From a virus (Duplodnaviria > Heunggongvirae > Uroviricota > Caudoviricetes): a stretch of DNA of 37,010 bases. Positions within the stretch are counted from its first letter, which is position 1; the number at the start of each line of letters is the position of its first letter. Positions 1 through 37,010 of the stretch are shown here, one piece after another. The position numbers and the translations under genes are program-made. Location of the stretch: the IMG/VR virus record IMGVR_UViG_2778261177_000006; one strand, 5' to 3'. The notes under the pieces are model-generated. The model was given only the letters and a program-made list of their open reading frames with translations, was not told where the DNA came from and did not search any database.

Positions 1-1293
<1,293 letters not shown>

Positions 1294-1312
1294 TACCCAA
1301 TTTTTCTGAATC

Positions 1313-1338
1313 TAAAAAGCGCCTGCGGGCGCTTTAAG
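1313..1338 (+). terminator. Weak hairpin just after serS stop (agcgcc-tgcg-ggcgct)
   Basis: GC stem of 6 bp with 4-nt loop directly after the serS stop; only a short T tract follows, so weak on its own. Confidence 0.35.
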
Positions 1339-1410
1339 TAGAGGTTTAATCATTTGAAAATAAATGGATTTTATTTTTAAGTGTCCATATAACGTCCATC
1401 TTTGAATGCA

Positions 1411-1447
1411 AAAAGCCCACAGCTTCTATGCTGTGGGCTTTGTTTTT
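1411..1447. terminator. Bidirectional rho-independent terminator (agcccacag...ctgtgggct, flanked by A run and T run)
   Basis: 9-bp perfect stem flanked by AAAA upstream and TTGTTTTT downstream, so it reads as hairpin plus U tract on either strand. Confidence 0.6.
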
Positions 1448-1469
1448 GGTGTCCTCATGAGTGAGGGAA

Positions 1470-1503
1470 CCAAAAAGAAAACCCGCAGTTTTTACGCTGC
1501 GGG
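1470..1503 (-). terminator. Minus-strand rho-independent terminator, probable 3' end of the hok-like transcript
   Basis: Stem cccgcag/ctgcggg; on the minus strand the hairpin is followed by TTTTCTTTTT. Confidence 0.5.
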
Positions 1504-1595
1504 CTTGTTGTTCACGTCAACTGGAAATAGGGTGCCTTTTCGACCTTTACCCTGGCAACCGATTGACGGGGGATTGCTCCCCCGTCGCGGTTTCC

Positions 1596-1736
1596 TTACT
1601 GCTTACACTGTAAGAACGCCGCAAACTCCGCTCCCCAGAAGCTCATCCGTATTTCACACAGCGAACCGTGCAGCATCCAGATGATGAGGATTACCGTCAC
1701 GCAGAACGTGATGGCCATAAGCGATTTTTGCGACAT
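1596..1736 (-). CDS. Hok/Gef-family type I toxin, 46 aa (MSQKSLMAITFCVTVILIIWMLHGSLCEIRMSFWGAEFAAFLQCKQ)
   Basis: Hand-translated minus-strand ORF (below the ORF-track length cutoff): ATG preceded by AAGGAG at 8 nt; hydrophobic N-terminal helix followed by the SLCEIR motif and an AAFLxCK tail, as in Hok/HokA-type toxins. Confidence 0.6.
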   Translation of the reverse strand: MSQKSLMAITFCVTVILIIWMLHGSLCEIRMSFWGAEFAAFLQCKQ

Positions 1737-1866
1737 AGCGCTTGCTCCTTTGTTGGAGAGGCGCTAACCTACGACTTGCGAAGGTTGTATGGTCAGGGCC
1801 TCGGTTAAACAAAAATGTTTTCCGGGGCCTTTCCACATCCGGCCTTCGGGTATTCCCTCCGACCAT
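1654..1866 (-). CDS. mok-like overlapping reading frame (70 aa) coupling translation to the hok-like toxin
   Basis: ORF-track 70-aa ORF starts upstream of the hok-like ORF, overlaps it in another frame and ends inside it, which is the mok/hok arrangement; no independent sequence signature. Confidence 0.35.
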   Translation of the reverse strand: MVGGNTRRPDVERPRKTFLFNRGPDHTTFASRRLAPLQQRSKRYVAKIAYGHHVLRDGNPHHLDAARFAV

Positions 1867-1926
1867 CAGCCGAAAGGCACCCGCGCGTAATCTATCGCTT
1901 TTTTGTTACTCCGGCAATTCTGCCTG

Positions 1927-2187
1927 TTAATTCTGAGGTAAAGGCAAGCTCATCTGATTGTTTCCCCTGTGTGAAGCTGGCAGCTCATGCCACGGGATAC
2001 CTTCTGATGAGTGAACGCCGGAGGCGTGTTTCGATGTGAATTTATGGAAAGCTTCCAGTGTTGAGAAGCATACGCCGCATTCCAGGTTGTTACACTGGTA
2101 ATACTTTTGCCGCACGGTGTTTGAATCATTTTCCGGACGACTGGTGCGGATACGGGCAGATGCGCCACAAAGCGGACAACGGAACAT
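1927..2187 (-). CDS. ogr: Ogr/Delta-family zinc-finger late-gene transcriptional activator (86 aa)
   Basis: N-terminal CPLC and downstream CNNLEC form a C-x2-C...C-x4-C finger; small basic protein; AAGGGAGG before the ATG; sits next to tail gene D as ogr does in P2. Confidence 0.8.
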   Translation of the reverse strand: MFRCPLCGASARIRTSRPENDSNTVRQKYYQCNNLECGVCFSTLEAFHKFTSKHASGVHSSEGIPWHELPASHRGNNQMSLPLPQN

Positions 2188-2229
2188 AGCGACCTCCCTT
2201 AACGTGGTGCTGCCGCTATTCTAAGTTCC

Positions 2230-3339
2230 TCACTCTGTTTCCGCTATCCATTCCGGGATTTTTGCCTCAAGCTCAAGCTGTGTGGTAAAGCCACTGTTAT
2301 CAATGGTGTGCTCGGCTTTCGCAATAATCCAGTCCTGATTATCAATCTCGCTTTTAAATCCTGTTACCGTGCCATGCATTTCGGGGTAGAGTTCTGCGCG
2401 TCCGCGTGCCAGTGTGATGGAGAATGATGCGGCTCCGCGTTGTAGCTGCTGCCACTTTGCCGCCGCTGCGCGTCTTGCTGCCTGCTCGTTCTGATAAGTC
2501 TTGCGTAACACAAACACATTGCCTTCCGCGCCTTCCATATAATCACCTTCACGGCTGCTGCTTTTCTCCTTTTTGGGTTTTGGCGGTTTGCGGCGTTTCA
2601 CGCTGACTTTTTTCTTTTTCCCGTAATTAAGATCAAGCCAGTAAGCGCGTACCCCCGTATACGCTTCGCGGTCAGCAATGCGGAACTGATGGCGATCGCC
2701 GCTGCTGCGTGTAATGGCGAACGAGGGCAACGGCTGGCCCTGCGCGTTCACACCACCACCTGGCATGATGAATAACAGATTGCCGCTTTTTACCGTGGTG
2801 ATTGCGCCCAGCATTTCCGCCATGCGCGTAAGGAAGGACATGTCGCTTTCTTCGGTCTGGTCGGCGTGGTCGATTTCGATATCCATCAGCATTTCGCTGA
2901 TTTGCGGTTTCAGACCGTACCGATGAGCGATGGCGGATACCACACGCTCAACGGTCACATCATGCCAGGACACCTCTCGTTTAACGTTAAATTCATCCCG
3001 AAAATCTGCGCTTCTGGCTGAAATGGTCAGTCTGTCGGGCGGTCCTTCATGAGCAATTTCATCAACAATGTAAGTGCCTTTTTCTGTCAGCGGTTCTCCT
3101 TTCCAGCCAATGAGAACCGTCAGGCGCGCGCCCCGTGGCGGTAGCTGCAACTGACCATCCGCATCATCCAGCGTGATGGTGAGCTGGTCCGCTTCAAATC
3201 CCCGGTTGTCGGTCAGTGACAGGCTCATCAGGCGCTCTGCCACGCCGGACAGCGTTTCCCCCTCCGCGAGAATATCAAAATCCGGCATTTTCACGGGGTC
3301 TGTGCCCTGACTGAGCAATTGCATGGTGGTGTCGGTCAT
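2230..3339 (-). CDS. D: Tail protein D (late control gene D family), start chosen at MTDTT with GGGAGGG RBS
   Basis: About 369 aa, P2 gpD size; adjacent to ogr; translation has the character of the Phage_GPD family; contains an internal lysine-rich stretch (KKKKVSVKRRKPPKPKKEK). Confidence 0.8.
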   Translation of the reverse strand: MTDTTMQLLSQGTDPVKMPDFDILAEGETLSGVAERLMSLSLTDNRGFEADQLTITLDDADGQLQLPPRGARLTVLIGWKGEPLTEKGTYIVDEIAHEGPPDRLTISARSADFRDEFNVKREVSWHDVTVERVVSAIAHRYGLKPQISEMLMDIEIDHADQTEESDMSFLTRMAEMLGAITTVKSGNLLFIMPGGGVNAQGQPLPSFAITRSSGDRHQFRIADREAYTGVRAYWLDLNYGKKKKVSVKRRKPPKPKKEKSSSREGDYMEGAEGNVFVLRKTYQNEQAARRAAAAKWQQLQRGAASFSITLARGRAELYPEMHGTVTGFKSEIDNQDWIIAKAEHTIDNSGFTTQLELEAKIPEWIAETE

Positions 3340-3495
3340 CTTTCCCTCCCTGTGCGGCATAGTCGCATGTGCGTGCGGAGGGGGTTACTGCTTTTTGTTG
3401 TCGCCGTGGCGGGAGAACGGCGCAGGGGTGAGATTACGCGCGTGGTGGGTGATGATTGTTGCCGAATCATTTAACGGATACAAGGGGCTGAAGCT

Positions 3496-4680
3496 ATGAG
3501 TGAAACTCGTTTTCATGGTGCCCGTGTTACGGAAAGTACCGACCTGGTAACAGCGATTAATGATGTTGATTCCAGTGTTATCGGTATCGTGGCAACGGCG
3601 GATGATGCGGATGCGGAGCTGTTCCCGCTGAACAAGCCCACACTGCTGACCCGCGTCAATGACGTGCTGGGAAAATGCGGAACAACGGGGACGCTTTATC
3701 GTGCGCTTAAGGCCATCGCAGACCAGGTGAGCACAAAGGTGATCGTCGTTCGCGTGGCTGAACACAAAGAAGAAGACGGAAAAACGCAGGATCAACTGGT
3801 TATCGGTGGTTCTGAATCTGACGGCAGCTATACGGGGATGTATGCGCTGCTTGTTGCAGAGCAGGATGAAAGCATCGGATACCGTCCGCGTATTCTGGCC
3901 GCGCCGGAGCTGGACACGGAGGCGGTAACAAAATCCCTGTGCGTGATTGCGGGTAAACTGCGCGCGTTTGTGTATGCCTCATGTCACGGCTGTAACACGA
4001 TGGCTGAGGCGATTACCTACCGCCAGAAATTCAACGAACGTGAGGTGATGCTCTTATGGCCGGACTTCATCGCCTACAACCCGAAAAGTGGCAAAAACGA
4101 AACGTTCCCCGCGCCTGCCTATGCGTGCGGCCTTCGTGCGTACATTGACCATGAGCAGGGCTGGCACAAATCGCTGTCCAACGTTCCGGTTAAAAATGTG
4201 CTGGGGATGTCCAGGCATGTGTTCTGGTCGTTGCAGGCCGAAGACAGTGATGCCAACAGCCTCAACAACAAAGAAATCACGACCATTATTCGTCGCAACG
4301 GGTTCCGCTTCTGGGGCAACCGCACCCCGGAAACGAACGCCTACATCTTTGAGGTGTATACCCGAACCGCACAGGTGCTGGCTGATTCAATTGCGGAAGC
4401 GCAGTTTGAAACCATCGACAGTCCACTGACGCCTGCGAACGTGAAAGATGTTATCAGTGCCATCAGGGCAAAACTGGATTCACTGGTTACTGCCGGGAAA
4501 CTGATTGGGGCGTCGTGCTGGTATGACGTGGTGGATAACGGCACCACGAATTTACGTCAGGGGCGCGTGCGTATTCGCTACAAATATACGCCTGTTCCCC
4601 CGCTGGAAGACATGGAGCTTTACCAGTCGTTTACTGATGAATTCTTTGGTCCCGCATTTGCGGTGCTGGGAGGTGCCTGA
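3496..4680 (+). CDS. FI: Contractile tail sheath protein (P2 FI-like, 394 aa)
   Basis: Size and position directly upstream of the tail tube gene; AAGGGG RBS 8 nt before the ATG; stop overlaps the next start (ATGA-type coupling). Confidence 0.9.
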   Translation: MSETRFHGARVTESTDLVTAINDVDSSVIGIVATADDADAELFPLNKPTLLTRVNDVLGKCGTTGTLYRALKAIADQVSTKVIVVRVAEHKEEDGKTQDQLVIGGSESDGSYTGMYALLVAEQDESIGYRPRILAAPELDTEAVTKSLCVIAGKLRAFVYASCHGCNTMAEAITYRQKFNEREVMLLWPDFIAYNPKSGKNETFPAPAYACGLRAYIDHEQGWHKSLSNVPVKNVLGMSRHVFWSLQAEDSDANSLNNKEITTIIRRNGFRFWGNRTPETNAYIFEVYTRTAQVLADSIAEAQFETIDSPLTPANVKDVISAIRAKLDSLVTAGKLIGASCWYDVVDNGTTNLRQGRVRIRYKYTPVPPLEDMELYQSFTDEFFGPAFAVLGGA

Positions 4681-5192
4681 TGGCTGTACCAAAACATCTT
4701 CGCTTTTTTACGCTGTTTGTGGATGGTGAAAACGAAGTGGGTAAGGTGACGTCTGTCACTCTACCTAAGCTGACGCGCAAAACCGACAGCTACCGGGGTG
4801 GTGGCATGATGGGTGCGGTAAGTATTGATCTCGGTCTGGACGACTCCGCGCTTGATGCGAGCTTTGTCATGGGGGGCGCAGTTCGTGAGCTGTTCCTTAA
4901 GTATGGCGGCACGATTGACGGCACGCTGCTGCGTTTTGCGGGTGAATACTACACCGATGCAGAAAGCGACCTGTATGAAGTCGAAATGCGCGGACGTGTG
5001 ACGGAAATTGATATGGGGGAAGCCAAACAGGGCGAAGCCACATCACACACTTACGCCATTAAAAACACCTACTACAAGCTGAGTGTTAACGATCGCCCGT
5101 TGTGGGAGATTGACCTGCTGAACTTCATTTACCGGAAGGACGGCAAGGACATTGTGCCCGATCGCATCCGTTCCGCGCTCGGGCTTGGCTGA
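4680..5192 (+). CDS. FII: Tail tube protein (P2 FII-like, 170 aa)
   Basis: 170 aa, start overlapping the sheath stop; canonical sheath-tube pair. Confidence 0.9.
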   Translation: MAVPKHLRFFTLFVDGENEVGKVTSVTLPKLTRKTDSYRGGGMMGAVSIDLGLDDSALDASFVMGGAVRELFLKYGGTIDGTLLRFAGEYYTDAESDLYEVEMRGRVTEIDMGEAKQGEATSHTYAIKNTYYKLSVNDRPLWEIDLLNFIYRKDGKDIVPDRIRSALGLG

Positions 5193-5246
5193 TAAGTAAT
5201 ATGCAGGCGGCGCAGTGCGTCGCCTCTGACTGAAAGGAGTTTCCTG

Positions 5247-5612
5247 ATGAAAGAGACGAAAAACATCGATACCGAAAACACGGTAGTTACTGACACTGTG
5301 AAAGAAACCAGTGAGCGTGGCGTAAAACTTACCCAACCAATTGAGCGAGGCGGCGAAAAAATCACGTATGTGGAGATTACCGGGGCTATTGAGCAGGCTG
5401 GATCTCTGCGAGATTTGTCGCTGTCTGATGTGCTGAATCTGAAAGCGGAATCCATGTTTACGCTGCTGTCACGCGTGACATCACCGCGACTGGATGAAGT
5501 GACGATCAAAAAAATGGCATCCCGTGACTTTATTCAGTTATGTGTGGTTGCCGTAAATTTTTTGAGCGGTGCGGACTCTGGCGGGAAGAACGAACAGGCG
5601 ACGGAAGCCTGA
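5247..5612 (+). CDS. E: Tail assembly chaperone E (121 aa)
   Basis: Small acidic protein between tube and tape measure; AAAGGAG RBS; contains the slippery heptamer used for the E' frameshift. Confidence 0.8.
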   Translation: MKETKNIDTENTVVTDTVKETSERGVKLTQPIERGGEKITYVEITGAIEQAGSLRDLSLSDVLNLKAESMFTLLSRVTSPRLDEVTIKKMASRDFIQLCVVAVNFLSGADSGGKNEQATEA

Positions 5613-5776
5613 TCACGGTTGTGTGCTTTGAGCACATAGAAGACTTTGTGGCAGATATTGCCGTTATTTTTAACTGGTCGCCCGCCGAAATCTTCATGAT
5701 GACGCCCGGCGAAGTGGTTAGCTGGCGTGAGCGGGCGGCACTTCGCAGCGGGAATGCAGACAATGAAGACTCTTGA
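5247..5776 (+). CDS. Tail assembly chaperone E+E' fusion produced by programmed -1 ribosomal frameshift
   Basis: TTTTTTG at about 5558-5564 lies in the E frame as TTT-TTG; the -1 frame stays open to 5776 (ORF-track ORF 5540-5776) and overlaps the tape measure start, as for P2 E/E'. Confidence 0.7.
5558..5564 (+). other. Slippery heptamer TTTTTTG (programmed -1 frameshift site)
   Basis: Six T followed by G read directly from the sequence, inside E and at the 5' end of the -1 frame ORF. Confidence 0.7.
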
Positions 5777-8570
5777 TATCCGGGTCGCTTTCAGCGCCGT
5801 TGACAGGCTGACCCGGCCTGCCGAAAACGCCCGCCGCCTGATGGGGCAGTTTGGTGACTCCATTCAGCGAACGCAGGGGGCGATCAAAAATCTCGAGCGT
5901 CAGGCGCGTTCATTTGAGCGCGCCCGCGACGCGGTCAGTAAAGCGGATGCGGGTATCGTGAAAGCACGACGCCAGCTTAACGCCCTTAATCAGTTACAAC
6001 GCACGGGTACAGTGCTCAGCGAAAAACAACAAAAGCTGATGCAGCAGTTAAGCACCCGGCTTGAACGCCTGAATGAATCGCGCACACGGGAAATTCAGAA
6101 AATGCGGGAGCTTGGCGGAGAGCTGAAACGCCACGGCATTTCCCTGACAGGCAGCGATAACACCATTCAGCAGGCCATCAGACGCACCGAACAATACAAC
6201 AACCAGCTTGAACGCGAACGGCAGGCGCTTGCGCGTGTAACGCGGGCGCGTGAGCGGTATTCGCGCGCGCAGGAAACAGCGGGAAAACTGAAAACAGGTG
6301 GTGCGCTGGCAATTGGTGCGGCAGCGGCGGGCGGCTATGCTGCCGGGCGTTTTTTGCAGCCTGCGATCGGGTTCGGCAAAGAGATGTCCCGCGTTCAGGC
6401 ACTGACGCGAATCGACAAAAACAGCCCGCAGTTTAAGGCGCTGCGTGAGCAGGCGTTAAAACTTGGCTCTGAAACACAGTTTACTGCGAGTGATGCCGCC
6501 AGTGGGCAGAGCTTTCTGGCAATGGCTGGTTTTACTCCGCAGGCCATTCAGGCCGCATTGCCCGGTGTTCTTAATATGGCGCTGGCAGGTGGCGTCGAAC
6601 TCGGCGAGACGGCTGATATAGGCTCCAATATCCTCACACAGTTCAACCTGACAGCCGATCAAATGGACCGGGTGGGCGATACGCTGACAGCAGCATTTAC
6701 CCGGACCAATACTGATTTACGCGCGCTGGGCGAAACCATGAAGTATACCGGTCCGGTTGCCGCAAAACTTGGTATCAGTCTTGAAGAAGCGGCGGCCATG
6801 GCCGGGATGCTTGCCAATAATGGTCTTCGCGGAAGCGATGCTGGTACGGCCATGCGCGCAAGTCTGTCCCGCCTTGCATCACCGCCAAAAGCTGCGGCTG
6901 ATGCACTGAAAGAGCTGGGGGTGTCAGTTGCTGACGCCAGAGGCAAAATGCGCCCGATGGAGGATGTGCTGCTTGATCTCTATAAGGCGACACAAAAATA
7001 CGGACAGGTGGACCAGGTCTCCTTCTTTAAGGACATCGCCGGAGAAGAGGCGTTCGTTGGTTTGCAGACGCTTGTTGCGGCGGCTGGTTCAGGAGAACTG
7101 CAAAAACTGACCAGAGAATTGCAGGGGGCAAGGGGAGAGGCCGATCGCGTTGCAAAAGTAATGGCCGATAATCTTGATGGGGACCTGAAAAATCTCGACA
7201 GCGCATGGGAAGGTCTTCGTATTCGCATCAGTGATCTGGTTGACGGTCCGCTGCGTTCTGTCACGCAGTGGCTCACGCGGGTGCTTGAAAAAATCACCTC
7301 GCTGGCGCAGGCCCATCCGGTACTGACGCGCCAGCTACTGATAGCAGGCGGTGCGTTGCTGGCAATGACTGCAACGATTGGCTCGTTGTCGCTGGTTATT
7401 GGGGTGCTTTACGGGAAGCTGGCCACCCTGCGTCTTGGTTTTGACATTCTTACCCGGTCAATGAATGTCGTCAGGGTGTTGCCTGCGCTGTGGGGAATGG
7501 TGACGGGTTCTGTTTCTTTGCTGGGAGGCGCTATCGGGGCGCTGTTCAGTCCGGTTGGTCTTATCGTGGCTGCGCTTGCCGGAGCTGCTGTTCTTATCTG
7601 GAAATACTGGGATCCCATCAGGGCATTTTTTGCCGGGGTGTTCAGCGGGATTATGGAAAGGCTGACCCCGTTGCGCGAAACCTTTGAACGGTTTGGTCCT
7701 GTTTTTGACGCAATCGGAAGCGGGATCAGCCAGGTGTTTAACTGGTTTAAATCGCTGCTGTCACCGATGGAGTCCAGCAAGGAAACGCTGGATAAATGTA
7801 CCAGTGCTGGCGAGATATTCGGTAACGTTCTTGGCGGTGCGTTACAGCTTGTTCTGACACCTGCAAAAATGCTACTGGATACGCTGGCGTGGATACTTGA
7901 AAAGCTCGGTGTGCTTCCGGATGAAGCGGAAAGGGCGCGCAAGAAAATCGAAGACGCACAGCGTGCGGCCATTCTTCAGGACAAGGTTGCCTTGCTTCAG
8001 GGGGACCTGGCGAAAATCAATCCGCCGAAGCCTGTGGAAAATGGCAATGGCACCGGAGGTGATAAACCCAAAGACAACAAACCGCTCACAGACAGCAATA
8101 CCGGGACGCTACGCAGACTCAGCAAAATTGCTGATAACACAGGTAAGCTGGTTGATGAGACGAAAAAACGCATTGGCCCCGGCGATATTGTCTTTAAGAA
8201 CCTGCCCCGCGCACTTGCTGTTCGTGGGGAGTGGCAGGAGCGGAAGATTGCACAGGTCAGTAAGCCTGCCCCCGCAATTAATATCACACCCGTGGTCCCG
8301 GCTCCGCTGCCTCCGGCGCTGGTCCCTGTTGTTGCGGCCAGCTCCCGCCCGGTGGCGGAGGCCATACGATCTCCAGTGGCATCAGTTCCTGTAACTTCCC
8401 GTAACCGGGAGCCTGTTGCCTCCGGATTTGGTGGTGAAATTCATGTTCATCTGCATAACGTTGTTACGCAGAATCCCCGCGAACTGGCGAAACTGGTCGG
8501 TGAAATGGTCAGGGCAGAGATGGAACGGCGCGCCCGTGCCGGACGTGGCAGTTTTTACGATAAAGATTGA
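5763..8570 (+). CDS. T: Tail tape measure protein (P2 T-like, about 935 aa); alternative in-frame ATG at 5754
   Basis: Long ORF after E/E'; coiled-coil N-terminus, glycine/alanine-rich hydrophobic central segments, proline-rich C-terminal region. Confidence 0.85.
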   Translation: MKTLDIRVAFSAVDRLTRPAENARRLMGQFGDSIQRTQGAIKNLERQARSFERARDAVSKADAGIVKARRQLNALNQLQRTGTVLSEKQQKLMQQLSTRLERLNESRTREIQKMRELGGELKRHGISLTGSDNTIQQAIRRTEQYNNQLERERQALARVTRARERYSRAQETAGKLKTGGALAIGAAAAGGYAAGRFLQPAIGFGKEMSRVQALTRIDKNSPQFKALREQALKLGSETQFTASDAASGQSFLAMAGFTPQAIQAALPGVLNMALAGGVELGETADIGSNILTQFNLTADQMDRVGDTLTAAFTRTNTDLRALGETMKYTGPVAAKLGISLEEAAAMAGMLANNGLRGSDAGTAMRASLSRLASPPKAAADALKELGVSVADARGKMRPMEDVLLDLYKATQKYGQVDQVSFFKDIAGEEAFVGLQTLVAAAGSGELQKLTRELQGARGEADRVAKVMADNLDGDLKNLDSAWEGLRIRISDLVDGPLRSVTQWLTRVLEKITSLAQAHPVLTRQLLIAGGALLAMTATIGSLSLVIGVLYGKLATLRLGFDILTRSMNVVRVLPALWGMVTGSVSLLGGAIGALFSPVGLIVAALAGAAVLIWKYWDPIRAFFAGVFSGIMERLTPLRETFERFGPVFDAIGSGISQVFNWFKSLLSPMESSKETLDKCTSAGEIFGNVLGGALQLVLTPAKMLLDTLAWILEKLGVLPDEAERARKKIEDAQRAAILQDKVALLQGDLAKINPPKPVENGNGTGGDKPKDNKPLTDSNTGTLRRLSKIADNTGKLVDETKKRIGPGDIVFKNLPRALAVRGEWQERKIAQVSKPAPAINITPVVPAPLPPALVPVVAASSRPVAEAIRSPVASVPVTSRNREPVASGFGGEIHVHLHNVVTQNPRELAKLVGEMVRAEMERRARAGRGSFYDKD

Positions 8571-8576
8571 GGAGTC

Positions 8577-9071
8577 ATGGCCATGATGATGATCTACGGC
8601 ATGTTTGTTTTTGAGCTGCGCACGTTGCCGCATCAGCAGTTACAGCAAAATAAAAGCTGGCGGCATGTGAAAAATGAACGCGTTAACCGTTCAGCAAGCT
8701 GGCAGTATATCGGGGCAGGCGATGATCGTATTGTTCTTTCTGGTGTGCTTTATCCTGAAATTACAGGTGGTGAAGTGTCACTGTCGCTGCTGACCACGCA
8801 GGCGTATACAGGACGCCCCTGGCCTCTTATTGATGGCGTCGGGCAGATTTACGGCATGTATGTTCTGACCGAAACGAATACGACCCGTTCCGAGTTTGAT
8901 CGCTACGGTAAGGCGAAAAAGATAGAATTTTCACTGACCCTTGAACGCTGTGATGAGGATTTGCGGGAGCGCCTGCAATCCTCATCGTTCAGCGATATGC
9001 TGTCCGGCTTCAAAGATAAGGTGACATCATCTCTTAACAGCGCAACCAGTTCAGTTAAAGGGCTGTTCTGA
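8577..9071 (+). CDS. U: Tail protein U (164 aa); true start may be the third ATG at about 8583
   Basis: Size and position directly after the tape measure; GAGGAG RBS overlaps the T stop. Confidence 0.8.
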   Translation: MAMMMIYGMFVFELRTLPHQQLQQNKSWRHVKNERVNRSASWQYIGAGDDRIVLSGVLYPEITGGEVSLSLLTTQAYTGRPWPLIDGVGQIYGMYVLTETNTTRSEFDRYGKAKKIEFSLTLERCDEDLRERLQSSSFSDMLSGFKDKVTSSLNSATSSVKGLF

Positions 9072-9080
9072 ATTAACGCA

Positions 9081-9118
9081 AAAAACCGCTAATGTTCAGA
9101 TTAGCGGTTTTCTTTTTC
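9081..9118. terminator. Bidirectional rho-independent terminator between convergent U and G
   Basis: Stem aaccgctaa/ttagcggtt flanked by an A run and a T run; lies between the ends of two convergent genes. Confidence 0.65.
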
Positions 9119-9325
9119 CTGGATCTGCCTGGTTGTTTCTTCAGTCTGTATATCGCCTATGGGGCTCACAGCTACGGCTGGGCATCATTTCCGACGAGAA
9201 TAAACAAAAATTAACCGAATGGATGCTCTACGCGTAGAAAGTCGAATCCACAGACACCTCCGGCCTGCCAGTAACGTTTCCCGAACAACCAGAATGAGAG
9301 AAGGCCCGATATCGGAGCTTAATTT

Positions 9326-9853
9326 TTACTCAGGCTTTTGTGGCCATTCGGGCTTTGCTGTATCCACACGGCTGACCAGAACGCTGTAGCGTTCCCAGGC
9401 TTCCAGTCGTGTGCGCTCCTCATCCGTCGCCATATTCAGCCTGACAGCGCGTTCCAGCTGCTGGATGACTGATTCAGCTTCGGAAAGCAATGCGGCCTTT
9501 TGTAATTCGGCCTGCTGTTGCTGCTCGTCTGCCGTATAAATCCGTTTAACCACAGCTCCGTCCTTAAACAGCCACTTTCCTGAATCGTCGGCGCGACGAT
9601 TGGCGGTGATATCGGGAACTTCGACAACGCTGTAGCCTGTAGGGTCCAGTGTTGAAGCGTCTCTGGTTACGGCCACAATAATATTGTTCTCGTCGTAAAG
9701 AATTTTTATTGTGTCCGGCTGAAAGTTCTTCACTTCCTCATACCAGTTTTTTCCGTCTTCTGACCACAGCCAGGCAACATTAAAATTTTTTGTTAGCTGA
9801 TATTGCTCAACGGTTTTTGGATTGCCGGCGACAATGTTTTTTAAATGCTGCAT
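9326..9853 (-). CDS. G: Tail fibre assembly chaperone (P2 G-like, 175 aa)
   Basis: Directly downstream of the tail fibre gene on the same strand; size typical for this chaperone family. Confidence 0.8.
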
Positions 9854-9856
9854 AAA

Positions 9857-12592
9857 TTACACCTGTGACACGTTGTACCACGTTCCGTTAATTAACTTTT
9901 GTATTGGTCTGAATACTGCCGGATCGTCGCCATCAACTTCGCCGACAATGCCAAGCCCGGTAATTACATGGCCTGATTTCTCATACATCACGCCTTTTTG
10001 CATGGTCTGAACAACACGTGTGCCAAGTCGGACATCCCTCACGTATCGGCCATCAAAATTGCCGTAATCCGAGGGGTTAACGCGCCCCGTAATATTTACG
10101 GTTTTATTACTCTGAATGCTTCCGGAAACAAAGCGCATAACATGGACGTTATTAGCATAAACATCCAGATTACCATCGCCATTTTGTTTAAAGCCCGTGT
10201 CATTATCACCCAAAACAATCGAATTACCGCCAAGAGCACTGGATGTTCCGATACCCAGAGCACCATTCAATTGACCACCAGATAACGACAGTGCACCGAC
10301 ATCTCCCGCTGTAGGTTTTCGCGTTGTGGTATAAAACTCAGACCAGTCAGCCTCGAATCCGTAACCGTCACGAGCAGAACGATAAAAAATACCGCCGTTC
10401 TTATAATTAACGCGGAACTGGGCGGCGGGGCAACTTCCTTCACCGATATTAAAATGAAGAATTAACGTTGATGCCCCACCAATATTTGCGTTATAGGCTC
10501 CGCTACTCCAGTTCCATCCAACGGCTTTATCATTCGCAACGGTGTCTCCTGTTTTTCCTGAAGCAAATGCACCAATATTTTTCGGCGTCAGGTTAATATC
10601 TGATGTCCCATCAAACGAAACGTTATTAATTTTACGGGCTGTTTTCAGCTTTGTTGCTGTCGCCGCATTGCCGGACAGTTCACCAGAAAGGCCAGCACTG
10701 AATGTTTGTTTCGCGCCCCATGTCTGGGCTTCGTCAATGATTGGTACTCGTCTTGCTGTGATCGTGCGGCTTCCCGGATTTCCTGAAATACGCACCATAA
10801 AAAAGCGGTAGTTCGCTTTACTTACAGTGCTGCGCCATACATGCATTGAGCGCCCCGTACCGGAATCATCACTCGGACCAACTGCGATGTTTATCAGGTT
10901 GCCATCAATGACGCCCCAGTCCATACCGTCGGGAATATTGGTCATATTATCCAGCCGAACGGTTATCAGACTGCCCGGCACAAAATCGTAGGTCTGCCAG
11001 TCCAGACTGGATAGTTTTGCCACTGCGCCACCGATGCCCAGATTCAGGGGAAGTGAATAAGATGTGTAAACTTCCCGCCATTCGCTCCATGAGCTGCCGG
11101 TAAAAACGCGCTCAAACGTGCGACCTTTAAGGGTTGTACCTGTTCCGGCAGTTGTATAACGCTGCCATACGTTAACACCATCAAAGCGCCTCAACACTTC
11201 CAGAATACCGAGGACTGTCACGCCGTTTCCGTCCAGTATTGGACCGTTGGTCGCTTTACCTGTAACGCTGTAAATACCTGGTGAAGTCACATCATTCAAA
11301 TCCCCGTCGTAATAACGACTCTCTGACTGATGACCGACTCTTAACCACGGTTCCCACTGCGGATTTGATGCATCCCAGCTTGCCGCAAGGCAGCGGACGT
11401 ACATATTTCCACGGCGAGTGGTATAACGTTGCGTTCTTCCATAATTCCCGCCTTCGAGGATCTCAAGCGTCCCCTGAGCAAAGCCGCCTTCCTCTGGATA
11501 ATTGCGTTCATATGAAGCTATAGCCGAGCTACTGTTACGCCATAAACCAAGATGCTCGGCGGCTCCAAGCGTATTCAGGTCTATAGTCGTACTCAAAGGG
11601 CGGGTAGCTGATTGAGTGTGACGCCATATGCCCCACGGACCATCAGAGCCATTCCACTTATTGGCGAGTCTGCGCATGTATACATTGCCGTCTCTCGTGG
11701 TGAAGCGTTGCGTACCTGCAAAATTGCCGGCAGCAAAAACCTCAAGCACACCGACAGCATTATCTTCCGGGAAATTTTTCTCCAGTGTTGCGTTAGTTGA
11801 GGTAGCTTTAGACCAGATCCCCAGATAAGCCTTAACGGGACCAAATGTATTCAGATCAGCATCAAGCGGCATTTCGCCATTGTTTTTCATAAACGTCAGG
11901 CTGGTAACGCCAACATTGCCCAGAAAAGCGCCCTTATCTGGAATATCGCCACCGTTCTGGTCTTTCTGCAGACGTTTCTCAGCATTGTCATAGGCTGCTT
12001 TTACTGCCTTTGGCGTTGCCGCCAGCTTTTCACTGGTGCTGTTTGTTGCACTGCTTAACTGGGTAAAACCTTTTTCTGTCAGCGTGGCGTCAGGATGGCG
12101 GCGGGATTGCTCATGCTCTGCGATTTTGTCATCGACGTAATCCTGCGTCGCCATCACTGTGCTGGCATCAATACTCAGCTCAACGGACGCCACGTTGCTG
12201 ACAATAATAACCATGCGGCAGGTCTGCGCGCGCCCGGAGCCTTCAGCGAGTTCAGGTTTATAGCTTTCCGCCATGTTAGCGACCGCAATCAGTGTTCCGG
12301 CATCGTCATACAGACCCAGCTCACGCATCCAGAAGCCGCCCACTTCTGGCGGTACAACCAGTTCAGCCACGATATAGTTTTTATTCTTGTTATCCACGCT
12401 GACTTTATTCAGAGCGTGACGCCAGACCTCATGCACCAGTTTCGTCTGACCGGCATCCGGCACCGGCAATTTGCCATTACCGTCACCCACGGCCATTGCA
12501 GACAGAGTTACTTTTTTCCCGCCGGGGACAGTGGCGGCTGCCAGCTTCGCGGCTCCGGCAGTAGTGATAACGGTTTTAAATTTCGTGCTCAT
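9857..12592 (-). CDS. H: Tail fibre protein (P2 H-like, 911 aa) with internal repeat modules
   Basis: Conserved N-terminal baseplate-attachment region followed by repeated segments (FPEDNAVGVLEVFAAGNFAGTQRFTTR / YPEEGGFAQGTLEILEGGNYGRTQRYTTR) and a Gly/Asn-rich C-terminus. Confidence 0.85.
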   Translation of the reverse strand: MSTKFKTVITTAGAAKLAAATVPGGKKVTLSAMAVGDGNGKLPVPDAGQTKLVHEVWRHALNKVSVDNKNKNYIVAELVVPPEVGGFWMRELGLYDDAGTLIAVANMAESYKPELAEGSGRAQTCRMVIIVSNVASVELSIDASTVMATQDYVDDKIAEHEQSRRHPDATLTEKGFTQLSSATNSTSEKLAATPKAVKAAYDNAEKRLQKDQNGGDIPDKGAFLGNVGVTSLTFMKNNGEMPLDADLNTFGPVKAYLGIWSKATSTNATLEKNFPEDNAVGVLEVFAAGNFAGTQRFTTRDGNVYMRRLANKWNGSDGPWGIWRHTQSATRPLSTTIDLNTLGAAEHLGLWRNSSSAIASYERNYPEEGGFAQGTLEILEGGNYGRTQRYTTRRGNMYVRCLAASWDASNPQWEPWLRVGHQSESRYYDGDLNDVTSPGIYSVTGKATNGPILDGNGVTVLGILEVLRRFDGVNVWQRYTTAGTGTTLKGRTFERVFTGSSWSEWREVYTSYSLPLNLGIGGAVAKLSSLDWQTYDFVPGSLITVRLDNMTNIPDGMDWGVIDGNLINIAVGPSDDSGTGRSMHVWRSTVSKANYRFFMVRISGNPGSRTITARRVPIIDEAQTWGAKQTFSAGLSGELSGNAATATKLKTARKINNVSFDGTSDINLTPKNIGAFASGKTGDTVANDKAVGWNWSSGAYNANIGGASTLILHFNIGEGSCPAAQFRVNYKNGGIFYRSARDGYGFEADWSEFYTTTRKPTAGDVGALSLSGGQLNGALGIGTSSALGGNSIVLGDNDTGFKQNGDGNLDVYANNVHVMRFVSGSIQSNKTVNITGRVNPSDYGNFDGRYVRDVRLGTRVVQTMQKGVMYEKSGHVITGLGIVGEVDGDDPAVFRPIQKLINGTWYNVSQV

Positions 12593-12602
12593 TGTTTCTC
12601 AC

Positions 12603-13130
12603 TTATCCGGGATAAACAGTAATAACATCACCATCACAGACCACACCGCCTGTATACAGATAGCCGGGAATGTCCTGGATAATGTTCAGGCCGATAAGGT
12701 GGCGACTTGCGGGTTTGGCATCGGCAATCAGCCGTTCCATTTCCAGATACATTTCCTCGGTCACACCACTGTCCAGCGTGCCAACATCAACCTTGAATGT
12801 TCCGGGTTCGCCGTCGAACTCCCACCACTCAGACACACGAATGAGATATCCCAGCGGCTCAATGGCCCGGCGCAGTGCGCTGATGGTTCCCTTGTGTCGG
12901 TGTATCAGCCATGCATCACGAATCACCTGTCGCTTTGTCTCTTCCGGCCAGTTGCGATCCCAGCGGTCAACGGAAAATGCCCAGGCGAGATAAGGCAGCA
13001 GATGCACCGGGCAGGTGTCCGGCGACCACAGCGTGTTGAGGTCTACCGGAATGTCTGTAATGCGCGCTCCGACAGCTTCGGCGCAACGCATGAAATTGCT
13101 GGCTGATGGCGGTAACAGTGAATTACTCAT
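12603..13130 (-). CDS. I: Baseplate protein I (start taken at MSNSLLPP)
   Basis: Position between J and H; about 175 aa from the chosen start, matching P2 gpI length. Confidence 0.8.
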   Translation of the reverse strand: MSNSLLPPSASNFMRCAEAVGARITDIPVDLNTLWSPDTCPVHLLPYLAWAFSVDRWDRNWPEETKRQVIRDAWLIHRHKGTISALRRAIEPLGYLIRVSEWWEFDGEPGTFKVDVGTLDSGVTEEMYLEMERLIADAKPASRHLIGLNIIQDIPGYLYTGGVVCDGDVITVYPG

Positions 13131-14019
13131 TACGCCCACCTTCGCTGATGGTGAATGACTCACAGCGCGCCGCCTGTATGTTGCTGATGGCCATATTCTG
13201 TGTGGGTTCGATTATCTCCACGCGTTGAACACCGTGCACATGCAATGCGGCAGCAATGGCGGACAACGCCACGTCCTGACCGATAAGCCCCTGCTCAGCC
13301 AGCCACTTCCTGAACGACGATTCAGCCGCAGCCAGAATAGGTTCGGATTCCGGGCCGGGATAAAAGTACAGTTTTGCATTCAGCCGCCATGTCACGATTC
13401 TGGCACTCTGTACGGTCAGGCGGTCGGCCACCGGGCGGGTATCCTCTGCATTCAGAACGGCACGAACGGTATTAAGCAACGCCTCCGTTGCTGTGCCGTC
13501 GCCTTCAGTGGACAGGATGGAAACCGTCACGTTGGCCGGAGACGGACTGATAGCCCGCGCATCACGCACCAGACCGCTGGCGCTGCGGGCAAAATACTCG
13601 TATGCACCTGACGGGCCAGCAACACTCAGGCCGTCGTACGCCCGCTGCGCCCGCAGTCTCAGCGAGGTGTCACTCTCCATCACCGCGTCGGTGGTATCCG
13701 TTGCCGGAGTGATGGTCAGGCGCTTTGTGTTCATATTGCCCGCGAGGTTGTCCAGGTCTGTCCCGGCGCTGTGGCTTAACATGCAGGCGCGTGCCCCCTC
13801 ATTGACCCGCTGGCGTAACAGCATTTCACGAAACGCTGTTGTCTGGGCGATAACGTTCAGGGGTTCCGATTCCAGCTCCAGCGCGGCGGAGACGGCTTCA
13901 CGCTGTTCGGCGGGATAAGCCGCAATCATCATGGCCTTTGTGTCAGCCAGAATTGCCTCAAAGTCAGGTTCCGCGATGATGGCGGGGTCCGGTAACTGTG
14001 AAAGGTCAACGGCGGGCAT
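13123..14019 (-). CDS. J: Baseplate protein J (298 aa)
   Basis: Size and position within the conserved V-W-J-I-H-G order. Confidence 0.85.
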   Translation of the reverse strand: MPAVDLSQLPDPAIIAEPDFEAILADTKAMMIAAYPAEQREAVSAALELESEPLNVIAQTTAFREMLLRQRVNEGARACMLSHSAGTDLDNLAGNMNTKRLTITPATDTTDAVMESDTSLRLRAQRAYDGLSVAGPSGAYEYFARSASGLVRDARAISPSPANVTVSILSTEGDGTATEALLNTVRAVLNAEDTRPVADRLTVQSARIVTWRLNAKLYFYPGPESEPILAAAESSFRKWLAEQGLIGQDVALSAIAAALHVHGVQRVEIIEPTQNMAISNIQAARCESFTISEGGRNE

Positions 14020-14022
14020 GAT

Positions 14023-14373
14023 TTACTCCCTCAGCGTGATGGTTAATTCAACATTCTGCATGGTCTGCATGACAGTGCCCGACAGCGTCACCCCGGCGCG
14101 GCCTCCCGCTTTCCAGACAACGTCGATGGCATCCAGGGCAATGCGGGGTTCCCATCGTGTCAGCGCAATCACGGCAGCACTCATGCATTGCAGACGCGTG
14201 GTGTTATTCATGGGTTCGTCAATCAAATCAGGCACAAGGCTGCCATATTCCCGTCGCATAACCCGGCTTGCCAGCGGGGTGGTCAGGATGTCCCTGACTG
14301 ACTGTTTCAGGTGCTCCATATCGTTCAGGTTTCCCGTTCCGTCCGGGTTCATTCCTGTGTAGCGGGTTGTCAC
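14023..14373 (-). CDS. W: Baseplate protein W (gp25-like, 116 aa)
   Basis: About 115 aa between V and J; start overlaps the V stop. Confidence 0.85.
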   Translation of the reverse strand: MTTRYTGMNPDGTGNLNDMEHLKQSVRDILTTPLASRVMRREYGSLVPDLIDEPMNNTTRLQCMSAAVIALTRWEPRIALDAIDVVWKAGGRAGVTLSGTVMQTMQNVELTITLRE

Positions 14374-14951
14374 TGCGGGCCTCCTGTCGAATCGCTGCCG
14401 CCTTTCACGCCACCGTGTTTATGCGTATGCACGGTAATGCCGTTTGAGGTGAAGTTGCCGCCGCTGTGCGTGATATGGCCGCTCATCTTTCCTCCTTTTG
14501 TGACGTCAAGCGTCGCCGTTCTCAGAAGGTTTGTGCATTCCACGACGGGCGTATCCAGTGTCACGCTGACGGATGCCTGCAGGGTGGCTGTTTTCATGCC
14601 GCTGGCGCTCAGTGCGCCTGCGTCCGCGTCGTAGCGGAACACCGCGCCATCCGGCGCGCTGACCACGATTTCTTTCAGGCTTTTGCCGGGGGCCGGACTG
14701 GCATCACTCCACAGGCTGCCAATTATCATGGCGGTTTCCGGGTTGCCGCCAATGCAGGCAATTACCACCTGTTCGCCTGGTGATGGCGGCAGCCACACAT
14801 TGAAGGCTCCCGCGCGCGTGGTGTTCCAGCGCAGCCAGCCTGTTTCCAGTTCGCCGCTGCGAACGCGCACGCGCCAGGACTTCTCATCAACTTCAGAGAT
14901 GATCCCGGTGCGGATGATATTGCTCAGCAGTCGCATGAGTTCTGCGCTCAC
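14370..14951 (-). CDS. V: Baseplate spike/assembly protein V (193 aa)
   Basis: Position and size; Gly/His-rich C-terminal tail typical of spike proteins. Confidence 0.85.
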   Translation of the reverse strand: MSAELMRLLSNIIRTGIISEVDEKSWRVRVRSGELETGWLRWNTTRAGAFNVWLPPSPGEQVVIACIGGNPETAMIIGSLWSDASPAPGKSLKEIVVSAPDGAVFRYDADAGALSASGMKTATLQASVSVTLDTPVVECTNLLRTATLDVTKGGKMSGHITHSGGNFTSNGITVHTHKHGGVKGGSDSTGGPQ

Positions 14952-15592
14952 CGTACAGCCTCCGCAATCCGGCCCAGCACCGTGTTATAAATCAGGCGTT
15001 CATCTGCCTGACTGATGCCCAACAGCTCACGTACCGGGTAATCGGTGAAAATGCCCGGCGCAACCTGATCGCGCTCACCGAACTGATGAACGCGTGCAAT
15101 ACGTGCGGCCACGCCGCTGTAACCCACCGTCACACCGGAAGCATCCGCACGGGCTTTCAGGTAGCGGGCGGTGCGCAGTTTTACGAACATGGGGACGCGC
15201 TTTGTGCTGTCCTGGTTGATGCGCCGGGTGCGTATTTCCAGAAAACGGTCGATGTCATCCCGGTAAAACGTGCGGATATTGTTTTTATCCTCATCCCACC
15301 CGGTAATGGTTCGCCCGTATTTCCCCGTGTCGTGATGCCAGTTTTTCAGCGTGCGTGCTTCGTTATTCCAGATAAAGCGAATGCACTCCTGTATCCGGGT
15401 TACGCGGCGTCTGCGAGGTGTCCACGCGGTCCCGTCCGGCGCTTTCTGTGACCGGATACGTGCCTGCTGGGCGCGGCGTAAATCCTGTGCCAGCTTTCTG
15501 GCGATGTTATTGATGGCCTGCTGATTCAGGCTGTCGCGGATGGCCTCAAAGGTTTCATCCACGCGGGTGAATGCCTTATCCATCGCTTTCAC
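14948..15592 (-). CDS. S: Tail completion / virion morphogenesis protein S-like (214 aa, non-ATG start in track; internal ATG at MDKAF possible)
   Basis: Position after R in the P2 order; longer than P2 gpS, so the call is by synteny. Confidence 0.65.
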   Translation of the reverse strand: MKAMDKAFTRVDETFEAIRDSLNQQAINNIARKLAQDLRRAQQARIRSQKAPDGTAWTPRRRRVTRIQECIRFIWNNEARTLKNWHHDTGKYGRTITGWDEDKNNIRTFYRDDIDRFLEIRTRRINQDSTKRVPMFVKLRTARYLKARADASGVTVGYSGVAARIARVHQFGERDQVAPGIFTDYPVRELLGISQADERLIYNTVLGRIAEAVR

Positions 15593-16043
15593 CCCACGTC
15601 ACATCCTGGAATACATGCGACCAGTCGCCTTCGGAAGAGGGCAGACGGGGTTTTGGCTCCGGCAGGTGTTCTGCCTGCGGTGTGCCCTGACTGTTGCGCG
15701 TAATGCGAACGCGTTCCCGCAGGGGGAGCGTAAACAGGAGATCGGCGCTATCATCGTCATTGATAACGGCGGAAAATTTGATGTCCTGATTACGCTCCGG
15801 ATTGAGCAACAACTGTGGCTGATTTTCGGATAACCACGCCAGTAGCGGCAGCGTGAGGTCGTCCAGCTCCCCGGCGTAATCCATGACAAACATCACCATC
15901 TGATAGCGGTAAACAAACGAGGGAGTTTCTCCGGTCGTTTCAATGTTGCCGCTCTCCACGAAAATGGTGAATTTTTCCGGGTTAGCCTGACACCATCGGC
16001 ATGAACGGGTCATGGCTTCACGCAGGGAATCAGTTTTCAGCAT
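15576..16043 (-). CDS. R: Tail completion protein R (155 aa)
   Basis: 155 aa, equal to P2 gpR, directly after the lysis genes. Confidence 0.75.
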   Translation of the reverse strand: MLKTDSLREAMTRSCRWCQANPEKFTIFVESGNIETTGETPSFVYRYQMVMFVMDYAGELDDLTLPLLAWLSENQPQLLLNPERNQDIKFSAVINDDDSADLLFTLPLRERVRITRNSQGTPQAEHLPEPKPRLPSSEGDWSHVFQDVTWGESDG

Positions 16044-16320
16044 GGTTGTTATCCTCGTTGTTCAGTCGTTGCAGCCTGCGCTGTTCCAGTAATTCAATGG
16101 CCTGTTTATCCGCGTTACAGGTTTCCAGTGCATCCAGAAGGCGGTCGCCCCATATACCGAGATTTCCCCATGTGGGAGTGTCAGGGAAGGGGGGAGGCGT
16201 TACCGGTATGGTCAGCGTCTGCGGTATAAGCCGGACTGACGGCGCTGGCCGTGGCGCGTTCTGCGTGCCTGCGCAGCCTGTCAGTAAAACGAGCGTCAGG
16301 CAAAGCGTGGGCGCATTCAT
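16030..16320 (-). CDS. Outer-membrane spanin (LysC/Rz1-like lipoprotein), partly embedded in the i-spanin gene
   Basis: Signal peptide with lipobox (LTLVLLTGC) followed by a proline-rich segment; starts inside the i-spanin ORF in another frame and extends past its end. Confidence 0.6.
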   Translation of the reverse strand: MNAPTLCLTLVLLTGCAGTQNAPRPAPSVRLIPQTLTIPVTPPPFPDTPTWGNLGIWGDRLLDALETCNADKQAIELLEQRRLQRLNNEDNNHAEN

Positions 16321-16588
16321 CTTTTGCAATATCGTTGCGTAGCTGTTCACGTCTTACCTCTCCGTCCTGATTGCGTTGCTGATTTTCCACGCGGAGTTGC
16401 GCCAGCACCTGCTGCATATCCTGTACCCCGGCGCTGATGATATTCAGGGTGTCGGCGGTACTTTTCAGGGTGCTGGCCTGCGCTTCGTTTCTGGCGTTCT
16501 CCCGGCCCAGCGACCACGACAGACGCATGGATGTTCCCCATCCGGCAATCAGAAGGAAAGCGACGCCAAGCGTGGGCCAGAGCTTCAT
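16181..16588 (-). CDS. Inner-membrane spanin (LysB/Rz-like), start at MKLWPTLGVAFLL
   Basis: N-terminal transmembrane helix then a charged coiled-coil region; ATG overlaps the endolysin stop. Confidence 0.6.
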   Translation of the reverse strand: MKLWPTLGVAFLLIAGWGTSMRLSWSLGRENARNEAQASTLKSTADTLNIISAGVQDMQQVLAQLRVENQQRNQDGEVRREQLRNDIAKDECAHALPDARFTDRLRRHAERATASAVSPAYTADADHTGNASPLP

Positions 16589-16977
16589 GCCGGATAGGCT
16601 CCGTGTGGTAACTGAAAATGCGGTCCGTCTTTCAGGGTCTTCCAGTCGCCGCCCCATTCCACCGGAATATTCAGCTCCCGGCTGGCCTGTCTGAATGCTG
16701 CTGCGATTTTTTCGTACAGCGGCCATTCCCATGACACCTGGCTGCCGATATAAGCCACAACATCCACGGCATGTCCCGTAAGGTGGCGGCTGTTCATGGT
16801 CTGGCTCTTACCCGTGGCCACCAGTTGCTTCTGGCGGTAACGGCTGCGCAACCCTTCGGTGATACCAAAATCCACTTCCGAGATTTCCAGTGCCCGTCGG
16901 GTCACTTTCACCAGATCAGGATTTACGTCCTGCAAATTCTTTTCGCTCCGGCTGCTGAATTTAAATGTGTTGCTCAT
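16585..16977 (-). CDS. Endolysin, peptidase M15 (L-alanyl-D-glutamate peptidase type), 130 aa
   Basis: SRHLTGHAVDV-type metal-binding motif and size typical of small M15 phage endolysins; AGGAGAAGG RBS; located between holin and spanins. Confidence 0.75.
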   Translation of the reverse strand: MSNTFKFSSRSEKNLQDVNPDLVKVTRRALEISEVDFGITEGLRSRYRQKQLVATGKSQTMNSRHLTGHAVDVVAYIGSQVSWEWPLYEKIAAAFRQASRELNIPVEWGGDWKTLKDGPHFQLPHGAYPA

Positions 16978-17297
16978 TCGTCCTTCTCCTTCACCCTGCG
17001 ATTAAAGGCCGCAATAACCTTGTCGCGTGCTTTCTCTGCCCCCATAAAACCGATTGATGCGCCGATAAACGTCACGGCATCTTCAGGAAACCCGAAGAAG
17101 CGCAACGACCCGGCCACGGCCATGGCAAGAACGCCGCACGCCAGCGATCCCGTTACGGTCTGAACCAGTGTTCGTCCGTCATAAAGACTCATCAGCGCGG
17201 AAATGCTGACCGCCGCGCCTACTGCATACACCGTTGGCAGGTGGTCAAAGAGCCACGCAATAACCTGCTCTGTGATCCCTGTTTGAATGGTGCTCAC
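16974..17297 (-). CDS. Holin (about 107 aa, probable GTG start just after the gpX stop)
   Basis: Three hydrophobic segments with a charged C-terminus (RRVKEKDE); sits directly upstream of the endolysin; GGGGGGAG precedes the GTG. Confidence 0.55.
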   Translation of the reverse strand: MSTIQTGITEQVIAWLFDHLPTVYAVGAAVSISALMSLYDGRTLVQTVTGSLACGVLAMAVAGSLRFFGFPEDAVTFIGASIGFMGAEKARDKVIAAFNRRVKEKDE

Positions 17298-17299
17298 TG

Positions 17300-17500
17300 C
17301 TACTCCCCCCACAACTGAATCATTTCTCGTTTCTTCTTCTCCGGCTCCGGCATCTCCACTTCCTGCCCGGCGTCCAGAAATACCTGCTGACAGAGTCCGG
17401 GGTTGGCATCCAGCACCTTTTCGGTGACGCCCTGCGTCGTGCCGTAGTACCGGAAACAGAGCGAATCCACGGTGTCGCCTTCCAGTGCCTTCACTTTCAT
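17300..17500 (-). CDS. X: Tail protein X (LysM-like, about 66 aa)
   Basis: MKVKALEGDTVDSLCFRYYG...VLDANPGL matches the P2 gpX pattern (QGDTLDAICVRYYG...VLAANPGL); start overlaps the gpL stop. Confidence 0.7.
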   Translation of the reverse strand: MKVKALEGDTVDSLCFRYYGTTQGVTEKVLDANPGLCQQVFLDAGQEVEMPEPEKKKREMIQLWGE

Positions 17501-18003
17501 CAGCACAATTCCGCAAAGATTCGCGGGCGGCACAGAATGTCAGAGATGGCCCAGCTCACATCGCGCCACAAATCCGATGTCTGTATATCCAGTGCGTCCG
17601 CCCGGCGGTCGCCCTTGTCCGTTGTGTCCGCATCGCGGTAACGCTCCAGAATCAGGGCGCGCGTGGCGGTATAAACAGCATTGCGCCAGTGCCAGAGATT
17701 GACGCTTTCTCCGTTAATTACGGGGGCCGGAACATCGGCCAGCGTCTGATGGCCAGCCGCCTGCTGTTCCTGCTGCCATGCTTCCAGCTCGCGGGTAACG
17801 TGTGCCACAGCCCCGGTGGCAGTATGCAGCAGGCGGGAGGTGGTCACGCGGCCCGGCAGTCGTACCGCCAGACGCAGCTCGCGCAGCACAATATCCGGCC
17901 AGAATGCACCCGCTGAAATGCGGGTATCGCCATCATCGGTATCGGTGATGTCGTCCTCTGCGGGTCTGGGTTCAGTTCTGGCAACCATACTCATGGGGTT
18001 CAC
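17500..18003 (-). CDS. L: Head completion/stabilisation protein L (167 aa)
   Basis: Size and position between small terminase and X. Confidence 0.8.
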   Translation of the reverse strand: MNPMSMVARTEPRPAEDDITDTDDGDTRISAGAFWPDIVLRELRLAVRLPGRVTTSRLLHTATGAVAHVTRELEAWQQEQQAAGHQTLADVPAPVINGESVNLWHWRNAVYTATRALILERYRDADTTDKGDRRADALDIQTSDLWRDVSWAISDILCRPRIFAELC

Positions 18004-18096
18004 TCCTGAAAAAAATCGGGCGGTGGGTGCGCGGTGTAAACGGTCACGGAGTCAAACCGGAACACCGCGCACGCCGCCCGCTGACGGGGTCAGTCG

Positions 18097-18897
18097 TTAA
18101 CCGCGCTTCGCCTTCTGCGTCGCGGTGGTTTTTCGTGTTGCAGGCTTCCGCGTTGTCTTTTTACTTTTACTGCTTTCGTCCTGCGTCTGCTGTGCGCTGG
18201 CGTCTTCTGGTGCGACTGCGGAATCGGCTTTTTTCAGGGCGCGGGAAAGGGTTGCAATCTCGCGTTTCACACCTGCGTTCGGGTTCAGGTGCATTGCTTC
18301 GCGCAGCAGCTTCAGTGATAAGGCCATGTTGTCTGCATCGCTCAGACCACGACGGGCAAAGGCGCATGCCTTGCATAATTTGGCGCGTACTTCGTCCGGC
18401 ATGTCCTGGTCGGTGACAATCTCCCGGAGGGTGTCCAGTGGTTCGATAAAGGCGGACAAATCCGCGTCGGCATCCGTCCCGGCCTGCGTCAGCACTGGAT
18501 TGCAGATTTCTTCGGTCAGCACTGTGGCAGCAGTACGGCCAAAGTTATCCGGCATGATGAGGTTGTGACGGACCACATACGCGCCGATACGCAGCGCAAG
18601 CGGAAGATCGCCGCAGTCAATCGCCCACACCATCAGCGTGGCAATCACTTCATCCTGCTGCCCGCCGTCAGCCTCCAGTGTTCCCTCAATCCAGCCGGAA
18701 AAGTCCGGCAACAACTCTTTTTTGATGGCGGCTTTCGCGCTTCTGGCCTGTACGCCCTTAAGCCGGGCCTGTGCCAGACGCAGACGATACAGCACCTCTT
18801 CATGCGCGGTACGCGCGGCGTGGTCCACGCCTTCATTTGCCCGGCCTGCGCGCTGTGCCATCACGTTCTGCCAGTGTTGCTGTGCAGGAGTAATCAT
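18097..18897 (-). CDS. M: Terminase small (endonuclease) subunit M-like (266 aa)
   Basis: Position after the major capsid gene; basic Lys/Thr/Arg-rich C-terminal tail; GGAGAG RBS. Confidence 0.8.
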   Translation of the reverse strand: MITPAQQHWQNVMAQRAGRANEGVDHAARTAHEEVLYRLRLAQARLKGVQARSAKAAIKKELLPDFSGWIEGTLEADGGQQDEVIATLMVWAIDCGDLPLALRIGAYVVRHNLIMPDNFGRTAATVLTEEICNPVLTQAGTDADADLSAFIEPLDTLREIVTDQDMPDEVRAKLCKACAFARRGLSDADNMALSLKLLREAMHLNPNAGVKREIATLSRALKKADSAVAPEDASAQQTQDESSKSKKTTRKPATRKTTATQKAKRG

Positions 18898-18942
18898 TTT
18901 TTCTCTCCGTTACAGGCGGGCATGATGCCCGCCGTGAGTTGA

Positions 18943-19995
18943 TTAGCTGTCGGCGAACTTCAGGCCAGTGACCATCGCGCACTTGCCATAGTCTTCAACG
19001 ACATAAGCGTCATTGATGGACTGGTAGGTGGCGATGCGGTTGTATTCCGGTTCGTCTTTCATCAGACGACGCATTGAACCTTTCTGCCAGTAAATCGACA
19101 GGTTGTTGAACGAGGTGATCAGCATCGTTGAATCCGGGAAGAACGGCGCAAGGAACACGCCCAGCCCGCCAATGGTGCGCGATGACAGAATGAGCTGCCC
19201 GGCGAGTAATTCCGCATTGGGATTCTGGCCGCTGATGCTGTTCAGCACGGGCAGACGCAGCGAGTTAAACAGGTTGCGCCCCATAATCACCACGAGGTCG
19301 TCAGCTTCCTTGTGCCATTCATCCAGCAGGGATGAGCGCGCGTCCTGTACCAGTGCATCAGCGTTCGCATACTTACCCGCGTGCGCCACGGTGTTGTCCA
19401 TGTTACGGGAGGTCAGCGTCACGTCATTCATAACGCGTTCGCTGGCGTCGGTTCTGATGTGCTCCAGCCAGCCCACGTTAACGTCCTGAAGCAGCTTGTT
19501 GGTGCTGAAGTTAGACTCATCCGCGTGAGACGTGCCGTTGAAACCGATCATGATGCGGTCAAGTGCCACCTGTCGGGCAATCTGTGCGCTGATGCGGGAC
19601 TGAAAATCAGGGTGTGCCGCCCAGGCATCAAGCTGCGGATATGAAATAAACGTGTCGTAGTTCACCTGTTCGCACTGGTATTTGCGGTTTTTCAGATCAA
19701 CCACGTTATTCGGGTTACGGCGTTTTGTGCCGTCATAACTGGTATTCGTGCGCGCAATCGGCCCGGTGGTATCCAGGAGGATTTTTTCGCCTTTCTGGTC
19801 GGTCACGCCGATCACGTTAATTCTTTTTGTAAATTCGGTGCTTTCCTTTGAGGCGTTTTCAAAACGCTGCTGTACCGAGGGTTCCACGGTAAATCGCGAT
19901 ACCAGTGCGGAAACCGGGATATTGTTAAGCGACGCCTGCTGCGCCATATAACAACCCAGCTTGTTGCGGGTAATATCTGACATCACCAGATTCAT
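18943..19995 (-). CDS. N: Major capsid protein N (350 aa)
   Basis: Size, AAGGAG RBS, and position between scaffold O and small terminase M. Confidence 0.9.
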   Translation of the reverse strand: MNLVMSDITRNKLGCYMAQQASLNNIPVSALVSRFTVEPSVQQRFENASKESTEFTKRINVIGVTDQKGEKILLDTTGPIARTNTSYDGTKRRNPNNVVDLKNRKYQCEQVNYDTFISYPQLDAWAAHPDFQSRISAQIARQVALDRIMIGFNGTSHADESNFSTNKLLQDVNVGWLEHIRTDASERVMNDVTLTSRNMDNTVAHAGKYANADALVQDARSSLLDEWHKEADDLVVIMGRNLFNSLRLPVLNSISGQNPNAELLAGQLILSSRTIGGLGVFLAPFFPDSTMLITSFNNLSIYWQKGSMRRLMKDEPEYNRIATYQSINDAYVVEDYGKCAMVTGLKFADS

Positions 19996-20018
19996 AAAAA
20001 ATTTGCTCCTTTGTCTTA

Positions 20019-20855
20019 TCAGAAGTCAGCCAGCTGGTCGGAGGCTGCGCCCGTTGCGGTGAACCGGTTCTGCGGATCGCCGTCCTGCGTGCGCAGTTTT
20101 TCCTTCAGTGCTGCCAGCTCTGTGGTCAGTGAAGTGATTTTCTGGCTGTCCTGCTGATGGCGGGTTTCCAGTGCATTAAAACGGTCGATAATGTCGGCCT
20201 GTGACGTTGCGACGCCTTCCACCGCTTCCTGAATGCGGGAGAAACTGGCGTCATCCGCTTTGCGGCCACGGCCAATAATCCCCATTACGCGGTTAAACCA
20301 CTGGGTGCCTTCTTCCTGGCGTTGTTCTGCCATTTCGATGATTTCAGACTCGATGGCTTCGGAGATAAGCGGTGCTTCACCCTGGACACTGTTGAACGTC
20401 ATCACCGCCTGACGTTGCTGTGCCGTGAATTTCAGGCGCTCAGTGCCCAGGCTTGCCGGGGTGTCGGTCATCGCCAGCCCGACCAGATAGGCGCGCCCGT
20501 TAACGGAGAACTGCGGGTGCAGTTCGATACTGGAATAGATTTTCTTGCCGTCAGCGACAAGCTGCTTCATGCGCTCGGTCGGTTCGATTTCTGCATACAG
20601 CGCAGTACGTCCGGCCAGCGGGCCTTCCGTAATATCTTCCGTACTCAGCGCGGTGACATCGCCCATTGCGGAAAATTCGCTTGACGGGCATGGCGAGAGA
20701 TAGTGCTCAACGTTCACGCGGGCAGCGTAAACATCCGGGTTGAAGTTCTCGGCGGCTTCACGCAGATGTACCGGACTGATTTCGCGGCCATCAACAGTTG
20801 ATCCGGAGACAGCCACGCGAAACTTTTTGCGGGATGTCTTTTTTTCATTAGCCAT
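20019..20855 (-). CDS. O: Capsid scaffolding protein O (start at MANEKK with AGAGGGG RBS)
   Basis: About 278 aa, first gene of the minus-strand late operon, divergent from the terminase gene. Confidence 0.85.
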   Translation of the reverse strand: MANEKKTSRKKFRVAVSGSTVDGREISPVHLREAAENFNPDVYAARVNVEHYLSPCPSSEFSAMGDVTALSTEDITEGPLAGRTALYAEIEPTERMKQLVADGKKIYSSIELHPQFSVNGRAYLVGLAMTDTPASLGTERLKFTAQQRQAVMTFNSVQGEAPLISEAIESEIIEMAEQRQEEGTQWFNRVMGIIGRGRKADDASFSRIQEAVEGVATSQADIIDRFNALETRHQQDSQKITSLTTELAALKEKLRTQDGDPQNRFTATGAASDQLADF

Positions 20856-21009
20856 AGTTTTTGCCCCTCTGACTGGTTCTTCAGTCATGATGGCAAAGCG
20901 TAACAGGCTGATACAAAGGGCTTTTGTTGTAAGAAAACGGCCAGAACAGGGGGGTAAGGAGAACGGTTTCGCGCGCGGGTAATCTTCCTGTAATTACTCA
21001 GGGGGAGCA
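20856..21009. promoter_or_regulatory. Divergent late-promoter region between scaffold O and terminase P
   Basis: Intergenic stretch separating two divergent late operons; no canonical TGT-N12-ACA Ogr site was found by eye. Confidence 0.35.
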
Positions 21010-22761
21010 ATGATTCAGGACGCTTTTGTGCGCCAGCGTGCGCGGCAACTTTACTGGCAGGGTTATCCGCCCGCAGAAATATCACGTCTGATGGGAATAA
21101 ACCCGAACACGATTTATGCGTGGAAAAAACGCGACCAGTGGGATGAAACGCCACCCGTGCAGCGTGTCACGCAGTCCATTGATGCGCGCCTCATCCAGCT
21201 TACTGAAAAACAGAATAAAACAGGCGGTGACTTTAAGGAAATAGACCTGCTGACCCGGCAGCTTAAAAAGCTGCATGATGGCCAGCCGGATGTGATGGCC
21301 GCAGGAAAGAAAGGCCGGGCGAAAAAACTCAAAAATCATTTCACGCCGGAACAGATTGCCGCACTGCGGGAAAAAATCATCAGCAGGCTGGAGTGGCATC
21401 AGCGGGGCTGGTTTGACTCCCTGACCCTTTGCAGGGAAGCCGGGATACGTAACAGGATGATCCTGAAATCCCGACAGATTGGGGCGACCTGGTATTTTGC
21501 ACAGGAAGCACTGCTGATGGCGCTGCGTGACGATGTGGCGCAACCTTACCAGCGTAACCAGATTTTTTTGTCTGCGTCGCGTCGTCAGGCGTTCCAGTTT
21601 AAAAGCATTATTCAGAAGGCCGCGGCTGAAGTTGATGTGGAGCTGAAAGGGGGTGATAAAATCATCCTCTCCAACGGCGCAGAGCTGCATTTTCTCGGCA
21701 CTTCTGCTGCGTCGGCACAGTCCTATACGGGCAATTTTTATTTTGATGAATTTTTCTGGGTCAGTCGCTTTGCTGAACTGCGCAAGGTGGCTGGCGCTAT
21801 GGCAACCCTCAGCGGACTGCGGCGCACCTACTTCTCCACGCCATCCACCGAAACGCACGAGGCATACGCCTACTGGAACGGCGACCGCTGGAACGAGAAA
21901 AAGGCCTCGCATAAACGCCAGCGTTTTTCTGTGGACTGGAAAACGCTGCATAACGGACTTATCTGCCCTGACCGGACATGGCGGCAGATTGTCACGCTGG
22001 AAGATGTGGTTAATCACGGCTGGAAACACACCGATATTGACGAAATCCGTGATGAAAACACCGAAGACGAGTTCCTCAATCTCTACATGTGTGAGTTTGT
22101 CCGCGAAGGGGAATCGGCATTTAACCTGAATATCCTGATTGGCTGCGGCGTTGACGGATACGACGACTGGAAAGACTGGAAACCTTTTGCTCCCCGCCCG
22201 ATGGGAAATCGTCCGGTATGGATTGGGTATGACGCAAACGGCAGCAGTGGCAACGGCGACAGCGGCGCTGTGTCCGTGGTGGTTCCTCCGGCTGTTCCTG
22301 GTGGCCGTTTTCGAACGGTGGAGACGCGACGCGTTCAGGGGCTGGAGTTTGAAGAACAGGCCAGAGTCATTGAAGAGTTCACGTGTCGCTACAACGTGGA
22401 ACACATCGGTATTGATGTGACGGGCGGGAACGGGGAGGCTGTTTATCAGATAGTGAAACGGTTTTTCCCTGCTGCTATTCCGTACACCTTCACGCTGTCA
22501 TCAAAACGGTCGCTGGTACTGAAAATGCTGCAAATAATGCGTGCCGGGCGGTGGGAATACGATCGCGCCGAACGCGAGCTGGTCGCGGCCTTTAACGCCG
22601 TGCGTAAGGTGAAAACACCGGGCGGCTTTATCACTTACGAAACGGACCGCGCGAGGGGGATCAGCCACGGCGACCTTGCGTGGGCAACCATGCTTGCTGT
22701 CATTAACGAACCGATTGGCGGCGAAGGAGAAAACGAGCGTTTCACGGTTATGGAGTTCTGA
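21010..22761 (+). CDS. P: Terminase large (ATPase) subunit P (583 aa)
   Basis: About 580 aa with ATPase-like N-terminal half and acidic nuclease-like C-terminal half; divergent from O as in P2. Confidence 0.9.
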   Translation: MIQDAFVRQRARQLYWQGYPPAEISRLMGINPNTIYAWKKRDQWDETPPVQRVTQSIDARLIQLTEKQNKTGGDFKEIDLLTRQLKKLHDGQPDVMAAGKKGRAKKLKNHFTPEQIAALREKIISRLEWHQRGWFDSLTLCREAGIRNRMILKSRQIGATWYFAQEALLMALRDDVAQPYQRNQIFLSASRRQAFQFKSIIQKAAAEVDVELKGGDKIILSNGAELHFLGTSAASAQSYTGNFYFDEFFWVSRFAELRKVAGAMATLSGLRRTYFSTPSTETHEAYAYWNGDRWNEKKASHKRQRFSVDWKTLHNGLICPDRTWRQIVTLEDVVNHGWKHTDIDEIRDENTEDEFLNLYMCEFVREGESAFNLNILIGCGVDGYDDWKDWKPFAPRPMGNRPVWIGYDANGSSGNGDSGAVSVVVPPAVPGGRFRTVETRRVQGLEFEEQARVIEEFTCRYNVEHIGIDVTGGNGEAVYQIVKRFFPAAIPYTFTLSSKRSLVLKMLQIMRAGRWEYDRAERELVAAFNAVRKVKTPGGFITYETDRARGISHGDLAWATMLAVINEPIGGEGENERFTVMEF

Positions 22762-23807
22762 TGAGCAGAAAAAATAAAAAAGTGCGCATGAGTTCACGCA
22801 TTGATCTCGCTGATGCGCTCAGGAAAGAATCATCGCTCAGTGCATTCACATTTGATGGTCCTTATCGCCTGACCGGGCATGACCTGCTGGACAATATGTA
22901 CTGTGCTGATAACGGGCGGTGGTATGAAACCCCGGTGGACTGGTACGGTCTGGCAAGAGCTGCCCGGCAAACGTCCTGGCATCAGTCTGCGCTTTACTTT
23001 AAGCGTAATGTATTGCTCGGCTGCTATATTCCGCATCCGCTGCTTTCCCGGCAGGATTTCTCGGCGCTGGCGCTGGACTGGTTTGTGTTCGGTAACGCAT
23101 TCCTTGAGCTTCGGAGCAATATGCTCGGCGAACCGCTTAAATTACGGCACGCCCTGGCGAAATACATGCGACGCGGAAGCGATCTTGAATCATGGTGGTA
23201 TGTGCAGGATGGCAAGGACGCGTTTCAGTTTCGCCCTGGCAAAGTGTGCCACCTGATGAATCCTGACATTAACCAGGAAATCTACGGCATGCCGGAATAT
23301 CTCGGCGCATTACTCTCGGCCAGCCTGTCTCATTCGGCGGACATGTTCAGAAAACTGTATTACGACAACGGATCCCACGCCGGGTGTATCATCTACATCG
23401 GTGCAGCGCAGGTAAACCGCGAAAGCATGGACTCCCTGAAAGAAACGCTACAGGGTGCACGTGGTGGTGGTGCGTTTAAAAACGTGCTCATTCATGCGCC
23501 CAACGGGGGCAAAGAAGGTGTGCAAATTTTGCCGTTCCAGCAGATCACCGCAAAGGATGAGTTCATGAATGTTAAGGCGGCATCCCGTGATGATGTGCTG
23601 GCTGCGCACCGCGTTCCGCCGCAACTGATGGGGGCGATGCCGGGTGAAAAAAGTGCGTTTGGTGATGTGGAAAAGGCCGCGCGGGTTTACGCAATTAACG
23701 AGCTGATGCCCGTTATGGAGGCCATGAAGCACATCAATGACTGGCTTGGCGAAGAGGTGATCCGTTTTAATTCTTATGCTCTTCTTGATGAAAAAACAGC
23801 CCCGTGA
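22761..23807 (+). CDS. Q: Portal protein Q (348 aa)
   Basis: Start overlaps the terminase stop (TGATG); size matches P2 gpQ. Confidence 0.9.
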   Translation: MSRKNKKVRMSSRIDLADALRKESSLSAFTFDGPYRLTGHDLLDNMYCADNGRWYETPVDWYGLARAARQTSWHQSALYFKRNVLLGCYIPHPLLSRQDFSALALDWFVFGNAFLELRSNMLGEPLKLRHALAKYMRRGSDLESWWYVQDGKDAFQFRPGKVCHLMNPDINQEIYGMPEYLGALLSASLSHSADMFRKLYYDNGSHAGCIIYIGAAQVNRESMDSLKETLQGARGGGAFKNVLIHAPNGGKEGVQILPFQQITAKDEFMNVKAASRDDVLAAHRVPPQLMGAMPGEKSAFGDVEKAARVYAINELMPVMEAMKHINDWLGEEVIRFNSYALLDEKTAP

Positions 23808-23828
23808 TGGGGCTGTCCTTTTTACCAG
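23796..23828. terminator. Bidirectional terminator between convergent portal gene and orphan gene
   Basis: Stem cagcccc/ggggctg with an A run on one side and a T run on the other; contains the portal stop codon. Confidence 0.6.
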
Positions 23829-24346
23829 AGTTGAACCATTTTCTGGGTGCCGTCAGGCTTGAGATTATCAATTTCAGAGAGAACGTAATATTGAATGGCT
23901 TCACAAACGGTGGTGTATGGTGAATTACCTTCTTTAAGTGGCACGATATTATTATTAACGCGAACCTGTATTTCATCGTTATACATTGCGATCGAAAGAG
24001 GAGTATGCACGAAGGCGACTTCGCCAGGTGTGTCGTCAACCACTGTCTCAATGCTGAAAATCAGTTTTCGCTCATCATTGCCGCCCCTTGCTTTGGGGGT
24101 AGCGGCAGGAATCTGAGATAAAGGCATTCTGCGAAACCCTTCAGCCGTTTCCAGTCCGCATGAAACGTAATGCTGGCGATTACCGTCGCTATCCGTCCAT
24201 GTCTGTGATGGCAGCTCCAGAGAGATTTCATAAGCATCAACAATTCCCTGGGCAATGCGTACAAGCGGGGTCAGGTCTTCATTGCGGCGAAAACTCTCCT
24301 TTACCTGATCTCGTTTTTCTCGTAACTGCTTGTAATTAATGACCAT
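23822..24346 (-). CDS. Hypothetical protein, about 174 aa (start at MVINYKQL with GGAGG RBS); function unknown
   Basis: Clean ORF with strong RBS, own terminator, convergent with portal; no family recognised; GC visibly lower than the structural genes. Confidence 0.55.
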   Translation of the reverse strand: MVINYKQLREKRDQVKESFRRNEDLTPLVRIAQGIVDAYEISLELPSQTWTDSDGNRQHYVSCGLETAEGFRRMPLSQIPAATPKARGGNDERKLIFSIETVVDDTPGEVAFVHTPLSIAMYNDEIQVRVNNNIVPLKEGNSPYTTVCEAIQYYVLSEIDNLKPDGTQKMVQLW

Positions 24347-24448
24347 AGAACAGCCTCCATTGATTTCTTTGCTCGTATTTTGCACTTATGAAGTGTGGTC
24401 GGCAAGGTGCCGCATCACTGACGCGCTTCGCTTGTCTGCTGCTTCGCC

Positions 24449-24471
24449 GGGGCATAAAAAATTTATGCCCC
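24449..24471. promoter_or_regulatory. Perfect palindrome ggggcataaa-aaa-tttatgcccc upstream of the orphan gene
   Basis: 10-bp inverted repeat with 3-nt spacer read directly from the sequence, in the promoter-proximal region of the 23822-24346 gene. Confidence 0.4.
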
Positions 24472-24844
24472 GACTCTCCAGCTCCTGTATCAATCAGATA
24501 ATTTCGCGACGTCTTCCGACTTATCGCTATCATCGACGGCCAGACTCTTACACAATCCCGCCGCGCTGACTGCATGTTCTCGCCGCCTCAGTGCGATTTT
24601 GACGGCCTTACCTTTCATCCCATCAAATCAGAACACCTTACGTCTTTTTCACGCTCAGCGTGAGCGATACAGCCATTTTGTTGTGTCGCTGCGACATCGT
24701 TCAGGGAATGCTATTTACCCCCTGAAACGCGGGCTGTTCCCCCGTCACCTGCGCGCAGAAAAAGCGCGTTTTTTTGTGCACGCACGGATCCTTGACGGAT
24801 CCAGCCGCCATGCGGGCCGGAAGGGTAAAAAGTCGTTCAAAAAA

Positions 24845-24871
24845 ATTGTGCAAATTTGTGCACTTTTGTGC
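24845..24871. repeat. Three direct TTGTGCA repeats phased at 10 bp
   Basis: ttgtgcaaat / ttgtgcactt / ttgtgcaaac in tandem, one helical turn apart, next to the terminator hairpin. Confidence 0.6.
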
Positions 24872-24877
24872 AAACAA

Positions 24878-24900
24878 AAAGCGCCCCTGAGGCGCTTTAG
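24878..24900 (-). terminator. Rho-independent terminator of the parMR-containing operon (agcgcc-cctg-aggcgct)
   Basis: GC stem directly after the last minus-strand gene, followed on the minus strand by a T run. Confidence 0.6.
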
Positions 24901-24932
24901 TGTTTTATAGGTTGTGTATATTGGCTGGGTCC

Positions 24933-25196
24933 TTATCCTGCTGTGCTTTCAACTGATGAGGGGAACAAAATCTTTTCATCAAACCCTGCATTCATATCAT
25001 GGACAGCAACACACCAATCCATTGACGAACGATTATCAAGAGCCTCCATGATTTCATCCATGCGGCGTAGGTCATACAGGTAAATGCTTTTATCGCCAAT
25101 GGTGTAAAAACCAATTTTTTTCGGTGATGGACAGCGATCAAGAACGTCCTGTAATTCGCTCAACCATGCTTGTTCTTTTTTTGTCAAAGTTGCCAT
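24933..25196 (-). CDS. Hypothetical protein, about 87 aa (start at MATLTKKEQ)
   Basis: Last gene of the parM-parR operon; tightly packed with the upstream ORF; no family recognised. Confidence 0.45.
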   Translation of the reverse strand: MATLTKKEQAWLSELQDVLDRCPSPKKIGFYTIGDKSIYLYDLRRMDEIMEALDNRSSMDWCVAVHDMNAGFDEKILFPSSVESTAG

Positions 25197-25197
25197 A

Positions 25198-25629
25198 TCA
25201 CTCTCCTTTGATGCCAATGTCTACAGCTTGGCAAGCCTCTTTGGTCACCCAGTCAATAGCGTCTTTCCATACTCCAGTTTCGACTGGCGGATTCTCACGC
25301 TTTACCTGTTCATAGAAACGCACCGCTCTAACCAGTCCATCTGGTACTGCTGGCGCTGGCGGCTCTCGATACATAGGGATAACACGTCGCGGGTCCGCGT
25401 ATTTATCTGGCGGACACTGAAATATCTCACCGAAACCATACTGCTTGACATCACGCAGTTCCTCATCATCAGTCCATGCAACAGGTTTCGCTTCCAGCGA
25501 TGTGAGTGCGATTTTCAGTGCGATTAACATATTGTGATCGTTTTCATCAAGGCCAAACGGGATGTCTTCACGACACGATTCAAGGTCTGCAATTTTGCGT
25601 TGTAACCATTTTTTGGGGATAGTTGCCAT
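25198..25629 (-). CDS. Hypothetical protein, 143 aa
   Basis: Co-directional and closely spaced after the parR-like gene; no family recognised. Confidence 0.5.
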   Translation of the reverse strand: MATIPKKWLQRKIADLESCREDIPFGLDENDHNMLIALKIALTSLEAKPVAWTDDEELRDVKQYGFGEIFQCPPDKYADPRRVIPMYREPPAPAVPDGLVRAVRFYEQVKRENPPVETGVWKDAIDWVTKEACQAVDIGIKGE

Positions 25630-25648
25630 AGATGCTCCTCTCCTGTTT

Positions 25649-25963
25649 TCACTCTGGGAAAAATGACTGAATGTTCTTTCTTATCTCGCTAGTGCTGTGA
25701 TTGCTTCCGGTGGCAGGTGCGCTGGCATATTTACTCTGAATATTATTCTTGGCTGGCGCAGCTCCTTCTTCCGGCCATTCGGCCAACCAATAGGCAAATG
25801 CAGGATCGCGTTTTATGAGTGCCAGCCCGGCCAGAAAGGCCGCGCGTTGCGCGCGGCTGCGTTCAGAGGCTGGCAGGCTGTCGAGGTAATTACACGCCTC
25901 CCGTTCACTATTGACGGCGACTGGCTTCAGATAGAAACTTATCCGTCTGGTTGGTGTCGTCAT
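25649..25963 (-). CDS. parR: ParR-like ribbon-helix-helix centromere-binding protein (about 104 aa, start at MTTPTRRISF)
   Basis: RISFYLKPVAVNSEREACNYLDSLPASERSRAQRAAFLAGLAL closely parallels plasmid R1 ParR (RTIAFKLNPDVNQTDKIVCDTLDSIPQGERSRLNRAALTAGLAL); AAGGAG RBS; immediately downstream of parM. Confidence 0.75.
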   Translation of the reverse strand: MTTPTRRISFYLKPVAVNSEREACNYLDSLPASERSRAQRAAFLAGLALIKRDPAFAYWLAEWPEEGAAPAKNNIQSKYASAPATGSNHSTSEIRKNIQSFFPE

Positions 25964-25967
25964 TGGT

Positions 25968-26927
25968 TTACTCCTTGTCCATTGCGTACAAACCATTGAC
26001 CAGAGCAAACTGTGGCACCCCGTCCGCGATGAAAGTCGCATTAACTCCGCAGGCTTCGCGGATAGCGGGTGCCACAATCTCCGCCCCGCCACCGACAACC
26101 ATCACCCGCCCGTAACCCGAAAAACCCGCCAGCGCGCGGATCACTCGTTGTTTCAGCGTTTCTTCCTTTTCACGAATAACCGCCATCAGGCTGTCGTAAT
26201 GCGCGTCATTGTGGATGTGCTGGCGCAGCCAGGCTTCATCGTGGCGATGTTCGATAATGGTATTGGCGATATGGTGACTGGTACGCATACCGTTAGTGGC
26301 CATCACCGACAGTACGGCATCGGCCATCAGGGAAACGCCTACGTGTGGATCGCAAAACACCTGGCTGATACCTGCCAGTTGTCCCTGGACCTTTGCCACA
26401 TCCAGCGTGGTTCCGCCTAAATCCACAATCAGCAGGGATTCAAACGGACTCATGTCAGCCAGTGCTTTAAAACCAGCCGGAATGGATTCAGGCATAACCC
26501 GTACGTTACGGATAGTGAATGCTTTTCCGTTCTGGTACGCCACCGGGCGCATGACGTTTGCTTTTTTGCGGTTGATGTTGGCCATGTCCGGCTGTGCGTT
26601 TGTGTCGAAATATTCGCTCAGTGGCAGGGTGACAACCACATCCACTTCCTGTGGTGTGATGCCTGATTTGACCAGCGCGTGATGAATGGCAATGACATTC
26701 ACATCGCTGTACTGGTATTGCGTGTCGGTCGTCTGGACAAAGCGATCGCTGACCGGATCAAAACCATAGCGCACGCCATCAAGCATGTAGTTTGCGGGCT
26801 GCGTGCCACCGAACGGCGCAGACCATTCCGACTTGAAGCTGTTCGGGCTGATGGCGTTGCGGCGTTCGCCGTTCTCAGTCCATGCCAGCTTGATGTTGGT
26901 GGAGCCGTCGTCGATACAAATTTTCAT
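25968..26927 (-). CDS. parM: ParM/StbA-family actin-like segregation ATPase (319 aa)
   Basis: Near-complete colinearity with R1 ParM landmarks: IDDGSTNIKL, SPNSFK, YSDVNV-A-HHAL, KKAN, VMPESIPAG, DLGGTTLD, GVSL, VMV-GGGAE, LVNGLY. Confidence 0.85.
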   Translation of the reverse strand: MKICIDDGSTNIKLAWTENGERRNAISPNSFKSEWSAPFGGTQPANYMLDGVRYGFDPVSDRFVQTTDTQYQYSDVNVIAIHHALVKSGITPQEVDVVVTLPLSEYFDTNAQPDMANINRKKANVMRPVAYQNGKAFTIRNVRVMPESIPAGFKALADMSPFESLLIVDLGGTTLDVAKVQGQLAGISQVFCDPHVGVSLMADAVLSVMATNGMRTSHHIANTIIEHRHDEAWLRQHIHNDAHYDSLMAVIREKEETLKQRVIRALAGFSGYGRVMVVGGGAEIVAPAIREACGVNATFIADGVPQFALVNGLYAMDKE

Positions 26928-26958
26928 GTCGCTTTTCCTTATGTTGATTAATTAATCG

Positions 26959-26997
26959 TTTACGGGATTCTGAAATCCCGTTTTTGCCTGTTTTGTG
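26959..26997. repeat. 38-bp repeat unit 1 (tttacgggattctgaaatcccgtttttgcctgttttgtg) with internal palindrome, upstream of parM
   Basis: Contains inverted repeat acgggatt-N-aatcccgt followed by a T-rich tail; near-identical copy 73 bp away. Confidence 0.6.
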
Positions 26998-27003
26998 TGC
27001 GCT

Positions 27004-29826
27004 TCATATATCGCGGCGCGTTTTTTGCTCATTTACGGGATTTGTGAATCCCGTTTCTGTCTGTTTTTTGTTTCCACTGGTCAGGCCACCCCGCAGCAGG
27101 TCTGCTTTGCGGCGGGCACGTTCAGTGGTTTCACTGATTCTCTGTGCGTGCTCTGCGTCGCGGATGGCGCGCAGCATGTCAGAAAGCACGGTAACGGGTG
27201 TTTTCATGGTGTTCTGGTCCTGCTGAAGTGTGGATGCCAGGCGTGTGGCGGCTTCAGGGTCTGATGCCCCCAGCTGTGCCAGATAGCTGGCGACCGGGTT
27301 ATGGCGGATCTCCGTGCTGCTTACACCGTGATTACGGCTCAGGCGCTGCCAGAGCTGCGTGATTCGGCTGTCCGGGCGGGTATCCGGTTTGCGTACAATT
27401 TCAAATCCCTGCGGTGCAATGATGCTGCCGTCAACGTACAGACTGCCGCCCCGTAACAGGTGCTGCATTTGTTGTTCACCGATATGCAGGCCGAGAGATT
27501 CAGCAGACTCCCGCCATTCTCTAGCGAGTAATTCGTGGTTATCAGGCAAAGGCCGCTGCTGTTTGCGGCTCTGTGTCCAGCTCTGCATTTCATCACTGCT
27601 GTTTTTTGCCTGTTTGTCACGAAGCGAACGCATCAGCGCCCGGCGTTCGTGCCGTTTCAGTGAGCGCATCCATTCGTTCACTTCAACGCCGTCAGGGAGC
27701 TGCGGCCACGGTGCTGGCCGTTCTTCCGGCTGTTCTGTCCCGTTGTTGTCCGTTTCCTGTACACGGGGACAGTTATTGCCACGAGTCCAAGGGGCGGCAG
27801 GGCCGCCCTGAAGGTCAAAACCATTTTCGCGGGCGCTGTCTTCCGCTTCCGGTTTGCGTCTTACCAGCTTCCAGTTATCCGGATGCGTGCACACACGGGA
27901 GGATTCCCCGATGAGTGGTGACCAGATCCCGTAAATCTGTACGCCCTGCTCGCCGTAATCGTTCAGCTCATCTGCGAGGTCGTAGGCGGTGCGAATCAGG
28001 TAGTCCTTGCGTGGAACAAGTACGCCACCCTGTTTTTCAATGTAGGAGGCAAAACACCCGGCATCAGCGGCAGCAAGAACCGCATCCATTGCGTCATCCT
28101 TCAGCCGTTGCGGGCCTTCCGGGTTGCGTGCCATCTGGCTGGCAAGGCGGCGGAGTTCACGCCACACCTGACGGGAGGGGATGCCAAAGAACTGGAACTG
28201 GCGGACCCGGTGAAGGCGCGCCCAGCCGATGGCGCGCTCCACGCTCTCGGCCATTGATTTACCTGTTTCGTGGTCAACGCGTGGCTTGCCCGTTTTCGGG
28301 TCGATGCCATCCACGGCGCGGCTGTCCAGGTTCTTTCCGATGTAGGTCGCGATATAGCTGGTTGGTGTGCCTTTTGAGCCGTCGACATACTCCACCTTAA
28401 AGCGCGGAGTAATATCATTGCCGAGCTCGTGGCGGTCTTCCTGAATGGCAATATCGCGGGTGATGGCCACGATGCTGTCGATTTCTTCCGGATGTGCAAA
28501 GACCATCATATGCCAGTGCACTGTGCCGTCATGGTGAGGCTCCACCGTGCGGATGCCATACCAGCGAAGACCGTCGCGGTTCAGTTTTTTGCGGACCGCT
28601 GCAAAAAACGTGTTAACCAGGTAATCGCTGGAGTCGCGCATGGTGGCCCCGTTCCATCTGGGATTCGGATGACCGTTCTCTGTTGTGGCGTGGTACTTCG
28701 AAGGGGTGGTGACAGTCAGAAACACCGCTCTGTCGCCACGGGCTTCGGCCAGAAGTTCCAGCCCCTTCATGGTGGCCATCATTTCTGCCTTACGGTGAAC
28801 CGGGTTACTTACTCCCGCGTAATACACTGTCTCGAGATCAATCGTGAACCCGTCTTCGTTTTCCAGCATGAAACTTTTCAGGAAGTCGCGTGTTTTCTCG
28901 CGCTGTGCGCGAAACTCGCTTAACGCGTCCTGGCTCAGATAGGGCGATGTTTTTCTGGAAACCAGACAGGCGGCACGGAGTTGTTCTTCCCGCCACTCGC
29001 AACGTAACAGCCACAGTTTGCGTTTCCACCATTCCGCACAGGTCAGACGAAGGATTGCGCCCGGCAGCAGCTCCGTGTCCGGTTCGTTCCTCCGGTCTTT
29101 GTCTGTTGTCAGTGCTTCGTAATGCGGCGGCACGGTGTGCAGGTGTAACGCCATGCGGGCCAGCATCTGATACGCCTTCAGTGCCACCTCCATGGTCAGC
29201 TCACCATCAGTCGCGCCAAAGCCATCGCAGAGTTTTTCGAAGGTGCTGCTGAACATCGCCGCCGTCATGGTGGCCAGCGTCTGTATCTGGTGTTTGTTGA
29301 GCTGCGGCAGGTAAAGCAAATCATCCAGGCGTTCACGTCCGGCGAGGGAGCGATAACCCGGTGTCAGCCAGCGACTGTCGGCACGGTTAATGCGATCGAA
29401 TATCTTGCGCAGGGTTCCGCGTGCATAGCGTTCTGCCTGCCAGCTCTTTTTGCCTTTCCGGCGATCGGCTTCCTGTTTTTTGCGCAGGAAGGAGAGGTGG
29501 CGAATAAGCGGATCGCGCAGATAAGACGGCAGCAGGCGCAGCGAGGCCATGGCTTCATCCACCGCGCCGCGTGCCTGTTTTCTGGCGTCTCCTGCCAGTG
29601 TGATGGTTTTGTCCTGTTTTTCCTGTGCGTCCAGGCTTTTATTAATCAGGTTGCCCAGCGGCGTGGCGGAGAACGCCGCATCAGCCATTTCCTGGCGGCG
29701 CTCGTTCTCTGCCCGGTAGGCATCCAGCCAGGAGGAAAGCGCGGATTCAGGAGCGGGGATCCCCGTTCCTTCACGCCCCACTGCGTGGCGCGGTTGTTGC
29801 CAGTCCCTGATGTACTCTGCCGTCAT
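27004..29826 (-). CDS. A: Replication initiation endonuclease A (rolling-circle initiator, P2 gpA family), 940 aa
   Basis: HUH-type motif (HWHMMVFAH) and tandem active-site tyrosine motif (YIATYIGKN) in the translation; largest early-region ORF. Confidence 0.9.
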   Translation of the reverse strand: MTAEYIRDWQQPRHAVGREGTGIPAPESALSSWLDAYRAENERRQEMADAAFSATPLGNLINKSLDAQEKQDKTITLAGDARKQARGAVDEAMASLRLLPSYLRDPLIRHLSFLRKKQEADRRKGKKSWQAERYARGTLRKIFDRINRADSRWLTPGYRSLAGRERLDDLLYLPQLNKHQIQTLATMTAAMFSSTFEKLCDGFGATDGELTMEVALKAYQMLARMALHLHTVPPHYEALTTDKDRRNEPDTELLPGAILRLTCAEWWKRKLWLLRCEWREEQLRAACLVSRKTSPYLSQDALSEFRAQREKTRDFLKSFMLENEDGFTIDLETVYYAGVSNPVHRKAEMMATMKGLELLAEARGDRAVFLTVTTPSKYHATTENGHPNPRWNGATMRDSSDYLVNTFFAAVRKKLNRDGLRWYGIRTVEPHHDGTVHWHMMVFAHPEEIDSIVAITRDIAIQEDRHELGNDITPRFKVEYVDGSKGTPTSYIATYIGKNLDSRAVDGIDPKTGKPRVDHETGKSMAESVERAIGWARLHRVRQFQFFGIPSRQVWRELRRLASQMARNPEGPQRLKDDAMDAVLAAADAGCFASYIEKQGGVLVPRKDYLIRTAYDLADELNDYGEQGVQIYGIWSPLIGESSRVCTHPDNWKLVRRKPEAEDSARENGFDLQGGPAAPWTRGNNCPRVQETDNNGTEQPEERPAPWPQLPDGVEVNEWMRSLKRHERRALMRSLRDKQAKNSSDEMQSWTQSRKQQRPLPDNHELLAREWRESAESLGLHIGEQQMQHLLRGGSLYVDGSIIAPQGFEIVRKPDTRPDSRITQLWQRLSRNHGVSSTEIRHNPVASYLAQLGASDPEAATRLASTLQQDQNTMKTPVTVLSDMLRAIRDAEHAQRISETTERARRKADLLRGGLTSGNKKQTETGFTNPVNEQKTRRDI
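27032..27070. repeat. 38-bp repeat unit 2 (tttacgggatttgtgaatcccgtttctgtctgttttttg) inside the 3' end of gene A
   Basis: Same architecture as unit 1; lies within the last ~20 codons of the A ORF. Confidence 0.6.
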
Positions 29827-29832
29827 AGTGAT

Positions 29833-30198
29833 TTACTTCGTCATGCCATTCAGGGTGTCGCGGCAGACTGTAGCCAGCCGCTGAATTTCCAGCACGGTGT
29901 CTTCTGTGTCGGCATGGCGATGTGTGATGCGGATGCTGTCGGCAATCACATCGACGATTGCAGAGGATGGGCGCTGGTAAATGCCAATAACGGACGGGGT
30001 GCCACCTTCAATGCGGTAAAGCCTGTAATTTCCCTCGTGGCTGTCAATCATGTAGCGACCATCAATAACAATCTTTCCGTCAGCGAGCTGCGGTACAGGC
30101 AGGGATTTCAGGTACATGTCATAACGATCACGCACGCGAGCGGCAAGATCACGTTCTGTGTTGAGCAGGTATTCAAGAAAGTCGTTGGCGAGAATCAT
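29833..30198 (-). CDS. Hypothetical early protein, 121 aa
   Basis: Immediately upstream of A and co-directional; no family recognised. Confidence 0.5.
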   Translation of the reverse strand: MILANDFLEYLLNTERDLAARVRDRYDMYLKSLPVPQLADGKIVIDGRYMIDSHEGNYRLYRIEGGTPSVIGIYQRPSSAIVDVIADSIRITHRHADTEDTVLEIQRLATVCRDTLNGMTK

Positions 30199-30270
30199 TG
30201 CGGCAATCCTCTTGTTACAGATGTGCGAAGGCCTCCCGCCGCAAGGTGCAGGAAAGGCCCGGAACAGGAA

Positions 30271-30501
30271 TTAATGGAGTTTGTTTTGCTGCTGGATGAG
30301 CTGTTGAAGCTCGTGCAGATCATCCGCCAGATAGCTGAAAACAGCGGCGGAATAGATGTTTGATAGTGCGTGGCTGCGCTCATGCAGCATATTGATGTGC
30401 ATGATTTGCGCGACGCGTGATGCGCGGAAAAGTCTGCGGTTGATTTCAGTCTGGATGTGACGACGCTCCGCGATAGCGCGGTGCTGTTTGCGGTTTGCCA
30501 T
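30271..30501 (-). CDS. Hypothetical early protein, 76 aa
   Basis: Small basic protein upstream of the replication genes; no family recognised. Confidence 0.4.
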   Translation of the reverse strand: MANRKQHRAIAERRHIQTEINRRLFRASRVAQIMHINMLHERSHALSNIYSAAVFSYLADDLHELQQLIQQQNKLH

Positions 30502-30680
30502 GGTGTGGCCTCGTACGTAGTAAGTTTTAAAAACTCACCATCCAGAGGTGGAAAACTCGGGGTGGTGAGACGTACAGGGTTTCCACAACCGGCTACGCAC
30601 GAATCCGGCCCGACCGAAGTCGGCCCTGTACGCCCCACCATAATTCTGACGCGAAAAAGACGTGGCGATACGGTACGCAC

Positions 30681-30701
30681 AAAAAAACCGCTGGCGCGGT
30701 T
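30681..30701 (-). terminator. Minus-strand rho-independent terminator (aaccgc-tggc-gcggtt plus T7 on minus strand)
   Basis: 6-bp stem preceded on the plus strand by an A7 run, i.e. hairpin plus U tract when read on the minus strand. Confidence 0.55.
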
Positions 30702-30837
30702 GTGCGCGTGCATAGTCAGCGGGGTGGAAATCCCGGCACCCGTTTTATGAGGTGCAGCGGAAATGTAACCTGACTGATTGCGGCATGGCAAGCGGTTTTT
30801 TTGTGAGAACGGCATACTAAAAAATCCTGATACTGCT

Positions 30838-30865
30838 CCGGCCAGCGGTTTTCACTGGCCGGGTT
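30838..30865 (-). terminator. Hairpin directly after the SPFH gene stop (ccggccag...ctggccgg)
   Basis: 8-bp GC stem right after the stop; the T tract on the minus strand is a few nt away, so efficiency is uncertain. Confidence 0.45.
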
Positions 30866-30868
30866 TAA

Positions 30869-31699
30869 TTACTTCACCGGAACAAACGGAACAGCGGTAT
30901 TGCTGGTCATATATTGCGGCAGCGTGCCGTTCCATTTGTTGATTGCTTCCAGCTCCATAACGCCGGGATTCTGACGCAGAGCTTCACCGCGTAAACGAAT
31001 GGCGTCAGCTTCAGCCTGGGCTTTTGTGCGAATGGCATCAGCCTGTCCGGCAGCTTCTGCGCGCAACATGTTGGCTTCAGCTTCGCGTTGCTTGACTTCC
31101 TGTTCGCGTTGCAGGGTTTTCTGGTTTGCCGTGACTTTGGCGTTAATGCTGTCGATAACGGTTGGCGGATATTCCGGTTTACCGACATAAGAGAGGCTCA
31201 TGACCTGAATGCCGATGGGGGTCATCTCTTCCTGAATATCTTTAAGTGCTGAATCCAGCAGTTCAGACTTACCACCGTCGATAAACTTATCGGTGGTCAT
31301 TTTGCTGGCCAGTCGGTTGAGTGCATCGGCGATCTTCTGGCGCAGGTCAGTGTCGGTAATGTCATCCACGCCTTTGCGGTAGGTTTGAAACACTGTGGTA
31401 ACTTTGGATGGATCAACCTTGTAGGCCACACCGATGTGATAGCCGATGGTTGTGCCGTCACTCATCTGAAAGCTGAACGGCTCATCGTAGGTCTTCATTT
31501 GTTTGAAGGTCGGGAAGATGTAAACCTCGGTATTCCAGCCAGTCCAGTAGCGGCCAACGCCAACCACTTCGCCAACGCCTTTGTCGTCGCCCAGCTTGTT
31601 GACTTTGATGCCCACATTACCTGGCTCAACGCGATCGCAGCCAACCAGCAGGATGGCGGCAAAAAGCGGGAGAATCTGAAAGAGTTTGAATTTCTTCAT
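30869..31699 (-). CDS. SPFH/band-7 (prohibitin/stomatin-like) domain lipoprotein, 276 aa
   Basis: N-terminal signal peptide with lipobox (LLVGC); SPFH core (GNVGIKV...) followed by an Ala/Glu-rich coiled coil (AEANMLRAEAAGQADAIRTKAQAEADAIRLRGEA). Confidence 0.8.
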   Translation of the reverse strand: MKKFKLFQILPLFAAILLVGCDRVEPGNVGIKVNKLGDDKGVGEVVGVGRYWTGWNTEVYIFPTFKQMKTYDEPFSFQMSDGTTIGYHIGVAYKVDPSKVTTVFQTYRKGVDDITDTDLRQKIADALNRLASKMTTDKFIDGGKSELLDSALKDIQEEMTPIGIQVMSLSYVGKPEYPPTVIDSINAKVTANQKTLQREQEVKQREAEANMLRAEAAGQADAIRTKAQAEADAIRLRGEALRQNPGVMELEAINKWNGTLPQYMTSNTAVPFVPVK

Positions 31700-31899
31700 T
31701 GTTTGATTTCCTTGATGTACTTACTGAAAAGGCGAACAACGCCTGCCGGGTACAGCATGGCAATGAAAATGCCCAGCAATACCAGGAAGGAGCTGTCTGA
31801 TGAAATCATTCGGGGGAGTAGTCCTGCATACAGAATGAGAGAAACGAGGACGCATACCAGCGCCCACATGTATGCGCGAAACCAGGTCTTTTTGTTCAT
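31696..31899 (-). CDS. Small two-helix membrane protein (67 aa), translationally coupled to the SPFH gene
   Basis: Two hydrophobic segments; its stop overlaps the SPFH start (ATGA). Confidence 0.55.
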   Translation of the reverse strand: MNKKTWFRAYMWALVCVLVSLILYAGLLPRMISSDSSFLVLLGIFIAMLYPAGVVRLFSKYIKEIKQ

Positions 31900-31910
31900 A
31901 TCGCGGTCCT

Positions 31911-32210
31911 TTACTGGTTAAGGAAAAAATCAAAAACCTTGTCGATGCGTTGCAGTAGCTCTCGTTGCATTGCTTCCGGTGTTTCTGGTTCACCTGGTGA
32001 CTCCAGCGTCGCGCAGAAATCCCTGATTTCATGATGGAGCGTCAGGCGAATGGCAGGAGCCGTGGTTCTGGCGTGCTCCAGCTCATCCAGTAGTGCCAGC
32101 ACGGCAGACGGCGAGAGCATTGCGCGAAATGCCAGTAATTTTTGAGGTGTTGCCATTCGTTGCAGGGCAAATGCCAGTTCGCGTAGTTTCTGGTGGTTGA
32201 TGGTGCTCAT
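31911..32210 (-). CDS. Hypothetical early protein, about 99 aa (start at MSTINHQ)
   Basis: Start overlaps the upstream stop (ATGA); no family recognised. Confidence 0.45.
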   Translation of the reverse strand: MSTINHQKLRELAFALQRMATPQKLLAFRAMLSPSAVLALLDELEHARTTAPAIRLTLHHEIRDFCATLESPGEPETPEAMQRELLQRIDKVFDFFLNQ

Positions 32211-32473
32211 GCTCTGGCTTCCTTCAGTAGCTGGTTGAACATGTGAGTAAGTGGATTGCCACACCCGAATGGCATCGGGTTTACGTGGTAAGAAGCCTGA
32301 CCCCCTGTTTTGCGAGCGCGACCACCTGTGCTGCGGTTTGTTCTGATGACTAAGCCGCCGCGCCAAAGTTGGCGTAACTCAGCATTAATGGCTGTGGTTG
32401 GAGTATTCAGTGCTGCGGCGATCTCTCCGCCGCTACACCCCGGATGAGTAGCGATGTAGTCCAGAATGGTCAT
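32207..32473 (-). CDS. Small putative winged-helix DNA-binding protein, 88 aa
   Basis: Helix-turn-helix-like segment (GGEIAAALNTPTTAINAELRQL); start overlaps upstream stop. Confidence 0.4.
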   Translation of the reverse strand: MTILDYIATHPGCSGGEIAAALNTPTTAINAELRQLWRGGLVIRTNRSTGGRARKTGGQASYHVNPMPFGCGNPLTHMFNQLLKEARA

Positions 32474-32673
32474 CTGCGTGGCTCCTGTACCTGTCGGATA
32501 AGATTCACCCGCGCCACGTTGGTGGCGCAGAAGTAAGTGCCGTCAGTGAGGTAGATGTGGTGTGCATCCTTTTCCGAACGATGTTTGTCGATAGTGGTAA
32601 TCAGGCGTTCGTCGACCTCGTATTCGCGCCCTCTGGAGGTAAAGCGAACGACGGGAAAATGCTTAATTGCCAT
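32470..32673 (-). CDS. Hypothetical protein, 67 aa
   Basis: ORF in the AT-rich early segment, co-directional and tightly spaced. Confidence 0.35.
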   Translation of the reverse strand: MAIKHFPVVRFTSRGREYEVDERLITTIDKHRSEKDAHHIYLTDGTYFCATNVARVNLIRQVQEPRR

Positions 32674-32696
32674 TGCGCCCCCTTTGTCCAGTAACC

Positions 32697-33113
32697 CTAT
32701 GCGTTAAATACGGCACGTTGCGCGTCATCAATGAATACAGCTTGAGAGCGTTCTATCAGGCGGAGATTTGTCAGAAGCTCTGACTCTTTTGTGTGGTAAG
32801 GCGTTATCAGGTATTTGCCGTGCAGTTCGGCAATAATGGTGTATTGCGTCATTATTGCCGAACCAAGAATGTAAATGCGGCGTCCAATGCTGGACGGATT
32901 CATGGCTGCAACTGTTGACTGTGTTTTAAGAGTGTCGATTTCTTTGCCCTGTTCCTCAATAATTTTGGCTGCGTCAGCGGTGATTTTTGCGATGGTCAGT
33001 GCGTGAAGTGCTGCCATATGTTGGCTACGCTTCACGGCATCTTTAGCCATTTCATCTTCCGCTTCTGATATTTTTTTTAATGTGTTGATAATGCCTTCTT
33101 CTTTTGCGTTCAT
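32697..33113 (-). CDS. Hypothetical protein with N-terminal coiled coil, 138 aa
   Basis: ORF in a visibly AT-rich segment; no family recognised. Confidence 0.45.
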   Translation of the reverse strand: MNAKEEGIINTLKKISEAEDEMAKDAVKRSQHMAALHALTIAKITADAAKIIEEQGKEIDTLKTQSTVAAMNPSSIGRRIYILGSAIMTQYTIIAELHGKYLITPYHTKESELLTNLRLIERSQAVFIDDAQRAVFNA

Positions 33114-33205
33114 TTTATATCTCCATTATTTACGTGTGCGAATACCTCCGTTAATACGGATGGTTTTCACGTTTTCTTATTTAATTTGATGTTTTATTTG
33201 TATCG

Positions 33206-33319
33206 TTATTCATCAGAGAAAAAACGCTCGATCTTTTTCACTGAATTAATAATTCGCATAATCCCAATGGCGCAGACCACCGAAATAATCAGAATAAGCC
33301 ATGAGATAAAGATACTCAT
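33206..33319 (-). CDS. Small hydrophobic peptide, 37 aa (MSIFISWLILIISVVCAIGIMRIINSVKKIERFFSDE)
   Basis: Hand-translated; ATG overlaps the upstream stop (ATGA); single predicted transmembrane helix; below the ORF-track cutoff. Confidence 0.35.
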   Translation of the reverse strand: MSIFISWLILIISVVCAIGIMRIINSVKKIERFFSDE

Positions 33320-33558
33320 GCAATATTCCCCAGCTTATACGGTTCAATATGTTCCCCGCATTCTGCGGCACAGATCAGCTCGGAAAGTTCGTTAAGTGCA
33401 TCCAGATCATCAGCGTAAAAAGCCACGTCATACAGACTCCGGATTGCCCTGGTCAATGAGTCACGGGCTGCACGTTCAGCATGAGCGCCTGATGCACTTA
33501 AGCGAAAATAAAAACGCTCAAGTGCTTTATTAATGAGAGTTTTATATTCTTTGCCCAT
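33316..33558 (-). CDS. Hypothetical early protein, 80 aa
   Basis: ORF co-directional with the early operon; no family recognised. Confidence 0.45.
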   Translation of the reverse strand: MGKEYKTLINKALERFYFRLSASGAHAERAARDSLTRAIRSLYDVAFYADDLDALNELSELICAAECGEHIEPYKLGNIA

Positions 33559-33650
33559 CGCAACGCCCTTTAATCTGCTTTCTGAATTTCAGTTTCTGAA
33601 TCCATACAAATAATTTCGATATAGGGTTTATCGCCATTAACCTGGTGTGC

Positions 33651-33857
33651 CTATTCAGCTTCGCTAATGATTTCTCGTACGGTCTGGTACGGAAGTTCCA
33701 CAAGCAGTCGCGTGCCGTTCAGATAAACGTAAGTGGCTTCGTCGACTCCGTTTTTACCCGCCGGAGCCACTCCATCAATAGCGGATGCGCGTAATAACAG
33801 TTCACCGCGAAAATCAATAAAACGGATAAATACACCTTGTGCATGCTCTTTGGTCAT
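33651..33857 (-). CDS. Hypothetical early protein, about 68 aa (start at MTKEHAQ)
   Basis: Start chosen to avoid overlap with the upstream gene; no family recognised. Confidence 0.35.
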   Translation of the reverse strand: MTKEHAQGVFIRFIDFRGELLLRASAIDGVAPAGKNGVDEATYVYLNGTRLLVELPYQTVREIISEAE

Positions 33858-33867
33858 AAAGCACCTG

Positions 33868-34218
33868 TTATAAATCAGCCTGTTTAATAAAACTTTGTCC
33901 GCGAAGCAGACGATCAACCGTGCGTAGTGCTTCGTATAATGTGAAATCCTGCCCGAACTGATTGTCGCCGCTGCTTAGTGCAAAAATGCGATTTCCGGTA
34001 AACGGATTGCGTGGGCATTTATGGACCACGATTCCAGCTTTCTCAATCAGCCAGGAATGCTCGCCGATTTGTTTTACTGGGTGGCCATCCGGCGTTGCGT
34101 GTGTATCACTCAGGCTGTAGCGGATGTTGCTGCGTGATGCACTGGTAGCGAAACGGTTAGCATGGCGTTCCGCACCGTTGCGGAAGCGCTGCTGTGAAGA
34201 ATTGCGCTGTAGTTTCAT
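33868..34218 (-). CDS. Hypothetical early protein, 116 aa
   Basis: ORF co-directional with the early operon; no family recognised. Confidence 0.45.
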   Translation of the reverse strand: MKLQRNSSQQRFRNGAERHANRFATSASRSNIRYSLSDTHATPDGHPVKQIGEHSWLIEKAGIVVHKCPRNPFTGNRIFALSSGDNQFGQDFTLYEALRTVDRLLRGQSFIKQADL

Positions 34219-34353
34219 ATTAAAACTCTGTACCTTCGGTAAGGTGTACTCGTGTCACCTTGTATTGATTTGTGGTATTTTTTGTGTGTCTAGGACTTGG
34301 ACTGGCCGGTTCAGGTCCTGGCTTATGTTTAATTAAATTGTTTAGAGGTTTTC

Positions 34354-34545
34354 ATGTCAGAAGATAAAAAAGTTGTTAATTTGTTGAGTGAACTTAGTGC
34401 TGCTCTGGATAACATTAACTCTCCCAGGGTAAAAACGACGGGTGATAAAGACGCATTAAACGCAGAGATTCATATATTACTGGCGTTAGTAACTGACAAA
34501 ATTCAGCGTAAATACCCACCTGTCACACAACTGGTTGATTTTTAA
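34354..34545 (+). CDS. Hypothetical small protein, 63 aa, convergent with the neighbouring AT-rich gene
   Basis: AGAGG RBS before the ATG; shares a terminator hairpin with the convergent minus-strand gene; AT-rich. Confidence 0.45.
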   Translation: MSEDKKVVNLLSELSAALDNINSPRVKTTGDKDALNAEIHILLALVTDKIQRKYPPVTQLVDF

Positions 34546-34551
34546 TTTGAT

Positions 34552-34974
34552 TTATGCCGGGCTGCTCCCGGCATCTTCTAGCTGCCATAATGTCTCGTCA
34601 CCTGATAGAGCAAAACGAAATGAGTGAAGTATATCCTCCCGAGAGAAGCTCACGGCTACAGCTGCGGGAAAGTCAAATATAATCCCACCTTCATTTTTAA
34701 AACGATTACGCAATTGATAGGCTATCGGTTTGATTTGTGCAGGAAGAGTATCTATATCTCTTCCATTGACAACAGAATCTTTGTTTTCAAGTACTGATTT
34801 AGCGATTAGATATAGATGCCAGTAACTGGTTACAATTGTTACTCCTGTGATGTGTCGTAAATTAATTGCAATTCGTCCGTTATTATGTTTTTCCGCAAGG
34901 TATTTCAGGTTATCAATTAATGCTTGGTCATTTTTTGAAATAGTTATTGTGAAATCTGACGTGTTTGTTTTCAT
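34552..34974 (-). CDS. Hypothetical protein, about 141 aa (start at MKTNTSDF), AT-rich
   Basis: ATG one codon after the upstream stop; visibly low GC; no family recognised. Confidence 0.5.
   Translation of the reverse strand: MKTNTSDFTITISKNDQALIDNLKYLAEKHNNGRIAINLRHITGVTIVTSYWHLYLIAKSVLENKDSVVNGRDIDTLPAQIKPIAYQLRNRFKNEGGIIFDFPAAVAVSFSREDILHSFRFALSGDETLWQLEDAGSSPA
34554..34576. terminator. Bidirectional hairpin (gccgggctgctcccggc) between convergent genes
   Basis: Inverted repeat gccggg...cccggc located between the two stop codons. Confidence 0.45.
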
Positions 34975-34978
34975 ACGA

Positions 34979-35500
34979 TTAGTTGCCTCTGTTGTTTCTG
35001 AGTTGCTCCAGTTTTGAGCTTCTGCCTGTATAAATTCGCTTACCGTTAATGGTCTGGCAGTCTTCTTTATTAGCTGGAGAGAACTTCCTTTTCTGGCGGT
35101 CATACGTCCAGTAACTTTTCCAGTTGTGCCATTCTGGGGGCTCGTACTCTGGTAGCTCATCAGCCAACTTGTCCCACTCTTTGGCGTTAAACCACCATAC
35201 TCCGTCTGAGTTTTCATCTTCCGGGTTTGTGCGCGTTTTGTGTCCCGGCATTTGACCGCGATGAATGGCTACGCGCAGTGCAGATTTTGTTAGCCCAATA
35301 TATGCCGCGCCTTTTTCCAGAGAGCAAAGCCCGGCGATCGGACCATCCAGCCGTAAAGTCGCTCCTTTTTTGTAGGAACGCTTTTTCTTGTTTTCTTCGT
35401 GTTCGTCGTCGTTGGCGGCATCAGCGGGTTCGCCAATACCACCACTTTCCTGGAGTTGTTGAGTGTCAGATAACTCTTTATCGGCAATGATGTCCCGCAT
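34979..35500 (-). CDS. First early-operon gene, putative HTH DNA-binding regulator (Cox/Apl position), 173 aa
   Basis: Divergent from the C repressor gene; helix-turn-helix-like segment (AAYIGLTKSALRVAIHRGQMPG); much longer than P2 Cox, so function assigned by position only. Confidence 0.45.
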   Translation of the reverse strand: MRDIIADKELSDTQQLQESGGIGEPADAANDDEHEENKKKRSYKKGATLRLDGPIAGLCSLEKGAAYIGLTKSALRVAIHRGQMPGHKTRTNPEDENSDGVWWFNAKEWDKLADELPEYEPPEWHNWKSYWTYDRQKRKFSPANKEDCQTINGKRIYTGRSSKLEQLRNNRGN

Positions 35501-35600
35501 TTGTTATCCTCTTGCGTTGGTGCGCTTGTCGCGCCTTGTGATTGATTGTTTTGGTTTGTCTAATGTCGAGATTACGACACTTTAAGAGGATTTTAGTGGT
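35501..35600. promoter_or_regulatory. Immunity switch region between the divergent early operon and the C repressor gene
   Basis: 100-bp intergenic stretch between divergent starts; contains short direct repeats (cttgcg / cttgtcgcg / ccttgtg, gattgattgtt) but operators were not defined. Confidence 0.5.
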
Positions 35601-35948
35601 ATGAATTCGACACTGTCAACGTGTATCGGCGAAAAAATTTTATTGATTCGAAAAAGTGAAGGGCTGACAAGAAAGCAATTCTTTGAACTTACAGGGATTC
35701 CGGTTAATACCCAAAGATACTACGAAACCGGAAGACAGGAAGGGATAGGGAGTGAAATTTTGTTAAAGATTACAAAGAATTCACGACTCAAAAAATATGC
35801 GCTTTGGTTAACGACAGATGAAACATTTGAAGCCGGAGGGCAAATCGCCCCGGCTCTCTCTCTTGATGGCTCTATTCAGTCGGAGGACGATCAGGTTTCA
35901 ATCGGCATTACCCAAAAATCACCCCGATCAGGCCGCAATGTTGGCTGA
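35601..35948 (+). CDS. C: P2 C-type immunity repressor (115 aa)
   Basis: EKILLIRKSEGLTRKQFFELTGIPVNTQRYYETGRQ and KYALWLTTDETFEAGGQIAPAL match the P2 C pattern (EKIVLMRKSE...LTGVP...YYESGR; KYTLWFMT...GQIAPAL); directly upstream of the integrase. Confidence 0.8.
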   Translation: MNSTLSTCIGEKILLIRKSEGLTRKQFFELTGIPVNTQRYYETGRQEGIGSEILLKITKNSRLKKYALWLTTDETFEAGGQIAPALSLDGSIQSEDDQVSIGITQKSPRSGRNVG

Positions 35949-36017
35949 CTTTACACATTGAGCGAATTACATATCGCAAGGAGTGTTTAGTTAATTTATC
36001 CGTTGGAGGGGCTAATC

Positions 36018-37010
36018 ATGTCGATTAAGCAACTCAAAGACGGACGTTATCAGGTCGATATCAGACCGCAGGGGGCGGAAGGAAAGCGGATTCGAAAAAT
36101 CTTTGCCCTGAAATCAAAGGCTCAGGAGTTTGAGAAGTATGTGTTACAGAACTTTCATGACAAGCCATGGCAGGCTAAGCCAGCTGATCAGCGGCGATTA
36201 TCAGAGCTGCTTGATGCGTGGTGGATGCTTGATGGGCGTAATCAGGCTTACGGGGATAGCTACAGGGTTAGGCTAGGGAAGGTTGTTCGTGAAATGGGAG
36301 ATCCTCGCGCCAGTCAGATGACGCGAAAATTTATGCTTGAATATCGGTCAGAGAAATTACAGGCCGGCTTAATGCCGTCCAGTATTAATCGTGACTTATG
36401 CGTACTGTCTACCATGTTCACGGTGCTGATTGAAGCTGAGGTCTTTCACAACGCGAACCCTGTACGCGGTATACGAAAACTGAAAGTTCAGAACACAGAG
36501 ATGGCCTTTCTTTCTGATGATGAGATTGAACGGCTTCTTGAGCGACTGGAGGGTGATGCGCGTCGTGTTGCCATTCTGTGTCTTTCTACTGGTGCCCGAT
36601 GGAGTGAAGCATCGGAACTACGTGGAGAGCATATCGTTGGCAACCGGGTGACGTTCTTTAACACCAAAAACGGAAAATCCCGTTCGGTTCCTGTGGCGGA
36701 TTCGGTCGTGCCTCTGATTAAAACCCGTCGAACGGGGTTATTGTATCAGGTTGATTATCTGAAGTTCCGGGAGATTCTTCAGGAGGTGAAACCGGATTTG
36801 CCGAAGGGGCAGGCTACGCATGTCATGCGTCATACATTTGCCACACACTTTATGATGAATGGCGGAAATATTGTTACGTTGCAACGAATCCTGGGGCACG
36901 CAACGATTCAGCAAACAATGACGTACGCTCATTTTTCGCCGGACTTCTTACAGGACGCGATCAACTTTAATCCGCTGGCTGAAAGTGTCCATAAACTGTC
37001 CATCGATTAG
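36018..37010 (+). CDS. int: Tyrosine integrase, P2 Int family (about 330 aa, start at MSIKQLKDGRY)
   Basis: N-terminal MSIKQLKDGRYQVDIRP as in P2 Int; C-terminal catalytic box HVMRHTFATHF...LGHATIQQTMTYAHF (His-x-x-Arg ... Tyr); GGAGGGG RBS; stop is the last codon of the window. Confidence 0.9.
   Translation: MSIKQLKDGRYQVDIRPQGAEGKRIRKIFALKSKAQEFEKYVLQNFHDKPWQAKPADQRRLSELLDAWWMLDGRNQAYGDSYRVRLGKVVREMGDPRASQMTRKFMLEYRSEKLQAGLMPSSINRDLCVLSTMFTVLIEAEVFHNANPVRGIRKLKVQNTEMAFLSDDEIERLLERLEGDARRVAILCLSTGARWSEASELRGEHIVGNRVTFFNTKNGKSRSVPVADSVVPLIKTRRTGLLYQVDYLKFREILQEVKPDLPKGQATHVMRHTFATHFMMNGGNIVTLQRILGHATIQQTMTYAHFSPDFLQDAINFNPLAESVHKLSID

Follow-up and report, generated by a model that had tools for sequence, protein, structure and literature searches.

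Two described systems provide the closest points of reference for the locus analyzed here, hok/sok (parB) of R1 and hokW-sokW of the Stx2 prophage Sp5. The R1 locus no longer produces Hok once the mok start is lost (PMC9841398). The Sp5 locus is an experimentally established type I toxin-antitoxin system whose toxin appears on prophage induction and raises phage release, and a sokW construct with a mutated -10 box unleashed HokW toxicity (PMC8621323), making it the best functional precedent for what follows. [quoted passage not shown]

We analyzed a 37,010-nt stretch of viral DNA, referred to below as the window. In it, a P88-like E. coli prophage (Xuanwuvirus, P2-type) carries at its right end an accessory gene (moron) that we consider likely to be a type I toxin-antitoxin cassette of the hok/sok family. 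The cassette is of a known kind: an identical locus is labelled "Hok/Gef family protein" in RefSeq E. coli genomes, and the phage P88 record (NC_026014) annotates its gp52 as "hok/gef family protein". In the literature on P2-like/ogr/hok and on P88/Xuanwuvirus we found no paper describing it. The only unusual point is that the relatives of the cassette do not keep the mok leader frame.

A Hok/Gef gene inside the right end of a P88-like prophage

The features that place the gene are as follows.

1316-1335, plus strand: serS terminator hairpin, with the host/prophage junction (attR side) between 1335 and 1336 (genome comparison)
1336-1478, no strand assigned: right-end arm of the prophage, specific to the serS-integrating type (comparisons, terminator scan)
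1596-1736, minus strand: hok, gene for a 46-aa peptide, a predicted membrane toxin of the Hok/Gef family, stop codon included (Pfam, PHROG, RefSeq label, dN/dS)
1927-2187, minus strand: ogr, P2-type prophage late-gene activator (Pfam Ogr_Delta, 52.4 bits)
25649-26927, minus strand: parMR operon (StbA_N, 273.5 bits; Plasmid_stab_B, 86.8 bits)

The original prediction, made from the letters of the window, placed a Hok/Gef-like peptide between serS and ogr, and the open reading frame at 1596-1736 on the minus strand does encode a 46-aa peptide, MSQKSLMAITFCVTVILIIWMLHGSLCEIRMSFWGAEFAAFLQCKQ. The profile search proposed at that time bears the assignment out: Pfam PF01848 (HOK_GEF) matches at 30.3 bits, above its gathering cut-off of 22 (E = 3.1e-7, profile positions 5-42 of 42), and PHROG 251 matches at 82.5 bits. 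The hydrophobic stretch, read directly from the sequence, is AITFCVTVILIIWML. In an alignment with R1 Hok, residues C12, T14, C27, E28 and E37 are invariant and L26 lies opposite a leucine of R1; C12, T14, L26, C27, E28 and E37 are the residues that correspond to the Hok positions conserved at more than 80% (bioRxiv 10.1101/2025.08.07.668861). Between subfamily members the dN/dS of hok is 0.2-0.4, and every hok frame that could be read through yields an intact peptide of 45-47 aa (68 distinct sequences; in one locus, L012, hok is cut by a contig end and hence was not read through). By these sequence criteria, the peptide is a member of the Hok/Gef family.

Its place within the family was examined by name as well. 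The best-scoring named Hok model was that of the chromosomal hokA of E. coli K-12 (NCBIfam NF007290), at 35.1 bits against an equivalog cut-off of 89, a score so far under the cut-off that the window gene is not hokA. PHROG 251 carries the label "MokW-like host killing", which is a family name only; the identity with hokW that it suggests was rejected, since the primers in PMC8621323 show a different paralogue.

On one side of the cassette is ogr, directly upstream on the same strand, and on the other the attR junction behind serS. Because the cassette occupies the gap between serS of the host and the first gene of the phage, and because E. coli chromosomes carry several hok loci, it could have been a host locus that adjoins the prophage end by chance. 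Comparison across the junction speaks decisively against this. serS ends at 1293, and the prophage-free genomes among those listed match the window only up to 1335, where the alignment reads GCGCTTT/TTTTG in a K-12-type genome versus GCGCTTT/AAGTAG in the window; host homology thus stops 144 bp before the cassette. The arm that follows (1336-1478) has no homology to prophage-free E. coli and holds a plus-strand terminator-like hairpin (1412-1441) and a GTCCAT repeat (1378-1399), and homology to other P88-like phages starts only at 1465-1524. No segment of 1250-1500 longer than 12 nt recurs elsewhere in the window as an attL copy of the attachment core, because the window stops exactly at the int stop codon, and so the junction was located by aligning the window with a genome that lacks the prophage.

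Elsewhere, the cassette travels with phages. It adjoins ogr in P88, Chuche, P884B11, 500465-2, PhiR44_2 and Shae_phiSM (94-96% nucleotide identity) and is also found in prophages at other chromosomal integration sites. With the junction comparison, these occurrences refute the host-locus explanation, to which we assign a practically negligible probability, and the cassette is, on comparative grounds, a property of the prophage and not of the host. The locus had been described as a feature of the prophage-chromosome junction beside ogr; its position beside ogr stands, but it lies 140-590 bp inside the prophage. The parMR-like operon said to accompany it on the same element is indeed present, at 25649-26927 on the minus strand. 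Neither a missing Hok/Gef match nor a host origin unrelated to the prophage, outcomes named in advance as speaking against the original prediction, was found.

The whole 376-bp core of the cassette occurs in 1,549 of 5,426 complete E. coli genomes (29%), and "Hok/Gef family protein" is the label of every E. coli genome match listed. E. coli 1190 (NZ_CP023386.1) has the locus at 100% identity. With the fold statistics given below, this recurrence goes far beyond chance. The 46-aa subfamily is also represented in Stx phages, where it lies beside lom with 82% nucleotide identity to the window. IMG/VR yielded 80 loci whose peptides are 96% identical or more, and a one-genome-per-species collection gave six loci only, three of them on contigs resembling contamination.

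The predicted hok mRNA and its antisense RNA

The elements predicted around hok, on both strands, are listed here.

1889-1917, minus strand: predicted hok promoter, -35 TTGCCG (1917-1912), 17-nt spacer, -10 TAGATT (1894-1889) (sequence reading, conservation)
1824-1882, minus strand: predicted mRNA 5' end, +1 at 1882, with a tac/ucb-type hairpin (mRNA 1-59) (Rfam alignment start, folds)
1736-1766, minus strand: hairpin sequestering the Shine-Dalgarno (SD) sequence and AUG (mRNA 117-147), SD AGGAG at 1745-1749 (full-length fold)
1565-1586, minus strand: G+C-rich 3'-UTR hairpin CGACGGGGGAGCAAUCCCCCGUC, scan span 1564-1587 (terminator scan, fold, covariation)
1530-1545, minus strand: fbi-type element (mRNA 338-353), 3' partner of the mRNA 5' end (fold, pairing in relatives)
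1479-1506, minus strand: intrinsic terminator of the hok mRNA, 10-bp stem then TCTTTTTGG (terminator scan; closes the minimum free energy (MFE) fold)
1742-1770, plus strand: predicted Sok promoter, -35 TTGCTC (1742-1747), 17-nt spacer, -10 TAACCT (1765-1770) (conservation, homology)
1777-1834, plus strand: predicted Sok-like RNA, about 58 nt, ends accurate to a few nt (promoter position)
1776-1795, minus strand: hypervariable segment of the hok leader (mRNA +88 to +107), predicted target of the Sok 5' tail (column entropy)

The -10 box of the predicted hok promoter ends 7 nt ahead of +1, and the promoter boxes are kept in 78-80 of the 90 loci counted; on the minus strand, the terminator scan found nothing between 1927 and 1882. 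A generic sigma-70 scan of 1250-2300 reported no promoter, and the proposed hok and Sok promoters fit the sigma-70 consensus poorly (8/12 and 6/12); both are candidates put forward from conservation and homology, not consensus strength. The 5' end was taken from Rfam RF01794 (sok), which matches 1726-1882 on the hok strand in an alignment that begins at 1882 and shows the same first hairpin as the tac/ucb fold. Its score of 41.4 bits lies below the gathering score of 59, but the E-value (1.1e-7) and full model coverage (1-157) still indicate homology. Nucleotides 2-16 of the mRNA are invariant (50 loci). Rfam miRNA, leader and CRISPR matches at 1340-1515 were discarded as low-scoring products of back-to-back terminator palindromes.

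Folding of the predicted full-length mRNA (404 nt) gave a structure 6.6 standard deviations better than its shuffles (z = -6.6), in which nucleotides 1-15 pair with 338-353 in the MFE and centroid folds alike and the SD hairpin has pair probabilities of about 1.0. In agreement with what had been read as a hok/mok mRNA layout, the fold comparison thus recovers a 5'-3' pairing of the hok type, and the fold-back, the tac/ucb hairpin, the SD hairpin, the 3' hairpins and the terminator are all predicted, the last two at 1564-1587 and 1506-1479 on the minus strand. Across 30 relatives, the helices are 93-100% paired: the fbi helix in 92.9% of cells with one-sided changes only, the SD hairpin in 95.8%, and the 3'-UTR hairpin in 99.6%, with four of its nine pairs changing on both sides. 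Covariation lends the helices thin support, since the relatives are close to one another and no change is seen in the 5' strand of the long-range helix.

When the predicted mRNA was shortened in silico at its 3' end (nt 1-326 or 1-320), it folded into hairpins at 1-59 (tac/ucb) and 81-125 (target), and the stem probability of the SD hairpin fell from about 1.0 to 0.58; with nt 52-107 blocked, as a mimic of bound Sok, it returned to about 1.0. The inner pairs between the anti-SD and the SD remain 0.6-0.9 paired in the truncated-mRNA ensemble, so that thermodynamics alone do not explain how hok would be translated without a leader frame.

The predicted Sok promoter overlaps the hok ribosome-binding site, and its -10 box TAACCT is invariant in all 90 loci (the -35 box in 86). 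The R1-type locus has its Sok promoter in the same position with nearly identical boxes, and, judging from the primer sequences in PMC8621323, TAACCT appears to match the sokW -10 box that was mutated in the promoter-less construct. An antisense RNA had been expected on the plus strand around 1800-1910; the position of the promoter suggests that it is better placed at about 1777-1834. There it would consist of a single-stranded 5' tail, a hairpin (1795-1831) and UUU, three U residues only at its terminator, would be complementary to mRNA +49 to +106, and folds at -25.4 kcal/mol (z = -3.2). The leader opposite its 5' tail has the highest column entropy of the transcript (0.70, compared with 0-0.15 in the coding sequence), with 18 distinct 21-nt versions among 90 loci and a segment length of 28, 29 or 30 nt depending on the locus. 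A variability peak at the predicted target of the Sok 5' tail is what would be expected for a specificity determinant.

The overlapping frame and the mok question

1654-1866, minus strand: 70-codon ATG frame overlapping hok ("mok") (ORF list; judged not a conserved gene)

If the locus were a canonical hok/mok/sok system, the 70-codon frame noted in the original prediction would be a working mok that has to be translated for hok to be translated, and mok would be what Sok blocks. The frame exists at 1654-1866 on the minus strand, overlaps hok, and has the phase of R1 mok relative to hok (the A of the hok start is codon position 2); an SD-like GAGG stands at the site of the mok SD in R1 and hokC, and a canonical start in the overlapping frame is also present in 23 of 90 related loci. 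In the other 67, phage P88 among them, there is no ATG, GTG or TTG upstream of hok in this frame. All but two of the 23 owe their start to the same ATG at +17, which lies inside the 5' hairpin without an SD sequence, 75 nt further upstream than mok begins when the R1 and hokC leaders are aligned with it. At the site that corresponds to the ATG of mok, the window has ACA and P88 has ATC, and the 70-codon product matches nothing in Pfam, NCBIfam or PHROG. Because the hypervariable segment is 28, 29 or 30 nt long, the overlapping frame shifts, and in the window it is open only by virtue of a 1-nt length difference in that segment; 23 of 90, about 1 in 4, comes near the 1 in 3 that a random phase of the +17 ATG would give. 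As positive controls, K-12 hokC and the R1-type locus were put through the same test, which does detect mok in them. A canonical mok is therefore quite improbable here, and the frame, as far as these alignments tell, is allele-specific and not a conserved mok.

Two substitutes for mok were also rejected as conserved features. An ATG at +45 is conserved, but its frames run to 1-24 codons in varying phases and none reaches the hok SD. Near-cognate ATC/ATA codons 8-9 nt after GAGG, judged by eye from the sequences, open frames that stop at once or at the GGTTAG stop, and they are absent in some alleles. Since the subfamily keeps no mok leader frame, coupling to mok is probably outside its mechanism.

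E. coli K-12 is known to have several inactive hok loci on its chromosome, and the cassette could likewise be a silent relic, whose hok mRNA and Sok may be transcribed, whose Hok is never made since the mok start was lost, and which hitch-hikes on a successful phage. Most alleles have lost the canonical mok start, and in every conformation predicted the SD keeps most of its pairing. Mutating the start codon of mok makes the R1 locus non-toxic (PMC9841398), and by analogy most alleles of the subfamily might be translationally silent. We nevertheless regard a relic as unlikely. hok is intact wherever it is readable and keeps its low dN/dS while the overlapping frame decays freely; the promoter boxes, the fbi element and the tac and SD hairpins are conserved at 74-96% nucleotide identity whether the locus sits on a phage, a plasmid or a chromosome; it is difficult to see why hypervariability should be limited to the Sok target unless selection acts on a functional antisense pair; and most Hok coding sequences tested have proved toxic (42/45; bioRxiv 10.1101/2025.08.07.668861).

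A tentative third reading of this phage-borne, HokA-like subfamily, possible though short of probable, is a working hok/sok system free of mok, in which refolding of the leader opens the hok ribosome-binding site, Sok closes it again, the Sok segment diversifies, and the cassette serves with parMR as a maintenance kit. After 3' processing, the anti-SD GCGCCUCUCC would be captured by the former "mok SD" GAGGC, loosening the hok ribosome-binding site; Sok would pair with the capture segment and snap the SD hairpin shut, with RNase III cleavage in addition; and diversifying selection would act on the 20-nt recognition segment, leaving each prophage lineage able to neutralise its own toxin only. 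The thermodynamic test of this switch gave the partial opening described above, with the SD mostly still paired, and we keep the switch as a hypothesis suggested by modelling, not as a result.

Proposed mechanism and comparison with known systems

From the predicted elements we infer the following course of events. A weak constitutive promoter (1917-1889, minus strand) would produce an hok mRNA of about 405 nt, from 1882 to about 1479, that is inert at full length, its first 15 nt being paired with the fbi-type element 340 nt downstream and its SD and AUG held in a local hairpin. Slow 3' trimming would remove fbi, whereupon the 5' end would refold into the tac/ucb hairpin and a new hairpin would present leader nucleotides +81 to +125. 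A short, unstable Sok-like RNA (about 1777-1834, plus strand), made from the invariant promoter, would pair with this leader segment and lead to decay of the mRNA, to closure of the SD hairpin, or to both. Should the supply of Sok stop, when the prophage is lost or when induction shifts transcription, the 46-aa Hok would be made, insert into the inner membrane, and kill or lyse the cell. The outcome may be prophage addiction and/or an aid to lysis, by analogy with what was shown for hokW of Sp5.

Two modest leads emerge, the apparent absence of mok and the hypervariability of the Sok target. Found naturally in 29% of complete E. coli genomes, this hok lineage keeps all RNA elements of the R1 paradigm except the mok frame and is a ready-made test of whether coupling to mok is obligatory. 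The clustering of variation in the 20 nt where recognition by Sok should begin is consistent with selection, among co-resident prophages, for antitoxins that do not cross-react. If the mok-free reading were true, hok/sok together with parMR would give P88-like phages a plasmid-style maintenance kit; the presence of both in an integrating P2-type phage genus raises the question of a plasmid phase in the life of these phages.

The nearest parallel in sequence is P88 (gp52) with other Xuanwuvirus phages, which share the position beside ogr and partner genes including parM; P88 differs from the window in the Sok-target segment, in the att-proximal flank, and in having no start codon in the hok-overlapping frame. 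hokW-sokW of Sp5 is likewise prophage-borne and, by our reading of the primers, has the same Sok -10 box (TAACC) in the same place, but HokW is a different, HokD-like paralogue (51 aa, MKQQKAM...), unlike the 46-aa Hok of the window. With R1 hok/sok, the cassette shares the small Hok/Gef peptide with its C...T...LCE...E residues. Its predicted mRNA of about 400 nt resembles that of R1 in the fbi fold-back, the tac/ucb hairpin and the sequestration of the hok SD. Its predicted antisense promoter covers the hok ribosome-binding site as in R1, with 17-nt spacing and a -10 box of the form TAxCCT, and its predicted antisense RNA of about 60 nt is likewise directed against the leader 40-100 nt upstream of hok. 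The two peptides are only 33% identical (52 aa in R1 versus 46 aa), the hok AUG lies at +147 in the window versus +169 in the R1-type locus, giving the window a leader shorter by about 22 nt, and the window scores below the gathering threshold of Rfam RF01794. Whereas R1 hok/sok is borne on a plasmid and has a mok start, with its SD, about 55-60 nt upstream of hok, the cassette described here rides on an integrating P2-type phage, and its subfamily has no conserved counterpart of that start.

Hok Peptide Gene and Its Place in the Prophage

1596–1736, minus strand: hok, a 46-aa ORF between serS (1–1293, plus strand) and ogr (1927–2187, minus strand)

The 46-aa peptide, MSQKSLMAITFCVTVILIIWMLHGSLCEIRMSFWGAEFAAFLQCKQ as read from the ORF list, matched the Pfam HOK_GEF profile with 30.3 bits (E 3e-7; curated cut-off, 22 bits), in agreement with the original prediction of a Hok/Gef-like ORF between serS and ogr, and matched PHROG 251 (“MokW-like host killing”) with 82.5 bits. 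The cut-offs of the NCBIfam HokA (35.1 bits vs. 89) and Hok family (23.7 bits vs. 73) models were not reached. Aligned with R1 Hok, the peptide showed 33% identity and retained the residues that are >80% conserved in the Hok family, positions defined from 1264 Hok peptides (bioRxiv 10.1101/2025.08.07.668861); by this peptide criterion, its sequence places it in the Hok/Gef family. All related loci that could be read through encoded an intact 45–47-aa peptide, and dN/dS of the hok ORF was 0.2–0.4 in the subfamily; this hok-family gene is under purifying selection.

The locus had been proposed to sit at the prophage-chromosome junction. The serS end of the query was matched by 5426 of 5426 complete E. 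coli genomes, and in the prophage-free genomes among the matches listed, homology extended only up to 1335. The break falls within the run of T residues in the serS terminator, where GCGCTTT is followed by TTTTG in a K-12-type genome vs. AAGTAG in the window, so that the sequence is inserted DNA from 1336 onward. The cassette and adjoining ogr recur at 94–96% identity in phages P88, Chuche, P884B11, 500465-2, PhiR44_2 and Citrobacter phage Shae_phiSM, in prophages adjoining other host genes, and in the P88-like circular record NZ_CP148288.1; the P88 homologue is gp52, noted as “hok/gef family protein.” These comparisons identify the locus as cargo inside the prophage, and neither as a junction feature nor as unrelated host chromosome. 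More divergent copies were located next to lom in Stx phages (82%), on IncI1 plasmids (84–86%) and, in one record, adjacent to the gene for type B ribosomal protein L31 (74%). A search for the 376-bp core recovered it from 1549 of the 5426 complete E. coli genomes (100% identity in strain 1190), and it was labelled “Hok/Gef family protein” throughout the matches listed. We also noted E. coli-type hok (74–98% peptide identity) on contigs assigned to a Planococcaceae MAG, Vagococcus sp. and Xanthomonas pisi (L008, L009, and L012), which are probably contaminants of those assemblies.

At the junction itself, prophage insertion deletes the serS terminator T-run (GCGCTTTTTTTG becoming GCGCTTTAAGTAG; window 1316–1441), and a strong phage-supplied terminator-like hairpin (1412–1441, plus strand) follows ~80 nt past the altered terminator. 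Near the right end, AAGTGTCCATATAACGTCCATC (1378–1399) resembles AAGTGTCCATAAACTGTCCATC (~36981–37003), which forms the final codons of the left-end integrase gene; the two are candidate integrase arm-type binding sites, one in each att arm.

Elsewhere in the prophage, the following features were identified:

25968–26927, minus strand: ParM, two ParM domains (273.5 and 230.9 bits)
25649–26098, minus strand: ParR, Plasmid_stab_B (86.8 bits)
30558–30645, minus strand: C4 antisense RNA (Rfam 77.5 bits; gathering cut-off 45)
30681–30755, minus strand: isrK Hfq-binding RNA (Rfam 62.2 bits; gathering cut-off 50)
30869–31699, minus strand: SPFH/Band 7 family protein, 276 aa (108 bits), with a lipoprotein-like N-terminus, in the prophage early region

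The integrating P2-type prophage thus carries a parM/parR (StbA/StbB-type) partition operon (25649–26927, minus strand) and a P1/P7-type C4/isrK RNA pair. Fourteen P88-like phage records contain ParM with 95–99% identity, and phage D6 has a 48% relative. The ParM and ParR domain matches uphold the suggestion that the element carries analogues of both R1 stabilisation loci, which co-occur in the P88-like genus and are both already annotated there. The 34,461-bp NZ_CP148288.1, deposited as a plasmid, proves to be the genome of a P88-like phage that carries hok and ogr; this record and the parMR operon raise the question of whether P88-like phages are able to persist as episomes.

Predicted Folds of the hok mRNA and of Sok

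1564–1587, minus strand: G+C-rich hairpin 3′ of hok
1506–1479, minus strand: terminator-like site 3′ of hok (terminator scan)
1742–1747 and 1765–1770, plus strand: predicted Sok promoter (−35 TTGCTC, 17-nt spacer, −10 TAACCT), opposite the hok SD region
~1777–1834, plus strand: predicted Sok RNA, ~58 nt, placed from promoter position and fold

The Rfam sok model RF01794 aligned from end to end with 1726–1882 of the hok strand (E 1.1e-7), although at 41.4 bits the hok leader missed the gathering score of 59. The match begins at GGGUGCC (1882, taken as mRNA +1; hok AUG at +147), with a TAGATT box 7 nt upstream and TTGCCG 17 nt beyond that. The 3′ hairpin and terminator expected after hok are both present on its strand, and the 404-nt transcript from 1882 to 1479 folded at −172.5 kcal/mol (z −6.6; 0 shuffles as stable). 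In this predicted fold, nt 1–15 pair with nt 338–353 as an fbi-type fold-back, a hairpin at 117–147 sequesters the SD (AGGAG) and AUG, and the terminator hairpin closes the 3′ end. When the 3′ 78–84 nt were removed, a tac/ucb-type 5′ hairpin (1–59) and a new hairpin (81–125) were predicted, and the probability of the outer SD-hairpin stem fell in silico from ~1.0 to 0.58. The modelling thus shows hok-type alternative folds for the leader and 3′ UTR, arranged as reported for the R1 hok mRNA (PMC9841398), and the proposed hok mRNA layout holds in these elements. Across 30 related sequences the helices were 81–100% paired; four pairs in the 3′-UTR hairpin had changes on both sides and the long-range helix, its 5′ strand being invariant, had one-sided changes only, so covariation support is real but thin.

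Among P88-like prophages, mutual homology stops a few nt past the fbi element (mRNA > ~+355; L041-type flanks). At least three unrelated 3′ sequences occur in different P88-like lineages, each with its own terminator-like hairpin, and the hok terminator therefore comes from the variable att-proximal flank.

A generic promoter scan found nothing at the hok/sok region. The predicted Sok promoter occupies exactly the same position as that of the R1-type locus (TTGCGC, 17 nt, TATCCT), and its putative boxes were shown to be essentially invariant across the subfamily (TAACCT in 90/90 loci; TTGCTC in 86/90). As read from primers, the sokW promoter consists of TTGCCT, a 17-nt spacer and TAACC, and the “pro-less” mutant, which altered the −10 box, unleashed HokW toxicity (Takada et al., 2021, PMC8621323). 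Sok would start at ~1774–1778 and comprise a 5′ tail of ~18 nt, a 10+5-bp hairpin (1795–1831) and UUU, with a predicted fold of −25.4 kcal/mol (z −3.2). Its predicted length is close to that of R1 Sok (~64 nt). We infer such an RNA on the plus strand, as originally predicted, with a position that overlaps only the left third of the 1800–1910 interval then expected. The predicted pairing partner of its 5′ tail, mRNA +88 to +107, varies more than any other part of the transcript (column entropy 0.70 vs. 0–0.15 in the CDS; 18 variants among 90 loci), a peak that would be expected of a specificity determinant.

The Frame Overlapping hok

1654–1866, minus strand: 70-codon ATG frame overlapping hok (ORF list)

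This frame had been read as mok-like. We collected 90 subfamily loci and checked the sole frame that reads through into hok for an upstream ATG, GTG or TTG; the remaining two frames are closed by conserved TGATAG/GGTTAG stop codons. A start was present in 23 loci (26%), 21 via an ATG at +17 and two via an ATG at +45. None was found in the other 67, phage P88 included, where a stop at +91 to +135 closes the frame and no start follows. Whether the +17 ATG falls in frame is decided by the length of the hypervariable segment (28, 29 or 30 nt), and the observed share is about that expected from chance phase; moreover, this ATG lies inside the 5′ hairpin and no SD precedes it. In both positive controls the search found a textbook mok, with GAGG, 8 nt and an ATG at −57 open through hok in K-12 hokC, and an ATG at about +111 in the R1-type IncFII locus; the homologous position reads ACA in the window and ATC in P88. 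In these two control loci the mok ATG is in frame with hok, so that “Mok” is an N-terminally extended Hok and not an out-of-frame product. From the missing starts, the chance phase and the lack of an SD at +17, we concluded that the 70-aa frame, though present, is probably an accident of the window allele and that the subfamily appears to have no conserved mok.

According to the main rival explanation, loss of the mok start has left most alleles translationally silent; in R1, mutations of this start abolish toxicity (PMC9841398). The intact, constrained hok ORF and the conservation of the regulatory elements make this rival less likely.

Proposed Action and Relation to Known Loci

In the most likely reading, full-length hok mRNA would be inert and 3′ trimming would let it refold. 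By pairing with the leader thus exposed, Sok would cause the mRNA to decay and/or the SD hairpin to close again; the probability of this hairpin returned to ~1.0 when nt 52–107 were blocked in silico. Should Sok synthesis stop, Hok would be made and would damage the inner membrane. The phage could benefit through addiction, with cells that lose the prophage being killed, or through aid to lysis on induction, as demonstrated for hokW-sokW of Sp5, deletion of which halved phage release (PMC8621323). Since ogr is encoded immediately upstream in the same orientation and the scan predicted no terminator between the two genes, we speculate that lytic-cycle read-through could tip the hok:Sok balance.

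RefSeq and phage records already carry an annotation of this gene, and hok enrichment in prophages has been described, by authors who state that mok/Sok identification was not attempted (bioRxiv 10.1101/2025.08.07.668861); we therefore rate this kind of locus as already known. The apparent mok absence and hypervariable Sok target, for which our literature search found no paper describing either, are modest leads. Compared with R1 hok/sok, the window locus apparently lacks mok, one defining feature of the R1 type, and falls short of the Rfam sok gathering score, whereas in its presumed working it is likened to the R1 system.

Follow-up and report, generated by a model that had tools for sequence, protein, structure and literature searches.

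Oppositely oriented FI–U tail genes in a P88-like prophage are a fixed order of a large branch of the Peduoviridae, most likely from one old inversion

The record of phage P2 reads J, I, H, G ... FI, FII, E, E', T, U, D and ogr, on a single strand throughout. In the stretch of DNA analysed here (37,010 nucleotides, IMG/VR virus record IMGVR_UViG_2778261177_000006; hereafter the window), FI, FII, E/E', T and U (3496-9071) are on the plus strand, and the flanking D/ogr and G/H are on the minus strand. The window departs from the colinear arrangement of P2, in which G ... FI, FII, E, T, U, D and ogr share a strand. A sequence-only reading of the window had proposed either a functional variant with new promoters or a rearrangement or misassembly, and it raised the idea of an artefact because the order differs from that of P2. 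Our data indicate with high confidence that the opposite FI–FII–E/E'–T–U is the fixed order of a large monophyletic branch of the Peduoviridae, most likely the result of one old inversion.

The gene identities and strands proposed by that reading were confirmed with PHROGs and Pfam. The ogr/Delta-type zinc-finger late activator gene (1927-2187, minus strand; Pfam Ogr_Delta, E 5e-14) lies 42 bp downstream of D, and its product is 41.5% identical to P2 Ogr across 51 residues of the window protein. D, the tail/baseplate hub gene (2230-3339, minus; phrog_52, Pfam Phage_GPD), is outside the inverted block. On the plus strand follow the genes for the tail sheath FI (3496-4680; phrog_23, Pfam Phage_sheath_1), the tail tube FII (4680-5192; Pfam Phage_tube, E 7.5e-47), E (5247-5612; phrog_103), the tape measure T (5763-8570; phrog_28, Pfam PhageMin_Tail) and the tail protein U (8577-9071; Pfam Phage_P2_GpU, E 5.5e-39), the last gene of the inverted operon. 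The tail-fibre assembly gene G (9326-9853, minus) is convergent with U and is followed by the tail-fibre gene H (9857-12592, minus); phrog_136/phrog_381 were the matches for G and H together. PHROGs, Pfam and tblastn with P2 proteins found full-length homologues of FI, FII, E, T, U, D, G, H, I and J in the window. Gene lengths in the window are those of phage P88, that of T included. The slippery site T_TTT_TTG (5558-5564) is in the correct zero frame, and the -1 frame is open until TGA at 5774-5776, so that E+E', judged directly by the reading frames, runs over 5247-5776 by a -1 frameshift; the annotations of PhiR44_2, P88 and BCE049 also include E'. The inverted genes are intact, including the frameshift, as had been claimed. 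An ATG at 3360, given in the open reading frame list as the start of D, was rejected in favour of the ATG at 3339, which is behind a Shine-Dalgarno sequence (GGGAGGG) and agrees with the annotation of PhiR44_2. With this start, the divergent interval between D and FI is 3340-3495, as the earlier reading had placed it. Because the P2 order is all on one strand, re-inverting about 3390-9115 would restore it, and the suggestion that one inversion is sufficient holds.

Judged by its sequence, the window holds a prophage of the P2 family that belongs with P88 (Xuanwuvirus-type) and is integrated beside serS. Alignment to P88 covers 82% of a 24.7 kb part at 95.6% identity and 71% of an 11.0 kb part at 95.4%, which gives about 75% of the prophage overall at about 95% identity, the overall value being a rough product of coverage and identity. 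Members of one ICTV genus resemble its type phage across the genome by at least about 70% in nucleotide sequence, and the value of about 75% against P88 lies above this. The window also has the Xuanwuvirus order, with ogr-D on one strand, FI-U on the other and G-H-I-J back on the first.

The order recurs widely. The tail region of the window is colinear at 92-97% nucleotide identity with those of P88, PhiR44_2, P884B11, Citrobacter phiSM and 500465-2, the annotated strands in P88 and PhiR44_2 are identical to those of the window, and PhiR44_2 aligns in one piece across both junctions. About a quarter of complete E. coli genomes (1358 of 5426) contain the D/FI junction uninterrupted. We classified 86 P2-type sources, 80 of them genome loci taken as the closest hits for the window's D rather than sampled at random; 52 were inverted, 33 canonical and one undetermined, and two further phage loci beyond these added one inverted and one canonical. 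The inverted set includes 48 species-representative genome loci and independently sequenced phages. It covers three ICTV genera (Xuanwuvirus, Senquatrovirus and Reginaelenavirus) as well as prophages whose hosts belong to over 20 enterobacterial genera. An assembly artefact, in which the true molecule has the canonical P2 order, has practically no chance of being correct. Nothing in its favour was found: the contiguous junction in the 1358 genomes, the single PhiR44_2 alignment across both junctions and the recurrence of the order in independently sequenced phages and the species-representative loci are all against it, and it is already refuted because independent assemblies agree. The second of the earlier proposals, a rearrangement or misassembly, is refuted. 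Comparison of gene order with relatives, suggested at the same time, found the arrangement to be the norm of a sub-lineage that includes P88, SEN4, Reginaelenavirus and many prophages, an outcome that the earlier reading had itself named as refuting.

Phages with this order have been shown to make tailed, plaque-forming particles. P88 (PMC5285337) and phiSM (PMC6456863) form plaques and their tailed particles have been imaged, and SEN4 has myovirus morphology (PMC5261728). This bears on a recent, private rearrangement that crippled the tail operon of this one prophage, which might be suspected from the separation of D from U and from the absence in the window of the invertase present in P88. 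We regard this as very improbable, since all the genes are intact with the frameshift site included, P88, phiSM and SEN4 make infectious tailed virions with the same order, and the order is common to a clade in which D has diverged to 61% identity and T to about 26%. Among the classified loci, a D at least 61% identical to that of the window always accompanied the inverted order, and a D at most 54% identical always accompanied the canonical order.

In neighbour-joining trees of D, FI, FII and U, built without bootstrap and rooted on phiCTX, inverted loci were monophyletic and canonical loci paraphyletic. The outgroup phiCTX has the canonical order, as do outgroup Burkholderia phages (PMC3091744). 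The single clade in all four trees points to a single old inversion. J was not monophyletic. This speaks for a replacement of the FI-U module by a homologous module from another phage, inserted backwards, without any inversion in place, and so does the mosaic tail region, with G 87% identical to P2 G and residues 1-200 of H 86% identical to P2 H, against just 46-49% for the FI, U and D proteins (49% for D). However, D, though outside the block, delimits the same clade and is as far from P2 as FI, FII and U are, the activator box on the FI side retains the spacing of the P2 promoter pF (see below), and a single inversion explains everything with one event. Replacement of the module is therefore unlikely, although less so than the alternatives above. 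In the single inversion that we favour, one breakpoint would lie just upstream of the pF activator box and the other between U and D.

The junctions themselves were searched for signs of a programmed switch. The sequence-only reading had reported no flanking inverted repeats, and this was borne out in a comparison of 3340-3495 with 9072-9325, in which the best pair was 15 nt at 87%. Neither junction has a gix/cix-like core (AAACC-NN-GGTTT) nearby, and the window has no serine invertase gene. The 254 bp between U and G consist of a terminator and a gene relic. The terminator scan and folding place a bidirectional intrinsic terminator at 9082-9111 between the convergent genes; its hairpin, with folding energies of -15.7 kcal/mol (plus strand, z about -5) and -16.6 kcal/mol (minus strand, z about -4), is followed by a U-run on each strand. 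The operon that ends in U would now stop at this terminator, and so would the convergent H-G genes. The relic (9157-9297, plus strand) was found by alignment to P88 and derives from an alternative tail-fibre assembly gene, G'; its translation ends in GIISDENKQKLTEWMLYA and a stop, and in strain BCE049 the corresponding sequence is annotated by PGAP as a partial pseudogene. The E. coli BCE049 prophage matches the window at 100% at the U/G junction and adjoins flk, and the window adjoins serS. P88 differs from the window in having about 1.95 kb between U and G with a DNA invertase and alternative H'/G' genes, and the alignment indicates that the G' relic remained after loss of the invertase and the invertible segment that P88 carries at this site. 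A DNA invertase adjoins U in P88 and in many relatives, and FI-U might accordingly be imagined as a programmed segment flipped by a site-specific invertase, as in Mu G or P1 C. This is highly improbable. The window has neither junction repeats, nor an invertase, nor a gix/cix-like core; the invertase of P88 serves the adjacent H'/G' tail-fibre segment; and the order is invariant across the branch, with one orientation in 52 of 52 inverted-clade members and no reverse case among close relatives.

An inversion of FI-U leaves D-ogr and FI-U to be transcribed divergently from the interval between them. In most canonical loci the gap from U to D is within about 10 nt; the D gene of the window has its own ribosome-binding site, which may replace the tight U-D coupling of P2. 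The D/FI control region of the window is 156 bp (3340-3495), and among 50 inverted-type loci the equivalent interval measures 140-180 bp with a single exception, of 276 bp. Direct comparison of the D/FI and O/P intervals gave a useful box motif, TGTTGT-N12-AGAAC, which matches as a single predicted P2-type activator (Ogr) box at 3396-3418 (inner dyad TGT-N12-AGA 3399-3416, centre 3407.5). In P2-type late promoters the dyad TGT-N12-ACA is centred about 55 nt upstream of the start, and transcription depends on Ogr and the alpha subunit of RNA polymerase. The inner dyad of the window is one base off this P2 consensus, reading AGA where P2 has ACA; more distant members of the clade have a perfect ACA in the box, and the D/FI interval of L037, a Salmonella prophage placed next to SEN4 by the D tree, matches TGT-N12-ACA perfectly. 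The Ogr/Delta zinc-finger activator is encoded by the window phage itself. Of 49 unique inverted-type D/FI intervals, 45 have a single TGT-N12-A(C/G)A box whose distance to the FI ATG is 78-90 nt; shuffled intervals gave 0.23 positioned boxes on average and never more than 3. The loci are related, so that the counts overstate independent support, but TGT and A.A are kept across them while the 12-nt spacer is free to vary. In four of 50 inverted-type loci no box could be recognised. In canonical loci the pF box is about 80-86 nt from FI, which matches the inverted-type distance, and the box of the window is as far from the FI ATG as the pF box of P2 is, about 83 nt. The earlier proposal of a functional variant with promoters in 3340-3495 is supported, but the novelty of the FI-side promoter is doubtful: going by motif and spacing, it is probably the old pF activator box, moved with the FI operon and now also facing D.

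The motif is informative only with its surroundings. Strict TGT-N12-ACA has two exact matches in the window, neither at a late operon, and with one mismatch allowed the number of matches (164 against 170 expected) is noise. There are 20 loose matches to the box in the window, and the full architecture is present only at D/FI and O/P. A perfect TGT-N12-ACA at 24679-24696 is not accompanied by -10-like hexamers where these would be expected, and a two-mismatch copy of the box (16496-16518, minus) was discounted as it is within a lysis gene and without the inner TGT. At D/FI, predicted -10 hexamers are found 44-49 nt from the box centre on both sides: GATGAT for the FI operon (3451-3456, plus strand; predicted start about 3463) and GACTAT for D-ogr (3359-3364, minus strand; predicted start about 3352). 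Profiles anchored on the box (42 unique sequences) showed a conserved hexamer G-A-t-N-A-T at +44 to +49 on the FI side and a conserved pattern aA.cAT at +44 to +49 on the D side. A second, exact copy of the motif is at 20925-20947 in the divergent O/P interval, with the -10-like hexamers TAATCT (+44 to +49) on the P side and CATCAT (+45 to +50) on the O side; alignment to P2 gpO places the true O start at 20855. According to the P2 record, one activator site serves pP/pO, and transcription starts 55-57 nt on either side of it.

The dyad-symmetric Ogr box probably travelled with FI and would now, from its place between FI and D, activate both the FI-U operon and the D-ogr transcript, each starting about 55 nt from its centre as at P2 pP/pO. 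It is less likely that the box serves FI alone and that D-ogr has an independent promoter. The D leader predicted from a shared box is very short, only about 13 nt; the D ATG is 65-98 nt from the box, which is more variable than the 80-88 nt on the FI side; and the P2 record gives ogr its own promoter. On the other hand, the -10-like hexamer on the D side is conserved at exactly +44 to +49, the mirror of the FI side, and the same mirrored layout is present at O/P in the window and in P2. A simple generic sigma-70 scan also found no good promoter in the D/FI interval, which is expected if the promoters there are activator-dependent. We give about even chances to the wider proposal that the clade drives all its late genes from no more than two bidirectional nodes, at O/P and at D/FI, with one dyad-symmetric Ogr box apiece, and that the symmetry of the pF box let the 5.7 kb tail-gene inversion be viable at once, with the orphaned D-ogr gaining late control.

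The order itself has little discovery value. It is already known from GenBank records of isolated, ICTV-classified phages and is present in about a quarter of complete E. coli genomes. An explicit description of the inversion was not present in the literature found, which does not cover Casjens and Grose 2016, the likeliest source, and the P88, phiSM and SEN4 papers never apply the words inversion, inverted or orientation to this order (PMC5285337, PMC6456863, PMC5261728). For annotation, FI-U opposite to D and H/G should not be taken as a flag of a prophage defect or misassembly. The inverted order is a clean marker, and apparently a shared derived character, of one large P2-like branch. The one point of biological interest is the putative Ogr box shared between D and FI, which would be a simple account of why the inversion is tolerated. 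If late control from O/P and D/FI proves true, it would be a concrete case in which the symmetry of an activator site cushions a large rearrangement of an operon; no description of such control with a symmetric pF box was found in the literature.

Comparison with known systems places the locus within the P2 family. P88 and its relatives are identical to the window in gene content, order and strands from ogr to J and share its ParM cassette, SPFH-domain gene and hok-type gene; the P88 group differs from it in the distal H tail fibre. The F operon of P2 has the same genes, the same internal order from FI to U, the TTTTTTG E/E' frameshift and ogr after D. In the window, unlike P2, FI-U is inverted relative to D/ogr and H/G, U ends the operon, and D is uncoupled from U and needs separate transcription. 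SEN4 (Senquatrovirus) and Klebsiella phage Kp4871-3 (Reginaelenavirus) have the inverted FI-U and the divergent D/FI interval of the window, but they belong to other genera, their D proteins are 64% and 70% identical to that of the window, respectively, and their early regions are unlike. The colinear order is typical of P2 and not family-defining, since three ICTV genera are inverted. Segments switched by Gin, Cin or Pin (Mu G, P1 C) resemble this locus in having a reversed block of tail genes, and relatives of the window have a neighbouring invertase; however, the window has no crossover repeats or invertase, the orientation in the clade is fixed, and the block contains sheath, tube and tape-measure genes, not fibre tips. 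The closest parallel to the predicted control of D/FI is P2 pP/pO, where, as at O/P in the window, two divergent late genes have one dyad box halfway between them and transcription begins about 55 nt away in either direction. P2 has this shared-box layout only at P/O, whereas the window would have two, at O/P and, as predicted, at D/FI.

The window carries serS at one end (1-1293, plus strand) and an integrase gene at the other (36003-37010, plus strand), with a complete P2-family prophage between them. Searches against PHROGs and Pfam agree with the gene assignments of the sequence-only reading. On the minus strand lie ogr (1927-2187) and D (2230-3339), on the plus strand FI (3496-4680), FII (4680-5192), E (5247-5612), T (5763-8570) and U (8577-9071), and again on the minus strand G (9326-9853) and H (9857-12592), beyond which come I, J, W, V, S and R, all minus. 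In the P2 record, J I H G, FI FII E E' T U D and ogr occupy one strand throughout, so the FI–U block of the window is inverted relative to P2 and a single inversion restores the P2 order, as had been proposed. The true start of D is the ATG at 3339, with GGGAGGG upstream, which confirms the divergent interval 3340-3495. The E/E' frameshift, described as intact, is so: the slippery heptamer T_TTT_TTG at 5558-5564 is in the correct frame, and the -1 frame stays open as far as 5776.

The same order is present in other phages. Thirteen phage records cover at least 80% of 1900-10000 colinearly at 92–97% identity (megablast), among them Escherichia phage P88, PhiR44_2, Xuanwuvirus P884B11, Citrobacter phage Shae_phiSM and 500465-2. 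One unbroken alignment with PhiR44_2 spans both junctions of the inverted block, and the strands annotated in the P88 and PhiR44_2 records are identical to those of the window. About 75% of the whole prophage is common to P88, the type species of the ICTV genus Xuanwuvirus, at approximately 95% identity, a degree of sharing consistent with membership of that genus. Phages of the inverted order work: P88 and phiSM are temperate, plaque-forming and imaged by electron microscopy (PMC5285337 and PMC6456863, respectively). An uninterrupted match to the 551-bp D/FI junction (3150-3700) occurs in 1358 of 5426 complete E. coli genomes, including O157:H7 strains, which rules out both a misassembly and a private rearrangement. 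Of the two readings left standing earlier, a functional variant holds and a rearrangement or misassembly does not; the inverted order is not unusual and is not an artefact.

The spread of this order was examined by a scan of one genome per bacterial species, using an alignment of the D proteins of the window and P2 as query, which gave 80 loci; FI, FII, E, T, U, D, ogr, G, H, I and J were placed in each by tblastn. The classified set of 86 sources, made up of genome loci, the window, six phage records and the chromosomal locus of E. coli BCE049, contained 52 inverted and 33 canonical members and one unclassed, in which neither U nor FI was found. Two more Klebsiella phage loci, classed separately, were one inverted and one canonical. 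Identity of D to that of the window separates the two orders cleanly: at 61% or more a locus is always inverted, at 54% or less always canonical. The host genera of the inverted members are Escherichia, Salmonella, Citrobacter, Enterobacter, Klebsiella, Kosakonia, Trabulsiella, Edwardsiella, Serratia, Erwinia, Pantoea, Pectobacterium, Brenneria, Symbiopectobacterium, Izhakiella, Xenorhabdus, Photorhabdus, Providencia, Morganella, Hafnia, Rouxiella, Dryocola and Yersinia. Salmonella phage SEN4 (Senquatrovirus), which has myovirus morphology (PMC5261728), and Klebsiella phage Kp4871-3 (Reginaelenavirus) also have the inverted order. P2, Kapieceevirus and phiCTX have the canonical order, as do Burkholderia phages KS5, KS14 and KL3 (PMC3091744).

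In each of the D, FI, FII and U trees (neighbour-joining without bootstrap, rooted on phiCTX), the inverted loci are monophyletic and the canonical loci paraphyletic. The simplest reading of these trees would be one ancient inversion in the ancestor of the inverted branch, and the inversion has been retained while proteins diverged to 55–61% (FI, D) and approximately 26% (T). A programmed invertible segment is excluded, because our search, like the sequence-only reading, found no inverted repeats flanking the FI–U block, the window has no invertase, and the orientation is invariant. Insertion of a foreign FI–U module backwards is a less probable alternative, being less parsimonious, since D lies outside the block yet marks out an identical clade that is equally far from P2. 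A fixed, clade-wide gene order is very probably the explanation of the inverted block. Comparison with close relatives shows it to be common to a known sub-lineage, and the arrangement counts as already known because annotated, deposited genomes from three ICTV genera show it plainly. The P88, phiSM and SEN4 papers contain no explicit mention of the FI–U inversion, and wider literature searching found none.

The variable end of the inverted block is the U/G interval (9072-9325), and its exact junction occurs in only 14 of the 5426 E. coli genomes. P88 has a DNA invertase and H'/G', an alternative tail-fibre segment, here (approximately 1.95 kb), whereas the window has lost the invertase, H' and most of G'; 9112-9325 is a deletion scar. 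What is left joins the terminator behind U to the 3' portion of G' (9157-9297), which has a premature stop. The same G' stretch is a partial pseudogene in E. coli BCE049 (PGAP). The hairpin 3' of U folds well on either strand (-15.7 and -16.6 kcal/mol), has a U-run at each side, and is predicted to act as terminator for the two convergent operons. G and P2 G share 87% identity, and the first 200 residues of H share 86% with P2 H, whereas FI, U and D are only 46–49% identical to their P2 counterparts; moreover, J is not monophyletic and departs from the clade tree (neighbour-joining). From these differences it follows that baseplate and fibre genes were exchanged separately, and that G/H were swapped with P2-type phages independently of the other tail genes.

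The BCE049 prophage (NZ_CP042250.1) is otherwise near-identical and is integrated next to flk, not serS; prophages of this type integrate at no fewer than two sites. PGAP gives its D (2420-3273) as a CDS cut to 801 bp and a partial fragment, and tblastn finds 99% identity over 2423-3529, so the shortening may be an annotation issue. Between ogr and serS, a 46-aa Hok/Gef-family toxin ORF (about 1596-1736, minus), annotated too in P88 and BCE049, has no Sok-type RNA above the Rfam threshold. A plasmid-type partition cassette (25649-26927, minus) encodes an actin-like ATPase of the ParM/StbA type (319 aa, E 7e-82) together with a 149-aa Plasmid_stab_B protein; it is unexpected for an integrating P2-like phage and also present in P88, phiSM and P884B11. 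In the early region, Rfam matches to C4 antisense RNA (77.5 bits) and the Hfq-binding RNA isrK (62.2 bits) at 30558-30755 (minus) adjoin or fall within an Ash-family ORF (30195-30815), which suggests a P1/P7-style c4 RNA-controlled antirepressor module. A 276-aa SPFH/Band 7 domain protein is also encoded there (30869-31699, minus), and one is named in the P88 GenBank record.

The U-to-D gap is within approximately 10 nt in most canonical loci, and D of the window has its own Shine-Dalgarno sequence. After the inversion, D would be cut off from pF transcription through U. For 6 kb upstream of D its strand carries nothing, and a terminator intervenes, so D must be transcribed from 3340-3495. This interval has a single TGTTGT-N12-AGAAC motif (3396-3418), which is repeated exactly just once more in the window, within the divergent O/P interval (20925-20947). 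A TGT-N12-A(C/G)A box centred 78–90 nt from the FI ATG was present in 45 of 49 unique D/FI intervals of the inverted clade, against a mean of 0.23 and a maximum of 3 in 500 shuffles, although the loci are related and the counts overstate independent support. Across the clade TGT and A.A are kept while the N12 spacer is free to vary; more distant members have ACA, the perfect P2 consensus, from which the window box is one base off. In canonical loci the pF box lies approximately 80–86 nt from FI, the same distance, and the box evidently moved together with the FI operon.

When the sequences are anchored on the box centre, conserved -10-like hexamers with A second and T sixth line up at +44 to +49 on each strand. 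The window has GATGAT (3451-3456, plus; predicted start near 3463) and GACTAT (3364-3359, minus; predicted start near 3352), leaving a predicted D leader of only about 13 nt. The O/P box has a mirrored layout likewise, with TAATCT facing P and CATCAT facing O, once the start of the scaffold gene O is set to 20855; the listed ORF start at 20888 is probably wrong, as an upstream GAGGGG and alignment with P2 gpO place the ATG at 20855. Loose matching of the box to the window gave 20 hits, of which only those at D/FI and O/P have the full architecture. A perfect TGT-N12-ACA at 24679-24696, one of only two in the window, has TGTTGT as its left half and is situated within the cargo region that separates Q from the ParM cassette, with no -10-like hexamers at the expected spacing. 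A degenerate copy (16496-16518, minus) falls within a lysis gene. S and V overlap (14948-14951), leaving no intergenic room for a P2-style pV promoter, and the O operon may extend without a break as far as G, approximately 11.5 kb.

A single Ogr box between D and FI would thus drive FI–U and D–ogr in opposite directions, a mechanism that we moderately favour on the layout of the motifs. A separate promoter driving D is a live alternative, which concerns the mechanism only. The possibly new part is only the inferred bidirectional use of a pF-type Ogr box. For one Ogr box acting in two directions, P2 itself is a precedent, since its record annotates the divergent pP/pO promoters with one activator site, with mapped starts 55–57 nt either side of the centre.

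Follow-up and report, generated by a model that had tools for sequence, protein, structure and literature searches.

A PHROG 5091 gene beside the portal gene of a P88-like prophage is very probably autonomous, dispensable cargo under selection

The bor and lom genes of phage lambda are the classical morons in the Hendrix/Juhala definition. The bor gene adjoins the cos site and is oriented opposite to the late genes. In phage P2, the Tin protein acts by binding a phage protein, not by catalysis. Both old and tin have their home in the gpA-gpQ interval, the cos-proximal defence hotspot of P2-like phages (PMC9122126). Three of eight additional systems cloned from this hotspot were found to be active, a ParM/StbB pair was recorded in about a quarter of P2-like phages, and the hotspot also holds partition genes and toxins (PMC9122126). 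The hotspot has since been confirmed again in PMC13586616 and in bioRxiv 10.1101/2024.10.15.618418.

The window, the whole stretch of 37,010 nucleotides that was analysed, is a P2-family prophage adjoining the host gene serS. By megablast, the region falls in the P88-like group (Xuanwuvirus, Peduoviridae). Similar to the described hotspot cargo (PMC9122126), a 174-aa accessory gene is located between gene A and the portal gene Q, inside the gpA-gpQ hotspot (Table 1). It occupies the portal side of the probable cos block, against the portal stop, whereas the rest of the hotspot cargo of this prophage lies on the A side. The product is listed as WP_032152538 in Table S5A of Rousset et al. 2022 (PMC9122126), only as ‘hypothetical’, and does not appear as one of the systems tested in the parts of that article that were searched. 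A literature search by accessions and family identifiers returned no paper mentioning the protein. The gene is already catalogued and unstudied, and its kind, a moron or P2 hotspot cargo, is known.

Table 1. Positions of the features of the window and of the type B gene in related prophages (the latter numbered within each locus).
Feature	Position	Strand	Basis or remark
serS	1-1293		Host gene
Ogr-type activator	1927-2187		
gpD	2230-3360	-	Pfam-confirmed
Capsid scaffold	20019-20888	-	
Large terminase	21010-22761	+	
Portal (gpQ homologue)	22761-23807	+	ORF; ‘phage portal protein’ in identical or near-identical records
Variable block	23758-24417		Four-way alignment of the window, 569R5, P88 and P88_4B11
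Bidirectional intrinsic terminator	23796-23816	both	Terminator scan; inverted repeat I2; 9-bp stem
Accessory gene, 174 aa (PHROG 5091 ‘type A’)	23822-24346	-	Convergent with portal; ORF and translation, RefSeq, phrog_5091, dN/dS
GGAGG ribosome-binding site (RBS)	24354-24358	-	7 nt 5′ of the ATG; read from the sequence
Candidate sigma-70 promoter	24377-24405	-	-35 TTGCCG 24400-24405, 17-nt spacer, -10 CAAAAT 24377-24382
Conserved non-coding block, probable cos region	24418-24870		Alignment with P88 and P88_4B11; sequence print
Backbone hairpin	24448-24472		Repeat I3; 11-nt perfect arms 24448-24458 and 24462-24472, 3-nt loop, no U-tract
Non-coding stretch of ~580 bp, then small ORFs	Between accessory gene and partition pair		
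ParM/StbB partition pair	25649-26927	-	ParM (StbA_N/ParM_N) and Plasmid_stab_B
Replication gene A (gpA)	27004-29826	-	
Integrase	Starts 36003		
Type B gene, locus L015	4355-4858		
Type B gene, locus L016	4354-4857		
Type B gene, locus L019	3501-4004		
Type B gene, locus L020	3074-3577		

Several further features of the prophage were recorded. The + strand block at 3496-9071 apparently encodes the tail sheath, tube, chaperone, tape measure and gpU, judged by the size and order of its ORFs. This block would be inverted relative to the P2 gene order. The sizes and order of the ORFs at 9326-12592 (- strand) suggest tail-fibre genes, and gpD is also on the - strand. An SPFH/Band-7 domain protein (Pfam E = 6e-31) is encoded downstream of gene A at 30869-31699 (-), within the early region. 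It has no PADLOC match and is possibly further accessory cargo. Adjoining the integrase is a block of low GC (38-45%) at ~33000-35500, containing a DUF4761 protein (33868-34218) and a 221-aa ORF (34552-35217) for which no match was found in Pfam or PADLOC. The interval from the integrase to gene A (primase) has been described as a minor defence hotspot of P2-likes (PMC13586616). Despite its ParM/StbB partition pair, the P88-like backbone was chromosomal in 1317 of 1318 places in the E. coli genomes.

The original prediction described a gene of about 174 aa, preceded by a GGAGG RBS and convergent to the portal gene, and all of these elements are present. The start codon is the ATG at 24346. A 187-aa version from the GTG at 24385 was rejected, since the GGAGG lies just upstream of the ATG, the RefSeq entry (WP_032152538.1, ‘hypothetical protein’) is likewise 174 aa long and the homologues begin with MVINY or M.ITY. 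The GAG core of the RBS is kept in all six aligned homologues. The protein is soluble and mildly acidic (19.8 kDa, pI 5.0); a signal peptide and a transmembrane (TM) segment were looked for and neither was found. The lower GC that had been noticed is evident, at 46.1% (GC3 44.6%) for the accessory gene versus 52.6% (GC3 58.5%) for the portal and 54.1% (GC3 60.8%) for the terminase. In pairwise comparisons of the gene from E. coli and Salmonella, dN/dS is 0.07-0.22 and dS reaches 0.73. Of the 397 E. coli genomes that carry the gene, 395 have an intact reading frame, and truncated copies were also found (e.g. H10407 and the fragments P0011-P0018). Judged by these substitution patterns, the gene is functional and under purifying selection.

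Relative to P88 and P88_4B11, the window and phage 569R5 share an extra block of ~0.65 kb (~23758-24417). It contains the diverged last ~16 codons of the portal, the terminator, the accessory gene, its RBS and ~70 nt of upstream DNA with the candidate promoter, and ends at the right junction CTGACGCGC (24418). In P88 and P88_4B11 the portal stop is joined straight to CTGACGCGC. The GC of 23790-24417 is 46.5%. The gene is present in four of 16 related phage records and varies in presence among prophages that are otherwise 91-96% identical. It was found in 397 of 5426 complete E. coli genomes, of which 1146 have the backbone junction; in ~750 (about 65% of the backbone-bearing genomes) the junction is empty. 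A check of related prophages for its presence or absence had been proposed, and both states occur. The carriers (~7% of complete E. coli) include ST131 and the O145, O111 and O121 STEC, and the gene is 100% identical to the locus in E. coli O145 RM8988-C1.

Phage P88 is mitomycin-inducible and forms plaques (PMC5285337). As P88 is viable without it, the accessory gene does not encode part of the structural or packaging machinery of this lineage. Such a conserved protein was the outcome named beforehand as speaking against cargo, and it is rejected: the gene is missing from 12 of the 16 phage records, from ~65% of the backbone-bearing genomes and from viable P88. The accessory gene is dispensable for the phage.

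The terminator at the 3′ end of the gene is common to the portal and the accessory gene. The last four codons and the stop of the portal form the left arm and loop of the hairpin, with the stop (23805-23807) in the loop. It is regarded as bidirectional because a T-run follows the stem on the + strand and TTTTTT on the - strand, in agreement with the bidirectional terminator originally claimed. The stem is kept through compensatory changes in the distant homologues of loci L013, L016 and L017. On the other side of the gene, Salmonella homologues (~60% protein identity) keep a -35 (TTGCCG or TTGTCT), the -10 CAAAAT and the exact 17-nt spacing of the candidate sigma-70 promoter; the sequence of the spacer and the more distal upstream DNA no longer align in them. 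It is this conservation that points to a promoter, which would be weak by consensus. The candidate is absent from the promoter-scan calls, as only eight of its 12 consensus positions match. The operon upstream ends at a strong terminator (24878-24898).

The gene is a typical moron in three respects: it is absent from relatives, has its own terminator and deviates in GC and GC3. Like lambda bor and lom, it is inserted between sequences that adjoin each other in relatives, carries a promoter-like element and a terminator, and differs in base composition. Its position beside the probable cos and its orientation against the late genes are those of bor. The products of bor and lom are envelope proteins, whereas the accessory product is predicted to be cytoplasmic. 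The suggestion of independently regulated cargo is supported by the insertion polymorphism, the low GC and GC3, the terminator, the conserved -35 and -10 elements and the viability of P88. We regard it as very probable that this is an autonomous, dispensable and selected cargo gene.

A second part of the original prediction contrasted the locus with P2, in which the portal abuts the cos site. The accessory gene is indeed inserted between the two. However, a conserved non-coding block of ~450 bp separates them even in phages without the gene, so the portal does not abut cos in the P88-like lineage. The block holds a GGATCC-N5-GGATCC motif at 24786-24802, and three TTGTGCA repeats with exact 10-nt spacing are found at 24846-24872. 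The linear P88_4B11 record ends at the window equivalent of 24827. The block may have a role in packaging, and the repeats look like binding sites for terminase or a host factor. The P2/186-type cos 19-mer was not found near the locus, and P88-likes thus appear, by their sequence, to use a cos different from the P2/186 type.

A perfect TGT-N12-ACA dyad, as found in the P2 late promoters that depend on Ogr, lies in the backbone block at 24679-24696. The window holds just one other such dyad, and for the one in the block no obvious -10 is seen at the expected distance on either strand. The cargo unit has no such dyad. The only Rfam match within 23700-25000, to SprD, was dismissed as chance (E = 0.65, 17.7 bits against a cut-off of 100 bits).

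The gene had been described as an orphan without a family, and this does not hold. The protein is a full member of PHROG 5091 (phrog_5091, E = 6.4e-66, 222 bits), with residues 1-168 aligned to positions 1-164 of the 164-position profile, and relatives occur in several phage types. A profile search of 1.84 billion representative proteins returned 78 representative clusters at E <= 1e-3, and all 40 diverse relatives match PHROG 5091. The relatives are mostly 155-185 aa in length. The close ones come from E. coli, E. albertii, Salmonella and Yersinia enterocolitica, the distant ones from Edwardsiella, Xenorhabdus and Providencia. In a locus search with the close alignment, Salmonella enterica was the only species representative returned. 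When 50,697 phage records were searched with three tblastn queries, the only ones to match were the four P88-like phages and CharmingMan, which has a lambdoid Q-lysis gene layout. As far as lifestyle can be read from gene content, carriers of PHROG 5091 are temperate phages and prophages only.

The search for remote homology thus yields a family, albeit one of unknown function. PHROG 5091 is unannotated and lacks both a solved structure and a counterpart in Pfam, NCBIfam or PADLOC, and the database names of its relatives are all ‘hypothetical protein’. Neither the accessory protein nor any of the 40 relatives has a meaningful match in Pfam, NCBIfam or PADLOC. In PADLOC-DB v2.0.0 the accessory protein matched no family, and a single match among the relatives was at chance level (E = 0.009). 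A Pfam match to Complex1_LYR was also attributed to chance (E = 0.051, 14 bits against a cut-off of 24.8 bits). Matches by phmmer to designed helical-repeat proteins in the PDB (E down to 2.8e-7) were rejected as an artefact, since the individual stretches have i-Evalues of 2-36 and it is the repetition within the designs that inflates the total. A profile search of the PDB sequences with the 40-sequence alignment gave nothing below E = 0.04.

The position of the gene differs between phage types. In all P2-like prophages examined (L013-L017), it is directly convergent with the portal. In L012, L018 and L024 it is located between the holin and the antiterminator Q, which is accompanied by a PR'/tR'-like promoter and terminator, and in L004 and L025 between the lysis cassette and the terminase. 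In the E217-like prophages (L005, L007, L010, L011 and L026-L031) it is flanked by the tail chaperone and the tape measure, and a hairpin resembling a terminator lies 3′ of the gene. PHROG 5091 therefore occupies late-region moron sites in at least four temperate-phage architectures. No neighbour is constant across these loci, which argues that the gene is a single-gene unit. Lambdoid and E217-like phages have the gene in the same orientation as their late genes, and late lytic expression is therefore likely in them. In two E217-like IMG/VR contigs, the tail chaperone and the PHROG 5091 gene are separated by ~1 kb of additional sequence (L026 5007-6001; L028 4967-6001). This is not a PHROG 5091 paralogue and may be another moron stacked at the same site.

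Some P2-like prophages contain a second form of the gene, termed type B, on the cos side of the conserved hairpin. It encodes a protein of 167 aa (MSHFNDLC...), a divergent paralogue of type A (hhalign probability 98%, ~20% identity). Type B was found in 31 of 5426 E. coli genomes. It stands alone in L019 and L020 and in tandem with type A in L015 and L016. The corresponding slot of the window, just right of 24472, is empty. As the two types sit at adjacent slots, the portal-proximal site carries one family in two diverged forms or is empty. The slot occupied by the accessory gene is almost binary, either empty or filled by PHROG 5091, whereas the gpA-gpQ hotspot is otherwise highly diverse; the many kinds of cargo present on the gpA side do not occur at the portal-proximal slot.

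The hairpin between the two slots is the perfect palindrome that the original prediction had placed upstream of the gene. The palindrome exists but is part of the backbone, not of the cargo unit, as it is invariant in the alignment with P88 and P88_4B11, both without the accessory gene. In these phages its equivalent comes directly after the portal stop, and in L019 and L015 the type B gene ends just short of it. The hairpin thus marks gene ends in both directions. From its sequence, it could serve as a binding site for a protein or as a bidirectional terminator of an atypical kind.

A confident model of the accessory protein was obtained by AlphaFold2 with the 40-sequence alignment (pLDDT 89.9, pTM 0.80). 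It begins with a helical hairpin, continues as a meander of antiparallel strands, about nine in number, and closes with a helix at the C-terminus. The proposed structure prediction has therefore provided a fold but no named relative, as a Foldseek search of the model against BFVD found nothing. The model shares a generic two-layer alpha/beta likeness with the PI31/Fbxo7 FP domain, actin-capping protein and type III secretion system (T3SS) chaperones; such resemblances between a predicted model and known folds are not evidence of homology. Only L43 and W50 are invariant across the 40-sequence alignment. The near-invariant positions are mostly hydrophobic or aromatic, and the ‘TV.DDSP.GG’ loop is not strictly conserved across the family. 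From this sparse and mostly hydrophobic conservation, and the lack of a TM segment or signal peptide, we infer that the gene encodes a soluble alpha/beta protein that serves in binding or as a scaffold, not as an enzyme.

The proposed model is a single-gene moron in which promoter, RBS, coding sequence and terminator form one unit, located where the portal gene ends, inside the gpA-gpQ hotspot. The gene would be transcribed in the lysogen from its own weak sigma-70 promoter, and the bidirectional terminator would insulate it from late transcription of the portal. The product would then bind stoichiometrically to a protein of an incoming phage or satellite. The outcome would be superinfection exclusion or defence, with a logic closer to that of P2 Tin than to enzymatic abortive infection. 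Like the accessory gene, tin and old are single genes of a P2-family prophage near cos, and they are expressed in the lysogen, as the accessory gene would be; their products differ in size from the accessory protein and the resemblance is in logic only.

A lysogen-expressed factor that excludes or defends by stoichiometric interference with a component of an incoming phage or satellite is a tentative proposal, held at clearly less than even confidence. It draws on the record of the hotspot, in which three of eight additional cloned systems were active (PMC9122126), although location is only a prior and partition genes and toxins reside there too. The two types, with ~20% identity and adjacent, sometimes tandem slots, would fit a diversification of specificity. 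Against this stand the lack of PADLOC matches, the weak consensus of the candidate promoter and the late lytic expression likely in lambdoid and E217-like phages. A stand-alone soluble protein with neither an enzymatic nor a membrane effector would also be uncommon among defence systems. An anti-defence inhibitor would be an equally good fit to these properties. In that case, the protein would inhibit a host immune system stoichiometrically (e.g. restriction, a retron or nucleotide signalling) and thereby help infection or induction. Its physical character agrees with such a role, but its orientation in P2-likes and the restriction of the family to temperate phages fit less well, and we consider counter-defence rather unlikely, if a serious contender. 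Somewhat more doubtful still is a host-directed conversion or immunity factor that raises the fitness of the lysogen independently of phages. Two kinds come into question: an orphan immunity protein, directed against a bacteriocin or a contact-dependent toxin, and a protein that modulates host physiology. The prevalence of the gene among pathogens may stem solely from sampling and from the range of hosts open to the prophage. None of the 40 members matches a Pfam Imm or SUKH immunity family at E <= 0.01, and no toxin-like neighbour, which could be cognate to it, was seen in any locus examined.

The family is always found in late regions, beside the portal and cos, the terminase, the lysis genes or the tape measure, and this, together with a weak resemblance to DarA, would suit an accessory of the phage life cycle. 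Such a protein could modulate packaging, head completion, lysis timing or the exploitation by satellites (P4) without being essential, or it could reside inside the virion. We consider this improbable, as the gene is missing from about two thirds of near-identical prophages and from viable P88, has no consistent neighbour across phage types and, in P2-likes, is oriented against the late operon with a terminator between them. The truncated copies mentioned above, and the absence of a known function, could also indicate a decaying or selfish remnant without current function. This is very hard to reconcile with a dN/dS of 0.07-0.22 over a dS of up to 0.7, a frame intact in nearly all carriers, conserved regulatory signals and a confident fold prediction from the family alignment, and is given hardly any weight. 

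On a broader view, PHROG 5091 as a whole may be a structurally new, single-protein class of phage-conflict factor, acting in either defence or counter-defence. Its types A and B would be specificity alleles flanking the portal-side hairpin, and it would also serve as a moron in lambdoid and E217-like phages of Enterobacterales; the chances of this broader proposal are judged to be even.

The locus offers a natural comparison of phages with the gene (569R5, 705R2 and PhiR44_2) and without it (P88), and the cargo forms a self-contained 0.65-kb cassette. Should no phenotype emerge, the gene would be one more hypothetical moron. A gene that sequence comparison indicates to be under selection lies in the best-documented defence hotspot of the P2 family, with neither an annotated function nor a recognisable fold. 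Should it act in exclusion or counter-defence, phage-phage conflict would gain a small, structurally new player that is not an enzyme, and a common polymorphism in clinically important lineages would be explained.

Follow-up and report, generated by a model that had tools for sequence, protein, structure and literature searches.

The locus considered here raises the question of what a prophage keeps in a tract of 540 bp (24390 to 24930) that has the look of non-coding DNA. The window, that is, the whole 37,010-nucleotide stretch analysed (IMG/VR record IMGVR_UViG_2778261177_000006), is identified by gene content and homology as a P88-like (Xuanwuvirus/Peduoviridae) prophage of the P2 family. 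No family-supported open reading frame was found within 24347-24932, where only short unsupported frames occur; one of these, a 42-residue frame at 24490-24618, is annotated in a single record, has a weak ribosome-binding site and lies inside a variable zone. The tract itself is widespread, with 90-95% identity to P88-like phages (Xuanwuvirus, Gemsvirus and others) and a match in ∼1140 of 5426 complete E. coli genomes. The genes that frame it are as follows:

18097 to 18897, minus strand: small terminase subunit gpM (Phage_term_smal)
21010 to 22761: gpP-type large terminase (Terminase_6N/6C and a gpP-type Terminase_5 domain)
22761 to 23807: portal protein Q (Phage_portal)
23822 to 24346, minus strand: 174-residue protein of unknown function (phrog_5091, no Pfam match)
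27004 to 29826: replication protein gpA (Phage_GPA)

Genes for gpN, gpO, gpL, scaffold and capsid are likewise present, and the window's gpM and gpP are 36% and 44% identical, respectively, to the P2 proteins. The tract thus has the portal gene on one side and the replication-side cargo arm on the other, in a phage encoding both gpP and gpM; this is the usual place of cos in P2-family phages. An initial sequence-only reading of the DNA had pointed to this position, and the terminase, portal and gpA domains confirm it.

Both sides of the tract are known sites of gene turnover: the cos-to-Q interval of P2-like phages is an insertion hotspot (PMC5694545), and the cos-to-gpA interval is a hotspot for defence and cargo genes (PMC9122126). 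On the portal side, a cassette (23796-24418) has been inserted between portal and cos, bringing a new portal terminator (23796-23816) and the 174-residue gene; the same insert is found in ∼13 of 120 IMG/VR relatives. The portal stop falls at the window equivalent of ∼24420 in most relatives, and homology to phage P88_4B11 resumes at a TGA at ∼24417, the 30 nt ahead of it (24387-24416) resembling the portal 3' end in degenerate form. The distance from portal to cos is ∼920 bp in the window with its inserted gene, compared with ∼310 bp in P88-like phages and 168 bp in P2. On the replication side, the cos-to-gpA hotspot holds a type II partition-like cargo pair on the minus strand, ParM (StbA, 25968-26927) and a StbB/ParR-family gene (25649-26098), with only ∼76 bp between the parM start and the gpA stop. 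Many P88-like relatives have this pair; at least 11 others are without it.

Within the tract, one segment (24712-24873) is very probably the cos site, that is, the packaging recognition and cleavage signal, of this P88-like member of the P2 family. Its predicted parts are the following, with distances counted from the core:

24712 to 24873, minus strand: putative cos unit, delimited by comparison (left border, core, hairpin, R0, spacer, R1-R3)
24731 to 24751, minus strand: predicted cohesive-end core, reading (CA)GGTGACGGGGGAACAGC(CC), 100% conserved in close relatives
24751 to 24776: GC hairpin (GCGCG..CGCGC) and T/A run, abutting the core
24774 to 24780, minus strand: proximal repeat R0, TTGTGCA on the plus strand and TGCACAA in P2 orientation, at -31
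24781 to 24845: spacer, with two ACGGATCC copies (24784-24802), a GC-rich inverted repeat containing GGAAGGGYA (24803-24827) and an A-run (24838-24845)
24846 to 24872, minus strand: distal triplet R1-R3, three copies of TTGTGCA at -103, -113 and -123, forming the outer cos border

On the minus strand, in P2 map orientation, the unit would read as three TGCACAA repeats at 10-bp intervals, a spacer of ∼65 bp, a fourth TGCACAA, an A-run, the GC hairpin and the core. The proposal that the 540-bp tract is a cos region is borne out by the repeat ruler, the conservation, the sharing with a satellite and the gene context set out below. It holds for 24712-24873 and fails for the rest of the tract, which consists of portal 3' flank, filler and a cargo terminator.

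The repeats provide the most informative part of this comparison. The TTGTGCA triplet reported from the sequence is confirmed at 24846, 24856 and 24866, exactly 10 nt apart, and a fourth copy, previously uncounted, lies at 24774. The heptamer is not enriched across the window as a whole (7 copies, 9.2 expected), and a phased triplet arose in none of 100 shuffles, even when 2 mismatches were allowed. TTGTGC of R0 is invariant in five divergent lineages, and homology among relatives stops exactly past R3. The positions of TGCAY were measured against the first cos base in phage and satellite records that have a terminus at the cohesive end, in P2 map orientation; for the window, the reverse complement was measured from the GC-rich block at 24731-24749:

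P2: TGCAT, distal copies at -123, -111 and -101, proximal copy at -29
186: TGCAT, distal copies at -124, -111 and -101, proximal copy at -29
P4: TGCAT, distal copies at -124, -111 and -101, proximal copy at -29
PSP3: TGCAT, distal copies at -120, -111 and -101, proximal copy at -29
Ralstonia RSA1: TGCAT, distal copies at -129, -110 and -100, proximal copy at -29
Window: TGCAC, distal copies at -123, -113 and -103, proximal copy at -31

Enterobacter phage phiT5282H and the satellite described below carry TGCAC at -31, -103, -113 and -123, exactly as in the window. The window therefore has the P2-family arrangement, in which the replication-side arm carries a distal TGCAY triplet at ∼100-125 nt from the core. 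As in P2, 186, PSP3 and P4, one TGCAY lies ∼29-31 nt from the core and a triplet at ∼101-124 nt, the two core-proximal distal copies being 10 nt apart. Unlike the P2 group, in which the repeat is TGCAT, the window uses TGCAC(AA), and all three of its distal repeats are exactly 10 nt apart. The sequence between the TGCAT copies is unrelated in P2 and P4, whose genomes are reported to have only the cos region in common (PMC9122126, PMC9594776). Such a pattern of short motifs one helical turn apart, at fixed distance from the core and with free spacers, argues for a protein-binding array. R1-R3 together with R0 are most likely the terminase recognition array, judging from positional homology with five phages and satellites of known ends, from conservation, and from a satellite that shares only the cos segment; a terminase-type binding array, one of the options raised at the outset, is thus the best reading of the phased repeats.

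Two side observations concern the same layout elsewhere. A locus of another lineage (L114, ∼10480-10690) has the same TGCAC arrangement with a quite different GC-rich core, GCGCTCCCCACCCCCTCGCGAGC, and a P4-type integrase 1.7 kb away, and one further IMG/VR locus combines the TGCAC layout with the core CGCCCTTCCCTCGTCGCC; together they suggest that repeats and core are modules evolving separately. The second observation is from P2, where the distal TGCAT triplet (1425-1480 of the P2 record L003, equal to P2 33424-33479) lies 27-54 nt from the annotated old-tin transcript starts, around and just upstream of the -35 region of the leftward old-tin promoter, so that terminase binding and cargo-promoter activity could interfere at the triplet.

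Conservation and element sharing set the limits of the unit. Among 68 unique close relatives, 24717-24872 is ∼100% conserved, and conservation falls to ∼35% directly past R3 (24872), where the variable cargo hotspot begins. Since the IMG/VR relatives were fetched with a pattern containing R1-R2, the conservation of these two repeats is partly a selection effect; no such selection acted on R0, R3 and the core. Independently of this, two otherwise unrelated elements (L128 and L111) have only ∼24712-24873 in common with the window. In E. coli this element is an island of ∼13 kb between hpt and gcd (L137, NZ_CP148349, ∼7400-19950; L128, ∼3900-4070), which carries the P88-type cos with TGCAC repeats and was found in 56 of 5426 complete E. 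coli genomes at ≥80% query coverage. The island encodes an integrase, an integrase-like protein, AlpA-like and Icd-like proteins, a toprim primase, an ogr/Delta-like zinc finger and a PemK toxin; a P2-family major capsid homologue is present, and portal and terminase are absent. Judged from this gene content, from which its satellite behaviour is inferred, it resembles a satellite of the P4 type that has a capsid gene of its own and is tuned to P88-like helpers. The cos has thus been borrowed by satellite-like elements, here the hpt-gcd island, L128 and L111. As in P2 and P4, a satellite shares the cos and cargo hotspots lie on both sides of it (PMC9122126, PMC5694545). Island sharing and conservation limits would together repeat the P2/P4 situation and point to a packaging signal of ∼160 bp.

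Locating the cohesive-end core within this unit required a different approach, because no site in the window matches the 19-nt P2 cohesive end within 3 mismatches; layout was therefore compared instead of sequence. On the minus strand, the window core GGTGACGGGGGAACAGCCC agrees with P2 GGCGAGGCGGGGAAAGCAC at 13 of 19 ungapped positions in the same orientation, which is chance level, as other window sites score 13-14 of 19. As this identity alone is not significant, the core assignment rests on position and on alignment via Klebsiella relatives. Klebsiella phage 3LV2017 and the Klebsiella plasmid-prophage CP052639 have the same repeat layout and, in the column of 24731-24749, a near-P2 core, GGCGAGGCGGGGGAGCAAG, which agrees with the P2 end over its first 12 bases. 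The Enterobacter phage phiT5282H has GGTGACGGGGGAACAGCCC in this column, as does the window. Unlike P2, with GGCGAGGCGGGGAAAGCAC, the window core GGTGACGGGGGAACAGC (the same 13 of 19 matches) is 2 nt shorter when aligned against the Klebsiella near-P2 core. The mapped phiRSA1 cos begins GGTGAGGCGGGG (PMC5694545). The first core base falls at 24751 by the repeat ruler and at 24749 by sequence alignment, so the core is given as 24731-24751 with an uncertainty of ∼2 nt. This segment is the putative cleavage core, and its nick positions and overhang length are predictions. The ends of the P2 group are known by mapping, whereas those of the window are predicted from sequence; the literature searched yielded no mapped physical ends for the P88/Xuanwuvirus lineage.

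The hairpin beside the core had been taken for a terminator. The hairpin GCGCGCAGAAAAAGCGCGT followed by TTTTTTT is indeed present at 24751-24776, but its fold energy is unexceptional (z -1.1), and it is therefore better read as a DNA element of cos. It corresponds to the cos-abutting hairpin of P2, 186 and P4, with no sign of a stand-alone terminator. In P2, the counterpart of hairpin plus A-run is TGCATTAAAA-CCGCCCCGTGAAGCGGGCGG, inside the 55-bp core shared by P2 and P4 (Ziermann & Calendar 1990, as cited in PMC5694545 and PMC9594776); the TGCAT found at the margin of this 55-bp core is the equivalent of the window's R0. The elements of this layout (TGCAY, A-run, hairpin, cohesive end, GCGCGC flank) recur in the window with order and distances within 2 nt of P2, 186 and P4, while the sequence has diverged; the window has its GCGCGC between hairpin and core, on the hairpin side, whereas that of P2, 186 and P4 comes after the core. 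The locus thus resembles the cos of P2, 186, PSP3 and P4 in adjoining the portal gene, in orientation, in its GC-rich core flanked by GCGCGC and in the hairpin and A-run at the core.

In the spacer between proximal and distal repeats, the duplicated ACGGATCC element noticed in the sequence is present (24784-24791 and 24795-24802). The Enterobacter and Klebsiella lineages and the satellite have different sequence at this place; the duplication is therefore lineage-specific and not essential. No IHF consensus site was found in 24700-24900. The GC-rich segment at 24803-24827, singled out by the sequence-only reading as a likeness of the P2/186 cohesive-end core, does exist; it resembles the P2 end no more closely than expected by chance, coding sites scoring 13-14 of 19 as well. 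The segment is spacer between the repeats, and the homologous core lies at 24731-24751, ∼75 nt to the left.

An improbable alternative would nevertheless put the cleavage site in this spacer segment (∼24803-24827, ...GCGGGCCGGAAGGGTA|AAAAG) and reduce the 24731-24751 block to an accessory role. It draws on the linear record LR595891 (P88_4B11), the one public record whose ends fall here: both correspond to 24827|24828 of the window, at a distance of 78 nt from the predicted core. Within the same series, three P2-like sister records begin precisely at P2 cos, one sister record keeps a Tn5 adapter near its terminus, and the spacer's GGGCYGGAWGGGYAAAAAG is fairly well conserved in the satellite. 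However, the spacers of P4 and 186 contain a similar GC-rich inverted repeat, although the known ends of these two lie elsewhere, ∼75 nt away. Close relatives vary at columns 24811, 24818 and 24826 but nowhere in 24727-24756; the Klebsiella relatives place a near-perfect P2 cohesive end in column 24731-24749; and the spacer's own resemblance to the P2 end is at chance level, as noted above. The ends of the P88_4B11 record abut with no gap and no 19-nt overlap, which better fits a circular assembly opened in a low-coverage zone near cos. Nothing usable on the origin of record LR595891 was found in the literature searched. In the sister record LR595869.1 (phage P2_2H4, L138), positions 1-30 are the Nextera adapter CGTGGGCTCGGAGATGTGTATAAGAGACAG, followed directly by base 10 of the P2 cohesive end; the start of this deposited genome is adapter contamination. 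An adapter joined to base 10 of cos indicates that the series consists of Tn5 virion assemblies with contig ends near the physical ends. The break of P88_4B11 inside the cos unit is accordingly taken as independent support for virion ends in this locus, with cleavage predicted in the 24731-24751 core.

The remainder of the tract can be divided into three further features:

24419 to 24500: conserved block, ∼100% in the 68 unique close relatives, containing a palindrome with arms at 24448-24458 (CGGGGCATAAA) and 24462-24472 (TTTATGCCCCG)
24501 to 24711: variable left flank, conservation 70-95% with many variable columns, no supported gene, not shared with satellite L128
24878 to 24898, minus strand: Rho-independent terminator of the cargo operon that runs leftward through ParM, the ParR-like gene and two small genes, AAAGCGCCTCAGGGGCGCTTT followed by TTGTTT

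The perfect palindrome with its 3-nt loop is confirmed, with arms of 11 nt rather than the 10 first reported. As RNA it folds very stably (-22 to -29 kcal/mol, z ∼-6 to -7). The block that contains it comes immediately after the portal stop codon in those P88-like relatives that do not have the cargo insert, and is probably the counterpart of the end-of-operon hairpins P2 tQ and 186 tW, although it has no U-tract. Being missing from the Enterobacter lineage and the satellite, the block does not belong to the core packaging signal. A candidate cos in the palindrome region (24461-24479, 13 of 19 to the Klebsiella near-P2 core) was rejected, the palindrome being missing from that same lineage and from the satellite. 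The cargo terminator (fold z -4.0) lies in a non-conserved zone, differs between relatives and is outside cos.

These hairpins bear on the suggestion that a small regulatory RNA is encoded here, or that the tract is simply a set of terminators between convergent operons, which we regard as very unlikely. Hairpins with T-runs do occur on both strands (24751-24776 and 24878-24898), and the prophage has small RNAs elsewhere (C4 and isrK, 30558-30755). Against this, a search of 24300-25000 with Rfam at gathering and permissive thresholds gave no match, the best hits reaching 12-20 bits against gathering scores of 39-100, and no sigma-70-like promoter was found inside 24390-24930. A known small-RNA family would be expected to combine a covariance match with a promoter and a terminator; the match and the promoter are missing, and the small-RNA suggestion of the sequence-only reading is left unsupported. 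The fold of 24745-24785 is unexceptional, and what is conserved, here and in phages of other orders, is a set of short motifs a constant distance apart with unconstrained sequence between them, which fits protein-binding DNA and not structured RNA. The C4 and isrK hits are of separate interest: C4 antisense RNA (77.5 bits, 30558-30645, minus strand) and isrK (62.2 bits, 30681-30755, minus strand) adjoin each other, both above the gathering score, and the pair represents an RNA-based immunity and antirepressor module of the P1/P7 or P4 type in a P2-family prophage.

It is extremely improbable that the TTGTGCA array is a parC-like centromere for the ParR-like protein of the adjacent ParM/ParR operon. 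ParM and the StbB/ParR-family gene do lie on the minus strand only ∼0.8-2 kb from the array, and phased repeats of 10-11 bp are what type II centromeres are built of. However, at least 11 close relatives with no ParM hit still have the repeats (among them L018, L024, L036, L041, L050, L063, L065, L105, L120 and L129), positionally equivalent repeats occur without ParMR in the Klebsiella and Enterobacter lineages, the satellite, P2, 186, P4, PSP3 and RSA1, the break in homology between R3 and the cargo indicates that the repeats travel with cos and not with parMR, and the array lies downstream of the operon terminator, whereas R1-type systems have parC upstream of parM. The repeats thus do not depend on the presence of parMR and do not sit at the parM promoter, and ParR binding to them, raised at the start as something to assay, is refuted by their persistence in relatives and in P2, 186 and P4 in which ParM is absent.

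Repeat arrays at a cos site have parallels inside and outside the P2 family. In phiCTX (NC_003278), a P2-family cos with a 21-nt cosR is flanked on the replication-side arm by annotated short repeats R3-R6, which shows that repeat arrays at P2-family cos sites had already been noticed. phiCTX uses GCAG-type repeats and annotated IHF sites, whereas the window has TGCAC repeats and no IHF consensus. In lambda cosB, repeats R1-R3 are bound by the small terminase subunit gpNu1, with an IHF site, I1. The window resembles cosB in combining a cleavage site with a one-sided array of short repeats that would recruit terminase, a functional analogy rather than family membership: there is no sequence or protein homology to lambda, and the cosB repeats are not all direct. 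Lambda also packages from concatemers, whereas P2 packages from monomeric circles.

A working model for the 24712-24873 cos site follows from the P2 precedent, in which terminase makes staggered nicks in the core to leave 19-nt 5' overhangs, and one cos on a monomeric circle is used for both cutting and packaging. The terminase here would comprise gpM and gpP, and the candidate readers of the repeats would be gpM and the N-terminal helix-turn-helix of gpP. The complex may bind the triplet, whose copies face the same side of the helix, together with the proximal repeat; such binding would loop or bend the ∼65-bp spacer and set the nuclease on the core. A single cos on a monomeric circle would then serve cutting and packaging, as in P2. 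The window's gpP has such a helix-turn-helix (Terminase_5/HTH_23, residues 6-63).

A broader and decidedly tentative extension, which we think possible but would not bet on, is that the TGCAY layout represents a universal terminase code throughout the P2 family, spanning the Ralstonia phages, the E. coli phages and the satellites of these, and that the P88-like, Enterobacter and Klebsiella lineages switched from TGCAT to TGCAC and changed their core, thereby forming a separate packaging-specificity group with dedicated satellites such as the hpt-gcd island. On this view the reader of the repeats might be the helix-turn-helix of gpP and not the small subunit gpM. No account of the TGCAT repeats, of gpM binding to them or of a TGCAY specificity switch was found in the literature searched.

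As a cos site, the segment is an ordinary and expected feature of such a phage, and no new kind of element. Its value lies first in giving a very common type of E. coli prophage an exactly annotated packaging signal, whose location would explain the turnover of cargo genes on both sides of the tract. A minimal fragment of ∼160 bp should suffice for cosmid or transduction vectors with P88-like helpers. The modest by-product is the TGCAY ruler that appears to span the P2 family and its satellites, with an apparent TGCAT-to-TGCAC switch in the P88-like group; as a fixed-distance repeat code common to model phages and satellites, it may be used to find cos sites, and pairs of helper and satellite, computationally.

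Follow-up and report, generated by a model that had tools for sequence, protein, structure and literature searches.

Organization of the Locus

The window, i.e., the whole stretch of 37,010 nucleotides that was analyzed, is a P88-like E. coli prophage (Xuanwuvirus, P2-family). By megablast, P88, PhiR44_2 and Xuanwuvirus showed 95–96% identity with it over 80–93% of 25 kb. The features of the locus are listed in Table 1. The identities of gpA, ParM, ParR and the portal protein are backed by Pfam or by the annotation of the matching records, and the pair upstream of the two small genes consists of an actin-like ATPase and a DNA-binding adaptor, so that the parMR-like character attributed to it in a sequence-only reading of this DNA was well founded. 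That reading had also noticed two small open reading frames, of 143 and 87 aa, tightly packed behind parR before a terminator and lower in GC than the phage core. Both frames were found on the minus strand, at the positions given in Table 1, and the rest of the description was accurate as well. A single nucleotide separates the stop of parM from the ATG of parR. The 19 nt between the stop of parR and the ATG of orf143 contain the Shine-Dalgarno sequence AGGAGAGGAG, and the stop of orf143 lies 1 nt before the ATG of orf87, with AAAGGAGAG directly upstream. The hairpin, which sits within the conserved backbone, closes the gene string gpA-parM-parR-orf143-orf87. No sigma-70-like promoter and no terminator was found on the minus strand between parM, parR, orf143 and orf87 by a crude consensus scan, a search that a weak or non-sigma-70 promoter before parM or orf143 could escape. 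Judging from the spacing, orf143 and orf87 are probably co-transcribed with parMR, and the timing of their expression is likewise deduced from it.

The GC content of orf143 and orf87 is 45.6%, vs. 53.5–54.6% for parR and parM and 54.4% for the phage core, and the difference is also seen at third codon positions (GC3 of 0.38–0.42 for orf143/orf87 vs. 0.53–0.63 for parR/parM). Read as its longest ORF, orf87 would begin at a TTG (25217) and have 94 aa; this version was rejected, as the homologues all begin at the ATG. Plus-strand ORFs of 45, 46, 63 and 99 aa overlapping the region were set aside on minus-strand evidence alone, because the minus-strand frames bear homology and purifying selection. 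An Rfam scan of the whole window gave no match in the orf143/orf87 region.

Table 1. Features of the gpA-gpQ region in the window (positions in nucleotides; a dot marks a feature without strand).
Feature	Position	Strand	Remarks
gpQ, portal	22761..23807	+	ORF; portal annotation in matching records; other edge of the gpA-gpQ hotspot
cos-proximal non-coding backbone of P88-like phages	24413..24897	.	right border of the cargo slot
hairpin terminator, bidirectional	24878..24898	-	9-bp GC-rich stem, then T-run; 35 nt past the orf87 stop
orf87	24933..25196	-	87 aa, acidic, pI 4.7; ST64T Orf-87 / PHROG 1714 family
junction GACATTGGCATCAAAGGAGAGTGATATG	25194..25221	-	orf143 end D-I-G-I-K-G-E, stop, 1 nt, orf87 ATG; probable recombination joint
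orf143	25198..25629	-	143 aa, acidic, ATG start; three-module mosaic
parR, StbB-type adaptor	25649..25966	-	PF10784 3.9e-25; phrog_2515 3e-51; left border of the cargo slot
parM, actin-like ATPase of plasmid R1 type	25968..26927	-	StbA_N 7e-82; ParM C-terminal domain 1e-68; R1 ParM (PDB 1mwk) 2.3e-92
gpA, replication endonuclease, P2-like	27004..29826	-	PF05840 1e-128; same-strand gene upstream of parM

A Variable Slot in the gpA-gpQ Hotspot

The gpA-gpQ locus of P2-like phages was defined as a diversity hotspot, where about one quarter of these phages have a partition module (Rousset et al., 2022, PMC9122126). The arrangement of StbA, Plasmid_stab_B and two hypothetical proteins already appears in Table S5A of that study. 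Here, orf143 and orf87 lie between gpA and gpQ, beside cos, and they vary among close relatives: they are cargo of this cos-proximal hotspot. Their right border, the non-coding backbone, is kept among P88-like phages whatever the cargo (megablast query positions 614–1098), and the record of Xuanwuvirus P884B11 begins at about position 24825 of the window. Among 36 parR-bearing viral contigs, at least 10 alternative gene sets stand between parR and the portal gene, in a slot of 1.1–3.4 kb. In P88 itself, parR is followed by a ClpX-zinc-finger-like gene and another gene. Defense genes encoded by prophages are what this hotspot is best known for, and this would argue for a defense role of the cargo.

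Two Proteins of Phage Families

Remote-homology searches placed both proteins in PHROG families. Orf87 matched phrog_1714 (1e-50, residues 1–87 of 87 aligned), and orf143 matched phrog_660 (1.8e-43, residues 1–142 on profile positions 3–143 of 193). Profiles of the two families gave nothing below E = 1 against PDB sequences, and Pfam, NCBIfam and PADLOC scans of orf143 and orf87 returned no matches. The dN/dS of orf87 is 0.02–0.09 at pS up to 0.19, which indicates strong purifying selection; together with the PHROG matches, this establishes that the two frames are conserved coding genes.

Orf87 is 60% identical, over its full length, to ST64T Orf-87 (tblastn) and 71% identical to gp43 of Chivirus FSL SP-030, annotated as "similar to ST64T Orf-87". 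Structure prediction was run on the monomers. The model of orf87 is confident, with a predicted topology α1-β1-β2-α2-α3-β3, after which comes the conserved tail FPSxVESTAG at the C-terminus; a Foldseek search of BFVD with this model found a single unnamed homologue and no known fold. The protein always ends in S-T-A-G, and G87 is invariant in 58 sequences, its codons varying synonymously. Owing to this invariant C-terminal glycine, a ubiquitin-like or beta-grasp modifier was considered, and rejected as the fold is not a beta-grasp. An exhaustive profile search of 1.84 billion representatives revealed no fusion of orf87 with a Pfam domain; the few longer matching proteins, devoid of such a domain, resemble read-through products or mis-called starts. 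Orf87 is a small acidic cytoplasmic protein with an uncharacterized fold. Its family occurs in temperate as well as in virulent phages: homologues were detected in Chivirus FSL SP-030 (gp43), in Avunavirus Av-05 (gp127) and in virulent Klebsiella siphoviruses. In virulent phages they stand in runs of small same-strand genes, and the early-left operon of ST64T includes orf87, which comes after abc1/abc2.

Orf143 is a helical protein made up of three modules, a mosaic of the EaA/Ea22 type. The N module (aa 1–48), of the EaA/DUF550/DUF551 type, ends at a hinge ALxSLEAxPVAW. The middle module (about aa 50–92) is followed by a second hinge, PPAPxVP, and the C module (about aa 95–143) by the tail GIKGE. 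The structure model is of low confidence (pLDDT 70). The gene is under weak constraint and is a pseudogene in strain DEC5E, where parMR and orf87 stay intact. Both proteins of the pair are acidic (pI 4.7 and 4.9) and hydrophilic. Among EaA/DUF550/DUF551 proteins of ParMR-less phages the N module is frequently seen, and some homologues that share modules with orf143 bear PF13935 or PF04448. Variants of Ea22 are themselves modular, with variable N, middle and C modules (PMC10834534). Orf143 shows this mosaic build and also the place before the next "ea" gene, with an IKGE-stop junction.

Cassette Exchange at the orf143-orf87 Boundary

The junction between the two genes holds the Shine-Dalgarno sequence of orf87. 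The 1-nt gap before orf87 was observed in 76 of 83 loci, and most of the otherwise unrelated genes upstream of orf87 end in ...GI(R/G)IKGE, with near-identical DNA; the C-terminus of lambda Ea22 is AGIRIKGE. Between positions 24930 and 25345, the window is 93–97% identical at the DNA level to lambdoid and P22-like phages without ParMR, in which an Ead/Ea22-like gene precedes orf87 with the identical 1-nt spacing. Some relatives have an XF1762-family gene inserted between orf143 and orf87, and in a Pectobacterium P2-like phage orf87 comes straight after gpA, without parMR. Orf87 moves as a single-gene cassette behind the "...IKGE-TGA-N-ATG" junction, which is probably a recombination joint. This boundary, shared with lambda Ea22, is a clear example of a conserved stretch that is at once ribosome-binding site and probable recombination joint, by which single genes would move among lambdoid, P22-like and P2-like phages.

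Origin, Expression and Possible Role

The cargo slot extends from the parR stop to the cos-proximal terminator, inside the gpA-gpQ hotspot. We propose that the P88-like lineage filled it with accessory genes that lambdoid and P22-like phages have in their "ea / exo-xis / nin" pool, and that the ALxSLEAxPVAW hinge within orf143 and "...GIxIKGE-TGA-N-ATG" before orf87 served as joints. Expression of both genes most likely depends on read-through of the gpA-parMR transcript, with translational coupling, and their products might bind a protein of the host or of a competitor during lytic development, without catalysis. We assign a probability of roughly 0.7 to this explanation as a whole, i.e., exchangeable cargo, acquired and expressed by read-through, that encodes early modulators. 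The molecular role taken by itself is more tentative, at somewhat less than even odds: an early-expressed protein that modulates the host or competing phages, in host takeover or counter-defense. A lytic-cycle role is suggested by the presence of orf87 homologues among the early genes of strictly virulent phages, and this presence favors counter-defense or host takeover over prophage-encoded exclusion. Such a widespread and constrained family, with its invariant C-terminal glycine and its members in virulent and temperate phages, is a reasonable candidate for host-takeover and counter-defense screens.

The genes could instead be expressed in lysogens and protect them from incoming phages, as an anti-phage defense or superinfection exclusion system like old and tin of P2. 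They sit in a hotspot where several unannotated gene sets were shown to defend (PMC9122126), an antiviral function is predicted or demonstrated for many unknown genes of P2/P4 hotspots (PMC13586616), and a low GC content such as that of orf143/orf87 is typical of morons. We nevertheless hold this reading to be unlikely. PADLOC-DB v2, at E up to 1, gave zero families for the five proteins tested (orf143, orf87, parR, parM and orf187), and no nuclease, NTPase, transmembrane or other effector-like domain was found in orf143/orf87. Prophage defense also makes little sense for a protein with homologues in strictly virulent phages. Furthermore, the genes lie downstream of gpA, a lytic early gene, on the same strand and with no promoter detected, and they do not form a fixed two-gene system, since orf87 pairs with many unrelated upstream genes.

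Modulation of the lysis-lysogeny choice, as by lambda Ea22 (pro-lysogenic) or Orf61/63 (pro-lytic), is a second reading. Genes of the exo-xis region have been reported to affect lysogenization and induction (PMC7093339, PMC10834534). The closest DNA relatives of our locus lie in exo-xis/ea regions, beside genes annotated as Ead/Ea22-like, and the GIxIKGE tail of orf143 is common to lambda Ea22. Yet this tail of eight residues is all that hhalign could align between the orf143 family and lambda Ea22 (probability 0.3%); orf143 had no match with Pfam Ead_Ea22 (PF13935 / IPR025153) at E up to 1, and hhalign detected no similarity between the orf87 family and Ea8.5. Moreover, orf87 is found in virulent phages, and these do not decide for or against lysogeny. 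Such a role is quite improbable for these two genes.

A long shot would be that orf87 is a counter-defense protein of a new fold, with its free C-terminal S-T-A-G as the active element. An E1/Cap2-like conjugating enzyme, or a C-terminal-processing enzyme of host immunity, could for example bind it as a decoy substrate or as a competitive ligand. If true, this would explain the occurrence of orf87 in the early regions of virulent and temperate phages alike. Searching the literature for the protein accessions and for a function of EaA/Ead yielded no relevant match and some spurious ones, and a preprint on an accessory-gene screen (10.1101/2023.04.06.535777) does not mention the orf143 and orf87 families.

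Independence From the Partition Module

The sequence-only reading had left two options for orf143 and orf87: unrecognized partners of the segregation module, or an independent cargo function such as exclusion or anti-defense. As accessory partners of ParMR, they would for example regulate it, modulate the filament or serve as a centromere co-factor. Their position on the same strand, tight behind parR in one terminator-bounded string, speaks for such a role, and in 20 of the 36 parR loci the gene next to parR opens with an N module of the orf143 type. The co-occurrence data largely refute this role all the same. Of 5426 complete E. coli genomes, 1187 have ParMR, and only 42 of these 1187 have the orf143-orf87 cargo in context; E. 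coli MS8345 and O104:H4 carry the locus at 99.9–100% identity. Conversely, ParM is absent within flanks of up to 6 kb in 70 of 79 orf87-bearing viral contigs, and 44 of 49 parR-bearing contigs have no orf87. A consistent co-occurrence with ParM and ParR is thus lacking. The frequent N module near parR is attributed to shared descent of the backbone and not to function. It is also common in EaA/DUF550/DUF551 proteins of ParMR-less phages, and in DEC5E parMR persists beside an inactivated orf143. Given the independent occurrence, the different composition and the DNA relatives in phages without ParMR, orf143 and orf87 are interchangeable accessory genes and not part of the segregation machine, the partnership being very improbable. 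The second option holds as far as independence and cargo status in the gpA-gpQ hotspot (PMC9122126) are concerned, its functional part being subject to the odds given above.

A toxin-antitoxin or addiction pair that adds to the partition system in stabilizing the element, as in many plasmids, would fit two small, translationally coupled genes by a partition locus, but is hardly credible: both proteins are acidic, neither Pfam nor PADLOC revealed such domains, there is no fixed pairing (many unrelated genes precede orf87, and the XF1762-family gene separates the two in some relatives), and orf87 remains intact where orf143 is inactivated (DEC5E).

Thus, the cargo behind parMR turns over independently of parMR, and genes trailing parMR in P2-family prophages should not be annotated or modeled as partition components. 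The ParMR module itself was found at 1441 chromosomal places vs. 2 plasmid places. Conserved palindromes lie upstream of parM, two of them of the form ACGGGATT-N4-AATCCCGT; they could be candidates for parC.

Comparison With Known Systems

The neighboring ParM and StbB-type ParR are true counterparts of those of plasmid R1. The parMRC of R1 is a self-contained two-gene plasmid operon, whereas the module described here belongs to an integrated prophage, with gpA immediately upstream and unrelated cargo behind it. Other gpA-gpQ hotspot cargos of P2-like phages occupy the same site, from the replication gene A to the portal gene Q and by cos, and their turnover among close relatives is as high as at the parR slot. 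The genes old and tin of P2 are defense genes, said to be expressed from the prophage. Compared with them, orf143 and orf87 have no detected defense domain or promoter of their own, they are placed behind gpA-parMR on the same strand, and orf87 has homologues in virulent phages.

With lambda Ea22, the exo-xis genes and the "ea" genes of P22, orf143 has in common its modular mosaic build, and with EaA/DUF550/DUF551 proteins its N module. Lambdoid and P22-like phages display the same gene order, [Ea22-like]-[orf87]-[EaA-like], and the same GIxIKGE tail. Orf143 differs from lambda Ea22 in that it does not have the long central coiled coil, and from the exo-xis and "ea" genes of lambdoid phages the pair differs by its presence in a P2-family phage. 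Finally, members of the ST64T Orf-87 / PHROG 1714 family have the same length of 87 aa, and at the family level orf87 is not different from them: all that is new about this protein is that it lies behind parMR, in a phage of the P2 family.

Host Element and Setting of the Cargo

From about 1500 to 25000, the window is 95-96% identical, over 80-93% of the length, to PhiR44_2, P88 and the Xuanwuvirus P884B11, and this match to Escherichia phages identifies it as a P88-like member of the P2 family (Peduoviridae). The terminase and portal genes on the plus strand converge with the P2-type replication gene gpA, which points toward the same region from the minus strand, and this places the two small genes orf143 and orf87 in the cos-proximal interval between gpA and the portal gene gpQ. 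Rousset et al. 2022 (PMC9122126) singled this interval out as a diversity hotspot of P2-like phages, counting 1,650 arrangements in E. coli, and noted that a putative plasmid-partition system occupies it in about one quarter of these phages.

The locus is ordinary gpA-gpQ hotspot cargo of the P2 family, drawn from the accessory-gene pool of enterobacterial phages. Dozens of E. coli genome sequences contain the same arrangement (at 100% identity for MS8345, MS10860 and TUM13770, 99.9% for E. coli O104:H4), which already appears in a published table, catalogued but not studied; the DEC5E copy of orf87 (RefSeq WP_000224220) is 100% identical to the window protein. Both genes fall in existing, uncharacterised PHROG families. 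Another variable gene of the region is orf187 (174 aa when read from the ATG, GC 45.7%), found in some P88-like phages only; it matched phrog_5091 (8e-66) and gave no match in Pfam or PADLOC.

Features of the cargo region and modules of orf143
Feature	Position	Strand	Remarks
terminase	21010-22761	+	runs toward cargo region
portal	22761-23807	+	runs toward cargo region
orf187	23822-24385	-	second variable gene, between portal and conserved cos-proximal segment
hairpin terminator	24898-24878	-	9-bp GC-rich stem, then T-run; 35 nt past orf87 stop
orf87	24933-25196	-	from ATG
boundary junction	25194-25221	-	...GIxIKGE-TGA-N-ATG; precedes orf87 behind many unrelated genes
orf143	25198-25629	-	ATG start
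orf143 N module	aa 1-48		then hinge ALxSLEAxPVAW
orf143 middle module	about aa 50-92		then hinge PPAPxVP
orf143 C module	about aa 95-143		
parR	25649-25966	-	Pfam Plasmid_stab_B, 3.9e-25
parM	25968-26927	-	StbA_N, 7e-82; plasmid R1 ParM structures, 2e-92
gpA	27004-29826	-	P2-type replication gene; PF05840, 1e-128

Coordinates, gaps and hairpin agree with an earlier description of the cargo as two small, tightly packed ORFs after parR, followed by a terminator. The gap between gpA and parM is 76 nt and that between parM and parR 1 nt; the 19 nt between parR and orf143 contain the Shine-Dalgarno sequence AGGAGAGGAG, and orf143 and orf87 are 1 nt apart, with AAAGGAGAG. A mechanical call starts orf87 at an upstream TTG (94 aa); all 39 aligned homologues have an ATG start and a length of about 87 aa. 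A scan by simple consensus match found neither a promoter nor a terminator in the minus-strand intervals between these genes. Judging from the spacing, orf143 and orf87 are probably co-transcribed with parMR. The lower GC remarked on earlier also holds, with 45.6% for the pair (GC3 0.38 and 0.42) against 53.5-54.6% for parR and parM (GC3 0.53-0.63) and 54.4% for the structural core.

Three TTGTGCA repeats (ttgtgcaaatttgtgcacttttgtgcaaac) at 24846-24875 adjoin the terminator, in a conserved cos-proximal non-coding segment, and may bind terminase or another protein. Two Rfam matches above gathering score lie on the minus strand upstream of the prophage gpA region, a C4 antisense RNA (30558-30645, 77.5 bits) and the Hfq-binding sRNA IsrK (30681-30755, 62.2 bits).

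Origin of the Cargo and the Boundary Junction

Positions 24930-25345, which comprise orf87 and the 3' third of orf143, are 93-97% identical to lambdoid and P22-like phages, and the similarity ends 3-4 nt beyond the orf87 stop codon. The same 87-aa gene stands 1 nt behind an 'Ead/Ea22-like' or 'Ea22' gene in Salmonella phage VSe13 (Lederbergvirus), where it lies in the early-left (ea) region, and in Escherichia phage vB_EcoS-689R5, where it lies in a nin-like region; ParMR was not found near it in either phage.

The gene directly upstream of orf87 was extracted in 83 loci. These genes encode 45 to 765 aa and include many unrelated sequences, among them the XF1762 family and, in one locus, gpA; the spacing before orf87 is 1 nt in 76 of the 83. 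Most of them terminate in ...GI(R/G)IKGE, encoded by the near-identical DNA GGCATT(C/G)GCATCAAAGGAGAGTGATATG. Lambda Ea22 ends in AGIRIKGE too, and the rest of this protein has no detectable relation to orf143 (hhalign probability 0.3%). The junction doubles as the ribosome-binding site of orf87 and is most plausibly a homologous-recombination joint. Conserved boundary sequences are an established idea in lambdoid phages. As the junction is kept behind unrelated genes, orf87 moves as a single-gene cassette. Some close relatives (L005, 2899-3390; also L085 and L087) carry a 163-aa XF1762-family gene exactly between orf143 and orf87, and this gene likewise terminates in ...GIRIKGE, which shows reuse of the junction. 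In Pectobacterium sp. B2J-2 (L141, 3699-6261), a member of another genus, an orf87 homologue of 54% identity stands at this hotspot position too, immediately after a P2-type gpA and with no parMR between them.

The alignment of orf143 homologues showed three independently recombining blocks, whose nearest relatives in tblastn differ. The N module is common to EaA, DUF550 and DUF551 proteins of P22-like phages, N15 and HK140; the middle module is 86% identical to 'EaA' proteins of phages 19-1-2 and 24-2-1; the C module matches proteins of Stx phages, mEp460 and even an Actinobacillus phage. The first gene past parR opens with an orf143-type N module and then diverges in 20 of 36 parR loci. We infer that the hinge after the N module is the left recombination joint and that this module belongs to the P88-like backbone.

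The orf87 Family and Its Proposed Role

The orf87 protein matches phrog_1714 over its full length (1e-50). A word-indexed search gave 143 clusters, and all organism-named ones come from Enterobacterales hosts (Escherichia, Salmonella, Klebsiella, Edwardsiella, Pectobacterium, Tatumella and others). An exhaustive profile search, clustered at 50%, gave 195 representatives; almost all are free-standing proteins of 78-94 aa, and the few longer ones contain no Pfam domain. The family is under strong purifying selection (dN/dS 0.02-0.09 at pS up to 0.19; pN 0.2-0.34 in comparisons with saturated synonymous sites). With a pI of 4.7 the protein is acidic, and it is hydrophilic as well. In an alignment of 58 members that extends to about 30% identity, only W11, G34 and the last residue, G87, are invariant. 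Family members end in ...FPxxVxSTAG. The last four codons (S-T-A-G, 24933-24944) differ synonymously among loci, thus the STAG end is conserved at the protein level and not merely through the overlapping TAAGGAG ribosome-binding site of the next gene. The free C-terminal Gly had suggested a ubiquitin-like modifier, which was rejected when the beta-grasp fold test failed.

By tblastn, orf87 was found in 79 of 50,697 phage records. On the temperate side, the carriers include P22-like phages (ST64T 'Orf-87', phage L, Emek) as well as lambdoid ones; the strictly virulent carriers include Chi-like siphoviruses (FSL SP-030 gp43, BSPM4, phage 35 and others), members of the Vequintavirinae (Av-05 gp127) and further large myoviruses, along with virulent siphoviruses of Klebsiella. 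The gene lies there in runs of small same-strand genes. In ST64T it belongs to the early-left operon, downstream of erf, abc1, abc2 and eae. The common denominator of these phages is early lytic development. P2 gpA belongs to an early lytic operon, and orf87 is downstream of gpA in the window. In the best-supported reading, to which we give a probability of roughly 0.4, orf87 would be a small protein with no enzymatic activity that serves host takeover or counter-defence by binding, at an early stage of infection, a factor of the host or of a competitor.

Since virulent phages keep orf87, neither prophage defence nor lysogeny control can be its primary role. Prophage-encoded defence is unlikely for the cargo as a whole: the gpA-gpQ location would suit it, and many unknown genes of this hotspot are reported to defend, but PADLOC gave no matches, effector-like domains are absent, the cargo is oriented behind gpA, and orf87 has homologues in virulent phages and no fixed partner. 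An exo-xis-like modulator of the lysis-lysogeny decision, in line with where the genes come from and with the Ea22-type tail, is slightly less probable again, as homology to Ea22 or Ea8.5 is lacking and the virulent-phage homologues speak against it as well. The remaining interest lies in the orf87 family itself, with its confident predicted orphan fold, invariant C-terminal Gly and distribution over temperate and virulent phages.

Independence from ParMR

The sequence-only reading had offered two roles for the pair, partners of the segregation module or independent cargo. ParMR, the pair of ParM and StbB-type ParR, is present in 1,187 of 5,426 complete E. coli genomes (at least 80% of 1,279 bp), whereas a 1,001-bp probe across the cargo and its two flanks was at least 80% covered in only 42. 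Among the best-scoring IMG/VR loci, mostly from E. coli, 44 of 49 with parR lack orf87, and 70 of 79 with orf87 lack ParM within up to 6 kb of available flank, an upper bound for a few loci because some contigs are short. The interval after parR measures 1.1-3.4 kb in the 36 parR loci that include the portal gene, and holds at least 10 gene sets (ClpX-zinc-finger-like, Rrf2-like, ASCH-like, XF1762-family, several unknowns and others); P88 itself has a ClpX-zinc-finger-like gene and another ORF here. Homology to P88-like phages picks up again in the non-coding cos-proximal segment 24413-24897, so that the slot extends from the parR stop to the terminator. The base composition of orf143 and orf87 is unlike that of parMR. 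In DEC5E, a premature stop interrupts orf143 at codon 63; parM, parR and orf87 are intact.

This variability after parR favors independent cargo, and the co-occurrence data contradict a partnership with ParMR, which is very improbable. The same co-occurrence and partner-variability data make a toxin-antitoxin pair more improbable still.

ParMR and Known Partition Systems

Two perfect palindromes, ACGGGATT-N4-AATCCCGT, are located 73 bp apart at 26962-26981 and 27035-27054 (0.12 expected by chance); the former falls upstream of parM, within the 76 bp that separate it from gpA, and the latter within the 3' end of gpA. At least one copy occupies the same position upstream of parM in 39 retrieved loci, and it is also kept where ParR is only 52-69% identical. 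The palindromes are candidates for a parC centromere or a ParR operator.

In the 1187 of 5426 E. coli genomes that carry it, the R1-type ParMR (25649-26927) occupies 1441 chromosomal places and 2 plasmid places. Being almost exclusively chromosomal, it resides on integrated prophages, and maintenance as a plasmid prophage is therefore unlikely as its general role. Alternatively, ParMR might position replicating phage DNA, by analogy with AlpAC of the Corynebacterium prophage CGP3, which has this function (PMC4446434).

Follow-up and report, generated by a model that had tools for sequence, protein, structure and literature searches.

Results

A parMR pair downstream of gene A in a P88-like prophage

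The window analysed here, the whole stretch of 37,010 nucleotides, holds a P2-like prophage flanked by serS (1-1293) and the integrase gene (36003-37010), with P2-type structural genes in between. As the initial annotation had placed it, a parMR-like pair lies just after gene A of this integrated element, in the order gpA, parM, parR, all on the minus strand. The gene A homologue (27004-29826, minus strand) encodes a predicted rolling-circle replication endonuclease of 940 aa, which matches Pfam Phage_GPA (9.7e-129) and shares 30% identity over 747 aa with P2 gpA, relative to which it has a C-terminal extension of ~140 aa. No minus-strand terminator is predicted between A and parM. The gene order terminase, portal, cargo, parR, parM, A is that of the genus Xuanwuvirus (P88-like Peduoviridae), and the region under study is 94-98% identical to P88, phiSM, P884B11 and 520873, an identity computed over this region. 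"Phage 520873", which we considered as evidence for an episome, was set aside as a linear prophage excerpt with host flanks. Attachment sites differ between these elements (serS in the window, the pheA side and the yecA side in relatives), and the P2 cos sequence is absent from the window with up to three mismatches allowed.

The first gene of the pair, parM (25968-26927, minus strand), encodes an actin-fold ATPase of 319 aa. The homology to plasmid partition proteins claimed for both genes was borne out by profile searches: ParM matches Pfam StbA_N (6.9e-82), the ParM C-terminal domain (9.9e-69) and R1 ParM in the PDB (1mwk; 2.3e-92), and pairwise alignment with plasmid R1 ParM gives 47% identity over 318 aa. 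The motifs DDGSTNIK, MPESIPAG, DLGGTTLD and GGGAE are identical or nearly so in the two proteins, and the phosphate-1, phosphate-2, catalytic Glu and adenosine motifs of the ParM/StbA family are all intact. All of the nucleotide-binding residues whose loss had been named as the mark of a pseudogene are thus present. Among the 10 Xuanwuvirus loci compared (window counted), ParM is 98-99% identical at the amino-acid level; parM dN/dS is 0.03-0.07 when the other loci are compared with the window, and its median across all pairs is 0.065 (dS about 0.1). parM is therefore under strong purifying selection, with dN/dS about 0.05, and we reject a pseudogene reading. The protein collection holds full-length ParM clusters of 1308 and 4287 member sequences; truncated clusters (188-261 aa, hundreds of members, at least one on a 5-Mb contig) are also present.

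The second gene, parR (25649-25963, minus strand), encodes a ribbon-helix-helix adaptor of 104 aa, predicted to bind the centromere, which matches Pfam Plasmid_stab_B (3.8e-25) and the pB171 ParR/StbB structure (2jd3; 4.7e-3). It follows parM closely, its ATG lying 4 nt beyond the parM stop and its ribosome-binding site (AAGGAG) within the 3' end of parM. Three allele types of parR, with a mutual identity of only 50-68%, occur among these phages; recombination breakpoints fall inside the gene, dN/dS is 0.1-0.38 within one allele type, and the window allele is 52% identical to P88 ParR at the amino-acid level. What is conserved in ParR is the N-terminal RRISFYLKP and the C-terminal NIxxxFPE, on either side of a hypervariable central linker. 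In the N-terminal beta-strand, residues R6, S9, F10, Y11, L12 and P14 are invariant even when the Plesiomonas and Hafnia lineages are included, whereas identity outside the strand is 32-68% among those lineages, and a C-terminal N-I/A-x-x-x-F-P motif is kept across ParRs that are otherwise just as diverged (32-68%).

Two conserved palindromic sites upstream of parM

The repeat-containing region that the initial annotation noticed upstream of parM resolves into two 43-nt direct repeats, 81% identical and 73 bp apart, each with a perfect 8+8 palindrome of the form ACGGGATT-N4-AATCCCGT. The distal repeat (27029-27071; palindrome ACGGGATT-TGTG-AATCCCGT at 27035-27054) lies inside the 3' end of gene A, which shares its last ~20 codons with it, and the proximal repeat (26956-26998; palindrome ACGGGATT-CTGA-AATCCCGT at 26962-26981) lies in the 76-bp spacer between A and parM. 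With up to three mismatches allowed, these are the only two matches to the palindrome in the 37-kb window, 0.12 being expected by chance. They share a core, YGGG-N10-CCCR, located at about -126 to -132 (distal) and about -53 to -60 (proximal) from the parM ATG, which is conserved in prophages of Escherichia, E. albertii, Salmonella, Plesiomonas and Hafnia with a proximal-distal spacing of always 72-73 bp. In Plesiomonas and Hafnia the GGG...CCC cores, their spacing and their distance from parM are retained despite otherwise diverged flanks. The pair of cores is absent in the Serratia and Enterobacter relatives, where there is a different large inverted repeat.

The repeats are thus candidate ParR sites in the place expected of parC. 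As in the R1 ParMRC system (parA locus), the candidate cis-site precedes parM and parR, and the repeats lie around the putative promoter region of the operon. The architecture is unlike that of R1, however: R1 parC consists of ten 11-bp direct iterons, whereas the window has two 20-bp palindromes only, 73 bp apart, one of them inside the upstream gene, and the module is carried by an integrating P2-like phage. A putative parM promoter -10 element (ATTAAT, 26956-26951) and ribosome-binding site (AAGGAAAA, 26940-26933) together span 26933-26956 on the minus strand. ATTAAT is invariant in an alignment of the upstream regions of the window, Plesiomonas and Hafnia, but a consensus promoter scan of 25400-27400 found nothing at threshold, and the promoter assignment is therefore weak.

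A variable interval and a hok/sok-like locus

Downstream of parR, the interval up to the portal gene (23822-25629, minus strand) carries variable cargo. In the window it comprises ORFs 25198-25629, which begins 19 nt past the parR stop, 24933-25217 and 23822-24385, with a non-coding gap of 550 bp (24385-24933). These ORFs belong to PHROGs 660, 1714 and 5091, of unknown function, and have no Pfam or PADLOC match. The cargo gene set differs in each of the 10 Xuanwuvirus loci; the variable slot begins inside parR and extends to the portal gene, and relatives have toxin-antitoxin genes and a KAP NTPase in this hotspot. The corresponding interval of P2, between A and the portal gene, carries orf91, tin and old. 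The initial annotation was thus correct in assigning parMR to the accessory slot of P2 but not in treating it as exceptional cargo, since the DNA from A through parC to parM is 92-100% identical, and at the same position, in all sequenced P88-like phages; it is the cargo downstream of parM that varies between related prophages, with parM itself nearly constant. We also rejected a classification of the module as a defence gene or as accessory cargo of the P2 tin/old type: all 10 loci carry parM and parC in nearly identical form, and neither ParM nor ParR has a PADLOC match.

At the opposite end of the prophage lies a hok/sok-like type I toxin-antitoxin locus (1596-1882, minus strand). ORF 1596-1736 matches Pfam HOK_GEF (3.1e-7; 30.3 bits for a cutoff of 22), and Rfam sok (RF01794) matches at 1726-1882 with 41.4 bits, below the gathering score of 59, and an E value of 1e-7; the hok gene is labelled Hok/Gef in the circular phage record L003. 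By its family matches, this locus is a predicted second stability determinant of the R1 type in the same element.

Distribution and descent of the module

Of 5426 complete E. coli genomes, 1304 (about 24%) carry the module, O104:H4 outbreak strains among them. RefSeq already labels the pair as ParM and partition protein, including in phage P88 (NC_026014), and the PHROG assignment is 691/2515, "partition protein". P88, phiSM and the RefSeq E. coli prophages thus share the module with the window at the same position; P88 differs from the window in its parR allele, downstream cargo and integration site. On these comparisons, the module is part of the conserved backbone of Xuanwuvirus (P88, phiSM), annotated before, and not odd cargo.

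The order gpA-parM-parR-cargo-portal extends to Escherichia, Citrobacter, Salmonella, E. albertii, Plesiomonas, Hafnia, Serratia and Enterobacter, with ParM identities to the window of 63% (Plesiomonas), 62% (Hafnia), 58% (Serratia) and 53% (Enterobacter). These wider relatives were drawn from the protein collection and not from a scan of genome contigs with ParM, which returned only three close loci (E. albertii, Salmonella and "Vagococcus"). The "Vagococcus" assembly is probably contaminated. The ParMs of Xuanwuvirus, Hafnia and Plesiomonas form one clade (neighbour-joining bootstrap 100/100), but monophyly of all P2-like phage ParMs has a bootstrap support of just 40/100, so that a single acquisition by P2-like phages is not established. 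Recent capture from a plasmid was rejected, since even the closest plasmid ParMs reach no more than 53% identity to that of the window, which belongs to a distinct lineage. The ParM of a Dickeya ICE-like region (49% identity) also belongs to a lineage separate from the phage clade. ParM is absent from P2, 186 and other sequenced P2-like phages outside the P88-like group, which indicates that the module is dispensable for the basic P2 life cycle.

Discussion

The reading that we favour, with a probability only a little better than even (roughly 0.55), is that the locus is a functional type II (ParMRC) segregation cassette, which would have been passed down vertically for a long time within the replication modules of P88-like and related P2-like temperate phages. 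Its role would most likely be the movement or segregation of circular phage DNA outside the chromosome, once the phage has infected a cell or has excised. Such a circle is the likeliest substrate because the element is normally integrated and parMR lies directly downstream of A in the early block. Full-text searches on P88-like and P2-like phages and prophage ParMRC yielded no functional study of this module; in the phiSM paper the gene is given as a "fitness" factor, by annotation only.

With homology, intact motifs, purifying selection, synteny and conserved cis sites in hand, we infer how such a cassette might work. The ribbon-helix-helix N terminus of ParR would bind the two YGGG-N10-CCCR palindromes, whose separation of 73 bp amounts to 7 helical turns. 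The sites lie across the 3' end of gene A and the putative parM promoter, and binding there could both build the centromere complex and autoregulate the operon. ParR would then capture the ends of ATP-ParM filaments through its conserved C-terminal tail, and filament growth between two ParR/parC complexes would drive sister phage genomes apart. The substrate would be the circular phage genome, either in the interval between infection and integration or once the prophage has excised, and ParMR may spread the rolling-circle products of gpA or share them between daughter cells, with a higher yield of lysogens or of replicated and packaged genomes as the possible outcome.

The initial annotation held that a segregation system of this type is not expected on an integrating element, a view that is now outdated. 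In the integrated prophage CGP3 of Corynebacterium glutamicum, AlpAC, which likewise pairs an actin-like ATPase with a DNA-binding adaptor, connects circular phage DNA with actin-like filaments; its induction is early, and efficient replication depends on it (PMC4446434). Its adaptor binds repeats in the promoter region of the operon, and its target, soon after induction, is the excised circular phage DNA (PMC4446434, PMC5539076). It differs from the present module in several respects: the sequences are very distant, the adaptor gene precedes that of the ATPase, AlpC did not display ParM-type dynamic instability, and the proposed role is transport to the membrane for replication, not bipolar segregation (PMC4446434, PMC5539076). 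In SXT/R391 elements, SrpMRC is a ParMRC-type system on a normally chromosomal element, which stabilises the excised, transient and rolling-circle-replicating form of ICE R391, although this element is conjugative and not a phage, and its ParM is distantly related to that of R1 (PMC4489591).

Could the element be a facultative phage-plasmid, which in some hosts or conditions, for example when attB is missing or integration fails, would persist as a low-copy plasmid for many generations, with gpA for replication, ParMRC for partition and hok/sok for policing? Several observations are consistent with this: a circular "plasmid" record of 34,461 bp (NZ_CP148288.1) proves to be a whole P88-like genome, integrase included, both stability loci of R1 type are found on one element, and the only other phage ParM homologue in a collection of 50,697 records, the StbA-type partition protein of the P1-like phage-plasmid D6, is 48% identical to that of the window. 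We nevertheless consider it doubtful. D6 is a plasmid prophage and partition is therefore obligatory for it, whereas P88-like phages integrate. Lysogens of P2-type phages keep the early operon, gene A included, repressed, so that a plasmid state would have no means of replication. The integrase is present in every case, the window prophage is bounded by serS and by its own integrase gene, and among the 5426 complete E. coli genomes 1442 of the 1444 placements of the module are chromosomal. The single phage-sized circle among 72,556 plasmid records could have arisen by excision during spontaneous induction. These data give no support to a regular life as a plasmid.

Another explanation is that the module serves lysogenic conversion or competition, ParR/parC or ParM from the prophage acting, by incompatibility or exclusion, against incoming plasmids or related phages whose centromeres are similar, or as a defence or anti-defence factor. 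Its position next to the variable A-to-portal hotspot, with the toxin-antitoxin and KAP NTPase genes of relatives, and the sharply distinct parR alleles with breakpoints within the gene, a pattern frequent in conflict genes, would fit such a role. We find this improbable, since besides the lack of PADLOC matches, ParM and parC are nearly invariant and the conserved parts of ParR are its predicted DNA-binding strand and ParM-binding tail, which argues that specificity is not diversifying; cross-talk with plasmids is unlikely as well, given that their ParMs are at most 53% identical.

It is also conceivable, but again improbable, that the palindromes are not a centromere but plus-strand intrinsic terminators or a ParR operator only, in which case ParM would have no dedicated phage centromere to work with or the cassette would ride along as a selfish element. 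On the plus strand a T-run comes after each palindrome hairpin, and both were flagged as terminator-like; there are also just two sites, which may be too few for a ring-like, filament-capturing complex, so that they could be an operator only. However, the plus-strand genes nearest to the palindromes end at least 1.3 kb away, beyond the antisense parMR, and in Plesiomonas the arms are only 4 bp long (CGGG/CCCG, with a 10-nt spacer) and form no stable hairpin, yet spacing and position are kept, which is in keeping with a protein-binding site and less so with an RNA structure. Finally, that the module is a decaying, currently functionless relic of an old plasmid-phage recombination, to which the truncated ParM clusters might point, is effectively refuted by the low parM dN/dS, by the intact motifs, by the size of the full-length clusters and by a synteny that holds down to 53-63% ParM identity.

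The sequence finding in itself is ordinary. If phage circles are indeed segregated or positioned by a ParMRC cassette of the kind that we favour, a major enterobacterial phage family would join CGP3 AlpAC and SXT SrpMRC in illustrating the principle that integrating elements use plasmid tools to shield the stage that they briefly spend outside the chromosome. A compact two-site centromere would, if real, be a model for the minimum number of ParR sites. More tentatively, and as a possibility on which we would not wager, an entire lineage of P2-like temperate phages, found in about a quarter of complete E. coli genomes, may use an ancient, phage-specific ParMRC with a minimal two-palindrome centromere, together with hok/sok, to segregate actively their rolling-circle genomes, which would provide them with a stable, plasmid-like carrier phase ahead of integration or following excision. 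Such a carrier phase would, if it exists, provide a mechanism for lysogenisation efficiency and prophage retention that is undescribed for P2-type phages.

Results

Three successive minus-strand genes in the window encode a 940-aa gene A homologue (27004-29826; Phage_GPA, 9.7e-129), a 319-aa ParM (25968-26927, after a 76-bp spacer) and a 104-aa ParR (25649-25963), which begins 4 nt past the parM stop. Both Pfam halves of ParM are recognised in the 319-aa protein (StbA_N, 6.9e-82; ParM C-terminal domain, 9.9e-69), which also matches the solved structures of R1 ParM (E 2.3e-92); it is 47% identical to R1 ParM across 318 residues and keeps the actin-fold motifs DDGSTNIK, MPESIPAG, DLGGTTLD and GGGAE. 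Its 104-aa partner matches Plasmid_stab_B (ParR/StbB; 3.8e-25) and the pB171 ParR structure 2jd3 (4.7e-3). Profile searches of both proteins confirm the homology that the initial annotation had claimed from sequence alone, including the motif-for-motif alignment with R1 ParM, and its other structural claims also held: a position directly after the replication gene, a repeat-bearing region upstream where parC is expected, and a P2-like prophage beside serS. These genes belong to an integrated prophage of the P2 type: serS (1-1293) is followed by gpD, tail, head and terminase genes, with an integrase gene at 36003-37010.

The gene A product is longer than that of P2 (940 vs 761 aa, 30% identity) and has a C-terminal extension of ~140 aa (27004-27420, minus strand). 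Alignment to the nick-site region of P2 (…AAPRSPVNNC…) would place a putative replication origin near 27770, ~0.7 kb from the palindromes described below. In the early region, minus-strand Rfam matches above gathering score to C4 antisense RNA (30558-30645, 77.5 bits) and to the Hfq-binding RNA isrK (30681-30755, 62.2 bits) lie inside or overlap an Ash-family ORF (30195-30815), and the early gene block also encodes an SPFH/Band 7 domain protein (30869-31699, minus strand; Pfam 5.7e-31; PHROG 200 'lipoprotein').

Upstream of parM are two 43-nt direct repeats, 73 bp apart: a proximal one at 26956-26998 and a distal one at 27029-27071, within the last ~20 codons of gene A, so that the final codons of the extension encode the distal palindrome. 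Each repeat holds the perfect palindrome ACGGGATT-N4-AATCCCGT, which has only these two matches in 37 kb with up to 3 mismatches allowed (chance expectation 0.12). In Plesiomonas and Hafnia prophages, a pair of YGGG-N10-CCCR sites is kept despite diverged flanks; the two are spaced 72-73 bp, near -130 and -55 relative to the parM ATG, and an invariant ATTAAT follows them. This conservation, together with palindrome arms of only 4 bp in Plesiomonas, points to a site bound by protein and not to an RNA hairpin or a terminator. The Serratia and Enterobacter relatives have a different large inverted repeat instead.

The 1.5-kb module segment matches phage P88, Citrobacter phage phiSM, P884B11 and further phages of the genus Xuanwuvirus (Peduoviridae) at 94-98% identity. 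Of 5426 complete E. coli genomes, 1304 carry it, at 1442 places on chromosomes and 2 on plasmids. RefSeq already labels its products 'plasmid segregation protein ParM' and 'plasmid partitioning/stability family protein', and both are assigned to 'partition protein' families, PHROG 691 and 2515; the sequence feature was already known. Within a prophage family that is very common, the module is an annotated trait that defines the genus. A tblastn search of 50,697 phage records with ParM matched only Xuanwuvirus (95-99%) and phage-plasmid D6 (48%), and found no ParM in P2, 186 or other sequenced P2-like phages. A contig assigned to the Gram-positive genus Vagococcus (labelled Vagococcus sp.; NZ_JBQPOM010000071.1) encodes a ParM with 97% identity to that of the E. 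coli prophage, most likely through contamination of that assembly by enterobacterial DNA.

The nearest ParMs outside Xuanwuvirus, from Plesiomonas (63% identity), Hafnia (62%), Serratia (58%) and Enterobacter (53%), are all four in P2-like prophages with the order gpA-(0-2 extra genes)-parM-parR-cargo-portal; plasmid ParMs reach at most 53%. A Dickeya parM-parR pair (L018, a chromosomal locus, 8001-9373; 49% ParM identity) is surrounded by an ICE-like region that encodes TraG/TraU and an integrase, a further case of a type II partition system on an integrating element. A neighbor-joining tree unites the ParMs of Xuanwuvirus, Hafnia and Plesiomonas with 100/100 bootstrap support. A single ancient acquisition is plausible but not established, because support is only 40/100 once the Serratia and Enterobacter proteins are added.

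Across 10 Xuanwuvirus loci—the window and nine related phage, prophage or plasmid records—identity is 92-100% over 3' gene A, both palindromes, parM and the first ~40 nt of parR, and then collapses inside parR (at ~25923 vs P88 and ~25803 vs another type). ParM is 98-99% identical in amino acids (dN/dS 0.03-0.07 at dS ~0.1); right beside it, recombination breakpoints fall within parR, which has at least three sharply distinct alleles (50-68% amino-acid identity). The only constant parts in these alleles are the beta-strand segment at the N-terminus, TRRISFYLKP, and, at the C-terminus, the NIxxxFPE tail (last ~8 residues), while changes have saturated the linker that joins the two; among parR sequences of a single allele type, dN/dS is 0.1-0.38. 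From parR to the portal gene, content differs in every phage examined, and in the window this hotspot (23822-25629) holds three ORFs of unknown function, none matching a defence model, and a 550-bp non-coding gap (24385-24933). The Serratia hotspot carries HicAB (L016, 9450-10084) and the Enterobacter one a KAP-family NTPase (L017, 9411-10757). The initial annotation had placed the module in the accessory slot where P2 carries tin and old. The position is right, since the P2 interval from A to cos holds orf91, tin and old, and related prophages do carry other cargo there, but parM and parC are fixed rather than exchanged: the hotspot begins within or after parR, and parM and parC belong to the conserved backbone.

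Discussion

By every sequence criterion tested, the module is a bona fide ParMRC-type cassette, with a candidate centromere and a predicted segregation activity. parM and parR form a complete pair under selection, and conserved candidate sites lie at the canonical position. The ParMRC model was established from R1, pB171 and pSK41, and the field is reportedly covered by a review by Salje, Gayathri and Löwe from 2010. By extension of that model, ParR dimers would bind both palindromes on the same DNA face, 7 helical turns apart and bracketing the promoter region; binding would repress the operon and build a complex capping ParM filaments via the conserved ParR tail, and filament elongation would push sister DNAs apart. 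The main weakness of this preferred segregation model is that only two putative ParR sites are visible.

What would be segregated? The element is nearly always integrated, at various attachment sites, its integrase is always present, and parMR directly follows gene A with no coding-strand terminator between them. For these reasons, the likely substrate is the extrachromosomal phage circle, after infection or excision, during gpA replication. The benefit could be that circles are shared out to both daughters before integration, or that replicating or packaging templates are spaced or positioned.

A role of parMR in competition or defence is hinted at only by its neighbourhood and the distinct parR alleles, but conservation in ParR falls on the regions that determine its specificity for DNA and for ParM. 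Life as a regular plasmid prophage is not supported either: the one 34.5-kb circular record may stem from DNA excised upon spontaneous induction. Reading the palindromes as terminators only fits neither their position nor the Plesiomonas sites. A functionless relic is excluded by selection on parM, and the intact nucleotide-binding motifs likewise speak against a pseudogene.

Plasmid R1 has both kinds of stability locus, parMRC and hok/sok, and the window prophage resembles it in this respect. Between serS and an ogr-like gene (1927-2187) lies a minus-strand hok/sok-like module (1596-1882), with a 46-aa Hok ORF (1596-1736; HOK_GEF, 3.1e-7) and, just upstream, a sub-threshold Rfam match to sok (1726-1882); a hok/gef gene is also found in the circular P88-like phage record L003 and in phage 520873 (MokW-like). 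This pairing is consistent with an element guarding against loss.

The expectation that partition systems do not belong on integrating elements is contradicted by published precedents, and the initial annotation, whose observation stood in every part, was right only in part in its interpretation, the module being already annotated. The AlpAC system of CGP3, an integrated prophage, is induced early; it binds repeats that lie upstream of its own operon and tethers circular phage DNA to filaments, and full replication requires it (PMC4446434), while SrpMRC stabilises the excised, rolling-circle-replicating form of ICE R391 (PMC4489591). Both systems have been tested, and they support this class of role for phage ParMR. 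The role of parMR in P2-like phages is a question of moderate interest and one that is easy to test.

Follow-up and report, generated by a model that had tools for sequence, protein, structure and literature searches.

An accessory gene pair of a P88-like prophage encodes an SPFH lipoprotein and a conserved two-helix membrane partner

What does a phage gain from a gene for an SPFH (Band-7) protein, and why should that gene be coupled to one for a membrane protein of only 67 residues? These questions are raised by a stretch of DNA of 37,010 nucleotides, here called the window, which represents a P88-like (Xuanwuvirus) prophage with such a pair of genes in its early region. A 2026 paper regards the reason for the presence of SPFH genes in phage genomes as still unclear, and the literature searched yielded no functional work on any phage SPFH pair. 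The analysis described here identifies the pair as an optional cassette, and on balance it is probable that the cassette encodes one inner-membrane complex that acts as a dispensable device for the takeover or protection of the host membrane, most likely early in lytic growth. The two minus-strand open reading frames lie where an earlier sequence-only reading had placed them, and the features that define the pair are as follows.

31696..31899, minus strand: small partner gene, 67 aa (open reading frame; phrog_1130, E=1.3e-22; homologue of P88 gp11 and N4 gp19)
30869..31699, minus strand: SPFH/Band-7 lipoprotein gene, 276 aa (Pfam PF01145; phrog_200, E=1.8e-112; homologue of P88 gp12 and N4 gp20)
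31637..31699, minus strand: codons 1-21 of the SPFH gene, a predicted lipoprotein signal peptide with the sequence MKKFKLFQILPLFAAILLVG-C21 and Asp22 next to it (sequence)
31696..31699, minus strand: ATGA stop/start overlap of the two genes, caATGAag (sequence)

The product of 276 aa proves to be an SPFH protein over its whole length and to carry a lipoprotein signal. It is composed of a signal peptide with a lipobox, the SPFH domain, a helix of 65 residues and a C-terminal tail bearing the motif KWNGxLP. The Pfam Band_7 profile (PF01145) is matched from position 2 to position 176 of its 176 positions, with E=5.7e-31 and a score of 108.4 bits against a cut-off of 23.6. Within the AlphaFold model, which has a pLDDT of 75.7, strands occupy residues 21-95 and helices residues 97-162, with a further helix at 179-243, while the C-terminal 27 residues of this monomer model have a pLDDT below 50 and the closure of any cage therefore lies outside the model. 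Comparison of the model with the PDB by Foldseek retrieves prohibitin, HflK/C, erlin, stomatin, flotillin and QmcA (E=2e-13 to 1e-8, probability 1.0), where the best matches are prohibitin and erlin, over 243-305 aligned columns at 14-18% identity, and where QmcA is matched with E=7e-8. Against viral structures the same program returns unannotated 'Band 7' proteins only. The SPFH domain that had been proposed from the letters is thus borne out by both profile and fold. By sequence the closest solved relatives are HflK (E=1.2e-4) and prohibitin-2. The scores nevertheless fall below the equivalog cut-offs for HflK and HflC (25.7 versus 134.4 bits for TIGR01932 and 23.5 versus 159.4 for TIGR01933), as does the match to PRK10930 (20.7 bits versus a cut-off of 660). 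The protein has no N-terminal transmembrane helix, and it is encoded by a single SPFH gene rather than by a paralogous pair.

The signal peptide begins with MKKFK, a positively charged N-region, continues through the hydrophobic run LFQILPLFAAILL and ends with V-G-C21 (L-V-G-C21), a lipobox of the form [LVI][ASTVI][GAS]C, followed by D22. Its reading as a lipoprotein signal is upheld by the homologues, where a PROSITE-style lipobox pattern is matched by 26 of 33 close relatives, 21 of which have 'CD'. Several of the seven that fail the pattern retain L-T/V/A-G-C, and the cysteine is invariant in the homologue alignment. In E. coli an aspartate at position +2 is a signal for the retention of lipoproteins in the inner membrane, an effect that an arginine at +3 may weaken. 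The presence of Asp22 at +2 suggests that the protein is retained in the inner membrane.

The 67-aa product had been described as a two-helix membrane protein, and this is what it is, with two hydrophobic helices, N- and C-termini rich in K and R, and an intervening loop, LLPRMISSDSS, that is predicted to be periplasmic. No match to the protein is found in Pfam (E<=0.01) or NCBIfam, and a word-index protein search retrieves close E. coli relatives only, so that homology between partners is shown via synteny, PHROG profiles and fusions. PHROGs places the family in the class 'moron, auxiliary metabolic gene and host takeover'. Each gene of the pair is preceded, 8-11 nt upstream, by an AGGA-type ribosome-binding site, and the ATGA overlap indicates translational coupling of the two genes, in keeping with the earlier proposal.

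How general is this partnership? The search for related loci gave only relatives of at least 93% identity, and distant phages were added individually. Among the 86 sequences with an SPFH gene (the window and 85 loci), 84 have a partner gene that overlaps the SPFH gene by 4-20 nt; the remaining two represent a frameshift and a truncation. Members of the small-protein family lie upstream of the SPFH gene in N4, Fifi051, phiP27 and phages of Aeromonas and Agrobacterium; two-TM partners with the loop motif also occur in phages of Aeromonas, Agrobacterium, Burkholderia and Rhodobacter, and five independent partners match phrog_1130. Relatives in the Vequintavirinae, Kolesnikvirus, Pseudomonas HHBS55_2 and Kayvirus are without a two-TM partner, and the partner is therefore not universal. 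In 22 of 114 scorable distant representatives the partner and the SPFH protein are fused in frame, with a lipobox-like cysteine kept in 20. The N-terminal extensions of these fusions match phrog_1130 in all ten cases tested (E from 1e-12 to 2e-3), and the order within them is hairpin, K/R-rich linker, signal/lipobox segment and SPFH domain. Lysine and arginine together account for 19% of the N-terminus, 5% of the loop and 25% of the linker. One fusion ORF is identical in three assemblies and is located on a phage-like contig. What is new here is that the small protein is a conserved partner of the phage SPFH lipoprotein and is fused to it in many relatives; in-frame fusion argues that the two products act as one inner-membrane, periplasm-facing complex.

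The pair itself is an ordinary accessory cassette that has been annotated before, which removes the novelty that had been claimed for it. The 67-aa protein is 98.5% identical to P88 gp11 and the 276-aa protein 100% identical to P88 gp12, deposited as a membrane protein and as a lipoprotein or 'putative SPFH domain protein', respectively (NC_026014 / KP063541), and the pair does not differ from that of P88 in genes or in neighbours. The P88 paper makes no mention of the SPFH gene. The surroundings of the pair are listed below.

30819..31910, minus strand: optional cassette of ~1.1 kb, comprising ribosome-binding site, small gene, SPFH gene, hairpin and U-run (alignment, relatives, genome counts); right boundary uncertain by ~15 nt
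31911..32210, minus strand: Ead/Ea22-like early gene, directly upstream (phrog_4144, E=2.4e-61; P88 annotation)
30838..30862, minus strand: G+C-rich hairpin of 10 bp, CCGGCCAGUG-AAAAC-CGCUGGCCGG, 7 nt past the SPFH stop codon (fold -24.8 kcal/mol, z=-2.46)
30762..30791, minus strand: promoter-like site for the isrK 5' end, TTGCCA, 18 nt, TACATT (promoter scan)
30681..30755, minus strand: sRNA of the isrK family, including a terminator of its own with its stem at 30701-30686 and a T-run (Rfam RF01394, 62.2 bits versus 50; terminator scan)
30558..30645, minus strand: C4 antisense RNA (Rfam RF01695, 77.5 bits)
30271..30501, minus strand: gene for a 76-aa 'derepression protein', downstream of C4 (Pfam PF25738, E=1.2e-7; phrog_3688)

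The order Ead-like gene, pair, hairpin, isrK, C4, derepression gene, orf121 and gpA is common to the window and P88. The cassette sits between the stop codon of the Ead-like gene and the isrK promoter, and it is missing from 705R2, P884B11 and most P88-like prophages of E. coli; because these close relatives lack the pair, it represents an insertion in the early region, as had been suggested. Amongst 5,426 complete E. coli genomes the pair is present in 145 and a P88-like backbone in 874, so the pair is accessory and no core gene of the P88-like lineage, nor is it a ubiquitous structural component. Close relatives of the SPFH gene are found in 711 of these genomes (13%), on prophages and phage-plasmids, and SPFH homologues are present in 768 of 50,697 phage records (~1.5%). 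The pair also occurs outside P88-type contexts, in P1-like plasmids and in Stx/phiP27-like prophages, and in phiP27 and the Stx phages it adjoins int/xis. Strictly lytic phages, including N4, Vequintavirinae, Ounavirinae, Kayvirus and phiCbK, are rich in members of the family, lytic phages of environmental bacteria carry it widely, and homologous pairs in strictly lytic phages are located among early or middle genes.

The description of the locus as terminator-insulated with two tandem terminators does not stand. The first of the two is the 30838-30862 hairpin, whose U6 run lies at 30824-30819, starting 13 nt after the stem and hence not adjacent to it, and which the terminator scan does not call on the minus strand; the second is that of isrK, so that there is no tandem. 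The hairpin accompanies the pair in 58 of 58 P88-type loci and is a component of the inserted cassette but no canonical intrinsic terminator. On the upstream side the Ead-like gene stops just 11 nt before the ATG of the small gene, and a consensus promoter scan finds no promoter-like site on the minus strand in 31900-33124, a scan that is crude, such that an internal or non-sigma-70 promoter could permit expression in a lysogen. Promoter scans 5' of the pair in the P1-like (RCS47) and phiP27 contexts are uninformative. The cassette thus departs from the promoter-gene-terminator organisation of a moron, with no promoter-like site of its own and with a hairpin whose U-tract is set apart. A linkage of the pair to the isrK/C4 module was considered and rejected, since isrK and the C4 RNA occur in relatives with or without the pair and are missing beside it in P1-like and phiP27-like contexts. 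C4 is conserved in loci L001-L004, and the promoter-like site at 30762-30791 is invariant across all four aligned phages.

The oligomerisation, lipidation, localisation and timing of expression that we infer for the pair would combine in the following way. The positive-inside rule and the fusions suggest a hairpin with both ends in the cytoplasm and a conserved periplasmic loop of the form P-x-[ML]-[IVL]-S-[SA]-x-[SDN]-[ST]. The same rule and the architecture of the fusions would place the SPFH domain on the periplasmic side of the inner membrane, to which a lipid at Cys21 would anchor it. By analogy with solved full-length SPFH proteins (HflK/C, prohibitin, erlin, stomatin, flotillin and QmcA-YbbJ), the subunits may oligomerise via the long helix and the C-terminal tail to form a closed cage, which might enclose a patch of membrane together with the hairpin and perhaps a client protein of the host. 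Judging from its position in the genome, the pair would be read as the final genes of the Pe-driven early transcript, before the isrK-C4-derepression-gpA unit, and the complex could then act early in lytic growth by sequestering or shielding a protein of the inner membrane, or by making the membrane more stable. Constitutive expression is conceivable in P1-like plasmid and Stx/phiP27-like contexts. A role at the membrane in early lytic growth is favoured over one in the lysis-lysogeny choice because strictly lytic phages commonly carry the family and the pair is without its own promoter, and the pair is unlikely to be a component of the lysis-lysogeny switch. The partner, the fusions and the early-region placement narrow the question to a bipartite, periplasm-facing complex of the inner membrane in lytic growth, for which P88 gp11/gp12 and N4 gp19/gp20 offer tractable genetic handles.

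N4 provides a homologous counterpart. Its gp19 is a 68-aa two-TM protein (phrog_1130, E=1.4e-20) whose gene overlaps the start of that for gp20, a 278-aa SPFH lipoprotein that is 62-64% identical to the 276-aa protein; N4 differs in being strictly lytic, and the small proteins are only ~28% identical. Neither the annotation nor the literature searched records a function for gp19 or gp20. As in other phage SPFH pairs, the two proteins of the window match phrog_200 and phrog_1130 and are encoded by adjacent genes with overlapping ends. With HflK/HflC of the E. coli FtsH complex the phage protein shares the SPFH fold with its long helix and would share the periplasmic side and probably the cage, and HflK is its best sequence match among solved structures, yet it scores far below the HflK/HflC cut-offs. 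Moreover, HflK and HflC are two SPFH paralogues with N-terminal TM helices, whereas the phage has one SPFH subunit with a predicted lipid anchor and a 67-aa hairpin that is not an SPFH protein. The NfeD-SPFH operons (QmcA-YbbJ, YqiK-YqiJ) have the same arrangement of a small membrane-protein gene directly 5' of a co-translated SPFH gene, and in the structure 8Z5G the partner sits with the cage. The phage partner does not have the NfeD OB-fold, being too short and without a Pfam match. QmcA and YqiK face the cytoplasm, unlike the phage SPFH protein, which is predicted to be exported. Mitochondrial prohibitin PHB1/2 and ER erlin1/2, the best structural matches, form cages on a non-cytoplasmic membrane face, but they are eukaryotic hetero-oligomers anchored by TM helices and share only the 14-18% sequence identity given above.

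A bolder version of this proposal, which we put forward tentatively and rate well below the general one, is that the pair belongs to a phage-specific two-component membrane-cage system through which many lytic and temperate phages enclose and neutralise one particular inner-membrane machine of the host early in infection. Such a system would be distinct from HflK/C and NfeD-SPFH and would sometimes take the form of a single polyprotein whose lipoprotein signal is internal. Candidate targets would be FtsH, the DNA-entry route of competing phages or a membrane-targeting abortive-infection effector. If true, this would constitute a new class of host-takeover device.

FtsH is also at the centre of the function first suggested for this locus, where the pair would gate proteolysis of lysis-lysogeny factors. 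The idea had been printed before for other phage SPFH genes (PMC4936722; PMC8540360), and 'putative FtsH membrane protease modulator' stands as an annotation in one phage. In its general form, a cage made by the phage would bind HflK/C, or take its place, around FtsH, either tuning lysis-lysogeny or protecting labile phage proteins. The closest solved relatives, HflK/C and prohibitin, are associated with FtsH and the m-AAA protease, and the inferred periplasmic orientation is that of HflK/C. However, erlin, stomatin and flotillin have nearly equal Foldseek scores, which means that the fold does not single out partners of FtsH; the protein falls short of the HflK/HflC equivalog models, the N-terminal TM helix is absent and one SPFH gene stands in place of the K/C pair. 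The family is furthermore common in obligately lytic phages, which take no lysogeny decision, and PMC8540360 itself observes that such phages also have an SPFH gene. The speculation is thus disfavoured as stated, and mimicry of HflK/C in the wider sense appears improbable. The lysogeny decision in P2-type phages is made by C/Cox rather than by an FtsH-labile CII, and no use of an FtsH-labile CII is known for P2-like phages.

Much the same low likelihood attaches to a superinfection-exclusion or anti-phage module, which would stop other phages at DNA entry or at a membrane step in the manner of T4 Imm or Sp. An action of this kind could be exerted by the resident prophage or in the early phase of an infection, and early expression would fit exclusion in lytic growth. 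The pair is optional cargo in a variable slot, which in the Citrobacter phage Shae_phiSM is occupied by a different gene; the PHROGs class of the small partner, the frequency of the family on phage-plasmids and prophages (the 711 of 5,426 E. coli genomes) and its place beside int/xis in phiP27 and Stx phages all point the same way. Against this, in PADLOC-DB v2 the SPFH protein matches nothing and the 67-aa protein has just a marginal hit (PDC-M18B, E=0.0078, no passing stretch), a promoter-like site for expression in a lysogen is not found, and phage SPFH genes are not tied to exclusion in the literature searched. Of the four E. coli prophages sampled, three have an empty slot and one has this pair in it, and from this small sample the slot as a rotating defence hotspot is unsupported. 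An exclusion or defence role is possible but unsupported.

Lysogenic conversion, with a lysogen-expressed lipoprotein exported to the outer membrane or vesicles and acting on the animal host as a TLR2 agonist, is very improbable. Its model is PM0222 of a Pasteurella multocida prophage, described as an HflK/C-like lipoprotein, which is reported to occur in outer-membrane vesicles, to activate TLR1/2 and to contribute to virulence (PMC9872710); its place in vesicles also counts against an inner-membrane placement of the 276-aa protein, and the lipoprotein signal of the latter counts for conversion. Against conversion, the family is found widely among lytic phages that infect environmental bacteria, the two-TM partner and the fusions link the SPFH protein to the inner membrane, Asp at +2 favours retention there, and no promoter of its own is found.

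Concerning the history of the insertion itself, the GC content of the cassette is 0.51 compared to 0.53 for the window, with no foreign signature in base composition, and the alignment of relatives shows no convincing flanking direct repeat or duplication at its ends. The early region outside the pair is closer to 705R2 and 569R5, both of which are without the pair, than to P88.

The two genes lie on the minus strand of the early region of a P88-like prophage (genus Xuanwuvirus, family Peduoviridae, P2-like), where the small membrane-protein gene shares an ATGA overlap with the SPFH gene that follows it. With a ribosome-binding site before each ORF, this agrees with the translational coupling proposed in the sequence-only reading. 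The pair and the elements downstream of it are:

31696-31899, minus strand: small membrane-protein ORF, 67 aa, AGGA-type RBS upstream
30869-31699, minus strand: SPFH ORF, 276 aa, AGGA-type RBS upstream, Pfam Band_7
30862-30838, minus strand: 10-bp hairpin from folding, with a U6 run starting 13 nt past the stem; no minus-strand call by the terminator scan
30791-30762, minus strand: promoter-like site from the scan, TTGCCA-18 nt-TACATT, ending 7 nt before the isrK 5' end
30681-30755, minus strand: isrK-family sRNA (Rfam, 62.2 bits versus 50)
30701-30686, minus strand: canonical terminator with T-run, forming the isrK 3' end (terminator scan and Rfam)
30558-30645, minus strand: C4 antisense RNA (Rfam, 77.5 bits versus 45)
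30271-30501, minus strand: 'derepression protein' gene, 76 aa, PF25738

The SPFH protein is 100% identical to gp12 of Escherichia phage P88, labelled 'lipoprotein' or 'putative SPFH domain protein' in the P88 record, and the small protein is 98.5% identical to gp11, a 'membrane protein'. In PHROGs they match phrog_200 ('lipoprotein', E=1.8e-112) and phrog_1130 ('membrane protein', category moron/host takeover, E=1.3e-22), respectively. On sequence grounds the pair is thus the same two genes as P88 gp11/gp12 and belongs to these two phage families. Given this annotation it is not new to databases, and the novelty claimed for it does not hold.

The assignment of the 276-aa product as an SPFH lipoprotein is sound. 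Band_7/SPFH is matched over the full profile (E=5.7e-31, 108 bits against a gathering score of 23.6), and an AlphaFold2 model built from 33 homologues (mean pLDDT 75.7) has a beta-rich SPFH domain, helices and a single 65-residue helix at residues 179-243. In a Foldseek search of the PDB this model aligns with prohibitin, HflK/HflC, erlin1/2, stomatin, flotillin and QmcA over 243-305 columns (E=2e-13 to 1e-7, probability 1.0), all of which are cage-forming SPFH proteins. The closest solved chains by sequence alone are HflK (E=1.2e-4) and prohibitin-2, and the viral-structure matches are all unannotated 'Band 7' proteins. The C-terminal tail, KW[ND]GxLP, is conserved and poorly modelled as a monomer. 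The N-terminus, MKKFK-LFQILPLFAAILL-V-G-C21-D22, is a lipoprotein signal with a lipobox; a strict PROSITE-style lipobox pattern composed for this analysis is passed by 26 of 33 close homologues, with Cys-Asp in 21 of these. Asp at +2 agrees with inner-membrane placement because it is the E. coli retention signal, one that may be weakened by Arg at +3, as here. A subfamily about 74% identical, on E. coli plasmids of ~110 kb and up to 175 contigs (P0114-P0120; H89-H94), shows ...GIIGYDRVEPG where the lipobox ...GCDRVEPG would be, with loss of the lipidated Cys; these proteins presumably use an uncleaved signal anchor.

The surroundings of the pair require a different reading from that of a terminator-insulated operon. 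Upstream insulation is absent: the Ead-like stop codon is 11 nt from the ATG of the small gene, and the promoter scan found no minus-strand promoter-like site between the small gene and 33124. Downstream, two tandem terminators had been proposed. The first corresponds to a strong hairpin at 30862-30838, which the scan does not call on the minus strand and which may serve in mRNA stabilisation or weak termination; the second is the terminator of isrK, not of the SPFH pair. Beyond the SPFH gene the same strand carries isrK, C4, the 76-aa derepression gene, a 121-aa ORF and the 940-aa gpA replication gene.

The nearest promoter-like site 5' of the pair, and the sole one upstream on that strand, is at 33154-33125, just before a 138-aa ORF (32697-33113, minus strand; phrog_9338, unknown function). 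This ORF marks a second presence/absence slot in the early operon, being present in the window, 705R2 and Shae_phiSM and absent in P88 and P884B11. The isrK-C4-derepression gene tandem just upstream of gpA resembles the P1 c4-ant and Gifsy-1 isrK regulatory modules. A 205/206-aa ORF overlies all three of its elements (window 30195-30815, minus strand; 2196-2813 in each of the related loci L002 and L004). Related phages and E. coli genomes label it variously as 'transcriptional regulator', 'hypothetical protein' or 'ash family protein', but it is probably not a true CDS, having been called across non-coding RNA genes. These RNAs are also overlapped by P88 gp13, which is encoded on the opposite strand.

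That the pair is an insertion in the early region, and not part of the lineage core, is borne out by comparison with related phages. The isrK and C4 RNAs occupy the equivalent place in P88, 705R2, P884B11 and Citrobacter phage Shae_phiSM, with the module including the derepression gene conserved in all four. In a four-phage alignment the Ead-like stop codon of 705R2 and P884B11 is followed within ~20 nt by the conserved isrK promoter, and the window has in addition ~1.1 kb, roughly 30819-31910, comprising the RBS, small gene, SPFH gene, hairpin and U-run. The insertion site of this cassette is clean, its base composition is unremarkable, and in Shae_phiSM the slot holds an unrelated 183-aa DNA-binding gene. 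Among 5,426 complete E. coli genomes, at >=80% coverage, the backbone segment 29833-30800 occurs in 874 and the pair in 145, which would correspond to a slot occupancy of roughly one in six if those pairs lie within this backbone, a location that the IMG/VR loci suggest. Four sampled E. coli prophages had the slot empty in three and the pair in one. All 58 IMG/VR loci with SPFH identity >=96% and enough downstream sequence have the order Ead, pair, hairpin, isrK/C4 and derepression gene (a 59th, left out, ends right after the pair). In the 25 loci at 90-96% identity the pair is in other contexts: between tRNA genes in P1-like phage-plasmids, or near int/xis in prophages of the phiP27/Stx type. 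When all variants to ~75% nucleotide identity are counted, the SPFH gene is found in 711 of the 5,426 genomes, at 417 chromosomal and 386 plasmid places. These counts and varied contexts mark the pair as accessory and mobile rather than core to the lineage. The early/immunity region (24000-37010) is itself mosaic: outside the cassette its nearest matches are 569R5/705R2 (95% identity across 82% of the segment), both of which are without the pair, unlike the cassette, which matches P88.

The 67-aa product is, as had been read from the sequence, a two-helix membrane protein, with a short loop (LLPRMISSDSS) between hydrophobic helices and K/R-rich ends (three K/R among the first eight residues and four among the last twelve); it has zero Pfam or NCBIfam matches. 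Of 86 SPFH-bearing sequences (85 loci and the window), 84 have a two-TM ORF of 62-78 aa, in a few cases called with a longer upstream start, that runs 4-20 nt into the SPFH gene. The two exceptions have an intact SPFH gene: a 1-nt frameshift in L014 (~2790-3004; 100% SPFH identity) and a truncation at a sequence junction in L074 (1-214), either of which could be a sequencing error or real decay. The arrangement recurs in the strictly lytic coliphage N4 (gp19/gp20), Erwinia phage Fifi051, phiP27 (partner unannotated) and Aeromonas, Agrobacterium, Burkholderia and Rhodobacter phages, whose partners share the loop motif P-x-[ML]-[IVL]-S-[SA]-x-[SDN]-[ST]; those of N4, Fifi051, phiP27 and the Aeromonas and Agrobacterium phages match phrog_1130 (E=2.5e-23 to 7e-9). 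The two-TM partner is absent in SPFH-bearing Vequintavirinae, Kolesnikvirus, Pseudomonas HHBS55_2, Kayvirus and Enterococcus EF24C, distant phages in which any small membrane-protein neighbour is single-TM.

In some relatives the two proteins are fused. When 1.84 billion cluster representatives were searched exhaustively with phmmer, 221 relatives had E<=1e-30 and 953 had E<=1e-10, and the start of the SPFH core could be located in 114 of the best 150. An N-terminal extension of >=55 aa with >=2 hydrophobic segments is present in 22 of these 114; the loop motif is found in 18 of the 22 and a lipobox-like Cys just before the SPFH core in 20, and each of ten extension segments tested had phrog_1130 as its best family (E=1.3e-12 to 1.8e-3). 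One fusion ORF, P0143, is identical in three assemblies and lies on a phage-like contig, with a PDDEXK_1/DUF3799 exonuclease gene and then a run of small same-strand genes. The fusions are Rosetta-stone evidence that the window's two products would act jointly in the inner membrane. Among the 18 fusions with the motif, K+R account for 19% of residues in the N-terminal tails, 5% in the loops and 25% in the linkers that join helix 2 to the signal-like segment, a distribution that by the positive-inside rule would place the hairpin ends in the cytoplasm, and the loop and SPFH domain in the periplasm. A predicted 344-aa protein, P0148 (a single metagenomic representative), has the phrog_1130-type hairpin at the SPFH C-terminus and not the N-terminus, which would put the SPFH tail beside the membrane.

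What might such a pair do? On the model of every full-length SPFH protein with a solved structure, the long helix and KW[ND]GxLP tail would join the subunits into a cage at the periplasmic side of the inner membrane, enclosing a membrane patch that may contain the hairpin partner and possibly a host client. The pair, an optional cassette that closes the first early transcription unit, would be expressed with the early lytic genes, since it has no promoter of its own here, lies in N4 among the left-end genes beside the RNAP2 gene and is found among early-type genes in other lytic phages. We consider a dispensable early-lytic role in membrane takeover or protection the probable one. Gating of FtsH by the pair as an HflK/C mimic, the mechanism first suggested, is unlikely: it would suit the predicted orientation and the closeness to HflK and prohibitin, the nearest relatives, but the protein fails the HflK/HflC equivalog models, lacks their TM helix and paralogue pairing and, with its other anchor and composition, is not HflK/HflC, and the family is common in phages making no lysogeny decision. 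The suggestion is neither new nor supported. It has been put forward in print for SPFH genes of other phages, and doubted for the same reasons (PMC4936722; PMC8540360). Superinfection exclusion or defence, which would fit the cargo-like distribution, seems equally doubtful, as PADLOC gives no match for the SPFH protein and only a marginal one for the small protein, and neither a lysogenic promoter nor supporting literature was found. A conversion or virulence lipoprotein, modelled on the report of Pasteurella PM0222 (PMC9872710), is highly improbable given the inner-membrane partner and the presence of the family in lytic environmental phages.

As in NfeD-SPFH systems, an SPFH scaffold is here combined with an operon-encoded membrane partner, but the window pair has no OB-fold domain and is not an NfeD family member. 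Our literature search found no functional study of any phage SPFH pair member, and a 2026 paper states that the reason for the gene's presence in phage genomes remains unclear (PMC13239085). The sequence-only observation is thus partly confirmed and its interpretation partly supported: the two genes are genuine and form an ordinary accessory pair of phages, already known at annotation level, to which are added the partner family and its fusions, a predicted topology, the clean insertion site and a corrected reading of the downstream elements. The interest lies in the family being widespread and uncharacterised, not in any oddity of the window. Two features of the neighbouring replication region may also be recorded. 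The gpA endonuclease (27004-29826, minus strand; 940 aa) has its Phage_GPA domain at residues 179-503 with long extensions on both sides, and in P88 (locus L001, 1-428) gpA is adjoined by a ParM-like plasmid-segregation gene, which is unexpected for an integrating P2-like phage.
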